Positions 1 through 64,000 of a stretch of DNA of 64,000 bases are shown here, in pieces; the first letter of the stretch is position 1; every line of letters begins with the position of its first letter. The notes beneath the pieces are model-generated. The model was not told the origin of the DNA and did no database searches. It saw nothing but the letters and a program-made list of their open reading frames with translations. The DNA is taken from IMG/VR virus record IMGVR_UViG_3300032223_002435, positions 2,604-66,603 of that record. One strand, given 5' to 3'. The position numbers and the translations under genes were made by a program. The stretch comes from a virus.

Positions 1-58
1 GGACGCCGCATCCTCAAATTCACCATTCAAACTGGACCCAAACGCTGAACAATAAATT

Positions 59-289
59 ATGAAAAAAGAATCAATAATCGTATCCCACGAGGGATGGTTT
101 CTCTTTTGTCCAGTGTACTGGTCAGAAGATCAAGATGAGGCTATCGCGAAATATGGCCTCTGGTGGCTTTTCGACCTAGCCCTCGATCTTCAGCAAATGC
201 GCAATTGGTGTTTATCCCTTATCGGGGTGGAGGGGGGATTCCCATTTAAGCTGAAAGAGCTCCCTATCGCCAAAGTCATCACACAATGA
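59..289 (+). CDS. hypothetical phage protein
   Basis: 76-aa ATG ORF, ATGA-coupled to the next ORF. Confidence 0.6.
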   Translation: MKKESIIVSHEGWFLFCPVYWSEDQDEAIAKYGLWWLFDLALDLQQMRNWCLSLIGVEGGFPFKLKELPIAKVITQ

Positions 290-495
290 TCGCAATAGTA
301 AACGCAGGCGGTGGCTCAGGCCCCGAAGATAAAATGGGAGAGCGCAACTACGAGGTGCGCATTAATCACGAAGTAATCGCCACCTTTCGCCACAGAAGGG
401 CCGATGGGCTTACGGCTTGCCTGATCGCGGCCGCCAAGGCCGTTGAGCGCAAGAAGTGGGAAAGGGTTGACGATTTCCTCAAGGGCTATGAGTGA
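286..495 (+). CDS. hypothetical phage protein
   Basis: 69-aa ORF overlapping both neighbours in a tight operon. Confidence 0.6.
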   Translation: MIAIVNAGGGSGPEDKMGERNYEVRINHEVIATFRHRRADGLTACLIAAAKAVERKKWERVDDFLKGYE

Positions 496-706
496 TCCAA
501 TCAACCCCACCCACTACACTTCCCCTGGCGCGCAGGGGGTGGAGCTGATCGACTTCATCAACCACCTGAACTACAGCAGGGGAAATGCCATCAAGTATAT
601 TTTTCGGGCCGGAAGGAAGGACCCTCTAAAGGAGCTGGAGGATTTGAAAAAAGCGCAATGGCTCATCAATCGAGAGATTGAAAAACTATCTTCGAGAACA
701 GCGTGA
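488..706 (+). CDS. DUF3310-family phage protein
   Basis: MSDPINPTHY...GNAIKYIFRAGRK...EDLKKAQW signature; ATG at 488 lies 21 nt after TTGAC at 467. Confidence 0.85.
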   Translation: MSDPINPTHYTSPGAQGVELIDFINHLNYSRGNAIKYIFRAGRKDPLKELEDLKKAQWLINREIEKLSSRTA

Positions 707-1062
707 AGAGGGAAAAAATGGGTACTTTTTCTTAACAAATTACTCTGTTATCCGTTCGGTGAGCAGATTATACCCGAGCGGCCATAATCCCGGCGAATTC
801 GCCATAATTGCCGATCATTTTGTCAGAAAAAGGGTATAGTTTTTCTTTCAAGAATGTTACCGATCACGCACATTCAATAAAAGTCTACGAGCAGAAACAA
901 TAATTATTCCCGACCAGTAAAGGGACATCAAGATTGTTTTAGGCGTTAGTCTAATAAATCTCTTCCTGCTTTTTGCTATAGTCTACAGGATGTATTTTTA
1001 ATACAAAAGATTACGTTTCCGGTCATCTTTTGTATGGATTTTGGCCCTAGGGAAAAAAAACC

Positions 1063-1095
1063 AAAAAAAATCCCCACCATTTATGGCGGGGATTT
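1063..1095 (-). terminator. intrinsic terminator ending the leftward early arm
   Basis: Hairpin AAATCCCC-A-CCAT-TT-ATGG-C-GGGGATTT with a plus-strand A run (U tract on the minus strand). Confidence 0.65.
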
Positions 1096-1256
1096 CGTGT
1101 TAATTATACAAGCCCGTTTTATTAACGGATAAGAAGCTGAGTGGGTGCTTTCCGAGCAAAAGAATAAAAAAGAATAAAAAAAGAATAAATAGACCCTTTT
1201 AAAATGCGTATACAGCTTTCCTTCAGGGGCTTGCGTATTCTTATATCTTTAGCTGC

Positions 1257-1439
1257 TCATGGAGCTTCCATTTTGAGCGCCACGGCCTGACATCGGGCAA
1301 CCTGTTCTGCGGTCATGTCTTCGGCCAATTCTTCAGCCAGCTTGGTAAACTCATCGGTCATGTGTTCAGGACAATATATCGCTGACCACAGCGCCTTAGT
1401 AAGAGCTTCAGCTTGGGTCATTTTTCGGATAAAAATCAA
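1257..1439 (-). CDS. hypothetical protein
   Basis: 60-aa ORF coupled to the upstream minus-strand ORF. Confidence 0.5.
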   Translation of the reverse strand: MIFIRKMTQAEALTKALWSAIYCPEHMTDEFTKLAEELAEDMTAEQVARCQAVALKMEAP

Positions 1440-1882
1440 ATCCAGTATAACGGCGTAGATCCTTCCTGCATTGCTGCCGACGGAAAGATTATTGAGTATG
1501 GCCGTTGTGCCTTCATCGTTCCGGCCGCGTCGCTCGCTGCCACTTTTTTCTCACACCACGCAAGGAATGCCCTGTCGTTTTTGGATTCTTCAGTAGGATT
1601 TGAGTTCTCGTAGTCAGGGTTGAGCGGAAAGATTCCGCGACTGATACCATCGGCCAGGGCATCGCTGACGCACACCGGGATGGGGACGGCGCATATCTCC
1701 GTGGGCAAAAAGTCGGGGTCTAGTTTTTGGGCGGGATACTTTGCTAGATCCTCTTCAATTTCTTTTCGCACGACATAGGGTGATTTGTTGGTAACGCCGC
1801 AAGCCTCCATCAATTTCGGAAGAATCTCATTAAGGATTGATTCATTGGGCATGGGGCTGGTGTTTTCATTTGTGGTGGTCAT
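1436..1882 (-). CDS. hypothetical protein
   Basis: 148-aa ORF, ATGA-coupled to the helicase stop. Confidence 0.6.
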   Translation of the reverse strand: MTTTNENTSPMPNESILNEILPKLMEACGVTNKSPYVVRKEIEEDLAKYPAQKLDPDFLPTEICAVPIPVCVSDALADGISRGIFPLNPDYENSNPTEESKNDRAFLAWCEKKVAASDAAGTMKAQRPYSIIFPSAAMQEGSTPLYWI

Positions 1883-3819
1883 GGGCGCCTCTTCTTCAGT
1901 TTGGTGGTTATGTTCTTGAGAGTGAGTGATGTCGGTTTCTTATAGGTGCCAGCCTTGTAGTGCTTGCGGAGGATATTAACAGTGACTTGAGTGGGCGACG
2001 GGATCTTGAGCGTGGCGATGGCGTGATCGCGATCCTTGGGGTCGCCGGCATTCCGGTGCTCGTCATACTGGCCTTGGGCAACCCGCATCTTGCGGTGACC
2101 TGCGGCATCCCATAGGTTGAGTATGCGTTCTTCATCGGTGGTGATGGCTCTCGGATCGAATGTCTTGATTGTTTCTTCCAACAGCTTCTCAAAGTCAATC
2201 TCGGCCTCGGGCTCATGAAGCATGCGATCAATAGCCATTGCAGCCGATCCTGACTTCTCGGCAAAGATTTCATGAAGGCGCTCGTCGATTGATCCGGCCA
2301 TGATGACGGGATAGATGGTGACAGGGTGCTTGGATGTCAGTCGCCAGACGCGATGGATGAACTGCTCGTTCTCATCGTAGGCATAGGTGAGGCCAGGGAG
2401 AATGAGGTCGGAACAATTCTCGAACGAATGCCCCTCCCCCATGGCCTTGATGCCGGCGACAAGAACAGAGTGATCGCCACGCTTGAACTGCTGGGCAAGC
2501 TCGCCGCGTGCGACGGGATCAGTATCGCCATCGAGGACTACGGAGGATACGCCGGCAGCCTTGAGGAATGAATCGAGGCGGTCAGAAAAATCGCGGAACG
2601 GAGACCCGACGATGACTTGCTTGCCTTCCCCTAGCCTCGCTCGGATGATTTCGAGGACAGCCTCCATCTTGGGAGTATAAGATGTCCATGACTTGCGCGG
2701 ACCCTTGACCCCTGTGATGGACTCGGAGAGCGTATTGCTGTCTGGGCACAATGCCGCGTATCGAAGCATCGTAAGTTGAACGCCGATCTGCACGCGCCTG
2801 TGCATGGCTTTCTTGCTTTTGCGCCCTACGACGGGCGGATTGTTGAGGTGGTATTGATAGACTGCCTGTTGGGCTGTTCCGGGCTTTACGATGGTTGGCT
2901 TCATGATTTTTGTCACAATATCCTCGCCGCAATCCTGCTTGCGTCGGCGAATAACGACGGGGGCTAGTGTTTTCCACAACTTTTGTACTGAACAAAGTCG
3001 ATTGGAACGACGGGTTGTATTATACGGCTTTCGGCCTTTGGCGGCCATGTTTTCTTCTCGAGTGATAAATCGCTCCGACTGCAGGAATGTCGTGGCGAAT
3101 CGTTCACGCTCGGCCTCCGTCGGCTTGAAGGGCCAACGCTTTCCACCCGCCCAAGAAGCGAGCCAGAAAATAGAATCTAGCCTATTCTTAACCGGAGTGC
3201 CGGTGAGAACGAGGCGCGATGCTGGGTTGAGCAGGCGAACCGAGGAACCGATACGACTCTCCGTGGCTTGGAGTCGGGTGCCCTCGTCGACTACGACGCA
3301 ATCGAAGGAATTGTAGGCTTGAATTACTCGGGCTAGGGTCGGCGCCCAAATACAAGTGATGCCGTGTTGGGTTTCGCCTACATTCTCATCGTCATGCTTG
3401 AGACCGAAAGCCTTGGATTGAGCCTTGCGGCGAGACTTGAGCGTTTTGGATATGCGAGCAGCGCCAGGGCGGCCAAATCCAATAGGCCATTCGTCACCAC
3501 CGTTGAGACCAAGAGCCGTGTAGGAGATGACATAGAACTTGGGTGAACCAACGTGGGGGCGGTGAAGCCCAAACTGGTAGAACTCCTCTGGCGTATTGAT
3601 CTGACGTAGCGACTTCTTGAAAAACTTGGCCGCGCTGATTTGAAGCTGTTTGTGTAGCGATCCAGGGGCGACGATGAGCGTGCGCTTGGACTGGCGAGCG
3701 AGGGGGTAGGCAATGGCGGCAAGGCTTTTGCCAAGCCCTTGCTCCCAAGCGAGGATACAGCCATCGTGAAGCGCGGCGCGGGAGAGATCTTCGATTTGAA
3801 ATGGTTTAAGTAATGTCAT
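1879..3819 (-). CDS. SNF2-family (SF2) helicase/ATPase
   Basis: Walker A EQGLGKS, VVVDE, LTGTPVKN, GEGHSF and QFIHRVWRL (motif VI-like). Confidence 0.9.
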   Translation of the reverse strand: MTLLKPFQIEDLSRAALHDGCILAWEQGLGKSLAAIAYPLARQSKRTLIVAPGSLHKQLQISAAKFFKKSLRQINTPEEFYQFGLHRPHVGSPKFYVISYTALGLNGGDEWPIGFGRPGAARISKTLKSRRKAQSKAFGLKHDDENVGETQHGITCIWAPTLARVIQAYNSFDCVVVDEGTRLQATESRIGSSVRLLNPASRLVLTGTPVKNRLDSIFWLASWAGGKRWPFKPTEAERERFATTFLQSERFITREENMAAKGRKPYNTTRRSNRLCSVQKLWKTLAPVVIRRRKQDCGEDIVTKIMKPTIVKPGTAQQAVYQYHLNNPPVVGRKSKKAMHRRVQIGVQLTMLRYAALCPDSNTLSESITGVKGPRKSWTSYTPKMEAVLEIIRARLGEGKQVIVGSPFRDFSDRLDSFLKAAGVSSVVLDGDTDPVARGELAQQFKRGDHSVLVAGIKAMGEGHSFENCSDLILPGLTYAYDENEQFIHRVWRLTSKHPVTIYPVIMAGSIDERLHEIFAEKSGSAAMAIDRMLHEPEAEIDFEKLLEETIKTFDPRAITTDEERILNLWDAAGHRKMRVAQGQYDEHRNAGDPKDRDHAIATLKIPSPTQVTVNILRKHYKAGTYKKPTSLTLKNITTKLKKRRP

Positions 3820-3890
3820 TCAGTTCGTGGTACAAATCTAAACGCAAATTATGCGTTAGGCGTATAAAGGTATCGAATTCGACGGGTTTA

Positions 3891-4070
3891 TCACCTTTCG
3901 GGTATAATCCCCAGACTCTCAGCTCGGCGTTGGGCTCGTGCCCTTTCTATATGAAGAGACTTCCTATTTTGCCCTCTGGCACCAGTGCATGGAGAAAATG
4001 GTGGCGCACCGCATTGGGGGCAAAACCCCTCATCCACATCTTCCTCATTTCCTGATTTGGAGTCTTTCAT
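3891..4070 (-). CDS. small Cys/His zinc-finger protein (59 aa, below ORF-track cutoff)
   Basis: Manual translation MKDSKSGNEEDVDEGFCPQCGAPPFSPCTGARGQNRKSLHIERARAQ...; ATG directly follows the upstream stop. Confidence 0.7.
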   Translation of the reverse strand: MKDSKSGNEEDVDEGFCPQCGAPPFSPCTGARGQNRKSLHIERARAQRRAESLGIIPER

Positions 4071-4958
4071 TTAGGCGAAGCAGATGTCTTTAATAAAGGT
4101 TTGCCAGTTATCAATGTCTTCTTTGAAAAGGGGCTGGGTTGGCGTTTGGGTAATGACGGAATCAATTTCTTCATTGGTGAGTAGGTGTTCAGTACGGATG
4201 TAGTCAGTCATGCGACCGGAGCGAGTTTTGGTGGACGATCTCCATAATCCCTCGACTGACTTGAGGTGTGGGTGTGCCCGACTCTCAATCATCACGATTT
4301 TCTTGAGTAATTCCTTACCCATGGAGTGAAGTTCGTGAGGCTTGGTAGCTGGGCAAAAGTAACAAGCTGACTTTGCTGGCACCGGTATGCCTTCGGCGGC
4401 GATGACGGCCTTGCATTTCTCTCGATCCCACCCCCACTCGATGAGGGGGTACTCATAGGAATACAGGGGATCCTCTAGGGAGCCGGCGTGATTGCGTCGA
4501 CGCATATCGGCTGCGCCCGCATCGTAGCCGATCATTTTGCGAACCTTGCCGCCAGCAGACCAGCACTCCAGAGCAGGCTTCCAAGACTTCGCCCATTTAT
4601 CCTGGGGCTGGATCTTCCATTTTTGAGAACAACTCTTAAATCCGAATGCAAGGCTCGGGAGAGTCGAGTTAGTGAGGAGGTTTTCTTCAAGGGATGAGTA
4701 AGGGGGCCAATTCTTAAAGTTCTTCGGTTCATATCGAACCGTGGTCAAGGCAGGAAACCCTACTTTCTTGAGCCAATCTTCAATCACTGCACCATATGCG
4801 TAGGTATCCGGTTTTTCTGATCCAACATCGGCAAATACAATGGCATCCGGGCGATCACCGCGATTCTTTAGGCCGACCAAGAGCGCGGTCGAATCCACCC
4901 CCATCCCATAGGCCACCATGAGGGGTGGGGTTACTTGGAATGGAAGTTGTTCCGTCAC
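4071..4958 (-). CDS. PAPS-reductase-like (adenine nucleotide alpha-hydrolase/PP-loop) protein
   Basis: VAYGMGVDST PP-loop, FADVGSE, CSQKWK, YPLIEWGW, KSACYFCP. Confidence 0.85.
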   Translation of the reverse strand: MTEQLPFQVTPPLMVAYGMGVDSTALLVGLKNRGDRPDAIVFADVGSEKPDTYAYGAVIEDWLKKVGFPALTTVRYEPKNFKNWPPYSSLEENLLTNSTLPSLAFGFKSCSQKWKIQPQDKWAKSWKPALECWSAGGKVRKMIGYDAGAADMRRRNHAGSLEDPLYSYEYPLIEWGWDREKCKAVIAAEGIPVPAKSACYFCPATKPHELHSMGKELLKKIVMIESRAHPHLKSVEGLWRSSTKTRSGRMTDYIRTEHLLTNEEIDSVITQTPTQPLFKEDIDNWQTFIKDICFA

Positions 4959-5233
4959 GTGGCCTTGGCAATCACGCCCGTCAGGAAAGCATAATCTTCT
5001 TGCTCGATGTCGTCGTCGCTATCTCCCTCCATGTAGTGTTTTGCAATTTTCAACGCCTCCAACATTTCAGGTGCAGCAGCAATAAGTCGCGCATTGGCTT
5101 CCGCTTCCTCGTCCGTGTCTCCAAAAGATAAAGCTACCCCGGATACTTCCCCCTCCGGCTGGATTTTTCTTTGATTTTGCTCCGGCCAATTTGGGCAGAT
5201 TTCCCAAGGGCCAGGCGTGTATTGTGTGGTCAT
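4955..5233 (-). CDS. conserved phage hypothetical protein
   Basis: TPGPW...ANARLIAAAPEMLEAL, a common phage early-protein signature. Confidence 0.75.
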   Translation of the reverse strand: MTTQYTPGPWEICPNWPEQNQRKIQPEGEVSGVALSFGDTDEEAEANARLIAAAPEMLEALKIAKHYMEGDSDDDIEQEDYAFLTGVIAKAT

Positions 5234-5318
5234 AAAAACGAAAATTCAAATTGATCGACACGACTCCATCTCTTGAGAGCCTCAATCATGGAACATAATT
5301 GACACAAGGGTTAGTAGT

Positions 5319-6044
5319 ATGACTTTCCTTGATCGACTTGAGGCTCTTACGGAATTCGCGATGCGTCTTTCGGTGGCAAAAAACTTTCTAAAGGAAGTGA
5401 AATCGGATCCGATGGTTAAGCCATTCTTGGTAAATGGAAAAATTAACAGGGCTTCTCAAAGTGCATTTGGAATTCCGGGACGCCCTAAAAAAAATGAGCT
5501 TGGCCCAGGCATTCACATCGTTCGCAGCCAAGACCCTCTATACGACTTGGCTCATGAATACGGACACGCACAAGATTCTTCCAGCCTCATTCATGCAAGA
5601 AAGCAGAAACAAAAGATTTCAGCCGCAATGACCAGCGCAAGGAAAGATATCGAAGATGCAGCCAGCAATTATCAATACTCGCGCATTCCGGATATCATCA
5701 AGAAGCACGGAGTCAATCCGAAGAAGGCCTATGACTCCGATGGCGATTTGTCGCTAGGACGAATTTACAAGCAGATAGATAGAATTACCTACTCCAGAAG
5801 GTTAACTGGGGAACGGGTTGCTACGCGAAATGGAGCCGAAGCATTGCAACGCGCTGGGGCGAACAATGGAGAACTTGGTGAATATTTTAGATCTATACGG
5901 GAAGGCGAGCTGCCCAAGCACCCATCTTTTGCGTTAATGCACCCGACATACGAAGCTGCATACGAATCAAAAAAGATAGAAGATCCCAAGCTCCGCATGG
6001 GTGGAGACAAGCCAATGCGCCGAAAGTATATTCTTCCAGGTTAG
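5319..6044 (+). CDS. orphan late-type protein with HExxH metallopeptidase-like motif and cargo-linker N-terminus
   Basis: Only substantial + strand gene in the minus arm; LAHEYGH; begins MTFLDRLEALTEFA; TTGAC 20 nt upstream. Confidence 0.75.
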   Translation: MTFLDRLEALTEFAMRLSVAKNFLKEVKSDPMVKPFLVNGKINRASQSAFGIPGRPKKNELGPGIHIVRSQDPLYDLAHEYGHAQDSSSLIHARKQKQKISAAMTSARKDIEDAASNYQYSRIPDIIKKHGVNPKKAYDSDGDLSLGRIYKQIDRITYSRRLTGERVATRNGAEALQRAGANNGELGEYFRSIREGELPKHPSFALMHPTYEAAYESKKIEDPKLRMGGDKPMRRKYILPG

Positions 6045-6244
6045 GCTATGATCGAGTTGAGATCCTGGATCTTGCCTCGCATGGAGCTTAATTGCTTATT
6101 CGCAATCTCGTGCTGTCGCCCTAACTCAAACGCATGGCGGAATCGCTCCATGGCGTCGATCGCGCCATTGCCGTCGGGGCCAAGGTAGCGGATGCCTTCA
6201 GTTTTCCAAGCCTGCTTCCACAGGGGATCTTGATCGTCACTCAT
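6041..6244 (-). CDS. hypothetical protein
   Basis: 67-aa ORF in the coupled minus-strand operon. Confidence 0.55.
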   Translation of the reverse strand: MSDDQDPLWKQAWKTEGIRYLGPDGNGAIDAMERFRHAFELGRQHEIANKQLSSMRGKIQDLNSIIA

Positions 6245-6500
6245 GCTCCTTGGGGTTTATGACAACTTCCTCGATCACAAACTCGGCGTCAGGAATATGC
6301 TGGTGGGTCACATAATCGAACATATCAGGCGGAAGGCGTGTTGGCTCCTTGGAACATTTCTCACACAGGTAGTAGATGCCGGAGTCGCCGATATCGACGG
6401 GCTTATCCAGTAATCGAACGCAGTTCTGATTGGGGTTTTCGTTGAGGTGAGCACAGATCATGTATTGATCCGTGTAGGGGTTTACTTTCAGTTTCTTCAT
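6237..6500 (-). CDS. hypothetical protein with CxH/CxxC, possibly metal-binding
   Basis: Start trimmed to MKKLKV (ATG overlapping the ligase stop); CAH...CEKC. Confidence 0.55.
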   Translation of the reverse strand: MKKLKVNPYTDQYMICAHLNENPNQNCVRLLDKPVDIGDSGIYYLCEKCSKEPTRLPPDMFDYVTHQHIPDAEFVIEEVVINPKEHE

Positions 6501-7054
6501 TAAAATTCCCAGCGGTGTTTGATCCAGAGGGTAGTCTCTTCGGTCGAAGAACGCAACTGGTGCGGATACGGGCTGTCTGTGCGTTTGGCTACGAATCCCT
6601 CGTAGAACTCGCAACCAAGGGTTTTGTTGATCTCCTGAAGCTCCCCCCACCCCTTCATAGCCTCATCAGAGGAGTAGTGATCGAGCACGAGATCAGGATA
6701 CTGCTCTCGCAGTGATGCGTGTCTCTCGATCCAAGGAGTCTTATCGTAAGACTCTGGAATGTAATCGAGAACATAGAGCTTTCCCCTCTCAATGTTGTGG
6801 CGACGAGCAAGGCCCTCGCAATCAAGCCACTCCCAAGGAGAGGAGGACAGGGCTGCTATGGAATCTTCAAACTCGTGCGTGATGGACATTAGTTTTCCGT
6901 GGCGATTAAATACATCGCCGGTCTTGGTGTTCACAATGGCACGCCAGCCATTGATCTTGGGTTCGTAAATCCACTCGCCACGCTTGGGGCGGGCGCGATC
7001 TAGCGGGCCTCCGTTAATTGGGCGCAGGGGGTATGTCGGAATTGTTAAAATCAC
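6500..7054 (-). CDS. ATP-dependent DNA ligase-like nucleotidyltransferase, adenylation domain only
   Basis: Motif I EPKINGWR, LDCE, YVLD, YEGFVAK, terminal WIKHR; GTG at 7054 overlaps the upstream TGA. Confidence 0.8.
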   Translation of the reverse strand: MILTIPTYPLRPINGGPLDRARPKRGEWIYEPKINGWRAIVNTKTGDVFNRHGKLMSITHEFEDSIAALSSSPWEWLDCEGLARRHNIERGKLYVLDYIPESYDKTPWIERHASLREQYPDLVLDHYSSDEAMKGWGELQEINKTLGCEFYEGFVAKRTDSPYPHQLRSSTEETTLWIKHRWEF

Positions 7055-7245
7055 ACTGCTTCTATCTTCAAGTGGCCGCACCCATTGCCTTCTGGATCAC
7101 AATCGACCCACACATAAAAAGTAGTTTCATCTTTAGTGGCTACAAAGCCAAACGAATCGGACTCCTCATCTAGTAATGATGATGTTATTTTTGCTCCTAT
7201 AAGATTTTTTTGAATCTCTTCTGACATATAAGTTGAATGGTTCAT
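7051..7245 (-). CDS. hypothetical protein
   Basis: 64-aa ORF ending ...DPEGNGCGHL, coupled to the ligase. Confidence 0.6.
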   Translation of the reverse strand: MNHSTYMSEEIQKNLIGAKITSSLLDEESDSFGFVATKDETTFYVWVDCDPEGNGCGHLKIEAV

Positions 7246-7252
7246 GGTGTTT

Positions 7253-7447
7253 TTATGGTGTTGTTATGGTTTTACCGATTTTTTGCTGACGGAGATATTC
7301 ATCGACTACCAATCGGAATTTTACATCCAGATCCTCGATGGCTTGAGCCGATACTCGGGTGAACTTGGAGCCTGACCCAGGGTTCACGCGAACGATGCGG
7401 TCGAGGAGGTGTTTTTTGAGAGCGGAATTGTTGAAGAGGTTACTCAT
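7253..7447 (-). CDS. candidate prokaryotic/phage histone-fold protein
   Basis: 64 aa: LFNNSALKK (helix 1), TRVSAQAIEDL (L1/helix 2), GKTI (L2). Confidence 0.55.
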   Translation of the reverse strand: MSNLFNNSALKKHLLDRIVRVNPGSGSKFTRVSAQAIEDLDVKFRLVVDEYLRQQKIGKTITTP

Positions 7448-7787
7448 TGGAGATGTACGCAAGCATGGTTGGTTTCAGCAGTTTTTGATAAATTCGCAAC
7501 AGAACTTCATACCGAGCCGACTCTTTCTTGGATGGATTATTGTCCATTTCATGCTGCTGAAGCTCTACATCCAGGACGGATGAAAGCTCCACGAGTTCTT
7601 TGGCGTTTAGTTCTAGATCACAAATCTTGCTCATAGTTTTTAGGGTCGTATCCGTTAACAATTAGGTAGGAAGCAAAGATGTCATTCATCTCTGCTTCTA
7701 GTTTTTTGGCTGGCAACTCTTCTCCGCCGGTTTCGTCACGATAGTAGGCCTCGGCAGACCTGCGAATGGATTGTATAACTTTAATTT

Positions 7788-8039
7788 TCATTTTGACCTA
7801 ATCTCAACGCTCACCCACTCGTCGCAAGTATCGCCGGTCACATAAAGATTAGGATAGGCTTCCTTGAGGATCTTGATAATGCGACGGGCCTCGATGATGT
7901 CTTTATCACCAGGGCACTCTCCCCCGACATCTCCGTGATCTCTGGTGCTTATCGAGATAAGGTCAGAACAAACGCAGTCTTCATCAAACCAAGTTGACCC
8001 AATGGTTTTATTGATTTGGCTGATCGTGGGTAGGCTCAT
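7788..8039 (-). CDS. hypothetical protein
   Basis: 83-aa ORF coupled to the ParB stop. Confidence 0.55.
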   Translation of the reverse strand: MSLPTISQINKTIGSTWFDEDCVCSDLISISTRDHGDVGGECPGDKDIIEARRIIKILKEAYPNLYVTGDTCDEWVSVEIRSK

Positions 8040-9625
8040 TTTAGTGTGTGTGGATCAACATTTCCGAACGATTTGGGAGGAAGGATTGCTAGGTCGGCTT
8101 CCTTTTTCGCGGCGTCAACATTGAAGCCGATTAGATTCGACATATACCGATAATCCATTTCGTAGAGGTGGGCATCCATGAGGCGTTTTGGCTCTGGAAT
8201 GAGGCCCAGCAGAACCGATTTGACATGGGGCCATAGGGCTTCCTTTCTGGGCGCGGCTTTGGCTCGGGTGAATGGGCTCTTTCGGGATGACCCACCCTCG
8301 TCGCAATAGCTGTAACCATCCTCGTCGCAATAGCTGTAACCATCATCTACGCACTTGAGGGGTGGGTCTTTGATTTCAAAAACTTGCTCCCATCGCTTTG
8401 ATTCGTTCGGCTTAACGACCGATCCGGTAATCTTGTATGGAAGGCCAAAAGTGGCAATCACACGATCAATATCACAGGTGAGAGATTGCAGGGTGGCTTT
8501 TTCCAGAGCCAACACCAGCTTCTCGCGGACTAGGAGCCAACGCTTGCCTTGAAGAGCATTGATTTTCTTTTCGAGCTTCTCGGCGGGTGTTGACTCCTCC
8601 TTAACTTTGCCGTCCTTGGTCTTGGGGTTATTAAGGTAGCGGATAGAGAGCTTGCTGTCGCCATCAACAAAAGCCACCGGCTTACCAGTCTTACCCCACT
8701 TGTGCGTTTCGTAGTCGCGGGAATAATGCGTTCCCTTAATGACTATTGGTGTTTCGGAAATAACCGGCAGATTAACGCCGGCCTCCTTACAAAGCTCGTC
8801 GTACTGATGGTCGATGTACAGCGAGAGACGCTTTTTGAAACACACCCCGTTGAGGCACCGAGCGCAATCCTTCTTCTTTCCATCTTTGAAGTCGAAGATG
8901 TCGGCTTGCTTGGAGCTATCGGTGGCACAACCTGGGCCGCAATCTTTGACGAAGAACTTCGGGTCATGTAGGTCGAAGGGAGCATCCTTGAGTGAAGGAG
9001 ATTTCCTCTGGATATATTTGAGCAACTCGTCGCGAGTGGAGCATTGGTTCCAGCGATCATCTGCAATTTCAGATTGCTGCTTAACGCTTAACGATCCAAG
9101 CAACTCCATCATGTCGATGGAGAAGTGCCTAATACTGCTCTTTGGGTCACGCCAGGTCTTGAGGATCTTAGCATTGACCGCCAGCAACTTGATGCGGCGG
9201 CGAACCCATGTCTCAGCCTTACCCATGTAGGCGGCAATCTCAACGGCGGTCTGACCACGCTCGTGAAGTTTGAAGAGAAGCTCGGCCTCGGCCTTGGGAT
9301 CTGGATTCTCGCGCTGAAGATTGTCCACAAGAATGGCGGTCTGGAACTCGTCCTCGCTCATGTCTCTGACGGAGGCGCGGAGCGTTTTGATGCCGGCCAC
9401 TCGGGCGGCAACGCTACGGCGAGCACCGGCGGCGATCTCATAGTGCCCCTTCTTCGTGGGATGCGGACGGACAAGGATGGCAGCGGTCTGCCCCATGGTC
9501 GCAAGCGAAAGGGAAAGTTCCTTGATGCCGGAATCCGTCTCCTTGGGCTGGCGTGTGTTATGCTCCGAGATGTGGAGCTTATCAACAGGGATGTCGATGG
9601 TGGTGGTTTCGATGGTGGTGTTCAT
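8036..9625 (-). CDS. ParB/RepB/Spo0J-family protein with long C-terminal extension
   Basis: NTRQ, IKELSLSL, AILVRP, EIAAGARR, VDNLQRE, then HTH (AVEIAAYMGKAETWVRRRIKLL); start at MNTTIE coupled to the upstream stop. Confidence 0.88.
   Translation of the reverse strand: MNTTIETTTIDIPVDKLHISEHNTRQPKETDSGIKELSLSLATMGQTAAILVRPHPTKKGHYEIAAGARRSVAARVAGIKTLRASVRDMSEDEFQTAILVDNLQRENPDPKAEAELLFKLHERGQTAVEIAAYMGKAETWVRRRIKLLAVNAKILKTWRDPKSSIRHFSIDMMELLGSLSVKQQSEIADDRWNQCSTRDELLKYIQRKSPSLKDAPFDLHDPKFFVKDCGPGCATDSSKQADIFDFKDGKKKDCARCLNGVCFKKRLSLYIDHQYDELCKEAGVNLPVISETPIVIKGTHYSRDYETHKWGKTGKPVAFVDGDSKLSIRYLNNPKTKDGKVKEESTPAEKLEKKINALQGKRWLLVREKLVLALEKATLQSLTCDIDRVIATFGLPYKITGSVVKPNESKRWEQVFEIKDPPLKCVDDGYSYCDEDGYSYCDEGGSSRKSPFTRAKAAPRKEALWPHVKSVLLGLIPEPKRLMDAHLYEMDYRYMSNLIGFNVDAAKKEADLAILPPKSFGNVDPHTLK
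8296..8343. repeat. perfect 24-bp tandem duplication inside parB (DGYSYCDE x2)
   Basis: CCTCGTCGCAATAGCTGTAACCAT twice, in frame. Confidence 0.9.
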
Positions 9626-9984
9626 TCGGTGATTTCTTGTGCGGGGGTTGGGTTGAACCAAGTGTCGACTTCGATACCGATGCCCATGCGGCCTCGGATG
9701 GAGGAGAGCTCCTTGAGCGAGAAAGATCCCCACTCGCCCTCAAATCCTTGGACATACCCAAAACAGATGTCAGAGCCATCCCACTCTTGGACATACCAAG
9801 TAAATGAGCCGGAGGGATCGAACAGCTTTACGCGGAGCGTTGTGTCCTTGGTCGAGCCATTCTCGTCGATATTGTCATCGGAGAAAGGCACTTTCTGAAG
9901 GCGGCACGCCTTTTGCATTAGGGCTAGTTTATTTGCCCCGTAGGTAACTCCTGACTGATTGATGTGGTCGGTTAGGTGGATCAT
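9622..9984 (-). CDS. DUF2958-family protein
   Basis: VKLFDPSGSFTWYVQEWD...FGYVQG..EWGSFSLKEL. Confidence 0.8.
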   Translation of the reverse strand: MIHLTDHINQSGVTYGANKLALMQKACRLQKVPFSDDNIDENGSTKDTTLRVKLFDPSGSFTWYVQEWDGSDICFGYVQGFEGEWGSFSLKELSSIRGRMGIGIEVDTWFNPTPAQEITE

Positions 9985-10202
9985 AGGTGATTGGAAACGA
10001 AGGCTTGGTGTTGGATTACGAAACGCACTTGCGATGCGGGAATAGTCTCCCCGCTAATTCCGCGCCAATGCCCTTGGTGTTTGATGAGCGTGGTGAAGTT
10101 AGTAACGGACTGAAATGCCTCCTCCAGAGTCAATGATTCTGGAGAGGTGGGACACCAAAGGCCGTCGCCGGCGTCGGGATAGACGAAATATTTATTGGTC
10201 AC
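9981..10202 (-). CDS. hypothetical protein
   Basis: 73-aa coupled ORF. Confidence 0.5.
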   Translation of the reverse strand: MTNKYFVYPDAGDGLWCPTSPESLTLEEAFQSVTNFTTLIKHQGHWRGISGETIPASQVRFVIQHQAFVSNHL

Positions 10203-10355
10203 GATTGATGAGGTATTCGGAGCACTCGGAAATGGTGAAAATTGCCTCAGTCACTGCGGCTCCAGCTTGGTCGGCCTGATGGTCATCGAGTTGATGCAAT
10301 AGATCCCTGGCGGAACGAAGGCTGTCCAATAGTCCGTCGATTTGCTTATGTGTCA

Positions 10356-11006
10356 TTACTTTCTCCTCCCCTTGGTTTTAACCATGGCGACAATCGGGCA
10401 AATGCCATCGACCGCGATATTCTCCGACACGGAGAGCTGCGAGTGACGAGCAACATGGAAGTCACTTGTGGGCTTGATAACGGCCTTGGCGGACAAGGCT
10501 TCAGTCGCGTTATGTTTGGCGAAGAGGGCCTGGATCTCTCCAATAAGCTCCTCGGCCACATCGGCAGGGATCTTGTCGCCATCGACCTTCAACTCGAAAG
10601 CCTGACGGAAGAACTGGCCGGTGCGCTCGGCTCCGATGGCCTCGATGATGGGAGTCTCATCGGTCAGCATCTTGTAGCGGTTTGCAAACGAGACGATGAT
10701 GGTCTGGTCAGGCTTGGTTCCTTTGGCCTCAACGGAGGAAGGGATGTCGAGCTTTCCGTGTAGATGCTCGAAATAGAAACCTTGAGCAATGCTCTTGAGT
10801 TCTGCTTTCTTGATTTCGAGAGATCCCTCAATGGATTCTAACTCACGGGCTTCGTCCAGATAGTCGGTGACGAGGCGAGCCAGGTCATCGCTTGCGGGTA
10901 ACTGCGGATACTCAGTCGCAGTTTTCTCTGTCTTGGTAGCTATGCCACCAAGGTTCAGTTTCTTGATGCCGGTTTTAGCCGCCGGTGCGGGTGTTTTGGT
11001 TGCCAT
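10356..11006 (-). CDS. hypothetical protein
   Basis: 216-aa ATG ORF in operon with protein-like composition. Confidence 0.7.
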   Translation of the reverse strand: MATKTPAPAAKTGIKKLNLGGIATKTEKTATEYPQLPASDDLARLVTDYLDEARELESIEGSLEIKKAELKSIAQGFYFEHLHGKLDIPSSVEAKGTKPDQTIIVSFANRYKMLTDETPIIEAIGAERTGQFFRQAFELKVDGDKIPADVAEELIGEIQALFAKHNATEALSAKAVIKPTSDFHVARHSQLSVSENIAVDGICPIVAMVKTKGRRK

Positions 11007-11009
11007 AAA

Positions 11010-11408
11010 CTAGAGTGATGAAAGGTGATTGATGATGGATTGGTATTGATCGGACATGACCTCTGCTGCGTCTGGCACATGAGGGATCAGAAAGTGTTCG
11101 GCTAGAACTCTGGTTGGATGTATCGCATGAAAGCCGCGCTTCGATGGGGGCTCATGATCGGTGAACAAATTGCGGCGATGCAGATTATCTAGAATGACGA
11201 GCGAAAACTCGTCGCCGGTCACAAGAACCTTCTCTCGCTTTCCCTCATAGAGTCTTATCGTAAGACTTCTGACTTTTTGCGTGCGCGTTTGGACTCGGTA
11301 GAGGCGACCGGCCTCAAAGCCATTGAGGTTGATCGAGCAACGGATTGCCTTGGCCCCATCCATCCAGCCCAGCCGTTCGTGCGGGGCTAGTGGAGTTAAT
11401 GGGTGCAT
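11010..11408 (-). CDS. hypothetical protein
   Basis: 132-aa coupled ORF; contains a palindrome copy at 11251. Confidence 0.6.
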   Translation of the reverse strand: MHPLTPLAPHERLGWMDGAKAIRCSINLNGFEAGRLYRVQTRTQKVRSLTIRLYEGKREKVLVTGDEFSLVILDNLHRRNLFTDHEPPSKRGFHAIHPTRVLAEHFLIPHVPDAAEVMSDQYQSIINHLSSL

Positions 11409-11601
11409 TAGTCTAGTGAGCCTACAAATTGAATTTTTAGGGTGCCTTGTTCGATCCCTAGTTCATTGCAGAAATGTGAGAACGACTGATTTAAGTGCAT
11501 CTCCAACTCACTCAATCGGTGATCGGACAGCACAAATATGTCCCTCATGGCGTCGGTGATCGCGTCTTGAGCAAATTCAATTTCGTCGGCTGGGGTTATG
11601 C

Positions 11602-11878
11602 TCATTGATAGTTTTCGTTCCAGCGTTTTTGCCACTCCTCGGCGGCGGCCACCCAGGACTCGCCGCTGATAAGGCCGTATTGCATGAGGGCAATCAGTTC
11701 ATCTTTGTTTTCTACGCACTGCGCGGCGTATTTACAGACGGCCTCGATCAGCCACACTTGTTGCATCGGTGAACCATGTGTCATGAAGTCGCGGACAAAA
11801 TCCGCATTGGTCATCCTTTTGGCCCACGCCGCCTTGAGAAGCGGGTCTGGCTTTTTATCTACGGGTATTGTGTGCATT
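11602..11878 (-). CDS. hypothetical protein (start uncertain)
   Basis: MTNADFVRDFM-type ORF in the operon; start approximate. Confidence 0.5.
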
Positions 11879-11997
11879 TTAAGAAAGGCGACGATCCCAT
11901 ATTTCAAAAACACGCTTTCCGTATTCGGTGAGCTTTCCATTTTGGGCGGCGGGAATGCGGTGCAGTTTGCACCAACAGAGAAACTGAATTTGCTTAA

Positions 11998-12213
11998 TCA
12001 TCGGTCTACATCTATGTAAAAGTCGGGGTCGGGCTCGTTGTAATAGTCACCCGCACAGCGCCCCTCGCAAAACCTCTGGGCGTTGCTGGTGGGCTTAAAG
12101 TTATCGCCACACCACTTGCACTCTCTCGTAGTGTAACGCCAATCATCAGGGCACCCCTCCTCGTGGCATGGAGTTCCGTTGATGACCAGCAATTCGCAAG
12201 AAGGGCAGCTCAT
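11998..12213 (-). CDS. small Cys-rich zinc-binding protein
   Basis: CPSC...CHEEGC...CKWC...FCEGRC. Confidence 0.7.
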   Translation of the reverse strand: MSCPSCELLVINGTPCHEEGCPDDWRYTTRECKWCGDNFKPTSNAQRFCEGRCAGDYYNEPDPDFYIDVDR

Positions 12214-12331
12214 GGGGTTTTTCGTTTAGATTTTCGCCTAGGCGGCTTTGGTTTTGTTGGCAAGAACGAGCACAGGGACAGAAGAAACTCCGACAAAGCA
12301 CACACGGCCTCCGCAACATCTTCTCGGTAAA

Positions 12332-12814
12332 TCATGCCTCTTCTAGTGTTAGGTCTTCTTCGGGAAGATTATGGATGTCTCGCATCCATAAAGGAGCTTC
12401 GGCCACATCTCCATAGCACTCGTCGTCATCTCCGTTTTCGTAATCGGCGGTGAACCGGCCAATAAATCCGCATCCTTCATCCAGGTAATCGAGAACCAAC
12501 CTTGTTTTTAGGATTTCAGACAGCTTGGTAATAATCGGCAAAGGCGGCGACCATGCGGTTTGGAAAAACAGCGACTCGCCCTGAAGTGACGGAGAGTAAC
12601 TATTCCATTTCGATCCCCAGTTTTTAACTCGCCAATCATACCATCCGTTTTCTCCAAAGGGGGTTTCCATATCCACCGATGCGGGCGTAGGAATTACTTT
12701 CTCGAAGTCGATGGAATAATCATCGTCGATTTCATAAAGATAAGGCAGCAGTAGCTTTGACATACTCCCTTGATAATCGGGAGCCGTCAGAATGTTGTCG
12801 GTGTGATTAGGCAT
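12332..12814 (-). CDS. DUF1281/YubB-like ferredoxin-fold protein
   Basis: MPNH..N, WYDWRVKNWGSKWN, FQTAWSPP. Confidence 0.8.
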   Translation of the reverse strand: MPNHTDNILTAPDYQGSMSKLLLPYLYEIDDDYSIDFEKVIPTPASVDMETPFGENGWYDWRVKNWGSKWNSYSPSLQGESLFFQTAWSPPLPIITKLSEILKTRLVLDYLDEGCGFIGRFTADYENGDDDECYGDVAEAPLWMRDIHNLPEEDLTLEEA

Positions 12815-13405
12815 TGTTAGTGGTGTTTAGTTTAAAATAGTTCCCCTGCCCTCCCGTCGGAGGCTTTCCCAATTTTGGTTTTCGGTAACTCCCTCCATTT
12901 GCAAATGGAGGTAAGAAGTCACACAGGGGGTCTCTCTGCTTTAGCCGACGGCGTGGGTCCTTCGGGCCGGTTCCCCTGGCTTGAGACAGGCGGTGGCAGC
13001 ATTACTCAATTATGCAAAACAAAGGCCAAGATGAGGGCAAAGGCAGTAGCCATAATGCACAACAACAAACCAGAAAGGATCAGGTAATGATTCTGTCTAT
13101 CTCGGCGGGCTTTTTGCTTTAAAAGATACGGACGGATAAGAATGTTAATTTCGTTGGAAGTCATATTTCTTCAATGGTTTCTCCAGCTTCGACAAGGTAT
13201 CGGTATCCATCGCCATCACTTGCCGACCATCCGCAATAGCAGTTGGACAATCCTTTGTGATCGCCACAATTATCGCAGATCCTTACCCCGCATCCACGAC
13301 TGGATGTTTGGGGGTAGTAGTGACCACAGCCACACTTTTCGGGTTTTTCGCGGCCACACTCGGGGCAATGGTCTTCGCCAAATGGCACGCCGCATCGTTC
13401 ACATT

Positions 13406-13912
13406 TCATCGACGGAATACCCACACTTGATTGTTGTCATCAGTGCTGGTGCAAAATGAATGGGTCAGCTCGGATTCCCAGACTCGGTTCCAATCTATAC
13501 AGGAGGTAATCCAAGTGGGGCAGTCGCTCGGTATCCCACCTGTCTCTTCAGAAAATTGCTGAGCAAAGTCTTCTTCAGAATCATACTTCCCTACAAATGC
13601 GTCATTTGCATCGGTTATGTTCCGGCCGTTGCCAATGGCGTCATAATACATCTCGACCATCATGCGTTCGTCATCATCCAATTCGAGCCACTCCCATATC
13701 TGATTATCGAGACCAGACTCTCCGTAGAAATCACGGGGAAAGTTTTGGAAATCTTGAAACATCAATTCGGGGTCGGCCTCATCTTTGTGAAGCTCGCGGC
13801 ATTCCTCGTAAAACGACTCTTTGTCGTGACCCTCTAATGAAACCCACGCCCCATCAATGCTTCCATTATTGTATTTGGCGTAAGTGCCAACATAAACAGA
13901 TGGGTCATCCAT
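13406..13912 (-). CDS. ardA: ArdA antirestriction protein (type I R-M DNA mimic)
   Basis: VYVGTYAKYNNGSIDGAW, DPELMFQD, GKYDSEEDFA, CIDW; highly acidic. Confidence 0.92.
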   Translation of the reverse strand: MDDPSVYVGTYAKYNNGSIDGAWVSLEGHDKESFYEECRELHKDEADPELMFQDFQNFPRDFYGESGLDNQIWEWLELDDDERMMVEMYYDAIGNGRNITDANDAFVGKYDSEEDFAQQFSEETGGIPSDCPTWITSCIDWNRVWESELTHSFCTSTDDNNQVWVFRR

Positions 13913-14102
13913 AAGACTCGTCCTCTAGCGTGGTTACCAGGCCGTCAAAGTCTTCGTTTTTCCCAAGCATATCGGCGGCGGCACAAACCATCGCCAAATC
14001 AATTCCGTATTCTTGTGACAGAGATTTCAGATACTCCATTCGGTTGGCATATCCATGCTCTTGATAGATGGATAGCTTGGGGGCTTCAGTAGTTGTATTC
14101 AT
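13905..14102 (-). CDS. conserved phage hypothetical protein
   Basis: GYANRMEYLKSLSQEYG...LGKNEDFDGLVTTLED. Confidence 0.65.
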   Translation of the reverse strand: MNTTTEAPKLSIYQEHGYANRMEYLKSLSQEYGIDLAMVCAAADMLGKNEDFDGLVTTLEDESYG

Positions 14103-14264
14103 GGTCGGGCATCTCCCACTGCTGTTCATAATACTCGTCGGGATTAGGGTATATTCCGTAGTCGGGCTTCATCAGCCGGTCTTCTTGAGCCACCAACTCA
14201 AAGTCGATGTTACTTTGATGGCGTGCTTCTCGGTCTTCTTTTTCCCAATCAATTTCAATAATAC

Positions 14265-14525
14265 TCATTGTTTTTCTAGTAAGTTTTCTTCTTTCAGCCA
14301 ATTAACAAGGGCATCGAATGAAGTTTGCGGAAGCTCATCACACACTTCAAAATCGCCATGCTCGCACTCCTTGTAGTCCTCGATTTCGTCATAGGTGATA
14401 TTGATTTGCCCCGTTCCAGCCTGGTTGCAAATGGTGATGCCGAGACGATCCAACTTTCCGTTTCGCAATTCCTCTTCGGTGAGTGAATCGTAAGTTTTTC
14501 CGAAGGCGGTGGTGGTGTATATCAT
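14265..14525 (-). CDS. hypothetical protein
   Basis: 86-aa coupled ORF. Confidence 0.5.
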   Translation of the reverse strand: MIYTTTAFGKTYDSLTEEELRNGKLDRLGITICNQAGTGQINITYDEIEDYKECEHGDFEVCDELPQTSFDALVNWLKEENLLEKQ

Positions 14526-15679
14526 TTGGTCGCAGGTGTTGGGTCTTCAACCGATACACGCATCGGCATCAGAATGACTTTGACCCCCATCTTGGCGGGA
14601 GATGTGAATACCCCCGGAGAGAGGGAGTCGATTAAAGACAGGCGGCCAAGCCCTGCATCGAGGGCATCGGCCACAAAGTCTTGATTGAAACAGATGTAGG
14701 GATTGTAGCCGGTTCGCCCATCCCCGATGTCGCCCTTGGTGTCGGCGGCGACATTGAACGAGCCACGCTTGCCCTTGAGGGAAAGTTGTCCAGGAGAGAT
14801 GTCCAGACGGAGGCTCTTCTCCTTGGTATTGGCTACATTTGCCTTGCGGATGGTGCTGGCAAGCTCGGCGGCATCCACTCGGATCACGCACTTCACTGCT
14901 CCCTCGTCGGGGATAACCTGACGGAAGTTGGGGAATTGCCCATCCACAAGTTTAGAAGTGAGTCTTACGATAAGACTGCCAACTTTCGTGAAGCGAACAA
15001 AGCGAGTCTCGTCCTTGTCCACCTTGTTGAAGCAAATCGTCATACCCTCCTCGACCATCTTGCAGGTCTCATTCGGGATAATGGCGTCGGCTTTGATCGC
15101 GGGGAGACCCTCACGCAGATACAGGCGACGGCCATCTGCTGCGACGGCCTCACCCTTGGCAGAATAAAGCATTCCGTTGAGGACATATCGGGTCGCATCA
15201 TTGGAAGCATGAGAAATGCCTTCGCTGACGGCCTTGTGGAACGGGTCGGCATCGAGCGTCGTGGTCGGCCAAGTGAGAGTCGGTATAACAGGGAAGCTAT
15301 CCATCGAGACTTCTGTCTCAACGGCTGTATAGGCGGCGATGCCGCCAGTGACATAAGACAGGCCGCCAGGCTCGATTTTTATACTGGTTCCCTTGTCGGA
15401 TGCCTTGGCGACTTGCGTCAGGGTATCAATCGGCACTAGGAAGTCAGCCTGCTCGCGAGCCAATGACAATGCGGCCAGCTTGCGGGACAATTCACTCGTG
15501 CCAACTTCGGACGGAATTGAGATCGTCAGGAAACGATCTTGATCGGTGGCGACCAGATGCGTCCCAGTAGCGTTGCGAGTGCAACGCACATAGGACAGCA
15601 CCGGCATCTTGGCAGAGGGCGATGCAACCTTGCGGAGGCGACGGGCGACATCCACAAGGAGCGATTGGGAAATAATCAT
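14522..15679 (-). CDS. DNA polymerase III beta (sliding clamp)-like protein
   Basis: MPVLS, LVATD, ASNDATRYVLNGM, AADGRRL, SKLVDGQFPNFRQVIP, FN, ILMPMR. Confidence 0.88.
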   Translation of the reverse strand: MIISQSLLVDVARRLRKVASPSAKMPVLSYVRCTRNATGTHLVATDQDRFLTISIPSEVGTSELSRKLAALSLAREQADFLVPIDTLTQVAKASDKGTSIKIEPGGLSYVTGGIAAYTAVETEVSMDSFPVIPTLTWPTTTLDADPFHKAVSEGISHASNDATRYVLNGMLYSAKGEAVAADGRRLYLREGLPAIKADAIIPNETCKMVEEGMTICFNKVDKDETRFVRFTKVGSLIVRLTSKLVDGQFPNFRQVIPDEGAVKCVIRVDAAELASTIRKANVANTKEKSLRLDISPGQLSLKGKRGSFNVAADTKGDIGDGRTGYNPYICFNQDFVADALDAGLGRLSLIDSLSPGVFTSPAKMGVKVILMPMRVSVEDPTPATK

Positions 15680-15852
15680 GGCTTGATGTAGGCGTTGAGG
15701 CCGATAGTCACCGGCTTGCCATTAACAAGGGCGGTGGTGGTGATGTTGCCGCTAGTGGTGGCGACGACCAGCGTCTTGCCGCTTGCGGAGGGGCGAGGCT
15801 TCTCCAGCGGGATCTCGATAAACAGGGTGTTGTCTTTGATGGTGGTTTTCAC
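15676..15852 (-). CDS. conserved small protein (58 aa, below cutoff)
   Basis: Manual translation MKTTIKDNTLFIEIPLEKPRPSASGKTLVVATTSGN...IGLNAYIKP; stop overlaps the clamp ATG. Confidence 0.75.
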   Translation of the reverse strand: MKTTIKDNTLFIEIPLEKPRPSASGKTLVVATTSGNITTTALVNGKPVTIGLNAYIKP

Positions 15853-15876
15853 GGACGGGTTTAGTTGAATTTGAAT

Positions 15877-15911
15877 AAAAAGATGCCGCCCACTTAACGG
15901 CGGGGCGGCGT
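15877..15911 (-). terminator. intrinsic terminator candidate after the 286-aa gene
   Basis: Minus strand ACGCCGCCC...GGGCGGCAT-CTTTTT. Confidence 0.55.
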
Positions 15912-15925
15912 TGCCGTGTTACTGA

Positions 15926-16786
15926 TTAGGCAGCAACGACCTTCTTCTTCTTACCCCCCAAATTAACCCCCACAGCCTCGGCGAGTTCGGCGATGCGGGC
16001 GGTGACTACGGCTTGGCTGTCCTCGTCCAACTCGGAGAAGGCCAGCTCGACCGCATTGATAGCGTCCAGAACACCGGCCAAGGTGACACCTTCGGGAGCC
16101 TCAATGGTCTCCTCCTCGGTCTCGTCCTCGTCGGTAGAGGCTGGGGCGGGATGGCCGGCCTTGGCATCCTCGATCTCGGGATCGGACTGCTTGGCGGCTT
16201 TCGCCTTGAGGTCAGCGTTCTCGGCCTTGATCTTCTCGATCTCGACCGCCTCGGCCTCGGCCTTGGCAGTCGCGGCGGCCTCGGCGGCAGCCTTCACCTT
16301 GTCGGCGGCATCCTGCTTGGCCTTGGCCTCATCGAGGGTCAGGCCGGTCTCGTAGAGACTTGCCAACTCCTCGTCAGGCTCACCGGCCACCTTGACAACG
16401 GCTACCACCTCCTCGGCGGTGAGTTGCTTGGCGGATCGGGCGGTTTGAACACGGACGATGTTGAAGCAATCCGCGTGGGACAGCCGATCATACTCGGCCT
16501 CGGTCAAGTGTCCGGCCTCGACCAGGCTAAAGACCTTGGCGGCATAGCTGGCGTTGGATATGGAACCCTTGGGGATACCAGCCTTCTGCAGGAGAGGGAA
16601 GATACCCTTATCCTTTTTGGTCAGGCTGGCTTCGATGCAACGGAACAGCTTGCCCATTGCAGAGAAGGCACGCTGTCCGGCTGATGCTTCCACTTGGAAG
16701 CGAGTGACCGCCTCGGCTCGCGTCATTGCGGCGGCGGCGGCGTAGGATAGTGCCTCGATAGGCACTTCGACTTTCGTCTTTTTCAT
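15926..16786 (-). CDS. hypothetical Ala/Glu-rich early protein
   Basis: 286-aa ORF with (CAACC)n leader. Confidence 0.75.
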   Translation of the reverse strand: MKKTKVEVPIEALSYAAAAAMTRAEAVTRFQVEASAGQRAFSAMGKLFRCIEASLTKKDKGIFPLLQKAGIPKGSISNASYAAKVFSLVEAGHLTEAEYDRLSHADCFNIVRVQTARSAKQLTAEEVVAVVKVAGEPDEELASLYETGLTLDEAKAKQDAADKVKAAAEAAATAKAEAEAVEIEKIKAENADLKAKAAKQSDPEIEDAKAGHPAPASTDEDETEEETIEAPEGVTLAGVLDAINAVELAFSELDEDSQAVVTARIAELAEAVGVNLGGKKKKVVAA

Positions 16787-16831
16787 AACGGGTTGGGTTG
16801 GGTTGGGTTGCGTCCCGTTATCCTTTCGCAG

Positions 16832-16848
16832 AGTCTTACGATAAGACT
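16832..16848. promoter_or_regulatory. palindromic site AGTCTTA-N3-TAAGACT (intergenic copy; 7 copies found in window)
   Basis: Identical arms at 6737, 11251, 14961, 16832, 17348, 21040 and 63800. Confidence 0.85.
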
Positions 16849-16951
16849 CGCGTCAGGATCAGAGGCACAACACGGACGGGACAAGCCGTGTTGCTAAAAT
16901 CACGCAGAAACCACGGACGGCTAAACTCGCCGCCGGTAAAAGAAAACCGGC

Positions 16952-17545
16952 CTAGGCCGGTTTCTTGTAGTTAAGTGCCGCGCCAGCCAGCCATCGGGAA
17001 GGCGTATGCGCGCCGCGCCTGCAATCCTTGCCGGAGGCGGTGACATACCATCCGACAGCGGGTCGGGGTTTCTTCTCGGCAGGGCGGTCAGGTAAGATAG
17101 CCATCGCCTCACGCTCAAATCGCGCGGCGGCATCCGCGCCGCATCGCCGCGCGATCTCCCTCGATTTCTTGATGATCGAGGCAGGGTCAGTATTCGGGGT
17201 GATCTTGAAAGAGTAGTCGCCAGCCGAAACGGACAGCATGGCAATGCGGAATTTCAATTCGACTTGAGAGCCGTCTTTCTTCGTCTTGAATCGGGGCGGC
17301 GAGAAGGGCAGGAAGATTTCGGTCTCTTCCATCTCGAGATTGTCGAGAGTCTTATGGTAAGACTCGCACGATTTACGGGCGACGATGCGCGCGGCGCGTA
17401 GTCGCCGGGCGGCATAGCGATCAGCGGCCAGGGCGGCGGCGGCGGCGCGATCATCCGAGGATGACCACGGGACATTAGGAACTCCCGACACTTGGAAAAG
17501 GCGGTCGGATGCCGAGGCTACAGGTTTGATGGTGGGAAGTTTCAT
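16952..17545 (-). CDS. hypothetical early protein
   Basis: 197-aa GC-rich ATG ORF. Confidence 0.6.
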   Translation of the reverse strand: MKLPTIKPVASASDRLFQVSGVPNVPWSSSDDRAAAAALAADRYAARRLRAARIVARKSCESYHKTLDNLEMEETEIFLPFSPPRFKTKKDGSQVELKFRIAMLSVSAGDYSFKITPNTDPASIIKKSREIARRCGADAAARFEREAMAILPDRPAEKKPRPAVGWYVTASGKDCRRGAHTPSRWLAGAALNYKKPA

Positions 17546-17551
17546 TGCATG

Positions 17552-17586
17552 AAAAAGCCCCGCGCCTCTTCCGAGACGCGGGGCTT
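17552..17586 (-). terminator. strong intrinsic terminator-like hairpin 6 nt upstream of the 197-aa ORF
   Basis: Minus strand AAGCCCCGCGTCTC-GGAA-GAGGCGCGGGGCTT-TTT. Confidence 0.75.
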
Positions 17587-17616
17587 GTGATGTTATGGGG
17601 TCGAGCCGTCAGTTAT

Positions 17617-18381
17617 TCAGAAAGCCATCATGTCGGCGGCAAGCATGGCGGCATCTATTGAATTGAAGCCGAAGGCGTAGGTCTTGAGCGCGCTGGTTCG
17701 CATTCTCCACGCCGAAGAATCGGTCTCCACTACAGGGCAAAACCCTGCGAAGGGATCAACAGAAGTGACAAGGCGCGCGGCGGTGGACAAGTGACCACGA
17801 AGCGCGGCGCGCCGTTTGCGTGAAGTGTCCGAGGCGAAGCGCATGAAGCACCGAGCGCGAAGGTCGCGCGCAATGCTGGCAAGGTGGAGGCGGCGCGCGC
17901 TTCCGCGATGATCCTGCGCGCCTAGTGGCGCGAAGTGTTCCAGCGCGTCGAGGATGGTCTCCTCCTCCGCGCGGCTCTGATCGTCGCGCGTGTTATTGAT
18001 GCGAAGCAATTTTCGCACCTTCTGGAAAATCTCCGCGATGCCGTCAGTCTTTCGGTGAGTGCCGAGAAGGTACTCTGTGAAAATCTCCTGCGCGGCGTCC
18101 TCCTTGTCGTGCAAGGAAAGGTCGCGCGCTGGGCGCGCGTTCCATGCCGCGCGCCTTGTGGAGATACTGACGCCGCGCCGAGGCTTTTCCGCGATGGACT
18201 CTCCGCGCGCGATGGTCTCGCGATGCGTCAGGTCTTGCGCGGTGAGTTTCGCCTTGGGTCGCTCGATGCGCCAAATAATGACGGAGGCGAGTTTCGCCGC
18301 CTCTTCAGAAGGCGCGCCGAGCGTGAGGCTTTCGCCGCGCGCGGTGATGGTCAGGGTCGGGGTGGTGGTGGTGGTTTGCAT
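17617..18381 (-). CDS. hypothetical early protein with weak ECF-sigma region-2-like segment
   Basis: 254 aa; HDKEDAAQEIFTEYL; first gene of the leftward arm. Confidence 0.6.
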   Translation of the reverse strand: MQTTTTTPTLTITARGESLTLGAPSEEAAKLASVIIWRIERPKAKLTAQDLTHRETIARGESIAEKPRRGVSISTRRAAWNARPARDLSLHDKEDAAQEIFTEYLLGTHRKTDGIAEIFQKVRKLLRINNTRDDQSRAEEETILDALEHFAPLGAQDHRGSARRLHLASIARDLRARCFMRFASDTSRKRRAALRGHLSTAARLVTSVDPFAGFCPVVETDSSAWRMRTSALKTYAFGFNSIDAAMLAADMMAF

Positions 18382-18410
18382 AGGGTGAAATAATGGCCGA
18401 AAAACTACAG

Positions 18411-18574
18411 ATTTTCAACCTTTATCCTTCTATTGATATGGGGTTGAGCCGTCAGTTATTCGACCGATTTTCAACCTTCATCCTTCTATTGATATGGGGT
18501 TGAGCCGTCAGTTATTCGACCGACCTTCAACCTTCATCCTTCTATTGATATGGGGTCGAGCCGTCAGTTATTCG
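18411..18574. repeat. three near-identical 56-bp tandem repeats; core also at 17594-17618
   Basis: Units start at 18411, 18467, 18523: (ATT/ACC)TTCAACCTT(T/C)ATCCTTCTATTGATATGGGGT(T/C)GAGCCGTCAGTTATTCG. Confidence 0.95.
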
Positions 18575-18745
18575 CGCCCATACGCCAGGACAATTAAACA
18601 TAGTTATGAATAACTAAACATACCGCCGGTAAAAAAAATTTGGTGATATATTAGCCGTCCGTATTTTTTATGTGAGTTAGTATCCGTCCGTGGGTTCTGT
18701 GAGTGGCTTTTAGGATTTCTGCATACCCGTCCGTGGTTTCCATGC

Positions 18746-18751
18746 GTTGAC
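18746..18751 (+). promoter_or_regulatory. GTTGAC late-gene upstream motif (one of at least 11 copies)
   Basis: TTGAC at 18747, ATG at 18767; same spacing at many structural genes. Confidence 0.75.
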
Positions 18752-18766
18752 CAAAGATTTATGGGC

Positions 18767-19015
18767 ATGGCTTCACTCGAATGGATGGAAATCTACCGGA
18801 CTTACTCTCCGGCGGAACTTGATGCGGAGATCATCGCGCTCAAAGGGCAGGCCACCCTCTACACAAGCCAGACTATGGGTGAAAAATCCTACGCCAAAGA
18901 TTTGGTGATGGTTCAAAACCGGCTTCAGGCAGCCGTCCGTGTTCGAAATGAGAGGTCGAGTCGTTACACCAATCCGTCCTATGGCGTTCCTGACTTCTCC
19001 AGCGGAGTAAACTAA
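18767..19015 (+). CDS. gpW-like head-tail adaptor
   Basis: Small helical protein immediately before a lambda-type portal; YTSQTMGEKSYAK hairpin. Confidence 0.65.
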   Translation: MASLEWMEIYRTYSPAELDAEIIALKGQATLYTSQTMGEKSYAKDLVMVQNRLQAAVRVRNERSSRYTNPSYGVPDFSSGVN

Positions 19016-20754
19016 TGAGCGCAAAGATCAATTTCCTAGACAGAGCAATCAGTTTTGTTTCCCCAGAGGCCGGTGTTCGTCGCGGCATGGCTCGGTCACA
19101 GCTTCGGTTGTTTGGTTACGATGCGGCTAATCCTGGCACAAAGCGTGGGCGTTCTGGAAGTGCATCCAAAAACGCTTCTTCCGAAAACTGGCGTAGTGCT
19201 CGCGACCGCATAAACCTCATGTGGGATAGCCGCGATGTCGTGCGAAATTTTGCCATTCTCAGAGGCATGGTTGCTAGGATCGTGCAGTATGTCTGTGACG
19301 GAACCAGCTATATTTCGCAGACCGGCGATGAGGGGGTTGATGGGGCATACCAAGATTACTTCAACCAGTGGGCAAAGAACGCCGACATAACAGGGCGCCA
19401 CAATTTTAGCGACCTGGTGACTATGGCCTTCTGGGCCATGCTTGTGGATGGCGATCATGGCTGGAACATGCTGACCATGCCGGTCGGGGGGGCGCCGACA
19501 ATTAAGATCCAACCGATTGAGGCCGACCGCATCGGGAATGTGTATAACCCTGCGGAGACGAACGAGGGAAATAAGATTGGCGGCATCTTGGTCGGCGACA
19601 TGGGCGAGCCCTTGGCATACGAGATCTACAAGCGTGGCCGGCTCAACGTCCAATACACCTTTGAGCAAGAGGTGCCGGCAGAGCAGTTCATCCATCTCTT
19701 TGACCCTACCCGAGTCGATCAGTATCGAGGCATTACCGCCCTCGCTACGGCAATCGCCCCCGCCCGCGACCTGTACGAGATCTACGAGTTCGAGATACAA
19801 GCGGCGAAGTGGCAAGTCGGCCACGCTGGCGTGATCCGAGTAGCAGATCCCTTCAAACAAGGCTCGGTCAGCCAATGGGACGGCAATACGGAGCCTGTGA
19901 CGAGCACTGGGGTCGGAACTGTCCAGATGGAGCCCGGCAAGATCCTGCGGCTCACGCAAGGCGAGGATGTGACCTTCTCCCCTGGCACGAACCGACCCAA
20001 CGGAGCATTCCTCAACCTCGTGCAAACAATGGTCAGGGAAATGGCCATGGCGCTGAATATGCCCTACGGCTTCCTCTACGACATGAGCACGTTCGGAGGC
20101 CATGCCAGCCGCATCGAGATCGCTCAGGCACAGCGTTGCATCCGTCGCTTCCAGAAGCTCCTCAAGGAGCAAGCCCTAGACCCCGTCCGCAATGCCGTGC
20201 TGGGGCTCGGCATCAGCGAGGGCGTCATCCCTGCCCACCCCCAATGGCAGAACGGCCGCTGGGGCTTTGGTGCCAGCCTCTCAGGCGACTACGGCAACGA
20301 CACAGCCGCCAACCTCCAGAAGTTGCAAGCCGGCCTCATCACTGCAAGCGACCTCATCTCCGAAGGAGGGCAAACCTTTGAAGAAGTAACCCGCCGCCAA
20401 GCCTCTGAAGTGCAGTATATGCAGAGAGTAGCGGCCGAGACAGGTGTGCCGATCGAACTCTTCACGACCCGCCTCTCCGGTGCCACCGAACTGCTGGCCG
20501 CCATGAACACGCCGCCACCTGCTCCCCCTGCCGGCTTAGTAGAAGCTGGCACGGACGTGAAGCCCATGATCGACATCCTCAAGAATGTCGGAGACGGCGT
20601 GATGGATCGTCAGAGTGCCATCAACACCCTCATGCAGATGTACGGCATGAGCAAAGCCGAGGCCGACAAGATCGTGCCAGAGTACCAAGAACCAGAGGTA
20701 GTTGCTGCTCCTGCGACACCCTCCAAGCCAGCCGATAAGGCTAAAGAGAAATGA
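19015..20754 (+). CDS. portal protein, lambda family
   Basis: GYDAA, SRDVVRN, DITGR, LVDGD, IEADRI, IHLFDPTRVDQYRGIT. Confidence 0.93.
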   Translation: MSAKINFLDRAISFVSPEAGVRRGMARSQLRLFGYDAANPGTKRGRSGSASKNASSENWRSARDRINLMWDSRDVVRNFAILRGMVARIVQYVCDGTSYISQTGDEGVDGAYQDYFNQWAKNADITGRHNFSDLVTMAFWAMLVDGDHGWNMLTMPVGGAPTIKIQPIEADRIGNVYNPAETNEGNKIGGILVGDMGEPLAYEIYKRGRLNVQYTFEQEVPAEQFIHLFDPTRVDQYRGITALATAIAPARDLYEIYEFEIQAAKWQVGHAGVIRVADPFKQGSVSQWDGNTEPVTSTGVGTVQMEPGKILRLTQGEDVTFSPGTNRPNGAFLNLVQTMVREMAMALNMPYGFLYDMSTFGGHASRIEIAQAQRCIRRFQKLLKEQALDPVRNAVLGLGISEGVIPAHPQWQNGRWGFGASLSGDYGNDTAANLQKLQAGLITASDLISEGGQTFEEVTRRQASEVQYMQRVAAETGVPIELFTTRLSGATELLAAMNTPPPAPPAGLVEAGTDVKPMIDILKNVGDGVMDRQSAINTLMQMYGMSKAEADKIVPEYQEPEVVAAPATPSKPADKAKEK

Positions 20755-23700
20755 GTGAATTATTTCGCAAGATAGAGGAGGCCGCGCGCCTTGGTAAAAA
20801 GAAAGGTCGCTCAGGCCGACTTGTTCCCAATCGTTCCGAGCTGTTCCCCCCACGCCCTAACCCCCTCCCCCCGAGTGATAAACGCTGGGATGAGGGGCTA
20901 GAGGGGATTCGCCAAATAAAAGCGGCTCTTGCGAGTGGAAAAAAGGAGTTTTCTGCCCTAAGCGATACCGAGAAGGCCGTTTGGAGGCATTACTTCTCTA
21001 GGGAGTTGACCGCCCTCCTAAAAGGAATGAAGCAATTCCAGTCTTACGCTAAGACTCCAGAAGAGGAGCGTCATGGCCTTTTAAAAACAGCCATCGGAGC
21101 CGCTGGCCTTGCCGCTGGCCTAACTGGAGCCGGTCACGCACTTAAGGGGACTGTTGCCGCCGCCGAACGTGCTGACATTGCTCGCAACGCTGTGAATCGC
21201 GTCGTTCGTGCCCAGCGGAACGCTAAAGCCGCCGCCATGGGTGTTGCCGCTGAGAAAGCCAAGGGAGCCAAGACCGCCGCAAAAGCTCGATACAAGGCCG
21301 GTAATGCCAGCTTCAAGAAAGCCGCTTCAAACCCGAATCTCTCCAAGGGAGAGAAGGCCGCATTCAAGCGTGCTCAAACTCGCTGGCAGGAGGCAAATCC
21401 CAACAACGAATTCGAGACCGTCATTGTTCAAAACCAGAAGCGTGATGCTCTTTCCAAGATTCGTGATGCTGCCAGCCTTGCCGCCAGCGTGGGATCGCTG
21501 GGCCTTTTGGGCTACGTCGGTTATCGCGGGCACGGGCTATACAAAAAGGTTTCCAAGGAAATCCCCAAGGTTGCCGCAACATTTCATGAGCACGCCCCCG
21601 CCGTTGCCGCACACGCCAAGGAAACCATGTCCAAGGTTTCGAGCGCGGCAGATGCTATCAAGGCAACCGCAGCCTCTGTGAAAAACGGACCTATCGCTGA
21701 CGGAGCCCCAAACGTGCTGAAGCGCGATAAGAAAGCGTTTTCTGACGAGAGGAAGCATTCGGTTCTTCTTCCCTTGATTGGGGGTGCCGCCATAGGGGCT
21801 GGAGCTGTCGCTATCCCCCAAGTGGCAAGGGCCGCCCGTCGCGTGGAAAAAGTTGCTAAAACCAATCTTCGGAAGGCAGGAAATGTGGCTGAATCTGTGG
21901 GTAGGACCCAGGATAATGTCAAGCACAGCACGTCGATCTATGCTGACCTTGGCAGAATCTATGGCGAGGCCAAGGGTGGCATTTACAACATCCTTCATCC
22001 CATCAATACATGGAAAGAAACCAAAGCTGGTTTTAAAGCCGGGATGAAGGGCAAAAAAAGCTATGCAACTCGCCCTCGCCCCGATTGGGCATTGTCGGCA
22101 AAATTGAAGATTAAGGAACTTGCTGAGGATTTCCGTCGCTATGAAGATGGCGTGCCATTTAACGGTAGGGTAGCCCACGATCGTTTCATCAAGACAATCC
22201 ATGAGGGGGATCTTGACCGCCGTGATCGGAATATCGTTCACGCCGCCGTTGCCGGCGGCCTAGCTGGAGCCCTTGTTCGTGGGCGCAAGCCAGTTCTCAA
22301 CAAGGTCGCTATTGGAGCCGCCCTCGGTGCAGGGGGCGTCATAGCCGTTCGCGGTGCTACTAATCATAGCCGCGATATTTATGGAGATCGCCCCCGCTGG
22401 GCAAAGCAGGCAGAAAACATCCCTGCACTTGCTGGTACAGCCGCGATTGCTGGCCTAGCCGCCAAGAGAGCAAAGCTGTTTGCTCGGAAGAATATGGTCA
22501 GGGCGCTGGCTAACCCTCACTTTTTTGAAAAGCAGTCTAATCCAACTATCAAGGCTGCTATTTTAGGCGGAAGCACAGGAGCAATCCTTGGGGCTATTCC
22601 TGGGTTAAAAATGAAATCAACGCTTGCCGGAACCCTTACGAGCATTGGAAGAGGTGCTGCCTTGGGAGGATCCCTTGCTGGAGGCGGTACCGCAATCGGA
22701 ACGGCTATTCTTGGTAAACCTAAAAATCATGAGGGCGCTCCAGTAACGAAAAGGGCCGCTCTTGGAGGAGCTATTGTTGGCGGCATTCTTGGAGGCACTG
22801 GCGTAGTTGCCGCGAGGAAATTCCCCGCATCCGTCAAGTGGACTGGCATCAACCTTGATAAACTTGCCAATCCCAAAACAGGATGGCGACCGGCCGCCTT
22901 CATGAAGAAGGCACCCCTTCCATTGGCAGCCGCCGCTGGGGCTGGCGCTGGCGCTGTAGTGGGTGGATCACACGCCGCAGATGAGGGGCAAGAAGTGGAT
23001 ACAGTGAATTCTCTTCAGGGAAAAAAGAAATTCTTTGAAGAATTCCGTGGCTATTCGCCATACGACGACGTAGCCGATGCGCGCAAACAAGCGTTCCATG
23101 CAAGTGGCGTCACTGCCGCCGTGGGTATGGCCGCCGCCGCAGGCCTCGGCTATCGCGGTGGATCTAAAGCTCAATTTGCGCGGACTGCCTCTCGTGTAAA
23201 GAAGTCGTTTAAAGAGACGAAAACCGCAAAGGCTTCCGCAAGAGCATGGCGTTTTGCCAGCCAGCAAGATTCCCAGCGTGCATCTAGGGCGGAAGCTCAA
23301 GCTAGGGATTGGGAGAATAAATACCGCAACGCTTCCTCGTCATCCAAGGGGGCAAGCAATTCTTCCCGCCAAGGCCCCCCTCCCCGTCATCGAGCCAAAG
23401 GCCCAACCAACCCGCACGCCGGCACTGCAAAAGCCGAGAAATGGGAGAAATGGCAGTCTATGAAACGAACAGCTTCCGAAAGCAATCACGAGGGGGAGCG
23501 TACCGCCGCTCAAGCCGCCGCTGATAAATGGCAGAAGAAATACAACCTCGCTCGCAAGATCAAGACCACACTCAAGGAGTTTGGTTTCTACAACCAGCCT
23601 CGCCGCGCTGGCGAGCAAGTCGGAACCGATAAGAACAACAACCCTCGCTATAGCCGCGAGCGCGGAACCTTTGCTAGCCCTGTTCGCTCGGCATACGGAG

Positions 23701-24476
23701 TTGAAGGGGATCTCCTATCAAACCAAGACGGAACCATGCCCACATTCGGTCAGGCGCAAATGATTCGCGGATTCTATAACGAAGGCAAGGGTATCCACAA
23801 GTGGGGCACTCGTGCCGCGCGCCTAGCCGGCGATACTGGAGATGTTTTTGCTGGCAACCCTCGCAAGCGTGATGCTTCTGGTCGCCCCCAAAAGCGCGAA
23901 TGGGAAAAGTCTTGGTTCAAAAATGCCGCTGGAGCCGCCGCTGCCGGTGGAGCCCTTGCTGGGGGGGCGTTTGTGACCAACAATACAGCTTGGGGACGAA
24001 AAAACATTCAGGGGAGACTTAAAAAGATTATTCGATCAGCCGCTAAACGGGGTTATCGGATCTTTTCCTCCAAGGTTAAACCTCACTTCTTTGACGAGTG
24101 GGCGGCCTATAATGGTTGGGATGTTCGCGATCCACGGGGCCGATCGGCCCGAGTGTTTGCGCCAGGCTCCCGCGCTCGCTACCGCCGCGAAAAAGAGTGG
24201 CATGAGAAAAAGGAAAACCGAGACCTTCTCTGGAAGGTAACGGCTGGCACGGCCGGAATTGGCGGAGCCGCCGTTGGCATATTAGCCGCGCGTAAACACG
24301 CCGGCCTTCCTGTGAACCCCTTTAGAACCGGCGGAGCAAAAGGCGTGTTCGACATGAAGGGCAACCCTGTTAGCGCCAAAGCTGGGCCTCGCTATCGTTC
24401 TAGCGTTTTCCCACCAGGGCATCCCGAAGAAGCGAAAGAGAGCATCCGCAAAAACGGATTTCACGTTGTAAAGTAA
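20751..24476 (+). CDS. large modular basic protein with many Gly-zipper hydrophobic segments; putative packaged polyprotein
   Basis: 1241 aa; repeated GxxxG segments separated by KKEFS/NNEFE/KKAFS/KELA/PHFF/KEFG linkers; in-frame internal start at 21027. Confidence 0.8.
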   Translation: MSELFRKIEEAARLGKKKGRSGRLVPNRSELFPPRPNPLPPSDKRWDEGLEGIRQIKAALASGKKEFSALSDTEKAVWRHYFSRELTALLKGMKQFQSYAKTPEEERHGLLKTAIGAAGLAAGLTGAGHALKGTVAAAERADIARNAVNRVVRAQRNAKAAAMGVAAEKAKGAKTAAKARYKAGNASFKKAASNPNLSKGEKAAFKRAQTRWQEANPNNEFETVIVQNQKRDALSKIRDAASLAASVGSLGLLGYVGYRGHGLYKKVSKEIPKVAATFHEHAPAVAAHAKETMSKVSSAADAIKATAASVKNGPIADGAPNVLKRDKKAFSDERKHSVLLPLIGGAAIGAGAVAIPQVARAARRVEKVAKTNLRKAGNVAESVGRTQDNVKHSTSIYADLGRIYGEAKGGIYNILHPINTWKETKAGFKAGMKGKKSYATRPRPDWALSAKLKIKELAEDFRRYEDGVPFNGRVAHDRFIKTIHEGDLDRRDRNIVHAAVAGGLAGALVRGRKPVLNKVAIGAALGAGGVIAVRGATNHSRDIYGDRPRWAKQAENIPALAGTAAIAGLAAKRAKLFARKNMVRALANPHFFEKQSNPTIKAAILGGSTGAILGAIPGLKMKSTLAGTLTSIGRGAALGGSLAGGGTAIGTAILGKPKNHEGAPVTKRAALGGAIVGGILGGTGVVAARKFPASVKWTGINLDKLANPKTGWRPAAFMKKAPLPLAAAAGAGAGAVVGGSHAADEGQEVDTVNSLQGKKKFFEEFRGYSPYDDVADARKQAFHASGVTAAVGMAAAAGLGYRGGSKAQFARTASRVKKSFKETKTAKASARAWRFASQQDSQRASRAEAQARDWENKYRNASSSSKGASNSSRQGPPPRHRAKGPTNPHAGTAKAEKWEKWQSMKRTASESNHEGERTAAQAAADKWQKKYNLARKIKTTLKEFGFYNQPRRAGEQVGTDKNNNPRYSRERGTFASPVRSAYGVEGDLLSNQDGTMPTFGQAQMIRGFYNEGKGIHKWGTRAARLAGDTGDVFAGNPRKRDASGRPQKREWEKSWFKNAAGAAAAGGALAGGAFVTNNTAWGRKNIQGRLKKIIRSAAKRGYRIFSSKVKPHFFDEWAAYNGWDVRDPRGRSARVFAPGSRARYRREKEWHEKKENRDLLWKVTAGTAGIGGAAVGILAARKHAGLPVNPFRTGGAKGVFDMKGNPVSAKAGPRYRSSVFPPGHPEEAKESIRKNGFHVVK

Positions 24477-24500
24477 TAGTTGACCAACCTCATAACCATC

Positions 24501-25463
24501 ATGAACACACATTTTGATCGCCTTATCGAACTATCTTCTAATTGCAAAGAATTTGGGGGCATTCCCATTACTCCACAGGAGGCCGCTCGTAAGAAGGGTC
24601 AGACGCCGCAAGGAAATGTGTCTCGCGCGGTTGGAACTAACCTCTTCATGCCTCTTGCGAGTGGGTATATCGGCGTTCCAGCGTCGGTTCACAATGCCGT
24701 AGACGCCGAGGCTGCTGGGCAAGTTTATCGCAAGCGCGACGCATACAAGGATGGCTGGAAACAAACAGGATCTATTATTGGTGGCGTCGCCGCCGCCGGG
24801 GCCGCTGGGGCTGGCGGGTCTTTGGCGGGTCACAAGATTGAAGAAAAGCTAGCTGAGCGAGCCGGGCGCAATTTAATGATTTCTCCATCAATTGTTCATG
24901 AACGAGCTCAAACAGCCGGCCTTATTGGAGCCGGACTTGGTTTGGCTGGCGGAGCGATTGGTGGCTACAAGTGGGCTCGAAATGCTGGTAAAAAGCGCAT
25001 CGAGTCCAACAAGCAGATGTCTGCTCTTGATCGCCTGACCGAGCTTTCTCGCAAGATCGAGATGGGCTTTTTCAATCCGACTAAGCAAGTTCCCGATTAT
25101 GAGGACGGCCAGTTCAATGGAATGAAAACTTCCGTCAACCCCGTCGGAGTCGTTGGCGATATCGCCGCCGCCGGTGCTGTTGGTGGAGCGGGATACCTTG
25201 GACACAAGGCTGTAATGGGAACCTATGGACAGCATCCCGCTACTCAGGGACTCAACGCTAGCCTTGGTGGCGGCGCTGGAAAGCCAATGAATATTCCCGT
25301 AAAGGACGCATATGCCAACCTGGGGAACGACCTCAAGGCTGGAGCCAAGTCCGCTTGGACAGGCGCATCACAAGTAGGATCCAAACTCGGCCCTGCCGGA
25401 AGCAAGGTTTCGGGGCTTGCTGGCATTCTCGGCAAACTCCGTAATGCCGCTGCCTTTGCTTAA
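24501..25463 (+). CDS. two-module Gly-zipper cargo-type protein
   Basis: ATG 21 nt after TTGAC; FDRLIELS...KEFG and LDRLTELS...GFF linkers. Confidence 0.8.
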   Translation: MNTHFDRLIELSSNCKEFGGIPITPQEAARKKGQTPQGNVSRAVGTNLFMPLASGYIGVPASVHNAVDAEAAGQVYRKRDAYKDGWKQTGSIIGGVAAAGAAGAGGSLAGHKIEEKLAERAGRNLMISPSIVHERAQTAGLIGAGLGLAGGAIGGYKWARNAGKKRIESNKQMSALDRLTELSRKIEMGFFNPTKQVPDYEDGQFNGMKTSVNPVGVVGDIAAAGAVGGAGYLGHKAVMGTYGQHPATQGLNASLGGGAGKPMNIPVKDAYANLGNDLKAGAKSAWTGASQVGSKLGPAGSKVSGLAGILGKLRNAAAFA

Positions 25464-25481
25464 TTTCAACAACCAACTACC

Positions 25482-25667
25482 ATGAGCAACATCAATACAT
25501 CCTCAGCTTGGGACTCCATCAAGACTTACCTTGCTAACTTCACGCACGGACTCGATTCCGAGATCAAGCATATCGAAGAGAAGCTCGGCCTCATCAAGGT
25601 CGAGGCTCCTAAAGAAGTTAAGGCCCCTAAAGCCGCCAAGGTTGAGGCCGCTTCCGAAGAGGCTTAA
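25482..25667 (+). CDS. small head-region protein
   Basis: 61 aa, CA-rich leader, KAPKAAK tail. Confidence 0.65.
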   Translation: MSNINTSSAWDSIKTYLANFTHGLDSEIKHIEEKLGLIKVEAPKEVKAPKAAKVEAASEEA

Positions 25668-25669
25668 TC

Positions 25670-26842
25670 ATGCCAGACACGCGCCCCAGAAATGCAGAGG
25701 GTCAATTCTCCCCCGAGACGGGTGGAGGAGCTAATCCTGGCTCGTTTCAGGCTGCGTACAACCCAGCGGTAATTATGCAAAACGATTTAAATCGCAAAGC
25801 TATTCTTGCCGCTGTTAATAAGCGCAAGCAGCAGACTCGGGGCGTAGAAGTCACAGAGGCAAGCGGTCCTTCTGATACAATTCTTTCGAGGAAGGATTTT
25901 GAAGGCATGAAATGCTGGGATGGCTATCAGGCGAAGGGAAAGAAAAAAGGCAAAAATGGCAAGATGGTTAATAATTGCGTTAAACTATCTTTCATCGGCC
26001 GCCTGACTGAACTCGCCGAAAAAACCGATCGGCTCAATCCGCACGCAACCACTGCGGCATTAGCGGCTCCAGCCGCCGTTGGTCTCGGCGTTAGCATTCC
26101 TACGTTAGGTGCTGTAATTGGAAATCCGTTTGGAGAGGGGCATCGAGAAGCAACATCGCAAGAGAAAAAAGTTTATAATCACATTGTAAAAAATGCAAAA
26201 AAAGAAGGCATCGGGGTTCACACCTCAAGTCATAAATACATGCCTGGTTTCGCTTGGAATCATTCAGGAAAAGAAGATGGAGTTTTTACCCAGATTCAAA
26301 AAATGGGAATTGAAAGCCTGACCAGAGATAACGGCAGTAAAAGCACTCGCGGCGTTGCTATTGGGGAAAACGTACACCCTGCAATGAAGTCGGGGGTTCT
26401 AGCCCATGAAATTGGACACGTTTCTGGAAATCCACTTGTGCACTCCGGCTGGGGACGTGGTATCGGAAGGCAAGCATCTGGAATTGGGGCTCTTTATGCT
26501 TCGGCTGGAACATCCGATCAAAATAAGGCAAGGAATGCAGCCATCATTGGAACAATCGCATCCGCCCCAGAGATGGCATCTGAAATAGACGCCTCTGTTC
26601 GAGGCCACGCTGTTTTAAGAAATGCCCATAAGGCAACAAAGGTAAAAATGGGAGTTCTCGACCACCTTAAGCCCGGGGTCGGTATTGCTTCGTATGGAGC
26701 CGTAGCTGCCGCTCCAGCACTTGCATACGAAGTGAAAAAGCATCTTGGTGGATATAAGCAGAAAAAAGACTTCGCTTTCCTCGGCCGCCTTACTGAGCTC
26801 TCTGCCTGGAGCAAAACTCTCCGCAAGGCAAGCAAGGGATGA
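25670..26842 (+). CDS. modular cargo-type protein with CWxGY...NCV motif and HExxH zinc-peptidase-like module
   Basis: PRNAEGQF; CWDGY..NCVK; FIGRLTELA...LAHEIGH...EIDASVRG...FLGRLTELS. Confidence 0.8.
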   Translation: MPDTRPRNAEGQFSPETGGGANPGSFQAAYNPAVIMQNDLNRKAILAAVNKRKQQTRGVEVTEASGPSDTILSRKDFEGMKCWDGYQAKGKKKGKNGKMVNNCVKLSFIGRLTELAEKTDRLNPHATTAALAAPAAVGLGVSIPTLGAVIGNPFGEGHREATSQEKKVYNHIVKNAKKEGIGVHTSSHKYMPGFAWNHSGKEDGVFTQIQKMGIESLTRDNGSKSTRGVAIGENVHPAMKSGVLAHEIGHVSGNPLVHSGWGRGIGRQASGIGALYASAGTSDQNKARNAAIIGTIASAPEMASEIDASVRGHAVLRNAHKATKVKMGVLDHLKPGVGIASYGAVAAAPALAYEVKKHLGGYKQKKDFAFLGRLTELSAWSKTLRKASKG

Positions 26843-26864
26843 GTTGACGCCCCATGCAATTTGC

Positions 26865-28160
26865 ATGGACACCAAGTTTTTTGAGCAACTCGTAGGAAAG
26901 GTAGATCCCGTTTCTGGGGTTATCCACGGAGTATCCGTTATTACCGGAGGAGTGACAGCTCGAGGCCACGAACTTGAGGTCGACAATAAAACTCTTGAGC
27001 AACTTTTTGAGTGCGCCTGCAAGATGGGCAAGGTTCCTGTTAAATGGAATCACCGCTCCGGGGCTGATGCCGTTGCTGGATACCTGGAGAACTTCCGCAT
27101 CAAGGATCACAAACTTCTGGGTGATTGGCATCTTCTCAAGAGCCACGCCCAATATGAGCAAGCCCTTGAGCTTGCTCAGCGTATGCCTGAGTGCATCGGC
27201 CTGAGTGCCGCATTCATGGGTGAGGACGAAAAACGCTCCGATGGAAAAACTGCGGCACGTTGCAGGGAATTAATTTCCGTGGATGTGGTCGCAAATCCAG
27301 CGGCCAATCCGAATGGTTTCTTTGAAGCTAATTTCGGGATGTCAGTTGACACGCAAACTAACAAGCAAACTCTTATGAGCACACCAAACAACCAGCAGCC
27401 ACAGGCCGAGCCCTCCCTCAAGGATGTGCTTGACCAACTCACCGCGATCAACGCTCGCCTTGATCAGCAAGACCAGTTCAACGCCGAACTCCAGCAGTCC
27501 ACGCAGGGCCAGCAGGAGCCAGATGGCGATGAAAACGAAATCACCATCGAGGATCTTCTGACCCTCACCCCAGAGCAGATCAGTCAGCTTGTTGCTGAAG
27601 GTCACATGACCGAGGATGACGCCGCTGGCATTCATGCACTGCAGGCCGAGGCCATGGCCGGTGATGATGAAGCCGAGGAGGCTGAAACCGAGCCCTCCGA
27701 AGAGGCCGGCGAACTCGCCGGTGCCGGCGTGGAAACCTCTGCTGGTGGCGGATCTGAGCTTTCCGCTCTCCGCGCCCAGGTCAAGGAGCTCTCTGCCAAG
27801 TTTGAGAGCAAGCAGGCCTCCGAGGACAACGCCACGATCGAGCATCACTTTGCAACCATCGAGGGAACCCTCACCGAGCTTTCTTCCCAGAATGCCTCGC
27901 TAAATGAACTTAACAGCAAGCTTCAGGCTCGTTGCGACGCACAGGCACACGCCCTGCGTACCGGAACCCGCCCCGTTGCTTTCTCTGCTGAGGGTGACAT
28001 CTCCTCCAGCAACCTCGAACTCTCCGATTTTGAGAAACTCGTAAAGAATTTCGAGTCGCAGGGGAAAACCAAGGCCGAGGCCATCCGTCTGGCTCACAAA
28101 GAGAGCCCCGATGCCCACGCCAAACACCTCTCTGACCGTCGCGAGGCGCGCTCAGTGTAA
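26865..28160 (+). CDS. prohead protease fused to acidic scaffold
   Basis: GVSVIT.G.ARGH, WNH, IGLS, SVDVVANPAANPNG; acidic coiled-coil C-half; precedes capsid genes; ATG 21 nt after TTGAC. Confidence 0.85.
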   Translation: MDTKFFEQLVGKVDPVSGVIHGVSVITGGVTARGHELEVDNKTLEQLFECACKMGKVPVKWNHRSGADAVAGYLENFRIKDHKLLGDWHLLKSHAQYEQALELAQRMPECIGLSAAFMGEDEKRSDGKTAARCRELISVDVVANPAANPNGFFEANFGMSVDTQTNKQTLMSTPNNQQPQAEPSLKDVLDQLTAINARLDQQDQFNAELQQSTQGQQEPDGDENEITIEDLLTLTPEQISQLVAEGHMTEDDAAGIHALQAEAMAGDDEAEEAETEPSEEAGELAGAGVETSAGGGSELSALRAQVKELSAKFESKQASEDNATIEHHFATIEGTLTELSSQNASLNELNSKLQARCDAQAHALRTGTRPVAFSAEGDISSSNLELSDFEKLVKNFESQGKTKAEAIRLAHKESPDAHAKHLSDRREARSV

Positions 28161-28197
28161 CCAACAACCCAACCAACCGACCCAACAACCAACAATT

Positions 28198-28557
28198 ATG
28201 AGCAACTTCAACACCGTTGTTTCTGCAATTGCCGCCTCCGACCTATCTGGGAAGGAAGGCGTGCTCCTCAAGCTCACCTCCAGCGGCGTAGCCGTCGCCG
28301 GCGCGAGCGATATCGTCATTGGAACCCTCGTCCGTGGTGCCGTCGCCGGCGCTGCTGTCGCAGTGTTCCTTTCCCACGCCAATGGCATCTCCTTCGTCCA
28401 AGTCGGAAATGATACGGCGATCGCCATCGGCGATTCCCTCGATCAGGCCGCAAACGGACAGGTCGTGAAGCACACCACCGGAACCGTCGTTGCCTACGCC
28501 TGGGAGGCAGCTCCCGCCGGAAGCTCCAACGGCCAGATCCGCGCACTCTTCATCTAA
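28198..28557 (+). CDS. capsid decoration/cement protein
   Basis: 119-aa Ala/Gly/Val-rich protein between scaffold and capsid; AIAIGD...ANGQ...AWEAA. Confidence 0.75.
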   Translation: MSNFNTVVSAIAASDLSGKEGVLLKLTSSGVAVAGASDIVIGTLVRGAVAGAAVAVFLSHANGISFVQVGNDTAIAIGDSLDQAANGQVVKHTTGTVVAYAWEAAPAGSSNGQIRALFI

Positions 28558-28577
28558 TTAACTGAGGAAAACACATT

Positions 28578-29534
28578 ATGTACAACACCACCGATTCAGT
28601 CCCACGTCAGGACATCAGCACCCTCCTAATGGAGGCTGTTCATCAGAAGGAGCACTACATTGGTCAGTCGCTTCTCCCCGTCTATTCCAGCCCCAAGGAG
28701 ATCGGCCGCTATCCCAAGTTCCGTGTCGCCAAGGGTGAGCTTCTCAAGAAGGAGAGCCAGAAGCGCAATTCTACTGGCACCTACAACGAGAGCGAAGAGA
28801 GCTTTGAGTGGGACAGCTACTCGACCGAGGAGTTCGGTCATGAGAAGCGTGTCGACGACAAGGTTCGCAAGGAGATGAAGGATTTCTTCGATGCCGAAAT
28901 GGTCACCGCTAACTTCTGCATGCAGAAGGTGATGCTCGATTACGAGCTGGCTACCTCCCGAGCCATCATGGATCCCTCGACCTTCAACCTCAGCAACGGA
29001 TCGGTCGCTTACACTGAGACAAACCTCAACACAATTGACGTTCCCCATGACATCAATTATGCGCTTGAGAGCCTTTCCAGCGTCGGCGAGACCCCCAACA
29101 CGCTGGTTCTCAGCCTGTCGGTGTTCAACCTGATCAAGCGTTCCAAGCTCATGCAGACCTATCTGTATGGCTTCCTCAACACCACTCAGGGCGGTTCCAA
29201 CATCACCACCCAAGTGCTCGGAGATGCTTTCGGTATCCCCAACGTCGTTGTGGCTCGCAAGACCTACGATGCCGCCATCAAGGGCAAGACCAGCATCCAG
29301 AATGTGTGGGGTAATGACTACATGTTCCTTGGCGATGTCCAGGGCGGCGACTTCATGGCCGGCGGCGTGGGCCGCACGATCATCTGGGACGCTGACAGCG
29401 AGGGTGGCCTGTTCACCACGGATCAGTATCGTGACGAGGCTCGTCGCGGCGACAAGATCCGAGTTCGCTCGAACCGCACCGTCAAGATCATCAACCCCAA
29501 CGCCGGTATCCTTATCGGCACGCAGTGGGCATAA
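28578..29534 (+). CDS. major capsid protein (HK97 fold, lambda gpE-like)
   Basis: 318 aa; position, PNTLVLS motif, strongly biased codons, followed by a terminator. Confidence 0.85.
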   Translation: MYNTTDSVPRQDISTLLMEAVHQKEHYIGQSLLPVYSSPKEIGRYPKFRVAKGELLKKESQKRNSTGTYNESEESFEWDSYSTEEFGHEKRVDDKVRKEMKDFFDAEMVTANFCMQKVMLDYELATSRAIMDPSTFNLSNGSVAYTETNLNTIDVPHDINYALESLSSVGETPNTLVLSLSVFNLIKRSKLMQTYLYGFLNTTQGGSNITTQVLGDAFGIPNVVVARKTYDAAIKGKTSIQNVWGNDYMFLGDVQGGDFMAGGVGRTIIWDADSEGGLFTTDQYRDEARRGDKIRVRSNRTVKIINPNAGILIGTQWA

Positions 29535-29564
29535 TCTAAACTGATTGCCATTGTGGGCGCATAG

Positions 29565-29601
29565 AGGCCCCGGCTGGAGGAAACTTCAGCCGGGGCTTTT
29601 T
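29565..29601 (+). terminator. intrinsic terminator after the capsid gene
   Basis: GCCCCGGCTGGAG-GAAA-CTTCAGCCGGGGC-TTTTT. Confidence 0.9.
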
Positions 29602-29635
29602 GCGTTGACGGGAGTTGACCTGTGCCCAATGAACA

Positions 29636-29998
29636 ATGAGCAGCAGCAGCTTTGACGACGCGATGGAAATTGCAGATACGGCCCTATTTTCCGAAATGGA
29701 TTCCCTCGTCATTCTGGAAGGCCGATCCGTCCGCGCCATCATCTCTCCCATGAGCGGGTACACCACAGAGAGTGACGGGAATGGTGGGTTCTCCCGAGTA
29801 GAGGGCGCCAAGCTGGAAGTCCTCTCAACCGATATGGCTGCCGCTGAGAATTGGGGCGGTCCTCGTGTCGGCATGATGGTCGCTGTCCCGACGACCCCCA
29901 CCCAGCACTACCGCGTCACGGGGATCCGCAATAACGGCTTCACCACCACGCTCACCTGCGGCTCCACCTCCGGTACCGCGCCGCGCTCCCAATTCTAA
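29636..29998 (+). CDS. head-closure (gpFII-like) protein, putative
   Basis: 120 aa, beta-rich, directly after capsid; TTGAC 21 nt upstream. Confidence 0.55.
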   Translation: MSSSSFDDAMEIADTALFSEMDSLVILEGRSVRAIISPMSGYTTESDGNGGFSRVEGAKLEVLSTDMAAAENWGGPRVGMMVAVPTTPTQHYRVTGIRNNGFTTTLTCGSTSGTAPRSQF

Positions 29999-30000
29999 CA

Positions 30001-30402
30001 ATGAATGTCCGATCCCTGATCGAAGTCGAGATGGCGGCATCTCTCTCTGAAAGCAATGTCATTTCCTGCCCCGCCCTCCCAGGGGCCTCGGATGGGGTCA
30101 GGCCCGATCGCTATGTCTCTGTCGTTGCCACGGAGGCGGAGCATCGCGGAAGCGCTCATCTGGTGACCTTGGAGTTCCGCATCGCGGCCCCTGCGGCTGA
30201 GGCGATTGACCCCATGAGGGAAACTACCGACGCCGTTTATCTCTGGGCCACGGGTGAGGATTCTCCTCTCAAGGAGTATGAGGCAAACGGGCTTAAAATC
30301 CTCGGCCATTCACCGGCCAACCTCAGGAGTGAAGTGCGCGATTTCCAGAGAGCCGAGATCCTGGAGTTCAAGGTCGGGGCGGCTACGAGTGCCGCTTCGT
30401 AG
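30001..30402 (+). CDS. tail completion/terminator-like protein, putative
   Basis: Size and synteny only. Confidence 0.45.
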   Translation: MNVRSLIEVEMAASLSESNVISCPALPGASDGVRPDRYVSVVATEAEHRGSAHLVTLEFRIAAPAAEAIDPMRETTDAVYLWATGEDSPLKEYEANGLKILGHSPANLRSEVRDFQRAEILEFKVGAATSAAS

Positions 30403-30424
30403 TTGACACAATCTCAATAGTATT

Positions 30425-30757
30425 ATGAGCATTGCAAATCACGGACAAGGAATGGGAAATTATAAGTTTGGAACCGGAGACGAAAACATTGCGCAGCTTT
30501 CGGTTGAGAAATCCTACACTGTTCAAATCGACGTAGTAGATGGAACAGGCCTACTTAAAGACATCATGTATGGTGGCGAGGAGAATAAAATCAGTGCTAC
30601 CAAATACGAAACGGGCGGAGGAGTTCCAGATCTTGGATCCGCTTTTTCGGCAGGAGGCGTCAATGGATACGTCACAAAAGCTGCCTCAATCAGGAGCAAC
30701 GAGGACGTATCAAAAATACAAATCGAAGCAATTGGGTCACCCTCTGTCGGATCATAA
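30425..30757 (+). CDS. small tail-tube-like protein (paralog 1)
   Basis: 110 aa; DGTG...PDLGSAFS...SNEDVSKIQIEA, similar to the next gene. Confidence 0.5.
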   Translation: MSIANHGQGMGNYKFGTGDENIAQLSVEKSYTVQIDVVDGTGLLKDIMYGGEENKISATKYETGGGVPDLGSAFSAGGVNGYVTKAASIRSNEDVSKIQIEAIGSPSVGS

Positions 30758-30769
30758 CCAAATAAAAAT

Positions 30770-31093
30770 ATGGCACTTAACTCTTTCAACGGCACGACCG
30801 CCGGCGCCGGAGGCGTCAGCGTTAACGGCATTAGCGTAGTTACCCAGGTATCTGAGGGATCAGAATATGGGAACATCGCTCGTGCAAAAGATTCCACTGG
30901 TGAAATCGCCGCTATCTATATGAGCAAAGGCACTTATACCTCTGAAGTTTCCGGGTACGCCAATACCTTCGCGGCGCCTGGCCTGGGTGGCAGCATCTCT
31001 GGTGTTGCGGGAGATCAGAAGATCATGAGTTCCAAGCTTGAAGCCAGCAATCAGGATTTCGTAAAGGTAAGCGTTACAGGCAAGGGCCTTTAA
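30770..31093 (+). CDS. small tail-tube-like protein (paralog 2)
   Basis: 107 aa; DSTG...PGLGGSIS...SNQDFVKVSVTG. Confidence 0.5.
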   Translation: MALNSFNGTTAGAGGVSVNGISVVTQVSEGSEYGNIARAKDSTGEIAAIYMSKGTYTSEVSGYANTFAAPGLGGSISGVAGDQKIMSSKLEASNQDFVKVSVTGKGL

Positions 31094-31102
31094 TGAGTCA
31101 AC

Positions 31103-31900
31103 TTGGTTGAGAATTATTACATTTTCGACGAGCGTTTTGCGGAAAGTTTTTTACATTCCGCAAAACCAGTTCGTGTTTTTGGTTTTAAGTTAAAGCCATT
31201 TTCAAACTGGCATCGCTTACAATTGGAGTGGGTGAACTCTAAGATCCTGATTGGTGGAGCAAAAAAATGGGATGCCTATCTGGCAGCTAAAATCTGTACC
31301 AGCCAATACCCTCAAAAAACAAACACCACAGAATTGGGGGCAGTGTCCTCAATTCTATGGCATATCTTTGTTTATTTTTTTAATGCCAATAAGGAAATAT
31401 CGAAACTTTACGACTATATTGAAGATTATAACTCTCCGCCAAAACTATGGGGTGGAAATGGGTCGTCTTTAAAAAAACTGTCAGAGGCATATCACGATAT
31501 GTTCTTGATAACCAAAGACCCGGATTATCAGACCAGCGCGAATAAAGCGGCACACGACGCCTTTCTGCAAGAAAATCAAGATTCACAGATTGATGATACA
31601 CTTTCGCAAGTATCCTATTACTGCAAAGTTGCATCGCGTCCTCCCAAGGAAGCCTGGAATATGCCAGTTGGAGAATTGGCTTGGATGAACGTTTGTTTTG
31701 CAAAAATGGAGGGTGGGAAAGTGGATATCTGGACCCCTATGGACGAAGAGCGCTTTAAGGAAAACCTGAAAGTGCGACAACAAAAGATAGCCGACATAGC
31801 AGATGAATTAATAAAAGAGCACCCAAATACCCCAACGCCCCATGCTACGGGGTTGGCCGCGATCAAATACTGGAAGCAGGTTATCGATCGCAATAGATAA
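31103..31900 (+). CDS. tail assembly chaperone, putative
   Basis: Between tube-like genes and tape measure; EAWNMPVG motif; start uncertain. Confidence 0.5.
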   Translation: MVENYYIFDERFAESFLHSAKPVRVFGFKLKPFSNWHRLQLEWVNSKILIGGAKKWDAYLAAKICTSQYPQKTNTTELGAVSSILWHIFVYFFNANKEISKLYDYIEDYNSPPKLWGGNGSSLKKLSEAYHDMFLITKDPDYQTSANKAAHDAFLQENQDSQIDDTLSQVSYYCKVASRPPKEAWNMPVGELAWMNVCFAKMEGGKVDIWTPMDEERFKENLKVRQQKIADIADELIKEHPNTPTPHATGLAAIKYWKQVIDRNR

Positions 31901-31924
31901 TTGTTGACGATCGAGGGTTCTGGT

Positions 31925-34900
31925 ATGCCGCCGACAGCCACTGCACCGAGGTCACCGCAAGCACCCACAGAGCCTTGGAAGGCTTTCAAAAACATCCTTG
32001 CTGAAACTGTTGGTCCAATCGCAGTCCTTGGTATTGCCTCTCAAAAACTGCTTTCAACCATCGCATCTACAGCGATGAACGCAAAGAAATTGCAGGACGC
32101 AATCAATACCTCATCCGGCGCAGAACAGCTTAGAAAGCAATTTGAGGGCATCGGACTCTCCGCCGCCCAAGCAAAACAAAAAGTTGAGGAACTTGCCCAG
32201 GCATCAGCAAATGGGCCATTCAACCTAGATTCTTTGGGGGCGGCTTCAAAAAACTTAAAAATCGTCGGCGGAGACGCAGTAAATACCGCTGCCAATCTCA
32301 AGAAAGTGGCAGACATGGCTGCGGCCACAGGATCTCCGATCGACACAATGGCCACGGCTTATGCTCGCCTAATTGCGTCCATGAAGGGGGGCGGCGGTGC
32401 AGAGGCGGCCGCCTCGCTGGCGGAAATGGGAGCCATTTCTAGCGATACGGCCGAAAAGATTAACAACATTACTGCCGCTGGTGGATCGTTCTCAGAAAAG
32501 ATGATAGCTCTTTCTGGTGATCTTTCCAAATCGACCGGAGCTGCCAATGCCCTGGGTGGAACCCTGGCGGGTCTTCAGGCTAAACTCGCATCGCTTCAAG
32601 CCAATAGCGCCAGAAATATAGGCGACATGTTTATCGAAGGGGAAAAAGCAGCCCTTCGAGCACAAATATCCTTTCAAAAAGTTAAAAGCGCACTTGACGA
32701 GGCGGCCTCCGCCCCTTTTGCCGCGATTAGCGAGGGATTTAATGGAATAAAAGAATCTATTGGCAAATTCTTATCCTCTTCTGATTCTGTTAAGGGTATT
32801 GTCTTGATTTTTAATGCCATATTTGCAGCCGCTGCCGGCATTTTTGTCACGACATCCGTAGCCGCATTGGGGGTTGCAGCAACTCTTATCAGAATGGGTT
32901 CAGCCGCATTTACAGCGGCTGGAGGAATGACCGCTCTAAATGCAGTCACCAGAAGCTGGGTTGGTCTGGGGGCAGGCGCTTTGGGGTTCATTTCGGCGAT
33001 TGTTACGGCATTGGTACTTTTTGGGGGCCGCGCCTTACAAACCTCGCGCGAGGTTGATCAACTGATTAAAAAGAACAAAGAACTTGCCGCAAGCGGTGCG
33101 CAAGGCTCTTCAAAGATCGAAGCAATGGTTCCAGCCGTCAAAGGCGGTACAGTTGAGGACAGGCAAAAAGCTTTAGAAACAGCCGATGCGAGTGTTGATG
33201 AGGCCAAGACTCGCCTTGAATCGGCGCAAAAAACACAGCAAGGCGAATCTAAAAAAGATACGAACTGGAATCGAGCAGTTACAATGGATTGGTTTGGAGT
33301 AGCTGCTCGGGAACGACAAGCTAGTGCAGAGGGTGAGGTGAATTCAGCCTCGCAAGAGTTAAATAGAAGAAAAAATGCCAGATCTCAGATTGCTGCTATT
33401 TCTAGTAACGGACTCGGCCTTGATAGGGAACAATTACAAAAGAACTATCAGCGAAACGATATTATCGAGAATAGTCGAAATGCAGCCTTTGAGCGCCTTC
33501 AAGGGTCAGTCGATGTCGACTCAGCAGCCTCTATGGCTAAATCTGAAGTAGAACGGGCCACGAAAAAAGATGATAAAAACCAAATTGTTTCCAAGCAATC
33601 CTACGACGAGCGTACTAAAATAAACAATGCCAGCGGAAAAATAGCAAGGTCGGAAACTGCCCAAGAAAAAGAAAAGGCTTTTGAAGAACTAAAATCAATA
33701 GAAACCAAATCTGAAAGCGGTGGCATTCAAAAACAAATCGATTATAAAAAAAGTATTGTTGGCGAACAAACTATGCTTGAAAGCGAAAGCCGGGCTTCAA
33801 AAGCAGACTTACTGGAAAAAACCTTTGCAAGGGATAACCTTGAAAAGAGGTACGGATCCCAGATGCAGCAACGTGAAAAGTTTATTAAAGAGGGGGGCAG
33901 CGAGTCAGGGGCTGATAGTCTTTATGGCCCAGCAAACAACAATCTGATACAAGCACGAAAAGACGTAGAAGTGGCTAAACAAAGAGAAGCTGATATTAAT
34001 CTCCGAAAAAAACAAATCGATAAAAGGGCGACCTCTGAAGGGGATGTGTCTGGAAAAGCCATTCAGGAACTAGAAGTAAAACGAGATGCCGCATTAAAAA
34101 AAGAAGATCCAACCATATCTGCACAGCAGAAAGAGAATGCAATAAATAAAAGTCAAGCGGCTGCGGAAGCATTGGCAGCTCGAAATAACATGGTTCAACA
34201 GTCTCGAAATAAGGCTACTTTAGAATCACGACTAGCAAGCCTTTCAAGCGATGGTTCCGATGATGAATATAAGATCAACGCCGAAAGTGGATTAAACAGA
34301 TCCTCAAACGTCAAAGCACTAAATGCTGCTGTCGAATTAAAAAAGAAGGCTGACGAATACAATGCTTCAAGGGGTACTGACCAGGAACAAAAAAAACGCA
34401 AAGAGCTGGAAGTGGCTCAAGTGCAAGCCGCCGCCGCCGGAACCAATGGTCGCGGTGCTGAAGAGATCCAACAAGAGCTAGATGCCGAAAAACAAATTAC
34501 TGCTACCAAGCTTCAGGCGGCAAAAATCTCTGAATCTGCCGCAAAAGCAGAATATGAGGCATCCATGCGCAGGCTTAACGTCGAAAAACAGATTTCGCAA
34601 ATGAAAGTAGCTCAATCGAAGAGCGTAATCGAAGGATCTGAGTTTAAGGGCAAAACCGAAGGCGCTATCAATATGAATGGCGCCAAAAAAGAACTTGAAA
34701 GCCAACTAAAAGCACTTGAGGCATCGAAGGCAAAAGACGCCGCCTCGGCCGCTTACAAGGCCAACCCAAATGAGCAAAACAAGGCAAATCTTGATAACGC
34801 CAATGAGGCGGCTTCAGCGGCCGGAGTGGGTAATAGGCGTACTCGTGATCTGGAGGCATTGGTTCAATCTTCAAGCCGAGATTTGAGTGCAAAAAAAGAA

Positions 34901-35341
34901 CAGGAAGCCACGTCGCTTGCTGAGGCCAGGGACAACTTAAAGCTTCAATCATTACGGACTTCAGAGAAATATGGAGCAACATACAAAGAAAGGGAATCTT
35001 CCAGAATTGCCGCCGATTCGCTCGAGGATACCAAGGCCAAGCATGAAAGAGCGGCAGAATTAGGAAAAACAATTTCCGATCCCGATCAAGCGAACAAACT
35101 TGCCGACATTGAAGTGAGAAGAAACAGGGTTGTCAAAGACATAGAAAGGGAAGGAACCATACCTGTTAGCAACTTGGCTAGAATGGGAGGTTCTTCAGGG
35201 TGGGCAGGCATGGTCAATTCAAACGAAAACAAGAACAAGAAACTTGAGGATCTAAACAACGAGCAAAATAACTTATTAAAAAGAATAGATGAAACCATGA
35301 AACAATCGTGGAATCTAGCAAAAACTCTATCCGAACGATAA
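31925..35341 (+). CDS. tape measure protein
   Basis: ~1140 aa, Ala-rich helical with a hydrophobic patch; TPF-like GPFNL and ADMAAATG motifs; ATG 21 nt after TTGAC. Confidence 0.88.
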   Translation: MPPTATAPRSPQAPTEPWKAFKNILAETVGPIAVLGIASQKLLSTIASTAMNAKKLQDAINTSSGAEQLRKQFEGIGLSAAQAKQKVEELAQASANGPFNLDSLGAASKNLKIVGGDAVNTAANLKKVADMAAATGSPIDTMATAYARLIASMKGGGGAEAAASLAEMGAISSDTAEKINNITAAGGSFSEKMIALSGDLSKSTGAANALGGTLAGLQAKLASLQANSARNIGDMFIEGEKAALRAQISFQKVKSALDEAASAPFAAISEGFNGIKESIGKFLSSSDSVKGIVLIFNAIFAAAAGIFVTTSVAALGVAATLIRMGSAAFTAAGGMTALNAVTRSWVGLGAGALGFISAIVTALVLFGGRALQTSREVDQLIKKNKELAASGAQGSSKIEAMVPAVKGGTVEDRQKALETADASVDEAKTRLESAQKTQQGESKKDTNWNRAVTMDWFGVAARERQASAEGEVNSASQELNRRKNARSQIAAISSNGLGLDREQLQKNYQRNDIIENSRNAAFERLQGSVDVDSAASMAKSEVERATKKDDKNQIVSKQSYDERTKINNASGKIARSETAQEKEKAFEELKSIETKSESGGIQKQIDYKKSIVGEQTMLESESRASKADLLEKTFARDNLEKRYGSQMQQREKFIKEGGSESGADSLYGPANNNLIQARKDVEVAKQREADINLRKKQIDKRATSEGDVSGKAIQELEVKRDAALKKEDPTISAQQKENAINKSQAAAEALAARNNMVQQSRNKATLESRLASLSSDGSDDEYKINAESGLNRSSNVKALNAAVELKKKADEYNASRGTDQEQKKRKELEVAQVQAAAAGTNGRGAEEIQQELDAEKQITATKLQAAKISESAAKAEYEASMRRLNVEKQISQMKVAQSKSVIEGSEFKGKTEGAINMNGAKKELESQLKALEASKAKDAASAAYKANPNEQNKANLDNANEAASAAGVGNRRTRDLEALVQSSSRDLSAKKEQEATSLAEARDNLKLQSLRTSEKYGATYKERESSRIAADSLEDTKAKHERAAELGKTISDPDQANKLADIEVRRNRVVKDIEREGTIPVSNLARMGGSSGWAGMVNSNENKNKKLEDLNNEQNNLLKRIDETMKQSWNLAKTLSER

Positions 35342-35342
35342 T

Positions 35343-36062
35343 ATGTTGAAATCATTCAATGCAAGTAATGGCGTACTTAAGATTTACGAAAGTCGCCGCG
35401 TTTCAGGAGTTTTGTATCATGAGGTTACCATTACAATGATCTGTATTTCAGGAACGGCCCCTCCTCCGGTAAAAGAGATTCCGTGGCCTGGTATGTTTTA
35501 TGGACTTCATAACATCACTGGCGAAATGACCGATGGGTTCTGGAAGATTGACTACACGTTTGTTTCTCCCGCAGGGGGCCTCGATGCGCAATATGGCGAT
35601 GCAGGAAGTGTTGACACCTCATCGGCTCTCACTTCCTCTGTTTCGTCATCTCCAATTACCATGCACCCAAAGATAGGATACCTAGTTCAGCAATTCGCGA
35701 CTGGTGTTAAGGATGGAAAAGTCTTGTGGAAAGAAACACTTGATACTGGCGGTACAAATGGACTCGACAAAGACGGGAATGCAATTTCTAATGCCAACCC
35801 ATTTGCAAACGTAGACATATTCATGGAGGGGGGCGCTACATGGTCTGCCAGCAAAAGCTTTCCTTATAGGCAGGCAGTCGATTTGAATTTTTATGGCATA
35901 GGAAAAATATCAAACGGCTCCCCGATTGGAAACCTTCCAGGAAGTGGAACTAGGAACTGGCTCTATGCTGGGTTTAGCTTTGATCAGCGTGGGGCGGCTT
36001 ACACATACAAAGTTAATTACTTGTTATCTGGCCCCGGGGGCTGGAATAAACTTATCTATTAA
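35343..36062 (+). CDS. tail tip protein (paralog 1)
   Basis: Follows tape measure; PITMHP...NPFANVDIF...GPGGWNKLIY. Confidence 0.6.
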   Translation: MLKSFNASNGVLKIYESRRVSGVLYHEVTITMICISGTAPPPVKEIPWPGMFYGLHNITGEMTDGFWKIDYTFVSPAGGLDAQYGDAGSVDTSSALTSSVSSSPITMHPKIGYLVQQFATGVKDGKVLWKETLDTGGTNGLDKDGNAISNANPFANVDIFMEGGATWSASKSFPYRQAVDLNFYGIGKISNGSPIGNLPGSGTRNWLYAGFSFDQRGAAYTYKVNYLLSGPGGWNKLIY

Positions 36063-36065
36063 GCC

Positions 36066-36821
36066 ATGATAGCTACTAAGACAATCGGCAAAAACGAGCC
36101 ATATCTACACAGAATATCATATTCTCCAGGAAAATGGACATGCGCGGTAGCATGCAAAGTTTTTGGAGGAGAATCTACTAATCCTGACTCACGCCAGGTG
36201 CAACTTCCAAGCGTGGGTTTTGGTTGGGTTCACGTTAGGGATGAATACGAAAATGACGGCGAGGGAATCGGAATTTTGTATAAAATCTATGAAACGGCTA
36301 GTGAAATTGTTAGTCACAGCGGAATCGGGCCAGGACAAAATTCCCTTTGGTCTGCTGATGTTCATCTGGAACTTTGTCCCATATCCCTGCACAAAAACTT
36401 TGGTGAATTAAAAAACAAATACAAAGCGCGCTTAAATGACGGAGAATGGGATTGGCCAGCCTACGATCCAACCGGGGAAAGCACTCGAACCGGAACGGAC
36501 AAAACAGGGAAAACTATTTATGGTATCAACCCCATGTATGGAGTTCAAGAATTCCTTTTACCAACAGTAACAGTTCAGAAAACAACACCTAATGCTGGTA
36601 GCTATAGTAATATAAGCGGTGATGTAGGATATGTTGATAGTCCTCCGGATGGACCAGTGCCATTCCCAAGAGGGGGCGGAAATCAACTCAGCGGAGCCGC
36701 TGCGAACGATCCTTGGATCAAGAGTTCTGATTCTTACGAGGTTCACGGAAGAGATCACTTATCAACAGAAGCTTGGACATATTCACCTCATGGGTGGAAC
36801 AGAATTATTTATTCATCATGA
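36066..36821 (+). CDS. tail tip protein (paralog 2)
   Basis: PISLHK...NPMYGVQEF...SPHGWNRIIY. Confidence 0.6.
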   Translation: MIATKTIGKNEPYLHRISYSPGKWTCAVACKVFGGESTNPDSRQVQLPSVGFGWVHVRDEYENDGEGIGILYKIYETASEIVSHSGIGPGQNSLWSADVHLELCPISLHKNFGELKNKYKARLNDGEWDWPAYDPTGESTRTGTDKTGKTIYGINPMYGVQEFLLPTVTVQKTTPNAGSYSNISGDVGYVDSPPDGPVPFPRGGGNQLSGAAANDPWIKSSDSYEVHGRDHLSTEAWTYSPHGWNRIIYSS

Positions 36822-37309
36822 TTGTTTTAGCTGTAAAAGACGAAAAACCTAAACCACTGGTTTCTCCGGATTCCACCAGGACGCCTCGCAGGACATTTCG
36901 AGGAGCTTTCTATGTGGATGCGCATCTTTTGGACGCTCAAACCATAAAGGCTTCTATAAGCCTGGGGTATGTCAATGGAATTGAACCAACAATTGGAAGC
37001 TCTCGGATTTCGGATAAAGACGTGTATTACACAGGAGCATTGAAATTTGACACTTACAAACGTTGCTACATTGGTGTCGTCATCAAGGTAAATACAAATG
37101 GAAAAATGCTGGCAATAAAACAGGATCAAGCGGAAAACAATCTTTTTATTGAGGCAAGAGCAAATAATATATCAAATCCTGACGAATGCTTTCACCCATT
37201 GGCTATATGGCATGAAAAACAAGGGCTTCATCAACTTGCTTTTCATGATCTACTGCACATTTCAATTATTCAATATGGTAGGCCGCGTAGTTTGATTTTC
37301 TCGTCATGA
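36818..37309 (+). CDS. tail-associated protein
   Basis: GYVNGIEP motif shared with the next ORF (GFINGVDP); ATGA coupling. Confidence 0.55.
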   Translation: MIVLAVKDEKPKPLVSPDSTRTPRRTFRGAFYVDAHLLDAQTIKASISLGYVNGIEPTIGSSRISDKDVYYTGALKFDTYKRCYIGVVIKVNTNGKMLAIKQDQAENNLFIEARANNISNPDECFHPLAIWHEKQGLHQLAFHDLLHISIIQYGRPRSLIFSS

Positions 37310-38376
37310 TCATTCTTGTTCCTAAAAAAAAGAAAGATCGAATAGATCGACCTGAGTTTAAAACGCCCGATGCGTTTACTGGTCACGCATGGACTACAAC
37401 TCCCTTCTTTAAAGAAGGAAACTGGTATGTTACCATCAAACCTGGGTTTATTAATGGGGTTGATCCAAGTGTACCAAGGGCCATGGAGGATGCCGACGCT
37501 GAGGCCGCTGCCAAGAAGAAAGATGTTCCCGCAACCAAATTTAGCAGTACGGGTCAGCGTATTTCTGGTACGGAAATAAATCTTTTGGACAAACCGATGA
37601 TTAAGATCAGACTTTCGGATATTTACGATCCAAGGGATGGTATTGCTCAAAGTGATGGCACAATAAAACATGAAGTGATTCCTGAATTCATTTACGCCAT
37701 GGGAGTAAAAAAGGGCGTAGCGTTAAGTTCTGATGCGGTAAACGCTTCAAACTTTGATGATCCGACCACTGCGGCCAATTTGCTAGACCAGACGCTCTCT
37801 TCAGGAGCTGGACCATCCTTGTCGAAATGTGACGTTTGGATTTCCCAAGCCAGAATTACCAACAAACTATTCGTGGATATTCCAGGCAATATCGTAACAG
37901 GCCAATTGGTGGATTACACCGTGGGCATAGACACCGCAACCCTGCAGGGGGTGGGGGCAAGGGCTCGGATTGTGATCGGCCCTTATGTTCCGCCGGCCCC
38001 AGTTTCACCGGGCTTTGATCAGCGACTGGGAGGATCTTATGGTGATAATGGCGAAGACCAGATTTTAGTTTCTACAATTTACTGGATCTCTCCCCCGGAT
38101 TCCGCTGGCAAATCATTCACAGAAACGGATGATGAAGGAAATCCAAGGTGGTCTGCTTTTGTAAAACACAATCTGTTTTATAATCTGACATACAAACCAA
38201 AAAACCTTGTGCCTCAAAACAATAACCAGCCTGGGATTGATCCGTTTTTAGCTTGGTTTGTTGGCCGATACACCTTTGCGGGCGGCATCGCCGGGGCTGT
38301 GACAGCTATTTCGGATCAGGTTCTAACTGCTTTATGGAACGATTCTAACGGAGAGGGAGCCTTCTGGACAGCATGA
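37306..38376 (+). CDS. tail-associated protein
   Basis: 356 aa, coupled, in the tail module. Confidence 0.6.
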   Translation: MIILVPKKKKDRIDRPEFKTPDAFTGHAWTTTPFFKEGNWYVTIKPGFINGVDPSVPRAMEDADAEAAAKKKDVPATKFSSTGQRISGTEINLLDKPMIKIRLSDIYDPRDGIAQSDGTIKHEVIPEFIYAMGVKKGVALSSDAVNASNFDDPTTAANLLDQTLSSGAGPSLSKCDVWISQARITNKLFVDIPGNIVTGQLVDYTVGIDTATLQGVGARARIVIGPYVPPAPVSPGFDQRLGGSYGDNGEDQILVSTIYWISPPDSAGKSFTETDDEGNPRWSAFVKHNLFYNLTYKPKNLVPQNNNQPGIDPFLAWFVGRYTFAGGIAGAVTAISDQVLTALWNDSNGEGAFWTA

Positions 38377-38573
38377 GTATCGCCGTTGACGAATATGGGA
38401 CCAACAAACTTGCGAGGGCGCGTGCTCGCATCGCTGTCGAAGTTGCCACTGCGGTCATCCCGTTATTGGAGCCAGGTTTTCCTTATACAGTAATGACACC
38501 TCCGATAGATTACTTTAAAAAGTTTATTAAACAAGAACCCCCAACAGAAGATTTGCCTCCTCAGGGGTGGTAG
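38373..38573 (+). CDS. small tail-associated protein
   Basis: 66 aa, coupled. Confidence 0.5.
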   Translation: MSIAVDEYGTNKLARARARIAVEVATAVIPLLEPGFPYTVMTPPIDYFKKFIKQEPPTEDLPPQGW

Positions 38574-38598
38574 TTGACGCTCGGCAAATCGGGTAGGT

Positions 38599-41208
38599 AT
38601 GTCCTATCCCGCCCAAATCGTCTATGTGGATCTTCAGTCTTCGCAGGTCTTCTCTAATACCACAGGACAATCACTTAGCTGGCCGACGTTTCTAGCCGGC
38701 GGTGTGCAGAATATCGGAATTCGCTTCCTTACCGGAGACGGTATGGGAGGCTATGTGCTGGACGCCTCCTACGCTTCCCGTTGCGCATCAATCCGATGTG
38801 GACTCGGCATCAGGGACTACTCGCTCAATGGAGGCCAGTATCGCCTTGTGATCCAGGAGGGAACTACCGACTTCATTCCCTTCTCTGCCAGTGCCAAGCA
38901 AGTGCAGGATGCCCTCAACTCGTTGCTCCAATCCAATCCCTTCACCTGCGAGAGCGACGCCACCGGCATCTATCTTTCACGCGCAACCGGAGCTAATTTT
39001 GTCATCTCCTCCGCGGAAAACACTCTTCTTCCGCAGTCGTTCATTTCTTTCCGAGGTCAGACTCTCAATGGGAAAACCCGCTATAAGATGACCTTTGAGG
39101 CAGCGCCCCTGGCATTCACCTCCGGCGGCGACCAGATCCTTCCCCCACCTCCGATCGCCACCATTCTCCAACATGGAGGAACTGACCCCTCCGGTACTTC
39201 CCTCTGGTCAACAATCCAAAATCTCTACATCCCGCCCACCTTTCAGGGAACATTTCAGCTCTCTGATGGTCTCTACAAAAGCAACCTACTCGACATCACT
39301 GACGGCGCAACCCAGATCAAAGACGAGCTGACCCAAATGTTCTCCAACAAGGGGGGTGGATATACCGTTACGGTCACCAATCCGACGAGCTTCAACGTCC
39401 ATATCACTTTTGACGGAAAATTTACAGGAACCGATGTTCCTCCGCTGCTTGTCTCGGTCTATTCGGCTCCACCTGCCGACTGGACCGTGCTTCTCAATCT
39501 CGACACCATCCCACTGCAGGAATACCTCAGAGGAAAGGGCTCTCAGTCTCTTCAGTTTGAGGCAGAGGCTGACTTTTATGTATCTACTCCGGTACAGGGG
39601 CAGCCACTGCCGGCTACGTTCCGAAAAAAACTCTGGTCGATGCCGGTTACCATCGCGGAACCGCTCATCAAACCCGAATTCCAGACTGCCCAGGCTATCG
39701 AATGGCTCGAGCCCCCCTCTGGAAAAAGCTACATTCCCTTTTCTCCCAATCAAATCATCACCGGCCAGCAAAGCTATACTGCCGTTATCGGAGATGGATC
39801 GGCCACTACTTTCCAGCTCGCTCACAATCTCTCCTCCGACAATCTCTCCTCCATCCTCGTTCGCCAGAACTCCTCTCCGGGCCGAGTCTACCGCCCCTCG
39901 GAATATCAAGTAATCGAGGTGAATAGTAACACACTGAGCCTGCAGTTTCCTACCGCCCCTGCTGCCAACTCCCTGGTTGTCGCAATCACCACTGCTGGCC
40001 CTGTCTCCGCATTCCTGACTCACACACACACGATTTCCCAAATCGACACTCTTGCTGATCGGCTCGATTATCTTGGGTCCAAGGTGGGCTATCTTCTCTC
40101 CTTGGTTCCAGTCGCCGCGCTTGCTCCTGTATCAAACAATCAACCAAACGCAGTCAGTTCGGTCGCCTCGTTTGGAGAAATTCTTCCAGACCCCTCGCTC
40201 GAAGACAGCGTTCTCTCTATCTCATCGCAAGTTATTCCGGCCTCGGGAAGCAGTGCCGCAGCGGCAGTTCCTGGCACAAATCTACAAGAGCAGCTTGCAA
40301 CGAATGCCGCAGCGCTTGCTGCGCTCAAGGCTCAACTGGCAGCGGCACAAAAGGCGATTGCAGATGCCACTGCTGCCGGAGCAACCGTGGATCAAGCAAA
40401 ACAGATTGCTTCCAAAACCACGACCACATCGATGCTTGTCACCTCTCTTTCGTCTCCCGCCGTTGGAACGGCAATCACGCCGCTTCTGTGGCCATCAATG
40501 CGGAGGAACAACAAAATGCCATTTTTGTTTCAAGCTCTCTCAACGGCAAGTGTCGATTATTCTGGGACCACCCCTCCCAATCCTTCAGCAGGATCCGTGT
40601 ATCGCTCCGTCGGCGGCATAACTCTTTCCGTGGGAGGGGGGCGCAAACCCCAGATTATTCCCGCCGGCGGTTACTTTGCCTCTGACGGAAATACATTCTA
40701 CAGAGTTTATCGCGGGCAGGATTCGCTTTGGCATGCCTCGGAAATGGATCGGGAGCTTTCCAGATTTGCCATCTCGTCAGATGCTTTTCCGGCCGGCAGT
40801 ACCCTGCAGTATTCGTGGAATACAATCGCGGCTTTGATGCCAGATCAATTTGATAGCACCAATCAAGGTGCTGACCTGTTTGCTCGATATAGCCTGCAGA
40901 TACTTGCCACTCCAGCCTCACCCTCTGTTGTGACGACACCCGTAGTGCTTGCGTCGGTTCCATTGACATTTTCTGAATCATCCGAAAACAGGAACTTTGC
41001 ATTAACGATCAATCGTCCTTCCGACGATTCAACGGATTCGTCGGCCTTTCTGACGTCGTATGGAGTGAAGAGCCCCATCAATGCACTTCCCTGGGGCGAC
41101 GTTGTTCTTTCGGTATGCCTCAAGGAATTTGAAACCGATCACAATTCATCAGCCCTTGGCCAGCTCAGTCTTCATGTGCCCTCGAGCCAACTGACCATCT
41201 CAAAATAA
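38599..41208 (+). CDS. large tail/baseplate protein
   Basis: 869 aa, Ser/Thr/Pro-rich; IGDGSATTFQLAHNL motif typical of virion proteins. Confidence 0.7.
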   Translation: MSYPAQIVYVDLQSSQVFSNTTGQSLSWPTFLAGGVQNIGIRFLTGDGMGGYVLDASYASRCASIRCGLGIRDYSLNGGQYRLVIQEGTTDFIPFSASAKQVQDALNSLLQSNPFTCESDATGIYLSRATGANFVISSAENTLLPQSFISFRGQTLNGKTRYKMTFEAAPLAFTSGGDQILPPPPIATILQHGGTDPSGTSLWSTIQNLYIPPTFQGTFQLSDGLYKSNLLDITDGATQIKDELTQMFSNKGGGYTVTVTNPTSFNVHITFDGKFTGTDVPPLLVSVYSAPPADWTVLLNLDTIPLQEYLRGKGSQSLQFEAEADFYVSTPVQGQPLPATFRKKLWSMPVTIAEPLIKPEFQTAQAIEWLEPPSGKSYIPFSPNQIITGQQSYTAVIGDGSATTFQLAHNLSSDNLSSILVRQNSSPGRVYRPSEYQVIEVNSNTLSLQFPTAPAANSLVVAITTAGPVSAFLTHTHTISQIDTLADRLDYLGSKVGYLLSLVPVAALAPVSNNQPNAVSSVASFGEILPDPSLEDSVLSISSQVIPASGSSAAAAVPGTNLQEQLATNAAALAALKAQLAAAQKAIADATAAGATVDQAKQIASKTTTTSMLVTSLSSPAVGTAITPLLWPSMRRNNKMPFLFQALSTASVDYSGTTPPNPSAGSVYRSVGGITLSVGGGRKPQIIPAGGYFASDGNTFYRVYRGQDSLWHASEMDRELSRFAISSDAFPAGSTLQYSWNTIAALMPDQFDSTNQGADLFARYSLQILATPASPSVVTTPVVLASVPLTFSESSENRNFALTINRPSDDSTDSSAFLTSYGVKSPINALPWGDVVLSVCLKEFETDHNSSALGQLSLHVPSSQLTISK

Positions 41209-41212
41209 GATT

Positions 41213-42259
41213 ATGTTCCTAACAGGCGGACTCACCAAAATAGATCAGCTCCCGCAACCTGCGATGGGGTTACTCCCCGCTGTGCATTCCACACAGGCGG
41301 TGCAGATTAGCTCGACAACTTTGCCGGATGTCATGGCGGCTTCCGGACTTCTTTACAAGAACGCAACGGGCTCCACGCTGTCACTGCCGGCTCAGGGGGG
41401 TTTCCCTGCACGCTCTATCCCAGCCAACGAGTTTTTCAGCAGCAATGGCGTGGCGTTTTATAAGCTTCGCAATAAGACGGGCCTTACTCGCCAGATTCTA
41501 TCCGTAGAAAACGGGGTATTCACCATGAGCCAGCCACATCAGTTTGTGAATGGGGAAACGGTTGCTTGTTATGGATTCCTAAACGCATCCGCAACAGTTA
41601 ATGGCTCGGCCGCCAACTTTAGTGATAGAGGGGTTCTTTACAAGATTGCAGAATCTTCCGGGAATACATTCAAGATTGCTACCGACTCCGGACACATCCT
41701 TGCAGACGCATCAACGAGCGGCAACACAGGCGGGTGGATCCATACTCAGCAATCCTCCTCCTATTACCCATCGGCTTTTGAAAGGACGATTTATACCTTT
41801 CCATTTACCCTTCAATCCTTACCAATCGGCGAAAGCTTTACGCTTTCAAGAATCTTTTCGTTCCGATCCATCAGCGCAAAAAGCGCCTGCGTCTGGAGCA
41901 TCATTATGGAGTTCGGAGAACGAGTGGATGATGCCACCCCTGGTTCAATCGGACCTAACTTAAAAGCCTATAATTATTTACCTCCGGCACTGGAGCAGCA
42001 AGTGGTCATCACCGATGTCACAACAGACCACGCACTTGGGATTTCTTTTACACGCTCCGTAGATGGCATTAGCGGCAGTCGATCTCTATACTCAAGATCG
42101 CCAAACTTGATACCTGGAACAACTCCTACATCATCGGGAGATTTCACCTTGCGTGTCCGGCTTTGCCAGTTCGATATCGAAGATCAGATCGCAGATCCTT
42201 CGGGATACGTTGCTTACAGCGTCACGGCAAATCCCAATCGTAAAGATAGCTTGGGATAA
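41213..42259 (+). CDS. tail protein resembling the C-terminal part of the preceding gene
   Basis: IPANEFFSSNG..FY vs IPAGGYFASDG..FY; LCQFD vs LKEFE. Confidence 0.65.
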   Translation: MFLTGGLTKIDQLPQPAMGLLPAVHSTQAVQISSTTLPDVMAASGLLYKNATGSTLSLPAQGGFPARSIPANEFFSSNGVAFYKLRNKTGLTRQILSVENGVFTMSQPHQFVNGETVACYGFLNASATVNGSAANFSDRGVLYKIAESSGNTFKIATDSGHILADASTSGNTGGWIHTQQSSSYYPSAFERTIYTFPFTLQSLPIGESFTLSRIFSFRSISAKSACVWSIIMEFGERVDDATPGSIGPNLKAYNYLPPALEQQVVITDVTTDHALGISFTRSVDGISGSRSLYSRSPNLIPGTTPTSSGDFTLRVRLCQFDIEDQIADPSGYVAYSVTANPNRKDSLG

Positions 42260-42283
42260 ACCGTTGACCAACCTCTCATTGTT

Positions 42284-43051
42284 ATGGCCGTTCCTGTTAT
42301 CAATACGACTCAAAGCATCTTGAGTTATCGACAATGGCAAGCAAACGTATTTCAGGCAACTGCAACAAATTCTCCTAATCTATGGAGGATTTCTCCCGCT
42401 CCTCCAGTTGGAATGTCATTTGATTCAGCCACAGGCAGGGTATCCGGCAAGCCTAGCTTGATGGGCATCTACAACTTCACTCTTGGAGCACAAAATGCAG
42501 ATGGTTGGAGCGCGCCAGCCGCTTTTACGATTGGGGTCTATTATTCCGAAGGTGACTTCACTTCCATTCGTCTGAATGCTGATATCGATGTGGCAACGCG
42601 TGCTGTAGTGGTAACTCCAGCAAATACAGAAACTCCACTTCAGGGGCAGGCCACGCCGTTGCTCTCGCTGAAGAACAATGACGATCTTCTCTTAAAAGTT
42701 GTTTTTAAGAAAGATACCTCTCCGTTGGATCTTCAGCTCACTTCTTTGTATTTTGGAGTCAAGGACGTAGATACATCTGCGTTGATACTAAAATCCCAAA
42801 TTAGTGATTGGGAAAAAGTGGTGGCTCAGGACGGCGCGACTGTCACTTCCTACTATCTGATCTATATGAAGATCGGAAGCGATATGCTCACATCAGTCCT
42901 CAGTGACGCTGAGGCCGATACAGGCACCTTCATTGATGCGTATGGTGAGATCGAATGGATCATGGACAGCGCCAATGAGGTTGGCCCGGCATCTCTAAGA
43001 AATTCCACTGATACTTTCCGAGTGCGGATTACGAGGGATCTCATTGCTTAA
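42284..43051 (+). CDS. virion protein with putative Ig (He_PIG-like) domain
   Basis: PVGMSFDSATGRVSGKP...YNFTLGAQNADG; TTGAC 20 nt upstream. Confidence 0.75.
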   Translation: MAVPVINTTQSILSYRQWQANVFQATATNSPNLWRISPAPPVGMSFDSATGRVSGKPSLMGIYNFTLGAQNADGWSAPAAFTIGVYYSEGDFTSIRLNADIDVATRAVVVTPANTETPLQGQATPLLSLKNNDDLLLKVVFKKDTSPLDLQLTSLYFGVKDVDTSALILKSQISDWEKVVAQDGATVTSYYLIYMKIGSDMLTSVLSDAEADTGTFIDAYGEIEWIMDSANEVGPASLRNSTDTFRVRITRDLIA

Positions 43052-43053
43052 TT

Positions 43054-45642
43054 ATGGCTACATTGCCTCTTACTCATGTGGAACTTACGGGGCAAACTAA
43101 GTTTGCTTGTATATTACCTTTTTATATTTATGCACCAATTTCTGGAAACTATATTTTTGATGTAACGGCAGATGACACTTTTGAATACTCATTAAATGAA
43201 AGTTTCTTCGGGCGGTCTGGATATGCTGCAACTGGTGCGTTCGAAGGGGTTTTAACATTAAACCTAAATCAAGGATATAATAAGTTTATTCTCAGTTATG
43301 CAAATTTGATAGCTACTGGAGCGTACTGTTCAGTACGAAAAAGAAACAGTAGTATTTTATATTATTATCCATCAACCATTGCAACTATTGCTGGATCTAG
43401 TGTGATATCATGCATTCCTTTAGTTCCAGATGTATCCATCTTGAGGGTAGGAATAACTGGCTTGATATACTACCAGAGCGGTTCATATACAGGGCCTGGA
43501 AGCATGACTGCGGCGGCAATCCCGCCTTCTAACCTTGCTTCCGGATCTTATAGATTACCATCTCCAAGTGCTTATCTTGCTCCAAGTAACGATGTTAACT
43601 ATTATTCAGAAACGGGAATCCCCGCAGCACCAAATCCACCAAATAGCAAGGCATGGTTAGCTGAAACTAGTTTCTTAACTAGTCCCCTTCCAGTAGAGCA
43701 GACGATCTCAGCCTTTGCGACCATTGCCGGCAAGACTCCTGGAGTTGCCCCCTTCACAATCACGCCACCCACTGCCAGTAGCGGGCTTCCGGTAGCAGTT
43801 AGCGTTATTAGCGGCCCAGCGACCATATCAGGCAACACTGTCACTCTCACAGGAACGGCGGGAGTCGTCGTCCTCGCCGCCAACCAAGCGGGGAATACCA
43901 ATTACAAAGCAGCCCCTCAAGTCACAACCAGCTTCATTGTTAGCGTCGCTCCGATGATTCCATCGAACCAGGTTGTCATCGGCGAGACAGGAAAGGCTCT
44001 ATCCTATCAGGTCATCAATTCTGGTCAGGTGGCTACCTCTTGGACAGCCACTGGTATGCCCGTCGGACTCTCGATTAGTGCTTCAGGAGTGATTTCTGGA
44101 ACGGTAGCAGTTGATGGAAACTCAGTGGTCACGGTCACGGCAAGGAACGCCGGTGGAAGTTCGTCGCAAAGAGTTGGTGTTTCTATCATCTACAGCGGAA
44201 AACAATACCACTGGCACGAAGCTGAGTGGGCTTTGCGTAGCAACAACAGCATCAAGGCCCGTAGGCTTAACTGGTTTAGAAAGACCAAAGCAGGAACTGG
44301 AACAAACATGTGGATAACTTTCAGCAATCCGTTCTTCTATATGGGAGAGAATGGAGCCAAGACAGCATTGGTTCAGTCTGGTGAATTCGGAACAACAGAA
44401 TTTACAACGCCAGATTGGGTTCTCGATCTCAATGATGCAGATCCGGACATAGTAATTCCCCCATCCATAAAATCACTCAGAATCGCGCCAGATACAGCCG
44501 CAGACTTTATCTGGGGTGATATTGATCCGATTCCTTGGGATCCTAATCCTCCACCAGACAAACCTCAACCACCTAAAGATCCGGTTTTCACTGCTGGCGT
44601 TTTTTGGGCTCACAAGGGAGCTGGAGTATCATCAGAATGTGTAACAGTAGAGCTTACCGTTACAACTTCTGACCAATCAAACTACACCGTTAATTGGGGT
44701 GACAAACAAACTGCCGCGGATTCCAAAGAAACTACCGCTGCTTCTGGAACGATAAGCTCCGCTTCGTATTGCCCTGTTGCTGGTGCTGGATTGGTTATCG
44801 GAGCGTGGGGCGATCCACATTGGGTGATTACAGGGCCAGTAAATAAATACTCTGAATCCTTCGCCATATCCGGATTAGTTAATGGAAATACGGCAAGAAT
44901 CATACATAATACGGATATTCCTAACGGGCAGCAAGTCTGGTTGTATGAGTGCAATAATAAGTTCCTCAATGGAACATATACGGCAAAAGTAGTAAACAAT
45001 ACATCGTTTGATTTACTTTTTGTAAATGGACAAAACATGCCGTCAGCAATTACAGGAAAGCTATCCAGGGTCACCCCATCAATACAGACTGCTAAAAAAA
45101 TGCTTTTTGGCGATAATGCTGCACCTGAAACGGTATTATTGCTTTTTCTTAAATATCAAGATGGGTCCGAGTGGTGTGTTCATTCTACCAATACTGTTTA
45201 CTCACCCAACGGAGCACAGATCATCAGTGAGATTGCAATTATCAGAACAACGCAAACTGGCGTTATCACCCGAATCAATCCTGTAAATCTTGGTCCTGTG
45301 AGGATCGGCACTTTTTGCACTATAGAAGTTTCAGCGGGCGGCTACTTACAGCCCCGATACTACGGATTCGGAGGTCAAAACATCACGCATATAGGGGGGG
45401 CAATGTGGGGAATGTTCCAAGCATCTCAAGCTGCTGATGGGCAATACAGGGATTTTGGAGATGGCTCCAATCATGATGGATACGGTGTCATGGGAGCCAC
45501 TATTGGATACACTAGAAAAATGTGGGTGGATGCTTCTACCTTACTTAGAAATAATCCAGGATTAGCTCCAGGTAGTCTTTACGATAATAATGTGATAGTT
45601 CCGTTCTCTAATTCTGTATATCTCTCATTATGCCAAACATAA
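43054..45642 (+). CDS. multidomain adhesin-like tail protein (PA14-like start, Ig domains, GDPH motif)
   Basis: YIYAPISGNYIFDVTADD; ASSGLPV..GPATISGN; MPVGLSISASGVISGT; WGDPH. Confidence 0.7.
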   Translation: MATLPLTHVELTGQTKFACILPFYIYAPISGNYIFDVTADDTFEYSLNESFFGRSGYAATGAFEGVLTLNLNQGYNKFILSYANLIATGAYCSVRKRNSSILYYYPSTIATIAGSSVISCIPLVPDVSILRVGITGLIYYQSGSYTGPGSMTAAAIPPSNLASGSYRLPSPSAYLAPSNDVNYYSETGIPAAPNPPNSKAWLAETSFLTSPLPVEQTISAFATIAGKTPGVAPFTITPPTASSGLPVAVSVISGPATISGNTVTLTGTAGVVVLAANQAGNTNYKAAPQVTTSFIVSVAPMIPSNQVVIGETGKALSYQVINSGQVATSWTATGMPVGLSISASGVISGTVAVDGNSVVTVTARNAGGSSSQRVGVSIIYSGKQYHWHEAEWALRSNNSIKARRLNWFRKTKAGTGTNMWITFSNPFFYMGENGAKTALVQSGEFGTTEFTTPDWVLDLNDADPDIVIPPSIKSLRIAPDTAADFIWGDIDPIPWDPNPPPDKPQPPKDPVFTAGVFWAHKGAGVSSECVTVELTVTTSDQSNYTVNWGDKQTAADSKETTAASGTISSASYCPVAGAGLVIGAWGDPHWVITGPVNKYSESFAISGLVNGNTARIIHNTDIPNGQQVWLYECNNKFLNGTYTAKVVNNTSFDLLFVNGQNMPSAITGKLSRVTPSIQTAKKMLFGDNAAPETVLLLFLKYQDGSEWCVHSTNTVYSPNGAQIISEIAIIRTTQTGVITRINPVNLGPVRIGTFCTIEVSAGGYLQPRYYGFGGQNITHIGGAMWGMFQASQAADGQYRDFGDGSNHDGYGVMGATIGYTRKMWVDASTLLRNNPGLAPGSLYDNNVIVPFSNSVYLSLCQT

Positions 45643-46418
45643 CATTAACAGCAAATTCCGATATTACAGAAATCTCCTGTTCAAGAACTGGCTTGCTCGG
45701 TGGGATTGTAAATATAGAAATGTATCCGAACATCATAAACTTTACTTGCGCAGAGAATGCCATAAATGAATTCCTTGGTTTTGAGAAATGTCCAAAGTTA
45801 GTTTCACTAAATGTTTCTCAAAATGAAATTATTGGAAGATTTGATGAGGTATTCGCAAAACTCGATATTCACCAATACTTACAAGATTTTCGATGCTATT
45901 CAAATAATTTGACTGGTACAATACCAGATTTGAGTCAAAACACGGCTTTAACTAATTTTTATGTTACTCAAAACCAATTAGGTGGCACCATTCCCAGCTT
46001 GAGCGCCAATGTAAATCTAAGCTGGATTGCATGCGGTCTAAATCAATTAACTGGCGCGATACCAGATTTGAGTCAAAATATCGCCTTGGAGAGTTTTCAT
46101 TGTTATAACAATCAGCTATCTGGATCGATTCCTAGCTTAAGCGCCAACGTAAATCTAACTTCGTTTGTATGCCGTAACAATTCACTAAATGGATTTACAG
46201 GAGGTGTGTCTGACAATCTGGGTGATTTTCAGGCACAAAATAATAACTTATCATCCACGGCTGTAAATGCAATCCTCGCTGCATTTGTCAGCGCGAATTG
46301 CACAACAGGACCCCGGGTATTAAATCTCGGTGGCACGGGCAATGCCGCACCAACCGGCCGGGGCCTCAGCGACGAAGTAATCTTAGCATCGAGGGGATGG
46401 ACTATAACAACTAACTAA
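45630..46418 (+). CDS. leucine-rich repeat protein
   Basis: Repeated NxLtGxIPxLSxNxxL (23-aa period). Confidence 0.88.
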   Translation: MPNITLTANSDITEISCSRTGLLGGIVNIEMYPNIINFTCAENAINEFLGFEKCPKLVSLNVSQNEIIGRFDEVFAKLDIHQYLQDFRCYSNNLTGTIPDLSQNTALTNFYVTQNQLGGTIPSLSANVNLSWIACGLNQLTGAIPDLSQNIALESFHCYNNQLSGSIPSLSANVNLTSFVCRNNSLNGFTGGVSDNLGDFQAQNNNLSSTAVNAILAAFVSANCTTGPRVLNLGGTGNAAPTGRGLSDEVILASRGWTITTN

Positions 46419-46419
46419 T

Positions 46420-46659
46420 ATGATAATCGTTACTGAAAAACCTGATAACTTAGAAACCAATGAAACCTCTTGGTGGATAGTTTATGATCCTAAGAGCAAG
46501 AAAATTGTAATACCAGAACTGGTGCAAATGCTTGGCAAGACCAGCTCTCCCTTCACAATGGTAGTAGGCGATACCAGAGAAGAGATTGATGCGTATATGG
46601 TGGAAAACGAATTGGACTTTACAGATACAGAGCAAGATGTAGCGCCGGTGGCCTCTTAA
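46420..46659 (+). CDS. small tail-fibre-associated protein
   Basis: 79 aa after the LRR gene. Confidence 0.55.
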   Translation: MIIVTEKPDNLETNETSWWIVYDPKSKKIVIPELVQMLGKTSSPFTMVVGDTREEIDAYMVENELDFTDTEQDVAPVAS

Positions 46660-46695
46660 AGCACCTTCAGCAGTTGACGTGGCGGGAATTGGGAT

Positions 46696-48849
46696 ATGAG
46701 AATTTCTGTTTCTTTGGATACTTTTGCGCGGGAATCAACTTCTTCAATTTCTTTTAATCGGCTTTCAAATATCCCTGTAACAATCGAATTTACGCAACAG
46801 GGATCTGTTGTTGAACTGCCATCTGGCACTCAAGGGCGACTCGGAATCAAGGAAAAATATAGCTCAGATCTTTTGGCGTATTCTTCCGATTGGAGACGTG
46901 TTGGATCTGGATCATCGGCCTCTTACGAATTCGATATCAACTTAAATACTTCCGAAATGGCAGCCGCCTTTGCGGAAAACCCAAACAACCTAGCTGTATT
47001 ATTTGAGGTTTCCTGGGCGTATGCAAATTACGATTTTAGAACAATTTCGATTGCCGCAACCATTACCAATAGCGTTCTTGCAGCGCAGGGCCAACTTCCA
47101 TCCTCCATCCAAGGCTTACAAGCAACTCAATCTGAAGCTGTTGACGGAACGAGCGACTCAAAGTGGATGTCTCCACTTAAGGTGGCTCAAAGTATTGTTT
47201 CAAGGATTGCTGGGCTCGACAACGCCGTTCTGCACGACGCTAACGACATTATCTCCGTAAAGGGGGTCAAATCTGCAACTCCCGTCACCGTTGAGGTCGA
47301 TGACGCGACGAAGGCTTACCAATGGGTTTTCTCAAGCGACGGGCACATTGATGTCCAGACCAACGGAAACCAAGTCGGTTATCTTGGTACAGGTTTTTAT
47401 GCCGACGGCCAAGAAATCTACTTGGAAAAACTCGATCCCTCTACGGGAAACGTGGTGGCTGGCAATACGCTCAACTTTGATACGGGCCATGGAAACCTGA
47501 ACTTTGTTTTCCCATCGACCAGCGGAACCGTTGCCCTGACCTCGGACGTGTCAGCGGCTCAATCTGCATCTGTACCTCTTGCATCCAAGGGGATAGCTAA
47601 TGGCGTGGCAAGCCTTGATGGAAGCGCAAAGGTTCCTGCATCCCAGCTCCCAAGCTACGTGGACGACGTCTTGGAGTTCGCCACCCTGTCAGCGTTCCCA
47701 GCAACCGGCGAGACGGGGAAGATCTATGTAACTACTGGAACAAATAAGACCTACCGCTGGAGCGGATCTACCTATGTAGAAATTGCCTCCTCTCCTGGAT
47801 CAACAGATGCCGTTTCCGAAGGCTCGACAAACCTTTATTTCACAGCAGCCCGCGCCATCGCGGCTGTGGGGGGAAGCCTAGCCTCCTATGCAACTCAAGC
47901 ATGGGTTGCCGCTCAAGGGTACGCTACGTCAGCTTCCGTTACCTCTGCTGTCTCGTCCGCCATCTCCGCATTGGTTACGGGAGTTAGCTCCGTGGCTGGC
48001 AAGACGGGGGCGGTTACGCTTGCCAAAGCTGATGTCGGCCTAGGGAACGTGGATAACACTAGCGACGCCAACAAGCCCGTATCAACTGCCACTCAGAGCG
48101 CTCTGGGCGGTAAGGCAAACTCTTCGCACACCCATGCTATTGCTGATGTCACAGGTCTTCAGACTGCTCTTGATGGGAAGCAAGTTGCTGGAAGTTATGC
48201 CACGGCGGCTCAAGGAGCAAAGGCAGATACCGCGCTTCAGTCAGGAACAGCTATTTCCACAATATCGGGTCTTCAGACTGCTCTTGATGGGAAGCTCTCG
48301 CTCGCTGGAACTCTCACGGGAAATCTGAATATGCCAACCGACGCGGTGGATGTTGTTCCTAGAGCTATTTTGTCATCTGTTCCGTTTGCAACTAACGGAA
48401 ATGTCAATTTTACGATGTTTACGCCTTTGGTAAATTTAACTGTTTCTCGTTTTGTAATATCAAGTGGAGCAAGCTCAACGGTAGGAGCAACTTTGGTGAG
48501 ATTAGGCCTTTATGTTTGGAATGAGGCCACTCTAACAGCCACCCTTGTTGCGAGAACCTCAAACGACACGTCGATTCTCTCATCAGCCAACACAACTTTT
48601 ACTAGAAACTTTGACACAACCGGAGGCTACCCATCATCTTATTCTCTCGTGGCAGGATCTAGGTATTCGGTCGCTTGGATCATTGTGGGTGCTACAGCAT
48701 TTACCCGAATCCCGAGCTTGGTGGGTCAGAGTTCCGTTTTCCTGCAAACCCCAGTAATGGCTCGCACCCTATCAGGCCAATCTGATTTGCCAGCATCTAC
48801 AAATGCCACTGCGGCCAATGACACTATTTACAATACAAGACTTTCCTAA
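46696..48849 (+). CDS. tail fibre protein
   Basis: GVASLDGSAKVPASQLPSYVDDVLE, VSSVAGKTGAVTL, GLGNVDNTSDANKPVS, GLQTALDGK repeats; TTGAC 22 nt upstream. Confidence 0.88.
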   Translation: MRISVSLDTFARESTSSISFNRLSNIPVTIEFTQQGSVVELPSGTQGRLGIKEKYSSDLLAYSSDWRRVGSGSSASYEFDINLNTSEMAAAFAENPNNLAVLFEVSWAYANYDFRTISIAATITNSVLAAQGQLPSSIQGLQATQSEAVDGTSDSKWMSPLKVAQSIVSRIAGLDNAVLHDANDIISVKGVKSATPVTVEVDDATKAYQWVFSSDGHIDVQTNGNQVGYLGTGFYADGQEIYLEKLDPSTGNVVAGNTLNFDTGHGNLNFVFPSTSGTVALTSDVSAAQSASVPLASKGIANGVASLDGSAKVPASQLPSYVDDVLEFATLSAFPATGETGKIYVTTGTNKTYRWSGSTYVEIASSPGSTDAVSEGSTNLYFTAARAIAAVGGSLASYATQAWVAAQGYATSASVTSAVSSAISALVTGVSSVAGKTGAVTLAKADVGLGNVDNTSDANKPVSTATQSALGGKANSSHTHAIADVTGLQTALDGKQVAGSYATAAQGAKADTALQSGTAISTISGLQTALDGKLSLAGTLTGNLNMPTDAVDVVPRAILSSVPFATNGNVNFTMFTPLVNLTVSRFVISSGASSTVGATLVRLGLYVWNEATLTATLVARTSNDTSILSSANTTFTRNFDTTGGYPSSYSLVAGSRYSVAWIIVGATAFTRIPSLVGQSSVFLQTPVMARTLSGQSDLPASTNATAANDTIYNTRLS

Positions 48850-49029
48850 TATGGACGAAAACAGGCAACCAATTAACATCCGCCTTGAAGACAAGGGAAC
48901 TATTGACGGCATTCATGTCGTTGAGGTCTATAACGCAAACACCAATGAACTGATCGGGAAGAACGAGAGTTTTGTTGAAGAGGAGACCACCCTTTAATCC
49001 GTATGTTTGGTTATGGCCAATAGCAAGTT

Positions 49030-49296
49030 ATGACACCTGAAGCACATGTTCCAAAACTCTTAGAGTTTGCCGCAAAATGGATAACCCCTGTAGGTGTGGT
49101 GATCCTTCTTTTACTTCAGGGACAATTTGTAAGTCGCAAAGAATTTAACGATGCTTCCGACAAGCTATCGGGAAGAGTTGAGGGCATCGAGAAGGTTTTG
49201 GTTCAAATGGCCGAAGCGGCCAAAGTCAATGATCGCCAGGATGTGATTATCGGCGACCACGAGCGCAGAATTCGCGCTCTGGAAATTCACCCGTAA
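49030..49296 (+). CDS. membrane protein, holin-like
   Basis: Single TM plus coiled coil ending DHERRIRALE; start of lysis cluster. Confidence 0.55.
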   Translation: MTPEAHVPKLLEFAAKWITPVGVVILLLLQGQFVSRKEFNDASDKLSGRVEGIEKVLVQMAEAAKVNDRQDVIIGDHERRIRALEIHP

Positions 49297-49973
49297 TGAA
49301 AAAATACTTTCTACTGCTTTCTCTTGGCTTTCGTTGGTGGGTTTTGAATATAAAATTGATCGGCATTTGCGCCGCCATCGCTTTCTGGTCGCGCACGACT
49401 GTTATTACAATAAGGTGGCAAGTCAGGTTGTTGCGGTGGTCCGGCTTGGCCGTCTTTTCATTTTTTTGCATGGGGTGTGCACACAACGCAGAAATTTCTT
49501 TTGGGCAAAATCATAGCGCGGCAGATACGGCCATGACTGCCGCCAGGGCATCACAACAATCTGCTTCCTATCAGATCAATGCTTTGAGCAATTCTCTTTC
49601 TGATCCCAGCGCCAAAAAAGCCGCAAAAGCACTGCAACAAACAATCTCTGATCTTGGAATAAAACTCGAAATAGCGACGGGCAAACTTTCTTGGTACGAA
49701 ACACAATTTGACATCGTTTCGAAACAAGCTCAAGTCGACCGCGCTGCACGGGTGCAATCTGAAAAAGAGAGGGATGCCCTTATTTGGGTTTTCTCCCTGA
49801 TTTGCGGGATGACAGCCCTAGCCTCATTTCGGCCAGCGTTGCAAGTTGTGCAAATGCCCTGGCAAGTGGTTGCTCTTGGAGCCGTATTTTCGGGAGGCTT
49901 TACAGCGGGGTTTGTGGCCGGACGGTATTGCCTTCGAACCATGGCTCTCTTTACTCCCCATTTACCCTTCTGA
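49296..49973 (+). CDS. membrane/lipoprotein coiled-coil protein (spanin-like)
   Basis: Lipobox-like CMGC, coiled coil, two C-terminal TMs. Confidence 0.45.
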   Translation: MKKYFLLLSLGFRWWVLNIKLIGICAAIAFWSRTTVITIRWQVRLLRWSGLAVFSFFCMGCAHNAEISFGQNHSAADTAMTAARASQQSASYQINALSNSLSDPSAKKAAKALQQTISDLGIKLEIATGKLSWYETQFDIVSKQAQVDRAARVQSEKERDALIWVFSLICGMTALASFRPALQVVQMPWQVVALGAVFSGGFTAGFVAGRYCLRTMALFTPHLPF

Positions 49974-50215
49974 TGCGCGAATGGATCCTCAAGATGCTGG
50001 CTGAATCGAGCGGAACGCCATCGTCTATTAGGGTGGCTTTGTTGTGCGTCGTGGCAGTCATTGTCGGAGTCGTGGTTTACTGCGTGCTCCGTCACATCAT
50101 GACCCATGAACCATTCGACCTGGGCCCTAATCTTAGCAATCTTTTATCTGTTACGATTGGCAGCCTTTCAGCGGCAAAGGTTGGATCTAAATTTGGAGAA
50201 AAACCCACCGAGTGA
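49973..50215 (+). CDS. holin-like two-TM protein
   Basis: ESSGTPSSIRV TM ... KVGSKFGE; immediately before the lysin. Confidence 0.6.
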   Translation: MREWILKMLAESSGTPSSIRVALLCVVAVIVGVVVYCVLRHIMTHEPFDLGPNLSNLLSVTIGSLSAAKVGSKFGEKPTE

Positions 50216-50802
50216 TGAACAAACTGCTTTTAAACATAAACGGCCGCCACATTTTCCAAGAGGAAGATGCAAGCATTACGTTCTGGGGCGAGGCTTGCAT
50301 CGACGCAGATGGATCCCCTCGAGCATACGGCCCATACGGGCAGGGGCTCGATCATTTAGACAATGCCGGCCATCCAGGAAATTGGTGGGGTATCGTAACC
50401 GATCAACAGGGATATCCCGTTTTGCAAGGGGTCAACGATCCATATCCCGGGTATTATATCTCCACAACATCTTTACAGCGGCGCATATACCCGCGCAATG
50501 ATCCTCGTCGGTATATTGATTCAGAAAACATTTCATTTATCGTGATTCCAGCTCCGTTGGCACGCGCGGCGGTCGGTATTGTTTTAGGATGCAAGGCAGA
50601 AATAACCCATAACGAAAAAACAATTTCTGCCGTTGTCGCCGATCTGGGTCCGGCCTCTCACCTTGGCGAAATGTCCATTAAGGCGGCTCGCGCAATAGGC
50701 ATCAATCCAGATCCCAAGTCAGGAGGCAGTTCCAATCGAGATTTTAAATACACTTTTTGGCCAGGGCAAGGTGCTCCTGGGTTTGACCTCCAACCCCTAT
50801 AA
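50215..50802 (+). CDS. glycoside hydrolase family 75 (chitosanase-like) protein, probable endolysin
   Basis: CIDADG, IDSENISFIVIP, AVVADLGP..LGEMSIKAA. Confidence 0.8.
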   Translation: MNKLLLNINGRHIFQEEDASITFWGEACIDADGSPRAYGPYGQGLDHLDNAGHPGNWWGIVTDQQGYPVLQGVNDPYPGYYISTTSLQRRIYPRNDPRRYIDSENISFIVIPAPLARAAVGIVLGCKAEITHNEKTISAVVADLGPASHLGEMSIKAARAIGINPDPKSGGSSNRDFKYTFWPGQGAPGFDLQPL

Positions 50803-50993
50803 TGGATGAAATCTTGCCCTCAAAACACAGAGGCAAGATGCGATTGCCGAGACGCTGATGTGTTTTTATCCATCAAGGCTATTGCATATATGCTTCGGGA
50901 TGGGAGCCTAGAGCCTAGAGACGCTGCAATTGCACTTCTCCTTCTTTGTTCTTCTCCAAGCAGAAAAAGCCGCCATGTTCGGCACCATGACTA

Positions 50994-51962
50994 ATGAGCA
51001 AATTCGCCGTCAAAAAGTTTCAGAACGATGCCCATGCGGCTGAGATAGATCGCCTTAAGCGGGAACTAAAGGCATCAGAGGCGTTGAGATCCAAGATGGC
51101 CCTTTCGTTTGATCGGCATTTGCGCGCCAAGAAACCTCGTTCAATTGTTCCAGCAAGGCCTCGGAATGGCAAAGAGGATCTTGTGCGCGTTATCATTCCA
51201 GATACTCACGGCGCTAAGGTGGACAAGGGGGCGCTCGCCGCCTGTCTCGGTGACATCAAGGCGCTTTCCCCGGATGAGGTGATTTTATTAGGAGATCACG
51301 TCGACTGCGGGGGTTTCCTGGCCCAGCACCACGTCATGGGATTCGTGGCGGAAAGCGACTGCACGTATGAGTCAGATATTGCAGCCACAAATGCCTTTCT
51401 GGATGCACTGCAGGGCGCTGCGCCGCGCGCCAAGATCGAGTATATCGAGGGAAATCACGAAAGACGGATCGAGCAATGGGCTATGACACAGACGCTCCGG
51501 AACTCGAAAGACGCAGAGTATCTAAGGCGGGCTTTTGCCCCTGAATTCCTTCTCAAGTTGAAAGATCGCGGAATTCCTTACTACCGGCAGGGTGAATGTT
51601 ACGATGGGCTTTCGCTTCAAGGGACGATCCGGCGAGGCAAGTGCTATTTCACCCACGGATCGAGCACCAGCAAGCAGGCAACAACAACAATGCTACAAAG
51701 TTTCGCTGGTAACATAGTTTTCGGTCATACGCATCGAGAGCAATCATCGAGCGCGCGCCCCGTCCACACCGGCCAAATCAAGAGCTGGAATCCAGGGTGC
51801 CTTTGTGAGTTGCAGCCATTGTGGTGCCACACCCAGCCCACCGCCTGGTCGCATGGACACGCTATCCAGCTCGTCGCCCGCTCGGGTGAATTCCTTCACC
51901 TCAACATTCCGATCATAAAAGGCAAATCGCTCCTAGGATCACTTGCAGCCAAATTTCAATGA
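50994..51962 (+). CDS. calcineurin-like metallophosphoesterase
   Basis: PDTH, LGDHVD, GNHE, FTHG, FGHTHR. Confidence 0.92.
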   Translation: MSKFAVKKFQNDAHAAEIDRLKRELKASEALRSKMALSFDRHLRAKKPRSIVPARPRNGKEDLVRVIIPDTHGAKVDKGALAACLGDIKALSPDEVILLGDHVDCGGFLAQHHVMGFVAESDCTYESDIAATNAFLDALQGAAPRAKIEYIEGNHERRIEQWAMTQTLRNSKDAEYLRRAFAPEFLLKLKDRGIPYYRQGECYDGLSLQGTIRRGKCYFTHGSSTSKQATTTMLQSFAGNIVFGHTHREQSSSARPVHTGQIKSWNPGCLCELQPLWCHTQPTAWSHGHAIQLVARSGEFLHLNIPIIKGKSLLGSLAAKFQ

Positions 51963-52189
51963 AACCTCCAACACTTTTACAGGTCAAATCTCAACGGAAA
52001 CCAGATCGGATTCCAGCGGGATGGTTTACGCGCCAGCAACTTGAAAACGAGTGGAATCTCTCACGCGACTATGCCGGCAGTCTCATCAAGCAAGCCATTA
52101 TTGAGGGAAAGGCCGAAATGAAAAAATTTCTTATCCCCACACCAACGCGAGGATTATACCCAACCCAACATTACAAGTTTAGGTTATGA
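51959..52189 (+). CDS. small winged-helix-like hypothetical protein
   Basis: IPAGWFTRQQL..W; coupled to the phosphoesterase. Confidence 0.55.
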   Translation: MKPPTLLQVKSQRKPDRIPAGWFTRQQLENEWNLSRDYAGSLIKQAIIEGKAEMKKFLIPTPTRGLYPTQHYKFRL

Positions 52190-52566
52190 AAAAACCGGCT
52201 CGCATCAAAACAAAGGTGCTTCCGTTAGACATTTATCATGACTCTATCGTCTTGGTATGGCCGGTCACGCCTGAAAAAGCGACTCAATGGTGCAAAAAGC
52301 GAGGCTACAAAGATTTAGACCCCTTGGATCCAACCGATGCCGCTGCCACCTATAGAGTGGAAGGGGGGTCGGTGCTCATGCTTACAAGCTGGGATACCGA
52401 CATCGACCACCTTAGCCTGCTGGCTCATGAGGCCGTCCACATCGCATCGGATATCCTGCGAGAAAAGGATGTGAAGGAGGTTCAGGGTCAAGAAGAAGCC
52501 ATGGCCTACTTGATCGGGCTCATCATGAGACAGCTGCTCAAGGCGCTGACAGGGCTAAGGCGATAA
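52186..52566 (+). CDS. HExxH-containing hypothetical protein
   Basis: LAHEAVH...EEAMAYL. Confidence 0.7.
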   Translation: MKKPARIKTKVLPLDIYHDSIVLVWPVTPEKATQWCKKRGYKDLDPLDPTDAAATYRVEGGSVLMLTSWDTDIDHLSLLAHEAVHIASDILREKDVKEVQGQEEAMAYLIGLIMRQLLKALTGLRR

Positions 52567-52734
52567 ATACTCGCCTTGCACTAAAAGTTTTTTTTGTCGC
52601 AAATCTTGGTTCACTAGGTTGGCCAGATAATTGGAAAATGATCGTCCTTCCATTTGCGCCGCCTTTCTACCAAGGACTTTGGATTTGGGACACATGCGGA
52701 AGGTGGTAATTGTTTTCTTTTCGATCTGATTCAC
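52555..52734 (-). CDS. ribbon-helix-helix regulator 1 (59 aa, GTG start)
   Basis: Manual translation ...KTITTFRM..KSKVLGRKAAQMEGRSFSNYLANLVNQDL. Confidence 0.75.
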   Translation of the reverse strand: MNQIEKKTITTFRMCPKSKVLGRKAAQMEGRSFSNYLANLVNQDLRQKKLLVQGEYLSP

Positions 52735-52896
52735 GGGGCGGCGTTTTTAACAATAAAAACACATTTTGCAATTTTAAACGGCGCATTGATAGCAATGAGA
52801 GGGTACTTCGTACTCTGTTGGTACCGCTAAACGAGTATTAATGTAATACCATTATTTGCTTACAACATATAGCTCCGTGATATACAGTGGTGGTCT

Positions 52897-53034
52897 ATGT
52901 CCCCCAACATAAAATCAAGAGTGCGAATGAAGCTTACTCAGGAAGAATACAAACGAGTCCAGCGCACGGCTGAATGCGCCAGGATCAGCATCCAAGAAAT
53001 TATTCGAGCGGCGTTGAAAAAAGCCCTGCGCTAA
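52897..53034 (+). CDS. ribbon-helix-helix regulator 2 (45 aa)
   Basis: Manual translation ...SRVRMKLTQEEYKRVQRTAECARISIQEIIRAALKKAL. Confidence 0.75.
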   Translation: MSPNIKSRVRMKLTQEEYKRVQRTAECARISIQEIIRAALKKALR

Positions 53035-53037
53035 AAA

Positions 53038-53217
53038 CTACTGCCCCCTCCCCCCCCCTTGGGTACGGTCAATATCGTCTAAGGCCAAAAGCAAAACTTT
53101 TTTTACAAAAGCGCTCAGGCTGGTCTCATTTGCGCGCTCCGCTGCGGCTTTCAACATTGCCTTTTCGCTAGGCAGCAAGCTGATGGAGACCCCTTTTCTT
53201 AACTCCTTCTTTTTCAT
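53038..53217 (-). CDS. ribbon-helix-helix regulator 3 (59 aa)
   Basis: Manual translation ...RKGVSISLLPSEKAMLKAAAERANETSLSAFVKKVLL. Confidence 0.78.
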   Translation of the reverse strand: MKKKELRKGVSISLLPSEKAMLKAAAERANETSLSAFVKKVLLLALDDIDRTQGGGRGQ

Positions 53218-53326
53218 GTCAACAACAATTTAACGCAATATCAAGAATTGGCAATTTTTTAGTTTCTAAGCGCATTGACTAGATTATTTCTTGCCATGTC
53301 TTCCTATTTCTTCGCAAGATTTAGGA

Positions 53327-53503
53327 ATGGCAAGAGCTGTTGTTCCAAAAGACCAAAAGGCGATCCCCGCCCATATTTCCCTTCCAGCGCCCCTAATCGC
53401 AAAAACACGCAAAATTGCGTGCAATCAGGGTAAGTCGCTTTCGGGGTTCATGCGTGAGCTTTTAATGGCCCACCTAGCCGCCCTTGAGGAGGCCGCGCAA
53501 TGA
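53327..53503 (+). CDS. ribbon-helix-helix regulator 4 (58 aa)
   Basis: PAHISLPAPLIAKTRKIACNQGKSLSGFMRELL; first gene of the replication operon. Confidence 0.78.
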   Translation: MARAVVPKDQKAIPAHISLPAPLIAKTRKIACNQGKSLSGFMRELLMAHLAALEEAAQ

Positions 53504-54162
53504 CCCCTGAAGACTTGAGCGATTACGACGCTCATGTTTTGAGACAAAACACCGCTTATGCGGTGGCGTTTGAGGAGTTTGAGGCCTCCCTTACCCCCGA
53601 GCAAAGGATAAGCCTCGGCCGCAATGGGGCTCCCGACATCGAAGACAATCGAGCGGTTCCCACTCGCCGCGTTTTCATTGGAATCACCAAGGACGCCGCC
53701 GACAGCTATCTAGCAAGCGAAACTCCAGATATCGCGGCAGGCATTGACACAATTAAGGATGAGATGGCCGAACTTGGCATACCGAAAGAAGTGATTGATC
53801 GGTTCGCCAAATGGCATGAAGCCCGAGTGATGAAGGAGAGCGAATCAAGCAAAGCCTCTTTGGTAGTGAAGTTTGCCGGAATCTTCCTCCACTCCAGCAA
53901 TGTGCGGCTACACGCCGCAGCGTTGGCCTACAGCGCCGACCTCGCGCTGGTATACGGCATGGGGTCCATGGATTCCTGGGCAAAACAACACGGCCTGTCG
54001 CGGCAGGCCGTCAGTAAGGTCGCAAATTTTTGGCGTCGCGAATTGGGGCTCCCCGGCGGGAGCCACATGAGGGACGACAAAACGAGAGAAGCATACAAAA
54101 ACGCCCAATTAAACAACCACTGGAGAAAGAAAAAATATGAAAATCGCCCTGTTCACAAATGA
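53500..54162 (+). CDS. protein with C-terminal sigma-region-4-like HTH
   Basis: SMDSWAKQHGLSRQAVSKVANFWRRELGL. Confidence 0.65.
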   Translation: MTPEDLSDYDAHVLRQNTAYAVAFEEFEASLTPEQRISLGRNGAPDIEDNRAVPTRRVFIGITKDAADSYLASETPDIAAGIDTIKDEMAELGIPKEVIDRFAKWHEARVMKESESSKASLVVKFAGIFLHSSNVRLHAAALAYSADLALVYGMGSMDSWAKQHGLSRQAVSKVANFWRRELGLPGGSHMRDDKTREAYKNAQLNNHWRKKKYENRPVHK

Positions 54163-54766
54163 GTGCCAACTGCGATGGGAGGATAATGGCCTCACCATTG
54201 CCCCCGACGCACAACTAGCCGACTTTGAGCACGCCGTCCGCGTCCTTGCGCGGGTTGGAAAGATCAGCAGAATCGCTTTAGGTGATCTCCTGACCGAAGC
54301 CTCCAAGAAGGGCCTTGAGGAACAATTGACCATTGTTTTTGAAGAGGTTGGCCTGACTCCTGTGGAGGTTGGCAAGAGCCTTGCAATTGCCGCCGTGCCT
54401 CGTTCGCTCCGAAGCGAGGAACTCAGCGAAGAGCATTACTTCGTCGTGAGCAAACTTTCTTTAGCCGATCAGACAAAGTGGCTCGATGCCGCCATCAAAC
54501 ACGGGCTCAACGCTCTTGAAATGAAGCGGTCAATCGAGGCCGGCCGGATCCTCAAACGCGATGAAATCAATGATCTTTCCGGTCGGGGCTCTGGAATCAT
54601 CAATTATCACGGGATCGTAAATCAATGGGATCGCTGGGCCAACAAGATCGGCGGCGTGACGGGCATGACGGAGTGGCCGATTGAAACCCTCAGACGGTGG
54701 AGAGAAGAGGTCGATTCGGTGGCCGAGATGATCGCCAAGGTCGACAAAATCCTCGCTGAGAAATGA
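54137..54766 (+). CDS. hypothetical protein
   Basis: 209 aa; ALGDLL...LSEEHY...KWLDAA; in operon. Confidence 0.65.
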   Translation: MKIALFTNECQLRWEDNGLTIAPDAQLADFEHAVRVLARVGKISRIALGDLLTEASKKGLEEQLTIVFEEVGLTPVEVGKSLAIAAVPRSLRSEELSEEHYFVVSKLSLADQTKWLDAAIKHGLNALEMKRSIEAGRILKRDEINDLSGRGSGIINYHGIVNQWDRWANKIGGVTGMTEWPIETLRRWREEVDSVAEMIAKVDKILAEK

Positions 54767-55091
54767 GCAAGAAGAAGAAGCCCAATCGCCAACCTTTCTA
54801 TGCCCAACTCCTCACTGAAAGAGTCCGGTCGCAAGATGAACGTCGTAAAGCCCTCAATCAGGCGGCTGAGCGAGTCCTCAAACCGATCAAAGATTCGCCA
54901 CCTAAGTAAGGCCTTCCTTCCACCCGAATTTTATTTTCGCCTCCGCGCAAAAGGACTGATTGGAGCCCCCAAGTTCCTCAGCTCCATCCATGCGGGATTT
55001 CCACTCCCATCCTTTCCAAAACTTTCCCGTCAAGGCGGGAATATCACAACAACAACCCTGGAAAAACAGGACAACCAACAAACAGCAACCC

Positions 55092-55835
55092 ATGAGAATC
55101 AGTAATAAAAGCGGCGCTAAGTTCGCCCCCCATGACGAAGGAAACTTCATCGGAGTCCTCGTCGATATCACCCCCGAGGTCGTTCGCGAAACTCAATTTG
55201 GACCAAAAAAGGAGTTCCGACTCGTCTTCGAGACCAACGCACCAGCTCGTGAAGACGGATCACCACAACTGATCTGGTCCCGTGGATTCACCGCCTCGCT
55301 CAACGAGAAGGCGGCTTTTCGCAAGTTTATCCGTCAATGGTTTGGTCGTGACCTCACCATTGAGGAAGAATCGGATTTCGACATGGAGCCCCTCTTGGGA
55401 CGATGCGGCAAGCTCGTTATCGTTCACGAGGTCAATGGCGACCGCACTTACGCCAATATCGCCGCCTGCACCCCTCACAAGGGTGAACCAATCAAGGCGT
55501 CTGGCAAGTTCGTCCGCAAGCAGGATCGCGAAGAGAAGGCTCCAGCCGGATCCGAGACGTCCTACCGTGGTGCCGCCAAGCCAGACGACGCTCCTGCCGC
55601 CAACACAAGCGTCGATGACACTCAAGCCGGCGCGGATTGGAGCAGGGTCAAGGTTCATGTCGGAAACAACAAGGGAATCGAGTTGCGTGACCTTGATGGC
55701 GAGGCCATCAACAAATTGGTCGCCAACTGGCTTCCGGTTCATCGTGCCGCCAAAAAGCCTTCCGCTGACGACAAGCGGCTGGCCGCAGCCTTGGAACTCG
55801 CGCAGGAAGCGATCTCAACTTCTGTTGAATACTAA
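55092..55835 (+). CDS. phage ssDNA-binding/replication protein, putative
   Basis: ETQFG.K..RLVFE, FTASLNEKA, WFGRDLT, YANI; CA-rich leader. Confidence 0.7.
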   Translation: MRISNKSGAKFAPHDEGNFIGVLVDITPEVVRETQFGPKKEFRLVFETNAPAREDGSPQLIWSRGFTASLNEKAAFRKFIRQWFGRDLTIEEESDFDMEPLLGRCGKLVIVHEVNGDRTYANIAACTPHKGEPIKASGKFVRKQDREEKAPAGSETSYRGAAKPDDAPAANTSVDDTQAGADWSRVKVHVGNNKGIELRDLDGEAINKLVANWLPVHRAAKKPSADDKRLAAALELAQEAISTSVEY

Positions 55836-55836
55836 G

Positions 55837-56577
55837 GTGAAACTCGAAATCGTCGTTAGCGGCCCACTGCAGCGACCCGAGATCGAACTGGCCCCTGCCG
55901 CCTTCAATGCGCGGCAGGTGGCCCTCGATTCGGCCACGCAGATCACGGAAATCAATTCGGTTTCCGACCTCGATGAAGCAGGGCGAGCCCTCACCCTCGT
56001 AAAATCACTGACTCGCTCCGTTGAGGACAGCCGAAAAGCCGTCAAAGCACCGGTTCTCGAGGTAGGAAAGCGCATTGATGGCATTGCAAAAGACTTTGCC
56101 ACCCCGCTCGAGATTGAAGGCGATCGCCTGTCAAAAATGATCGGAGCCTATCAAGAAATGCAGAAACGCAAGGCCGAAAGGGAGCGGGAAGAAGCTGCCA
56201 AAGCTCAAAGCGATGCCCTGAAGGAACTGAGTTTGAAACAAACTCAAGCCGCCATGGCAGGCGACGTTATGGCCGCCGACGCTGCTCGAGCCGAGGCCGC
56301 TGAGAAAATAGCTGAGGCACAACTCGCCATGATCAATGCCGAAGGGCCGCGTTTGGACAACATCACAACCAGAGGGGTTTGGAAGTTTGAGGTTACCGAT
56401 ATCCATGCACTTTTCGAGGCGCGTGCAGATCTGTGCCTCATCGAGCCAAACAATGCTGCTATTCGCGCCATCGTCAAGGCGACTAACGGAAGGCCCATTC
56501 CAGGTCTGCGTGTCTGGCAAGAGGCTACCGCAATTGTACGCTCCGCATCACTCGCCCCATCACAATATGACTACTGA
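55837..56577 (+). CDS. coiled-coil phage recombination-associated protein
   Basis: VEDSRKAVKAPVL..GKRID, WKFEVTD, IPGLRVW; GTG start after the upstream stop. Confidence 0.65.
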   Translation: MKLEIVVSGPLQRPEIELAPAAFNARQVALDSATQITEINSVSDLDEAGRALTLVKSLTRSVEDSRKAVKAPVLEVGKRIDGIAKDFATPLEIEGDRLSKMIGAYQEMQKRKAEREREEAAKAQSDALKELSLKQTQAAMAGDVMAADAARAEAAEKIAEAQLAMINAEGPRLDNITTRGVWKFEVTDIHALFEARADLCLIEPNNAAIRAIVKATNGRPIPGLRVWQEATAIVRSASLAPSQYDY

Positions 56578-56779
56578 GGCCGACCCTGATCGCCTTGAGT
56601 GGCCCAAGACGCTGGCTCCCCTTGTTGGGCTCCACGCCAATCAGATCCAATTCTTGAGAAAGAAGGGATGTCCTTTCTATGGCCGCAAAACAACCCTCAA
56701 TTGGGTTCGTGGATTTCTGGCAAAGGAGGCGGGAGCGCCGGCACCTTTAGAAGAGCTCTCCGCGCATCCTCAACATTGA
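56567..56779 (+). CDS. excisionase-like small HTH protein
   Basis: 70 aa; PKTLAPLVGLHANQIQFLRKKGCPF; convergent with and overlapping the integrase. Confidence 0.6.
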   Translation: MTTEADPDRLEWPKTLAPLVGLHANQIQFLRKKGCPFYGRKTTLNWVRGFLAKEAGAPAPLEELSAHPQH

Positions 56780-57776
56780 GCTTGGAATAGATTCGGTGAA
56801 CCAGATCAGTGCTGTGATTAACCAACCGCATCGCTTCCGCTTGGGAGAGACCGGCCCGGTGGCATCGTGTGATGAAGGTCACGCGACAGCTATGGCTGGT
56901 CGCTCCGCAGGCTCGCTTGAGGATGCGGTTAAACTTCCTATTGGCATGGTTGTTTCGGAACTCATCGGGTCCTCCGACAATCTCAGGAAGCGTGAATCCA
57001 TCATGCCACTCAATGCCCTGCAGGAAGGTGGCGAGATGCTGACTCATCGGAACGGTAAATACCTTTCGAGGGTCATTCTCGTCTCGCTTGGAGTCCACAA
57101 GAAGGATGGTCAGGTTCTTGAAGTTGATGTTCTCCTTTGCAATTCTAGCCTCGTTGAATCTGCAGCCGAGGTTGATCAGGATCTCAAAGCAGACACGGCA
57201 CCATTTCTCTTCGGGCCTAGATCCCAAGAACTTCAGCCTGGCCTCATGGATGTCGTTATCATCCAATTCCGCTTTCTCCTTGGGGGGCTTTTTGGCGATG
57301 ATCTCCCCTCCCAAGACATTTCGTTCGGCAATACGCTTCCGAATGGCCTCTTTCATGATGAAGCTGAGGAATTTGACCTCGGCCCTCGCGGTATTATGGG
57401 AGGCACCGGCCTTCTTGCGCCAAGTCATGTATTGGTGAGCGTGTTCGTGCTCGAGCTCTCGGGGGTGCCGGATCTTTTGGGAGAGAAGCCAGCTTTGCAA
57501 ATTGCTCCAGAAATGATGAGCGCGTTGGCGCGTCTTGATTTTCAGGTAATGGCTCTCGATGTAGGCCGGAACCCACTCTCCAAAATCATCGCCCCTATTC
57601 GGGCTAACCATCGCCTCTTCTTTGCTCTTCTTGGCGGCCTGCTTGAGCGCGGCCGCAGTTTCTTTGGCGTCATCAATCCGAAGCTTGAGATTCTCTCTCA
57701 CCCAAACCCCTGTTTCCAAATTGCGATACCTCAAGTGCCAGAACGGGCTTCGGTCGCGCTTGGTCAGGTAAGCCAT
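56697..57776 (-). CDS. int: tyrosine recombinase (integrase)
   Basis: GCRFNEA (R), DSK, HSCR (HxxR), LVNH, RIY catalytic residues; N-terminal arm-binding-like segment. Confidence 0.92.
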   Translation of the reverse strand: MAYLTKRDRSPFWHLRYRNLETGVWVRENLKLRIDDAKETAAALKQAAKKSKEEAMVSPNRGDDFGEWVPAYIESHYLKIKTRQRAHHFWSNLQSWLLSQKIRHPRELEHEHAHQYMTWRKKAGASHNTARAEVKFLSFIMKEAIRKRIAERNVLGGEIIAKKPPKEKAELDDNDIHEARLKFLGSRPEEKWCRVCFEILINLGCRFNEARIAKENINFKNLTILLVDSKRDENDPRKVFTVPMSQHLATFLQGIEWHDGFTLPEIVGGPDEFRNNHANRKFNRILKRACGATSHSCRVTFITRCHRAGLSQAEAMRLVNHSTDLVHRIYSKLNVEDARRALLKVPALPPPLPEIHEPN

Positions 57777-57788
57777 AAATCAGACAGT

Positions 57789-57954
57789 GGGACACAGGGG
57801 GACAAATCGCAAGTTTTTTGCGGTTTTCTAAAGTGTTCTAACACTGAAGATCATGTGCTTTCTACACAGGGGGAAATTTTACCGTTACACCACGGGGCAA
57901 TCTATCTCTCTGTAGATCAGCTATTTACGACTGAGGGGGACACAAGGGGGACAA
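57789..57954. other. candidate attP: arm-type direct repeats flanking a tRNA-5'-like core
   Basis: GGGACACA(A)GGGGGACAA at 57789 and 57937; minus-strand TGCCCCGTGGTGTAACGGTA at 57880-57899; directly upstream of int. Confidence 0.65.
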
Positions 57955-58039
57955 GCCCCTGTGGTGTAGTAGCTGATTCACGCTACGAGCATGCCGAAAG
58001 AGTTACGGCTGCGCAAGTTCTTACCCACGCACTACCACT

Positions 58040-58444
58040 ATGCCCACACTAGCCGAAATCCTTGCTTCAAAGAGCAAGCCACAACAGACAGGCGGCCTCA
58101 GAATAAGAGCCGTCGACGAAAAGGCCCAAATGGCCGCCGACATCAAGCTCACCCTTGATGGACTTGCCCCAAAAATCCAGCCCCTAGCTTCCCAGCCAAG
58201 GGAGTTAGGGGCGATGGAGCACGGCGAGAGGATTCCCATGGATCATCCATCACCAGGGGCGTCGGAGGACGAGGTGAAGTGGTTCAATTCGTTGCACGCT
58301 TTCGCAAGCGACATGGGGGTGGTGATCGACCCAAGCAACGAGCACGCGTGGATAGCTGTCCGCCAGAACAAGCACGACAGCCATCCCCTCCTCCTGCTCA
58401 AGCTCCCGCTCCTGAATTGCCCATCCCCACAAGGGCCGTTTTAG
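58040..58444 (+). CDS. hypothetical protein
   Basis: 134-aa ATG ORF after the att region. Confidence 0.6.
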   Translation: MPTLAEILASKSKPQQTGGLRIRAVDEKAQMAADIKLTLDGLAPKIQPLASQPRELGAMEHGERIPMDHPSPGASEDEVKWFNSLHAFASDMGVVIDPSNEHAWIAVRQNKHDSHPLLLLKLPLLNCPSPQGPF

Positions 58445-58537
58445 ACGCCGATTCCGAATCCAATCGAATCGCTCACCAACTACACATCGCCGTCCGGATG
58501 GGCTTTCTAGCGCCCAACGATCCCGACATTCCATTCT

Positions 58538-59854
58538 ATGCACACATCATCCATCTCTTTAACGCAACCGTCGAAGATTATTAGACTCGATCAGGGGCAA
58601 AAAAACGCCATCGATATCATGCAGTCGGGGCGCTCCGTTTTCCTAACGGGCATGGCGGGCACTGGAAAGAGTTCCACGCTCTGCCAATACCTCGCGCAGG
58701 CCTTTTCTGAAGTTTCGGTCACGGCCACAACTGGCATCGCCGCCCTCAACCTTCAGGATCAATACAGGAGCGCCGCACGCATTGGGCTTCCAGCCTTCAC
58801 CATCTATCGTTGGGCCGGCATCTTCACGGGCCCCCTTCCCTATCAGTCCATAGAGGAGTTCGCTCGCTTCCTGTTCGCGAGCGAGGCTCGCAATGTGATC
58901 AATGCGCGCAAGCGTATTGAAAAAGCTCGGGTTCTCGTCATTGACGAAATCTCGATGCTGCCCGGACGCACGCTTGATTTTCTAGATTTCTACTTTCGCA
59001 GTGTCCGTAAAAAAGACACCCCTTTCGGCGGCATTCAGATGATTTTTGTGGGGGATTTTTTGCAACTCCCCCCTGTCTCCAAGACCGGACGTTACGATTG
59101 GGCGTTTCAGTCTCGCTCATGGAACGAGCTTCACCCACTACCGATTTACCTCAAGAACATCCATCGTCAGGACGAACCTCTATTCGTCGAGGCTCTTAAC
59201 AACTTCCGAGAAGGCCGCATTAGTCAGTCGGTCGCCAACACCTTGGCAGCCCGCGTGAATATGTTTACGCCCCGCAAGGTTCCTCGGCTCTTCACTCACA
59301 ATGCTCAGGTCGACAAATGGAACCATGTGCAGATATCCGACCTCGAAGGCGATGCAGAAACCTTTACCGCCACCTACGAGGGATCCCCCTCCGATATTGA
59401 ATTCTTAAAGAAGAATTCCATCACTCCACACGAGCTGACCATCAAGCGAGGGGCTCGCATCATGGTCACCGCCAATATCAGCGACGATACAGGCGATCTG
59501 GTCGCTGTGAATGGACAGCTTGGAACCGTGCGAGAGACGTTCCCCCTCATCGTCGATCTTGATAACGGACATCCACTGCGTGTCGAAAAGCGCCAGTGGT
59601 CGCTCGATCCACAGAACCCCAAGTCAGCCACGATGACACAGGTTCCATTAAAGCCGGCCTATGCCATCTCTATCCACAAATCCCAAGGCCTCACCCTGCC
59701 TTGTGCGCATATCGACATCCGCGCCGCGCGTGAACCTGGACAAGCCTATGTCGCGCTGTCCCGCCTCAAGTCACTGTCGGGCCTCTATCTCAAGGAGTGG
59801 ATCAAGGGCGTCCATGTAAGCCCTGCCGCCATCAACTTTTACAAAAATCTATGA
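58538..59854 (+). CDS. PIF1/RecD-like SF1B helicase
   Basis: GMAGTGKS, IDEISM, PFGGIQMIFVGDFLQLPPV, AISIHKSQGLTL, GQAYVALSR. Confidence 0.95.
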   Translation: MHTSSISLTQPSKIIRLDQGQKNAIDIMQSGRSVFLTGMAGTGKSSTLCQYLAQAFSEVSVTATTGIAALNLQDQYRSAARIGLPAFTIYRWAGIFTGPLPYQSIEEFARFLFASEARNVINARKRIEKARVLVIDEISMLPGRTLDFLDFYFRSVRKKDTPFGGIQMIFVGDFLQLPPVSKTGRYDWAFQSRSWNELHPLPIYLKNIHRQDEPLFVEALNNFREGRISQSVANTLAARVNMFTPRKVPRLFTHNAQVDKWNHVQISDLEGDAETFTATYEGSPSDIEFLKKNSITPHELTIKRGARIMVTANISDDTGDLVAVNGQLGTVRETFPLIVDLDNGHPLRVEKRQWSLDPQNPKSATMTQVPLKPAYAISIHKSQGLTLPCAHIDIRAAREPGQAYVALSRLKSLSGLYLKEWIKGVHVSPAAINFYKNL

Positions 59855-62259
59855 GCTCCACTATATCCTTGTTCCCTTCCGCGCTCGCCCAAGAGCCAAC
59901 GGAAAACATCACAATACTTCAATTCATCAAGGATGTCCGTGACGGCCGGTGGGCGGCCAACATCACACCGCTGCGCCACCATATCGCCATGGATGATCGG
60001 GCATCCTACGATGCCAAGAAGCGACTCCTCCCTGCCGTCACGATCTCCTGCCACTGCATGAGCCGTGAGCGTGACCTTTCTGCAGAGGCCAAGGCCATCA
60101 CCCATTCCGGCTGGCTCCAAGCCGACTTCGATCTCAAGGACAACCTCATGTTCGGAGATCCTGAAGAGGCGATGGCCATGCGGGCCTCCCTCATCAATGA
60201 CCCTTATGTGGGCGCCGTCTTCGTAGGCCCCTCCGGTGAGGGGCTCAAGGCTCTCGTCTACATCGGCACGGAGAACCACAAAGACTCCTGGTTCGCCGCC
60301 GAACTCCACTTCCGTGAGCAATACAAGCTCACCATGGACAAGGCCACAAAGGATCCACTGCGCCTCTGCTTCGTCTCTTTCGATCCCTTGGCCGAGATGT
60401 CGGAGTTTTATTGCGAACTCCCCATCCCCGAAAAGGTAGAGACCGAGGAGCGTCGGTGGACACCACCCATCGAATCCACAGCCGAGGACATTGCCGAGAT
60501 GCTCTCCTATATCCCCCCTCGCCCTGATTACGACACATGGCTGCGTATCGCCTCGGCCGTCTGGAGCGTTCTCCCCGCTGGTGAGGGTTCCATGCTTCTA
60601 AACAAGTGGTCTCCAGAAGAACAGGACGGCGAATACATGGGCAAACACAAGGCTCGCCTGACCCAAATCGGGATCGGAACCCTCGCCATGATGGCACAAC
60701 AGCATGGTTTTGATGCCAAGGAGGCCTATCGCCGCCGCCGATGGGCTGGCCGTATCCGCTTCGCCGATTCCACTCGCAGCCCTTTCCAGAAGCAGGACGA
60801 GGAAAAATCTCCAGAGATAACTGAAATCTCCAGAGAGCGTATTATCCGTGCCTTCAATGATCAGCAAGTGGGAGATGCCCTCCTCTGGTGCGAGATTCGC
60901 GCCGGCCAACGTATCTACAACATCAACGCCAAACTCTGGATGTATTACCAAGACGGGGTTTGGCTCCGCGACTCCGGACGCATCACCACCCACGACATCT
61001 CCCATACGCTCAAGGAGATTTACAGCGCTTTGGCCGATTCCGTCCGTGATGAAATCATCCAAAACCCCGCCCCTCCCAAGACCGACGATCCTAGGACGGA
61101 ACAACTCGCCTCCATCCATAAACGTATCAAGGATCTCGGATCATCGAAGTATCTGGCCGGGGTCGAAACCCTTGCCGAACGCCATCTCTACACTTCAGCC
61201 ACTGATTTTGATCAAAATCGGGAGCTTCTCGTCGTTTCCAATGGAACCATCGACTTTAAGGAGGGCCACAAGCGCGAACATCAGTCCAGCGATCTGGCCA
61301 CCATCAAGAGCAATATCAACTTCGACATCGAGGCTCAATGCCCCAAGTGGGACGCCTTCCTCGAACGCTGTATTCCCAACCTTGAGACACGCGAATACCT
61401 AGCCAGAGCCGTCGGCTATTCCCTCACCGGACGCGTCGATTATGAGGTTTTGTTTTTCTGCTACGGACACGGCGCTAACGGAAAAAGCACCTTCTTTTCC
61501 GTTATAGAACACCTTCTTGGAGACTTCATGACCTCCGTCCCCATCGCCGCCCTCCTAACGACCAAATCGGACAATAATCACGATTACCACAAGGCCGGAA
61601 TGGAGGGAAAAAGAGTCGTTCTCACAGACGAGATACCTGCAAATCGGTCATTTGCTGAAGATCAGATCAAGGGGCTCACCGGAGGAGATAAGATCAACGC
61701 ACGCCGGCCTTACGAGGTGCCCTACACCTTCCAGAGTAGCCACAAGCTCTGGATGATGGGTAACCACAAACCCGATATCAAAGGCACAGATGATGGTATC
61801 TGGCGCCGCGTCCACCTCATCCCATGGAGCGTCACCATCCCCAAGGCCGAACAGCGGCCCAAGCAAGACCTCCTCGATGACCTCACGGCAGAACTACCTG
61901 GTATCCTCAATTGGGCGATCATGGGTCTGATCAGCTCCCGAGACATCGGACTTCAGCCGCCCCTTGAGGTCATCAAGGCCACTGAAGAGTATCGAGCAGA
62001 CAATGATCAGCTCTCCACGTTCCTCTCCGAGAACGTCATCCAAGACAAGGGATCCAAACTCCATGTCGACGATATCCACAAACGCTATCGCCTTTGGTGC
62101 GATCGCAATGGCGAACGCCCTCGCTACACCAGTACACGAAAGCTGTCCGCCGGACTCAAGGAGAAGAAAGACATTTTTAAGGTAGAGGTAGACCGCAAAA
62201 ATAAGCCCTTCATCCGAGACTATAAGATGACAGAAGCGCAGATAGAACATGAGGATTAA
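59851..62259 (+). CDS. primase-helicase (VirE-N/BT4734-like primase + PriCT-2 + D5-type SF3 helicase)
   Basis: KRLLPAVT, QADFD, VGPSGEGLK, DPLRLCFVSFDP; YDTWLRIASA; YGHGANGKST, GGDKINAR, DDGIWRR. Confidence 0.92.
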   Translation: MSSTISLFPSALAQEPTENITILQFIKDVRDGRWAANITPLRHHIAMDDRASYDAKKRLLPAVTISCHCMSRERDLSAEAKAITHSGWLQADFDLKDNLMFGDPEEAMAMRASLINDPYVGAVFVGPSGEGLKALVYIGTENHKDSWFAAELHFREQYKLTMDKATKDPLRLCFVSFDPLAEMSEFYCELPIPEKVETEERRWTPPIESTAEDIAEMLSYIPPRPDYDTWLRIASAVWSVLPAGEGSMLLNKWSPEEQDGEYMGKHKARLTQIGIGTLAMMAQQHGFDAKEAYRRRRWAGRIRFADSTRSPFQKQDEEKSPEITEISRERIIRAFNDQQVGDALLWCEIRAGQRIYNINAKLWMYYQDGVWLRDSGRITTHDISHTLKEIYSALADSVRDEIIQNPAPPKTDDPRTEQLASIHKRIKDLGSSKYLAGVETLAERHLYTSATDFDQNRELLVVSNGTIDFKEGHKREHQSSDLATIKSNINFDIEAQCPKWDAFLERCIPNLETREYLARAVGYSLTGRVDYEVLFFCYGHGANGKSTFFSVIEHLLGDFMTSVPIAALLTTKSDNNHDYHKAGMEGKRVVLTDEIPANRSFAEDQIKGLTGGDKINARRPYEVPYTFQSSHKLWMMGNHKPDIKGTDDGIWRRVHLIPWSVTIPKAEQRPKQDLLDDLTAELPGILNWAIMGLISSRDIGLQPPLEVIKATEEYRADNDQLSTFLSENVIQDKGSKLHVDDIHKRYRLWCDRNGERPRYTSTRKLSAGLKEKKDIFKVEVDRKNKPFIRDYKMTEAQIEHED

Positions 62260-62290
62260 CATGGAATATAATATCTATATACCCCCTCAG

Positions 62291-62567
62291 TTTGCGGCGC
62301 TCGTTTGCGGCGTTGTCATCAACTCCTGAGTTACAAATGAGCTTGTTGATCAAAAATAGGGAAATCTTGACCTCAAAAGCGCCGCAATGCCGCAAAAGCG
62401 CCGCTTTCTTTGCCTCAAAAGAAAAGAGCCTATTTACTCTGTTAAATAGGCCTATGCCGCAATTGCCGCAAATATTCCCTATCCTTGCGTTAGGCAATGC
62501 AAAAAAACCCGTTTCTCCCCTAGAGAAAAGTTGGGTTACCCCAAAATATGCGGCATTTGCGGCAAGG
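62291..62567. repeat. paired GCCGCA(A)/(T)TGCGGC repeats, candidate replication origin
   Basis: Four pairs near 62292, 62381, 62455 and 62548; outer pairs inverted relative to inner pairs; right after the primase-helicase. Confidence 0.6.
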
Positions 62568-62617
62568 CACTAACTAAGAACTAAAATCACCATTCAGTAA
62601 TAACAACCCCACCAAAC

Positions 62618-62890
62618 ATGAAAAAACCGCTCGGAATCCAAGAACACCTAGAAATTGCAAAGCTCATTCGCAACTGCAAACAAAACATCACTGAAATCAG
62701 GTCGATCTACGGCCACAACATTAAAGTGAGCAGCTCCACATACAAAAGAATGGCCTCTGCAACCAATGCCCTAGCCAAACTCTCCAGCGATTTAGAAAAC
62801 GATTATTTCGCTGACACAACGGAAGCGGAGCGCAATGCCCATTCTCCCAAACCATTCCCTCACTTTGGGGAAATCTACGATGCGCGATGA
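62618..62890 (+). CDS. hypothetical protein
   Basis: 90 aa with CA-rich leader. Confidence 0.6.
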   Translation: MKKPLGIQEHLEIAKLIRNCKQNITEIRSIYGHNIKVSSSTYKRMASATNALAKLSSDLENDYFADTTEAERNAHSPKPFPHFGEIYDAR

Positions 62891-63474
62891 GCTTCACCAT
62901 TAAAGACCTCGAAAAGCTCGGGTACTCACTTCAACCAGACGGATCTTACTCCCATGCAATGGACCAGAACACACAAACTCACTCTGCTAGGGTACATCAC
63001 CCCAAGCCTCAACCAACTGCTCCGCAAGCATTGGACAGTCATCCAAAAGGCCAAGCAGGAAGCGCAGTATGCCCTAGCACGCGCAATAGCAACCCAAACG
63101 GTCAAACCACCCCAAGCAAGGGGAAAATCAATTTAAAGGCCAATAGCGGCCCCCAGCACAAAGTCGTAATAACACGCTGCGCCCCTAGGTGCCTCGATAT
63201 CGACAACTTCGCCGGCGGCTGCAAGGCCATCATCGACTGCCTCAGAGCCGAACAGATCATCCCCAACGACGATCCAGCAAGTGTCATCATCGAGTTCCAT
63301 CAACAAAAGTGCAAGCAAGGGGAGCAACGCACAGAAATCGAAATCTACAGGCGAAATCTACAGGCCAGACGTTCATATAACGATATAAACAAAGTAAACA
63401 GGACATCTTATGCACACCAGAAACTACCAACCACACAACAAATGGGCTCGAGTCAGGCAATTCGTCAGCAATGA
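62887..63474 (+). CDS. RusA-like Holliday junction resolvase with low-complexity N-terminus
   Basis: LDIDNFAGGCKAIIDCL...IIPNDD. Confidence 0.7.
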   Translation: MSFTIKDLEKLGYSLQPDGSYSHAMDQNTQTHSARVHHPKPQPTAPQALDSHPKGQAGSAVCPSTRNSNPNGQTTPSKGKINLKANSGPQHKVVITRCAPRCLDIDNFAGGCKAIIDCLRAEQIIPNDDPASVIIEFHQQKCKQGEQRTEIEIYRRNLQARRSYNDINKVNRTSYAHQKLPTTQQMGSSQAIRQQ

Positions 63475-63603
63475 CGTCTACCTGGAGCGCTTGTCCATAG
63501 AAGTAAACGCCGCCTGCAACAGGTTCTTCGCTAATCGCGGCATGGTCATCAATTACCAATTCAAAAACACCTCTTGGTTCAACGCCAAGCAGGCCACAAA
63601 AGC

Positions 63604-63801
63604 ATGAACGCCTACAACGAGAATAACTTCAACAAACTATTGGAAGAGTACACAGCCATCTCTCAAGAGAGGGATGCGCTGAAATACGTCATCCATAAGT
63701 TAGCAACCCACATGCTTGAAGAACTGGGATACGATAATGAAAAAATCGCAAAGATCACTGCGCAAGGCGCTTCATTCAGTGCAAGTGTCGAGCAATCATA
63801 G
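63604..63801 (+). CDS. hypothetical protein
   Basis: MNAYNENN...; stop overlaps the palindrome copy at 63800. Confidence 0.5.
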   Translation: MNAYNENNFNKLLEEYTAISQERDALKYVIHKLATHMLEELGYDNEKIAKITAQGASFSASVEQS

Positions 63802-64000
63802 TCTTATGATAAGACTCCACCACCATGGTTAAAGGAATCTATTATGTTAAATCAAAGTTAGGTTAGCCGAAAGGCATAGTCAAGTTATCTTTTGAAAACG
63901 ATATTAGTAAACCAGTTTACATAAAGTTGTCAGCTGAACCAGGTAGTATTGCCATGAATGAAGAAAACGCAAGGCTCCGCAAGGAGAACGCAAATCTTAA

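Follow-up and report, generated by a model that had tools for sequence, protein, structure and literature searches.

The sequence studied here (the window) is a 64,000-nt stretch of a complete 66.6-kb phage genome (IMGVR_UViG_3300032223_002435). In it, four plus-strand open reading frames of 1241, 327 (or 320), 61 and 390 aa, here called ORF1 to ORF4, lie between a lambda-family portal gene and a gene for a protease-scaffold fusion. They are tightly packed, with the ORF1 start overlapped by the portal stop codon, and ORF4 is followed by the fusion ORF (26865-28160), a phrog_673 protein and a phrog_1005 major head protein, in that order. The genes and their larger parts are as follows:

19015..20754, plus strand: portal protein, lambda family (Pfam Phage_portal_2, E 6.9e-49; phrog_21)
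20751..24476, plus strand: ORF1, 1241 aa, putative giant basic (+120) mosaic cargo protein of about 10 modules, judged from composition and from block structure in relatives
24480..25463, plus strand: ORF2, 327 aa from a TTG start (320 from the ATG at 24501), with three Gly/Ala-rich segments
25482..25667, plus strand: ORF3, 61 aa, lacking the linkers described below, with a homologue only in L003/L016 (2 of 17 loci)
25670..26842, plus strand: ORF4, 390 aa
25670-25774, plus strand: conserved N-terminal leader of ORF4
25910-25984, plus strand: two-Cys mini-module of ORF4
26405-26419, plus strand: HEIGH motif of the zincin-like domain of ORF4
26865..27314, plus strand: predicted prohead protease domain, T4 gp21/assemblin fold (AF2 model, Foldseek and structural superposition)
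27339..28160, plus strand: acidic scaffold-like part of the same ORF, with linker-like words VKELSA (27780-27797) and LTELS (27870-27884)
28198..28557, plus strand: small head protein by PHROG match (phrog_673), likely start the M at 28198
28578..29534, plus strand: major head protein (phrog_1005, E 1e-35)

The ORF coordinates, the portal match and the gene order thus bear out an earlier sequence-only reading of this DNA, in which the four ORFs occupy the slot between portal and protease that often holds a MuF gene. The MuF domain itself (PF04233) had no match anywhere in the genome at E <= 10 (the control matched in 8 of 14 genomes), and Phage_Mu_F gave no Pfam match on the cargo ORFs. The major head protein has 266 homologues and shares only 20-24% identity with its counterparts in cultured phages, the nearest matches including Mu-like Burkholderia phages. 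Megablast and tblastn searches with the region found no cultured relative, tblastn with ORF1 found no match in 50,697 phage records, and locus searches that started from one protein (the protease-scaffold, ORF4 or P0002) returned nothing from contigs of viral, genome or metagenome collections. The relatives discussed below were gathered only through the alignment of the major head protein.

The net charges of ORF1, ORF2 and ORF4 are +120, +14 and +23, versus -35 for the protease-scaffold, and Gly plus Ala make up 28-31% of ORF1 and ORF2 and 25% of ORF4. ORF1 has 17 hydrophobic windows (about 13 Gly/Ala-rich segments) in which small-xxx-small spacing is frequent; by hydropathy windows each segment contains 3-10 small-xxx-small pairs, and a Kyte-Doolittle mean of 1.6 is reached by only 3 of the 17, so that the segments are at most candidate glycine-zipper membrane helices. 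The expectation that the cargo ORFs are basic and rich in hydrophobic small-xxx-small segments was therefore correct. No family in Pfam, PHROG or NCBIfam matched ORF1, ORF2 or ORF3, which leaves the whole of ORF1 without a domain recognised by these three collections. PDB sequence and profile searches found nothing for ORF4, and a word search gave just two non-self homologues. Its zincin-like domain has Pfam M48 and M78 matches below the cut-off (E 0.024 and 0.038), weak M48/M78/SprT-like neighbours and Atlas structural neighbours at TM 0.35-0.44, and its HEIGH is kept in L005, L006, L009 and L013.

Short linkers recur within and at the ends of these proteins, with a composite form of approximately L-S/A-A-K/R-L-R-x-L/V-K/R-x-F-D/G/E. 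The 14 linkers listed in the sequence-only reading, and the similar words in the scaffold, were all found where it had placed them. Those of the window are:

20940..21743, plus strand: ORF1 span with four short N-terminal linker words present at KKEFS 20940-20954, MKQFQ 21027-21041, NNEFE 21402-21416 and KKAFS 21729-21743
22092..22133, plus strand: ORF1 aa 448-461 (LSAKL...KELAEDF), module C beginning right behind; 16 alignment starts within 10 aa
22476..22529, plus strand: ORF1 aa 576-593, ending in PHFFE, separating modules C and D; within 10 aa of it 8 alignments start and 5 end
23022..23045, plus strand: ORF1 aa 758-765 (KKKFFEEF), closing module D; 22 alignments end within 10 aa of it
23547..23588, plus strand: ORF1 aa 933-946 (LARKIK..LKEFGF), nearest to the family consensus and a composite regex match
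24060..24095, plus strand: ORF1 aa 1104-1115 (IFSSKVKPHFFD), before the GWDVRDPRG module; 24 alignment starts within 10 aa
24513-24560, plus strand: ORF2 N-terminal linker
25026-25076, plus strand: ORF2 middle linker
25419-25460, plus strand: ORF2 C-terminal linker, ending ...AAAFA
25883-25903, plus strand: ORF4 linker
25991-26017, plus strand: ORF4 second linker
26765-26812, plus strand: ORF4 C-terminal linker helix
26871-26885, plus strand: linker core T-K-F-F-E at the protease N-terminus, from the alignment of relatives
27315..27338, plus strand: junction GFFEANFG between protease domain and scaffold part (pLDDT < 50 for residues 155-165)

Relatives cover ORF1 too thinly for comparison at four of its nine linkers (aa 64-68, 93-97, 218-222 and 327-331); in the relative L014, K-x-F words equivalent to the ORF1 N-terminal words flank InPase and DUF6321 Pfam domains. 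Further along ORF1 the coverage by relatives changes sharply at aa 455-462, residues L933, R935, L941, F944 and G945 are 58-74% conserved, and in 120 relatives the junction columns of the GWDVRDPRG module have F/L/I/Y in 105 and D in 85. The ORF2 linkers recur at homologous places in L002, L003/L016 and L004. Ends of alignments fall within 6 aa of the nine ORF1 linker points of the sequence-only reading in 71 of 300 cases, versus 24 expected (p 0.016). Mean identity within linkers is 0.27-0.40, not above the ORF1 mean of 0.42. Linker copies can also be seen as imperfect DNA repeats of 19-34 nt that are 62-89% identical (families D5, D9, D10, D17 and D18), of which D5 and D10 connect copies of the scaffold words with linkers of ORF2 and ORF4.

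Is the linker more than a reflection of the unusual composition of these proteins? The composite regular expression has 31 matches in 39,079 cargo residues versus 1 in 51,589 other residues of 15 genomes (window included), and 300 composition-keeping shuffles of each protein gave a mean of 1.2 and a maximum of 8. The sequences behind these 31 matches belong to at least seven module types. Three residues ahead of the candidate cut, at a position that the expression leaves free, 26 of the matches have K or R, and in 11 the F/L is preceded by E. In the 14 relatives the two halves are enriched separately, KEF 49 versus 10 and FSAKL 47 versus 5 (cargo versus others). Within the window L[TI]EL[SA] occurs 5 times in 2,490 cargo and protease-scaffold residues and not at all in 17,966 others, a count matched by 0 of 2000 shuffles, and FF[DEN] and [KRN][EQ]F[GSDEQ] occur 6 versus 3 and 5 versus 2 times, all three words having been picked from the same data on which their enrichment was counted. 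An artefact of low-complexity, K/R/A/G-rich sequence would fit the behavior of short words such as K-x-F-[DEGSNQ], which is enriched only 2.6-fold (13 versus 36 matches; shuffle mean 4.4, maximum 13); the shuffle results for the composite and for L[TI]EL[SA] bring that explanation close to refutation, and we regard it as scarcely credible. The claim that the linker is enriched over other proteins stands for the composite and does not extend to two single words in the relatives: FF[DEN] is not enriched there (8 versus 21) and L[TIV]EL[SA] not significantly so. An HMM and a PSSM built from 120 junctions of one type, that of the GWDVRD module, did not single out the other linkers of the window (7 of the top 40 PSSM positions are in cargo, which is 12% of residues), and the strict composite expression matches only 21 of those 120 junctions. 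On these sequence comparisons the linker is real and family-wide; it is also degenerate, and the enrichment of single motifs is uneven.

The same architecture is present in 17 of 17 related loci, with an ORF1 homologue in 16, and ORF1 has 384 homologous cluster representatives. It consists of at least six independently recurring homology blocks, and these stop at the linkers marked in the sequence-only reading, which had proposed a comparison of module content across related phages. That comparison showed modules shuffled, fused and split at linkers: module C precedes module D in the window and follows it in P0203 and P0205; modules D (in P0241) and E2 (in P0206) are also found as short separate proteins that start at a linker, where truncation by a contig end is possible; and the ORF4 leader opens the protein in 11 of 15 rows, the other 4 having it further inside, right behind a linker. 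The L014 homologue contains InPase (PF18823, E 1.7e-43), DUF6321 and an HExxH module, and in P0203 the protease domain is fused to cargo modules. Of 15 non-redundant genomes, 11 have HExxH modules in conserved contexts within their cargo region; the examined stretch of the other 4 has none, several loci being cut off by the 10-kb flank. Some linkers also stand at the very start or end of a separate ORF, as helices at the ORF2 N-terminus and at the C-termini of ORF2, ORF4, P0203 and P0205.

That the cargo genes adjoin a prohead protease, as had been proposed, holds at the level of fold and without a match to a sequence family. The protease gave no match to Pfam, NCBIfam, PHROG or PDB sequence profiles; Peptidase_S77, S78, S78_2 and Mu-like_Pro had no Pfam match in the genome at E <= 10 (S80 had none either, and its control matched nowhere); and hhalign comparison of the protease alignment with T4 gp21 and HK97 gp4 was not significant. 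An AF2 model from 48 sequences (pLDDT 81), which replaced an earlier one from 11 sequences (pLDDT 53) with meaningless PDB and weak viral matches, superimposes on T4 gp21 (5jbl_A) with Z 12.0 and rmsd 3.1 over 132 aa, the next match being a herpes protease at 7.8. Foldseek with this model likewise finds 5jbl (E 9.3e-4) and then herpes proteases, Peptidase_S77 accounts for 26 of the 30 nearest Atlas clusters, and H35, H63, H89, H94 and S114 are invariant in the 48 sequences, H63 and S114 being candidates for the catalytic His and Ser. The N-terminal domain of ORF 26865-28160 is thus predicted from its model to have a prohead-protease fold. Linker-like sequences are conserved on this protein too: the junction reads G-[FL]-[FL]-[EQ]-A and the scaffold contains V-[KR]-x-L in 11 of 11 relatives, while the N-terminus has K-x-F in 9 and [KH]-x-F in all 11. 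For a complex between the protease domain and a linker-containing ORF1 fragment of 50 aa, the prediction, run without controls, scored 0.02 (mark 0.32) and speaks neither for nor against an interaction.

From the gene order, modularity, linker and protease fold, which are directly supported, we infer packaging, cleavage, the scissile bond and host roles as follows. We put at about even the chance that ORF1, ORF2 and ORF4 are internal head proteins (cargo or ejection proteins) of an uncultured tailed-phage clade, encoded in the usual MuF slot and cut at their linkers by the gp21/assemblin-fold protease. Each would be a string of independent modules of about 30-180 aa, most of them combining a basic stretch with one to five hydrophobic helices rich in Gly/Ala and some of them probably enzymes (the zincin-like HExxH domain, and a pyrophosphatase in a relative). 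A two-part linker would precede every module, its first part a short basic amphipathic stretch (L/F-S/A-A-K/R-L...) and its second a core [LVI]-[KR]-x-[FL] with D, G or E next to it on the C-terminal side. The precursors would co-assemble with the protease-scaffold fusion in the prohead, where the protease would cut the linker core, most likely after the F/L that has K/R two residues upstream, and would also trim its own N-terminus, separate itself from the scaffold and cut the scaffold. A dozen or more small basic products may result, kept with the DNA and leaving through the tail at infection. The T4-like L/I-x-E site was rejected as the sole cleavage motif; [LIVMF]-x-E is not enriched in cargo (35 versus 282 matches, 14.1 versus 15.7 per 1000 aa). 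The sequence-only reading is partly supported, in its modular, linker-punctuated proteins of a head operon beside a protease fold; the small membrane-active or enzymatic effectors that it has packaged, cut and ejected are putative.

Linkers at the ends of ORFs, where no separation is needed, mean that a pure cleavage role does not explain all of them. Tentatively, the linker may be a portable two-part tag, in which a basic amphipathic helix would dock cargo to the scaffold or capsid interior and an adjoining [LVI]-[KR]-x-[FL]|[DGE] site would be cut by the gp21-fold protease with a specificity new to that fold; we think this possible and well short of even. Such a tag would account for the ease with which modules are shuffled, fused and split in hundreds of uncultured phages. 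The same terminal helices (of ORF2, ORF4, P0203 and P0205) also suit a linker that is never cut and acts as a repeated docking or packing helix, binding scaffold, capsid interior, portal or DNA and bringing long multi-module proteins into the head, and this is favored further by the similar words in the scaffold, by the better enrichment of the basic amphipathic half and by N4 virion RNA polymerase, which the text of PMC5512222 describes as packaged unprocessed. We consider it somewhat unlikely, as it leaves unexplained the conserved F/L-D/G/E core with K/R two residues upstream, the presence of that core at the protease N-terminus and at the low-confidence protease-scaffold junction, and the interchangeable fused and split gene forms at the linker.

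Cleavage might instead be due to another enzyme, either the zincin-like HExxH metallopeptidase of the cargo, whether inside the head or once ejected, or a host protease. The frequency of HExxH modules in the cargo regions and the weak peptidase neighbours of the ORF4 domain agree with the former, and the same role has been proposed for the MPTase domains of packaged polyvalent proteins in the text of PMC5512222; against it are the 4 genomes whose examined stretch lacks HExxH, the Pfam scores below cut-off, and the linker core on the serine-protease-fold protein itself, which better fits self-processing. Prp-type host proteases cut after F-F in Firmicutes, and such an enzyme is unlikely here if the hosts are Gram-negative lineages; we set it aside because source names hint at Verrucomicrobiota or Proteobacteria. 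Altogether we judge separation by another enzyme improbable. Still less probable is a linker that serves mainly as a recombination joint for cassette swaps between phages and lacks a biochemical function. Boundary motifs in polymorphic toxins permit such swaps, and the strong mosaicism, the ends of blocks at linkers and the visible DNA repeats are in keeping with a joint; the DNA copies are, however, no more alike than their peptide similarity implies, and conservation by residue class (K/R, F/L, D/G/E) points to selection on the peptide. The reading that we favor has the cargo cut at its linkers by the gp21-fold protease.

Internal (ejected) proteins are a main route of early anti-defence and host takeover by phages, and to our knowledge the addressing of cargo to the capsid and its processing are little understood beyond T4 and the giant phages. 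The present clade is abundant in metagenomes, as its numbers of major-head-protein homologues and ORF1-related cluster representatives indicate, and it offers a short, recurrent, sequence-defined junction. If this junction is a targeting-plus-cleavage tag, it would represent a new specificity for the assemblin/gp21 protease fold, a true polyprotein strategy in a tailed phage and a ready-made cargo-loading signal for small-genome phages; any module placed behind it would enter an HK97-type capsid and come out as an ejected product of its own, which would make the tag a natural tool to load foreign proteins into capsids. If uncut, the linker would still be a new repeat through which very large head proteins are packed or docked.

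The phrase "candidate new system" used in the sequence-only reading was overstated: packaged multi-domain proteins with suggested in-head processing have been published (PMC5512222, main text), as have protease-cut internal proteins with targeting propeptides (sections of PMC9026906 and PMC10052503). According to those sections of PMC9026906, the substrates of T4 gp21, all cut at a short motif, are the internal proteins and Alt, the scaffold and probably gp21 itself; cargo is directed to the core by propeptides at its N-terminus, and a short terminal peptide serves for targeting and ends in the protease site. Here linker elements, candidate counterparts of that peptide, are present at the N-termini of ORF2 and the protease and at the C-termini of ORF2 and ORF4. 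The proteins described here resemble the T4 internal proteins (IPI-III and Alt), which are packaged with the DNA, in being basic and putative head cargo. They differ in that T4 has separate genes, each with one N-terminal propeptide and an L/I-x-E site, whereas here many modules share a chain and the linker recurs internally; the conserved linker residues are K/R-x-F/L and then D/G/E instead of the T4 Glu site, and the protease has no sequence similarity to gp21. SPN3US gp245 acts much as T4 gp21 does: in phiKZ-like giant phages (SPN3US gp245, phiKZ gp175) a diverged gp21 homologue cuts many head-internal (inner-body or ejection) proteins at a short motif, with multiple cuts per chain (PMC10052503). 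Those phiKZ-like phages are described there as 240-kb myoviruses with an A-x-E motif and mostly N-terminal propeptide removal, whereas the present genome is 66.6 kb, its protease is fused to the scaffold and the release of many modules is proposed. The P1 Dar proteins (DarA, Hdf and DdrB) are head-internal anti-defence proteins, of which DdrB undergoes proteolytic processing and has an MPTase domain (PMC5512222, main text; see also PMC12810830 and PMC9024508); the likeness is one of description, and the sections consulted report no repeated linker for them. MuF/SPP1 gp7 minor head proteins share the gene slot, differing in the MuF domain that is absent from this genome, and MuF fusions are thought to deliver effectors (PMC5512222, main text).

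A further close parallel is with the polyvalent proteins of Iyer, Burroughs, Anand, de Souza and Aravind (2017). The main text of PMC5512222 describes them as very large and multi-domain, with genes that lie among those of the virion, and as probably packaged and injected, with the zincin-like MPTase as their commonest domain, assemblin-like peptidases sometimes fused to them and in-head processing suggested. That text gives no account of a linker recurring between modules or of basic, hydrophobic modules rich in Gly/Ala, and the words "linker" and "transmembrane" are absent from it. In the full-text literature searches, as in this main text, nothing described phage head proteins whose modules are joined by a repeated linker. 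In several other features the two groups agree: here too several unrelated domains share a chain, the genes lie between the portal and the protease-scaffold or major head protein in 17 of 17 loci, the relative L014 carries InPase, and P0203 fuses the protease domain to cargo modules.

The virus record is 66,603 bp long with direct terminal repeats and is rated 100% complete (the window is its bases 2604-66603). The sequence-only reading had placed four ORFs in the slot after the portal gene, where a MuF gene often sits; this was borne out, and a profile search of the whole genome found no MuF domain. The genes concerned are:

19015-20754, + strand, portal (Phage_portal_2, E 6.9e-49)
20751-24476, + strand, ORF1, 1241 aa; its ATG overlaps the portal stop
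24480-25463, + strand, ORF2, 327 aa from a TTG or 320 aa from the ATG at 24501
25482-25667, + strand, ORF3, 61 aa
25670-26842, + strand, ORF4, 390 aa
26865-28160, + strand, protease-scaffold (gp21/assemblin-fold domain, then an acidic scaffold-like part); best start the ATG at 26865
between protease-scaffold and major head protein, + strand, small head protein (phrog_673)
28578-29534, + strand, major head protein (phrog_1005)

The ATG at 26865 is preferred because the N-termini of relatives align there; the frame is also open for ~129 nt 5' of it (26736-26864), overlapping the end of ORF4 in another frame. Pfam, PHROGs and NCBIfam gave no family for ORF1, ORF2, ORF3 or the 26865-28160 ORF. PHROG matches are likewise absent for nine of the ten ORFs 3' of the major head protein (29636-41208, tail region); one of the nine, the 1146-aa coiled-coil ORF at 31901-35341, contains a hydrophobic block and resembles a tape measure. 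An SNF2-type helicase, a ParB-N protein, a PIF1-like helicase and a D5/PriCT-type primase-helicase lie among replication and other modules at 1879-3819, 8036-9733 and 58538-62259. No terminase was identified among the ORFs lying wholly inside the window, whose start is straddled by a 617-aa ORF.

Gly and Ala make up 28% of ORF1 and Lys and Arg 18%, and its net charge is +120; the net charges of ORF2, ORF4 and the downstream protease-scaffold are +14, +23 and -35. The 17 hydrophobic windows of ORF1 merge into ~13 segments, each with 3-9 small-xxx-small pairs. The earlier description was of basic, Gly-zipper hydrophobic modules; with a Kyte-Doolittle mean of 1.6 attained in only 3 of the 17 windows, they are more safely called "moderately hydrophobic Gly/Ala helices" than "transmembrane".

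The major head protein has 266 homologues, and an alignment of 29 of them led to 17 related IMG/VR loci (L011, L018 and L016 are duplicates of others among the 17). The order protease-scaffold, small head protein, major head protein is shared by all 17, as is a protein that begins with the ORF4 leader; an ORF1 homologue (785-1956 aa, several cut by the 10-kb flank) is found in every locus except L017, an ORF2 homologue in 5 and an ORF3 homologue in 2, and the portal is within view in 7. Synteny, operon packing, extreme basic charge and this clade-wide conservation make it probable that the cargo proteins (ORF1, ORF2 and ORF4) are internal to the head. Judged by the major head protein there is no close cultured phage, the closest (Burkholderia, Arthrobacter and Vibrio phages) being 20-24% identical. 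Verrucomicrobiota and Proteobacteria MAGs are named as sources of three protease-scaffold homologues (P0295, P0323, P0356), the last on a 1.95-Mb contig, and these names and the contig may help to trace a host or prophage.

Every linker and scaffold word listed in the sequence-only reading was found where it had been placed. ORF2 and ORF4 hold two copies each of the sharpest element, x-x-R-L-[TI]-E-L-[SA], and the scaffold part of the protease-scaffold has a further one, T-L-T-E-L-S; a profile built from the four ORF2 and ORF4 copies found nothing else better than E ~1 among 465 six-frame ORFs (56,978 aa). Words were counted in the 2,490 cargo and protease-scaffold residues and in the remaining 75 called genes (17,966 residues), and compared by Fisher test.

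Table. Word counts in cargo plus protease-scaffold and in the other called genes of the window
L[TI]EL[SA]: cargo 5, rest 0, Fisher p 2.7e-5
FF[DEN]: cargo 6, rest 3, Fisher p 2e-4
[KRN][EQ]F[GSDEQ]: cargo 5, rest 2, Fisher p 4.5e-4
[LIVF]xE[LF][SAGD]: cargo 8, rest 15, Fisher p 0.004
Generic T4-like [LIVMF]xE: cargo 35, rest 282, not enriched

For each of the four enriched words 0 of 2000 composition-preserving shuffles reached the observed count; the p-values of these words are flattering because the words were chosen on the same data. After most linkers, at variable distance, there is a second short motif, ~R/P-x-x-[DEN]-G-x-F-[SAN]-[PG] (ORF1 aa 462-472, 968-977 and 1123-1137; ORF2 aa 205-214; ORF4 aa 5-16), similar to the ORF4 leader and to the GWDVRDPRGRSARVF core. 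A ~25-aa two-cysteine mini-module, C-W-x-G-Y ... N-C-V, lies between two linkers (25910-25984, ORF4 aa 81-105); it alone accounts for the matches of ORF4 to 7 PHROG families of unknown function, and because of these matches it can be called widespread in phage proteins.

Junctions in the relatives read, for example, L-S-A-K-L-R-G-L-K-E-F-G, L-A-A-R-L-R-G-V-K-N-F-D, F-S-A-K-L-K-K-L-R-E-L-D or F-S-A-R-L-R-T-I-K-F-F-E. The regular expression [FL][SA][ASR][KR][LIV].{2,8}?[FL][DEGNS] has 31 matches across the cargo of 15 non-redundant genomes (39,079 residues) versus 1 in the other 51,589 residues, this one in an ORF antisense to the protease gene, and 300 shuffles averaged 1.2 matches and peaked at 8. 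At least seven different downstream sequences follow the 31 matches, which are therefore not one homologous site counted repeatedly; matches of the same type share descent. The position two before the final F/L, free in the expression, is K/R in 26 of the 31, what stands between the two is variable (E 11, F 9, N 5, L 4, and one each of M, Q and Y), F fills the F/L position in 27, and the residue after it is D in 14, G in 8, E in 6, S in 2 and N in 1. A protease binding its substrate strand-wise would read such conserved-variable-conserved spacing. The best-sampled junction, the one preceding the GWDVRDPRG module (120 distinct sequences), has F/L/I/Y at -9 in 105, D at -8 in 85, L/V/M at -12 in 72 and R/K at -13 in 57; against a tidy motif, only 21 of the 120 pass the strict expression, and neither an HMM nor a PSSM made from the 120 junctions singled out the other linkers of the window (of the top 40 positions, 7 lay in cargo). 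Mean identity at the ORF1 linkers is 0.27-0.40 vs 0.42 overall. The expected enrichment over non-head proteins stands for the composite expression and for its halves counted separately in 14 relatives (FSAKL half 47 in cargo vs 5 in the rest, KEF half 49 vs 10), and does not extend in those relatives to FF[DEN] (8 vs 21) or L[TIV]EL[SA] (7 vs 3).

Do the linkers also bound the units of homology? A full HMMER scan with ORF1 residues 1-1200 matched 384 cluster representatives at E <= 1e-3 (94 at <= 1e-30), in recurring blocks at ~86-308, 350-460, 461-585 (module C), 593-760 (module D), 925-1100 and 1105-1192. Ends of best stretches fall within 6 aa of the nine linker points proposed for ORF1 in 71 of 300 cases vs 24 expected (p 0.016), within 10 aa in 87 vs 39 (p 0.04) and within 15 aa in 111 vs 59 (p 0.065). 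Blocks do end at the proposed points at aa 457, 592, 762, 1114 and, weakly, 944; the four N-terminal points lie where fewer than 10 relatives align, and further ends at ~965-1007, 1072-1100 and 1176-1197 had not been proposed. Module content compared across relatives agrees with separable modules, which are reordered, fused or separate at linkers. C precedes D in the window and follows it in the homologous proteins P0203 and P0205; two short proteins that begin at a linker, P0241 (196 aa) and P0206 (114 aa), are single modules, although some of these may be contig-end fragments; and P0203 (625 aa) has a protease domain fused to cargo modules via a linker-type junction. The gp21-fold domain of P0203 is joined directly to an ORF4-type leader and modules D and C, not to a scaffold. 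In the giant 1956-aa ORF1 homologue of L014 (L014:439-6309), all four borders of Pfam InPase (aa 240-369, E 1.7e-43) and DUF6321 (aa 625-697, E 5.9e-13) have a K-x-F-[EAS] word 9-30 aa outside them.

A word search found only two non-self homologues of ORF4, both of which keep the N-terminal ~60 aa and then carry different modules joined by an R-L-[IT]-E-L-S ... E-F linker. The ORF4 leader, R-P-R-N-x-x-G-Q-F..., is N-terminal in 11 of 15 rows, in ORFs starting M-x-D-x- or M-D-S- (L003 is among the 11 only on condition that its ORF truly starts at an in-frame M three residues further upstream), and internal in 4, right after a linker ending F-D, L-D or F-A-D. In the N-terminal leaders the gene start thus takes the place of the linker F/L, as expected if the mature end lies there. 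The linker-punctuated architecture is real and well supported.

No sequence method names a family for the N-terminal 165 aa of the 26865 ORF. The AlphaFold model of this domain (48 homologues; pLDDT 81, pTM 0.78) has T4 gp21 (5jbl) as its best Foldseek match (E 9.3e-4), with herpesvirus proteases next; in a VIA-align search of 48,161 chains 5jbl_A scored Z 12.0 (rmsd 3.1 Å over 132 aa) and the runner-up, the VZV protease, 7.8, and Peptidase_S77 accounts for 26 of the 30 nearest ESM-Atlas clusters (score 0.97). Neither H63 nor S114 varies in 48 sequences, with a spacing that we take to be similar to that of the gp21 catalytic His and Ser. Residues 155-165 of the protease-scaffold, which include G-F-F-E-A-N-F-G, are low-confidence in the model, and G-[FL]-[FL]-[EQ]-A is kept at this junction in 11 of 11 relatives; K-x-F stands at the protease N-terminus in 9 of 11 and [KH]-x-F in all. 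The claim that linker words recur in the scaffold proved correct, V-[KR]-x-L-[SQ] being kept in all 11.

Cleavage of the linkers is plausible, and the chances that their core is cut by the gp21-fold protease seem to us about even; the most likely site would be after F/L, with K/R at P3. The candidate products might serve in DNA charge neutralisation, an inner body, a membrane conduit or anti-defence. Linker helices also stand at the C-termini of ORF2, ORF4, P0203 and P0205 and at the start of ORF2, so the linker does more than separate modules; that it is an uncut docking repeat is a lesser, still appreciable possibility. Cutting by a zincin module or a host enzyme is unlikely. The cargo stretch covered contains an HExxH module in 11 of the 15 genomes: H-E-I-G-H lies within ORF4 residues 120-370, A-H-E-x-G-H is conserved in L005, L006, L009 and L013, and a distinct R-R-H-E-I-V-H module occurs in the ORF1 homologues of L002, L003, L014 and L015. 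The ORF4 matches to Pfam M48 and M78 are below cut-off and its Atlas structural neighbours have TM 0.35-0.44, which makes a weak case for a zincin fold. The giant L014 protein has two R-R-H-E-I-x-x-S module copies, one without the second His.

A recombination joint is more doubtful again: at the DNA level the linker copies span only 19-34 nt and share 62-89% identity, which favours selection on the peptide. An artefactual pattern is highly improbable. Cleavage by the gp21-fold protease remains the preferred reading, and it is sharply testable.

Recurrent inter-module linkers and strings of Gly/Ala-rich basic modules were not described in the portions of the literature consulted, full-text searches brought up nothing similar, and "linker" and "transmembrane" do not occur in the text of PMC5512222. 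The protease shares its fold with Pfam S77/S78, yet is not a member by profile. According to excerpts of PMC9026906, T4 gp21 carries a consensus site close to its own N-terminus, is processed C-terminally and chops the scaffold; the linker-like words at the protease N-terminus, junction and scaffold parallel these sites here. The cargo may be likened to the T4 internal proteins with targeting sequences in the same excerpts, and to the phiKZ/SPN3US ejection proteins in those of PMC10052503. It is not of the MuF kind. By context and by the domain repertoire of its relatives it belongs with the phage-type polyvalent proteins of Iyer et al. (PMC5512222), the consulted sections of which state that polyvalent-protein C-termini can carry assemblin-like peptidases and suggest a role for MPTase domains in processing packaged polyvalent proteins, either inside the head or once these have been injected.
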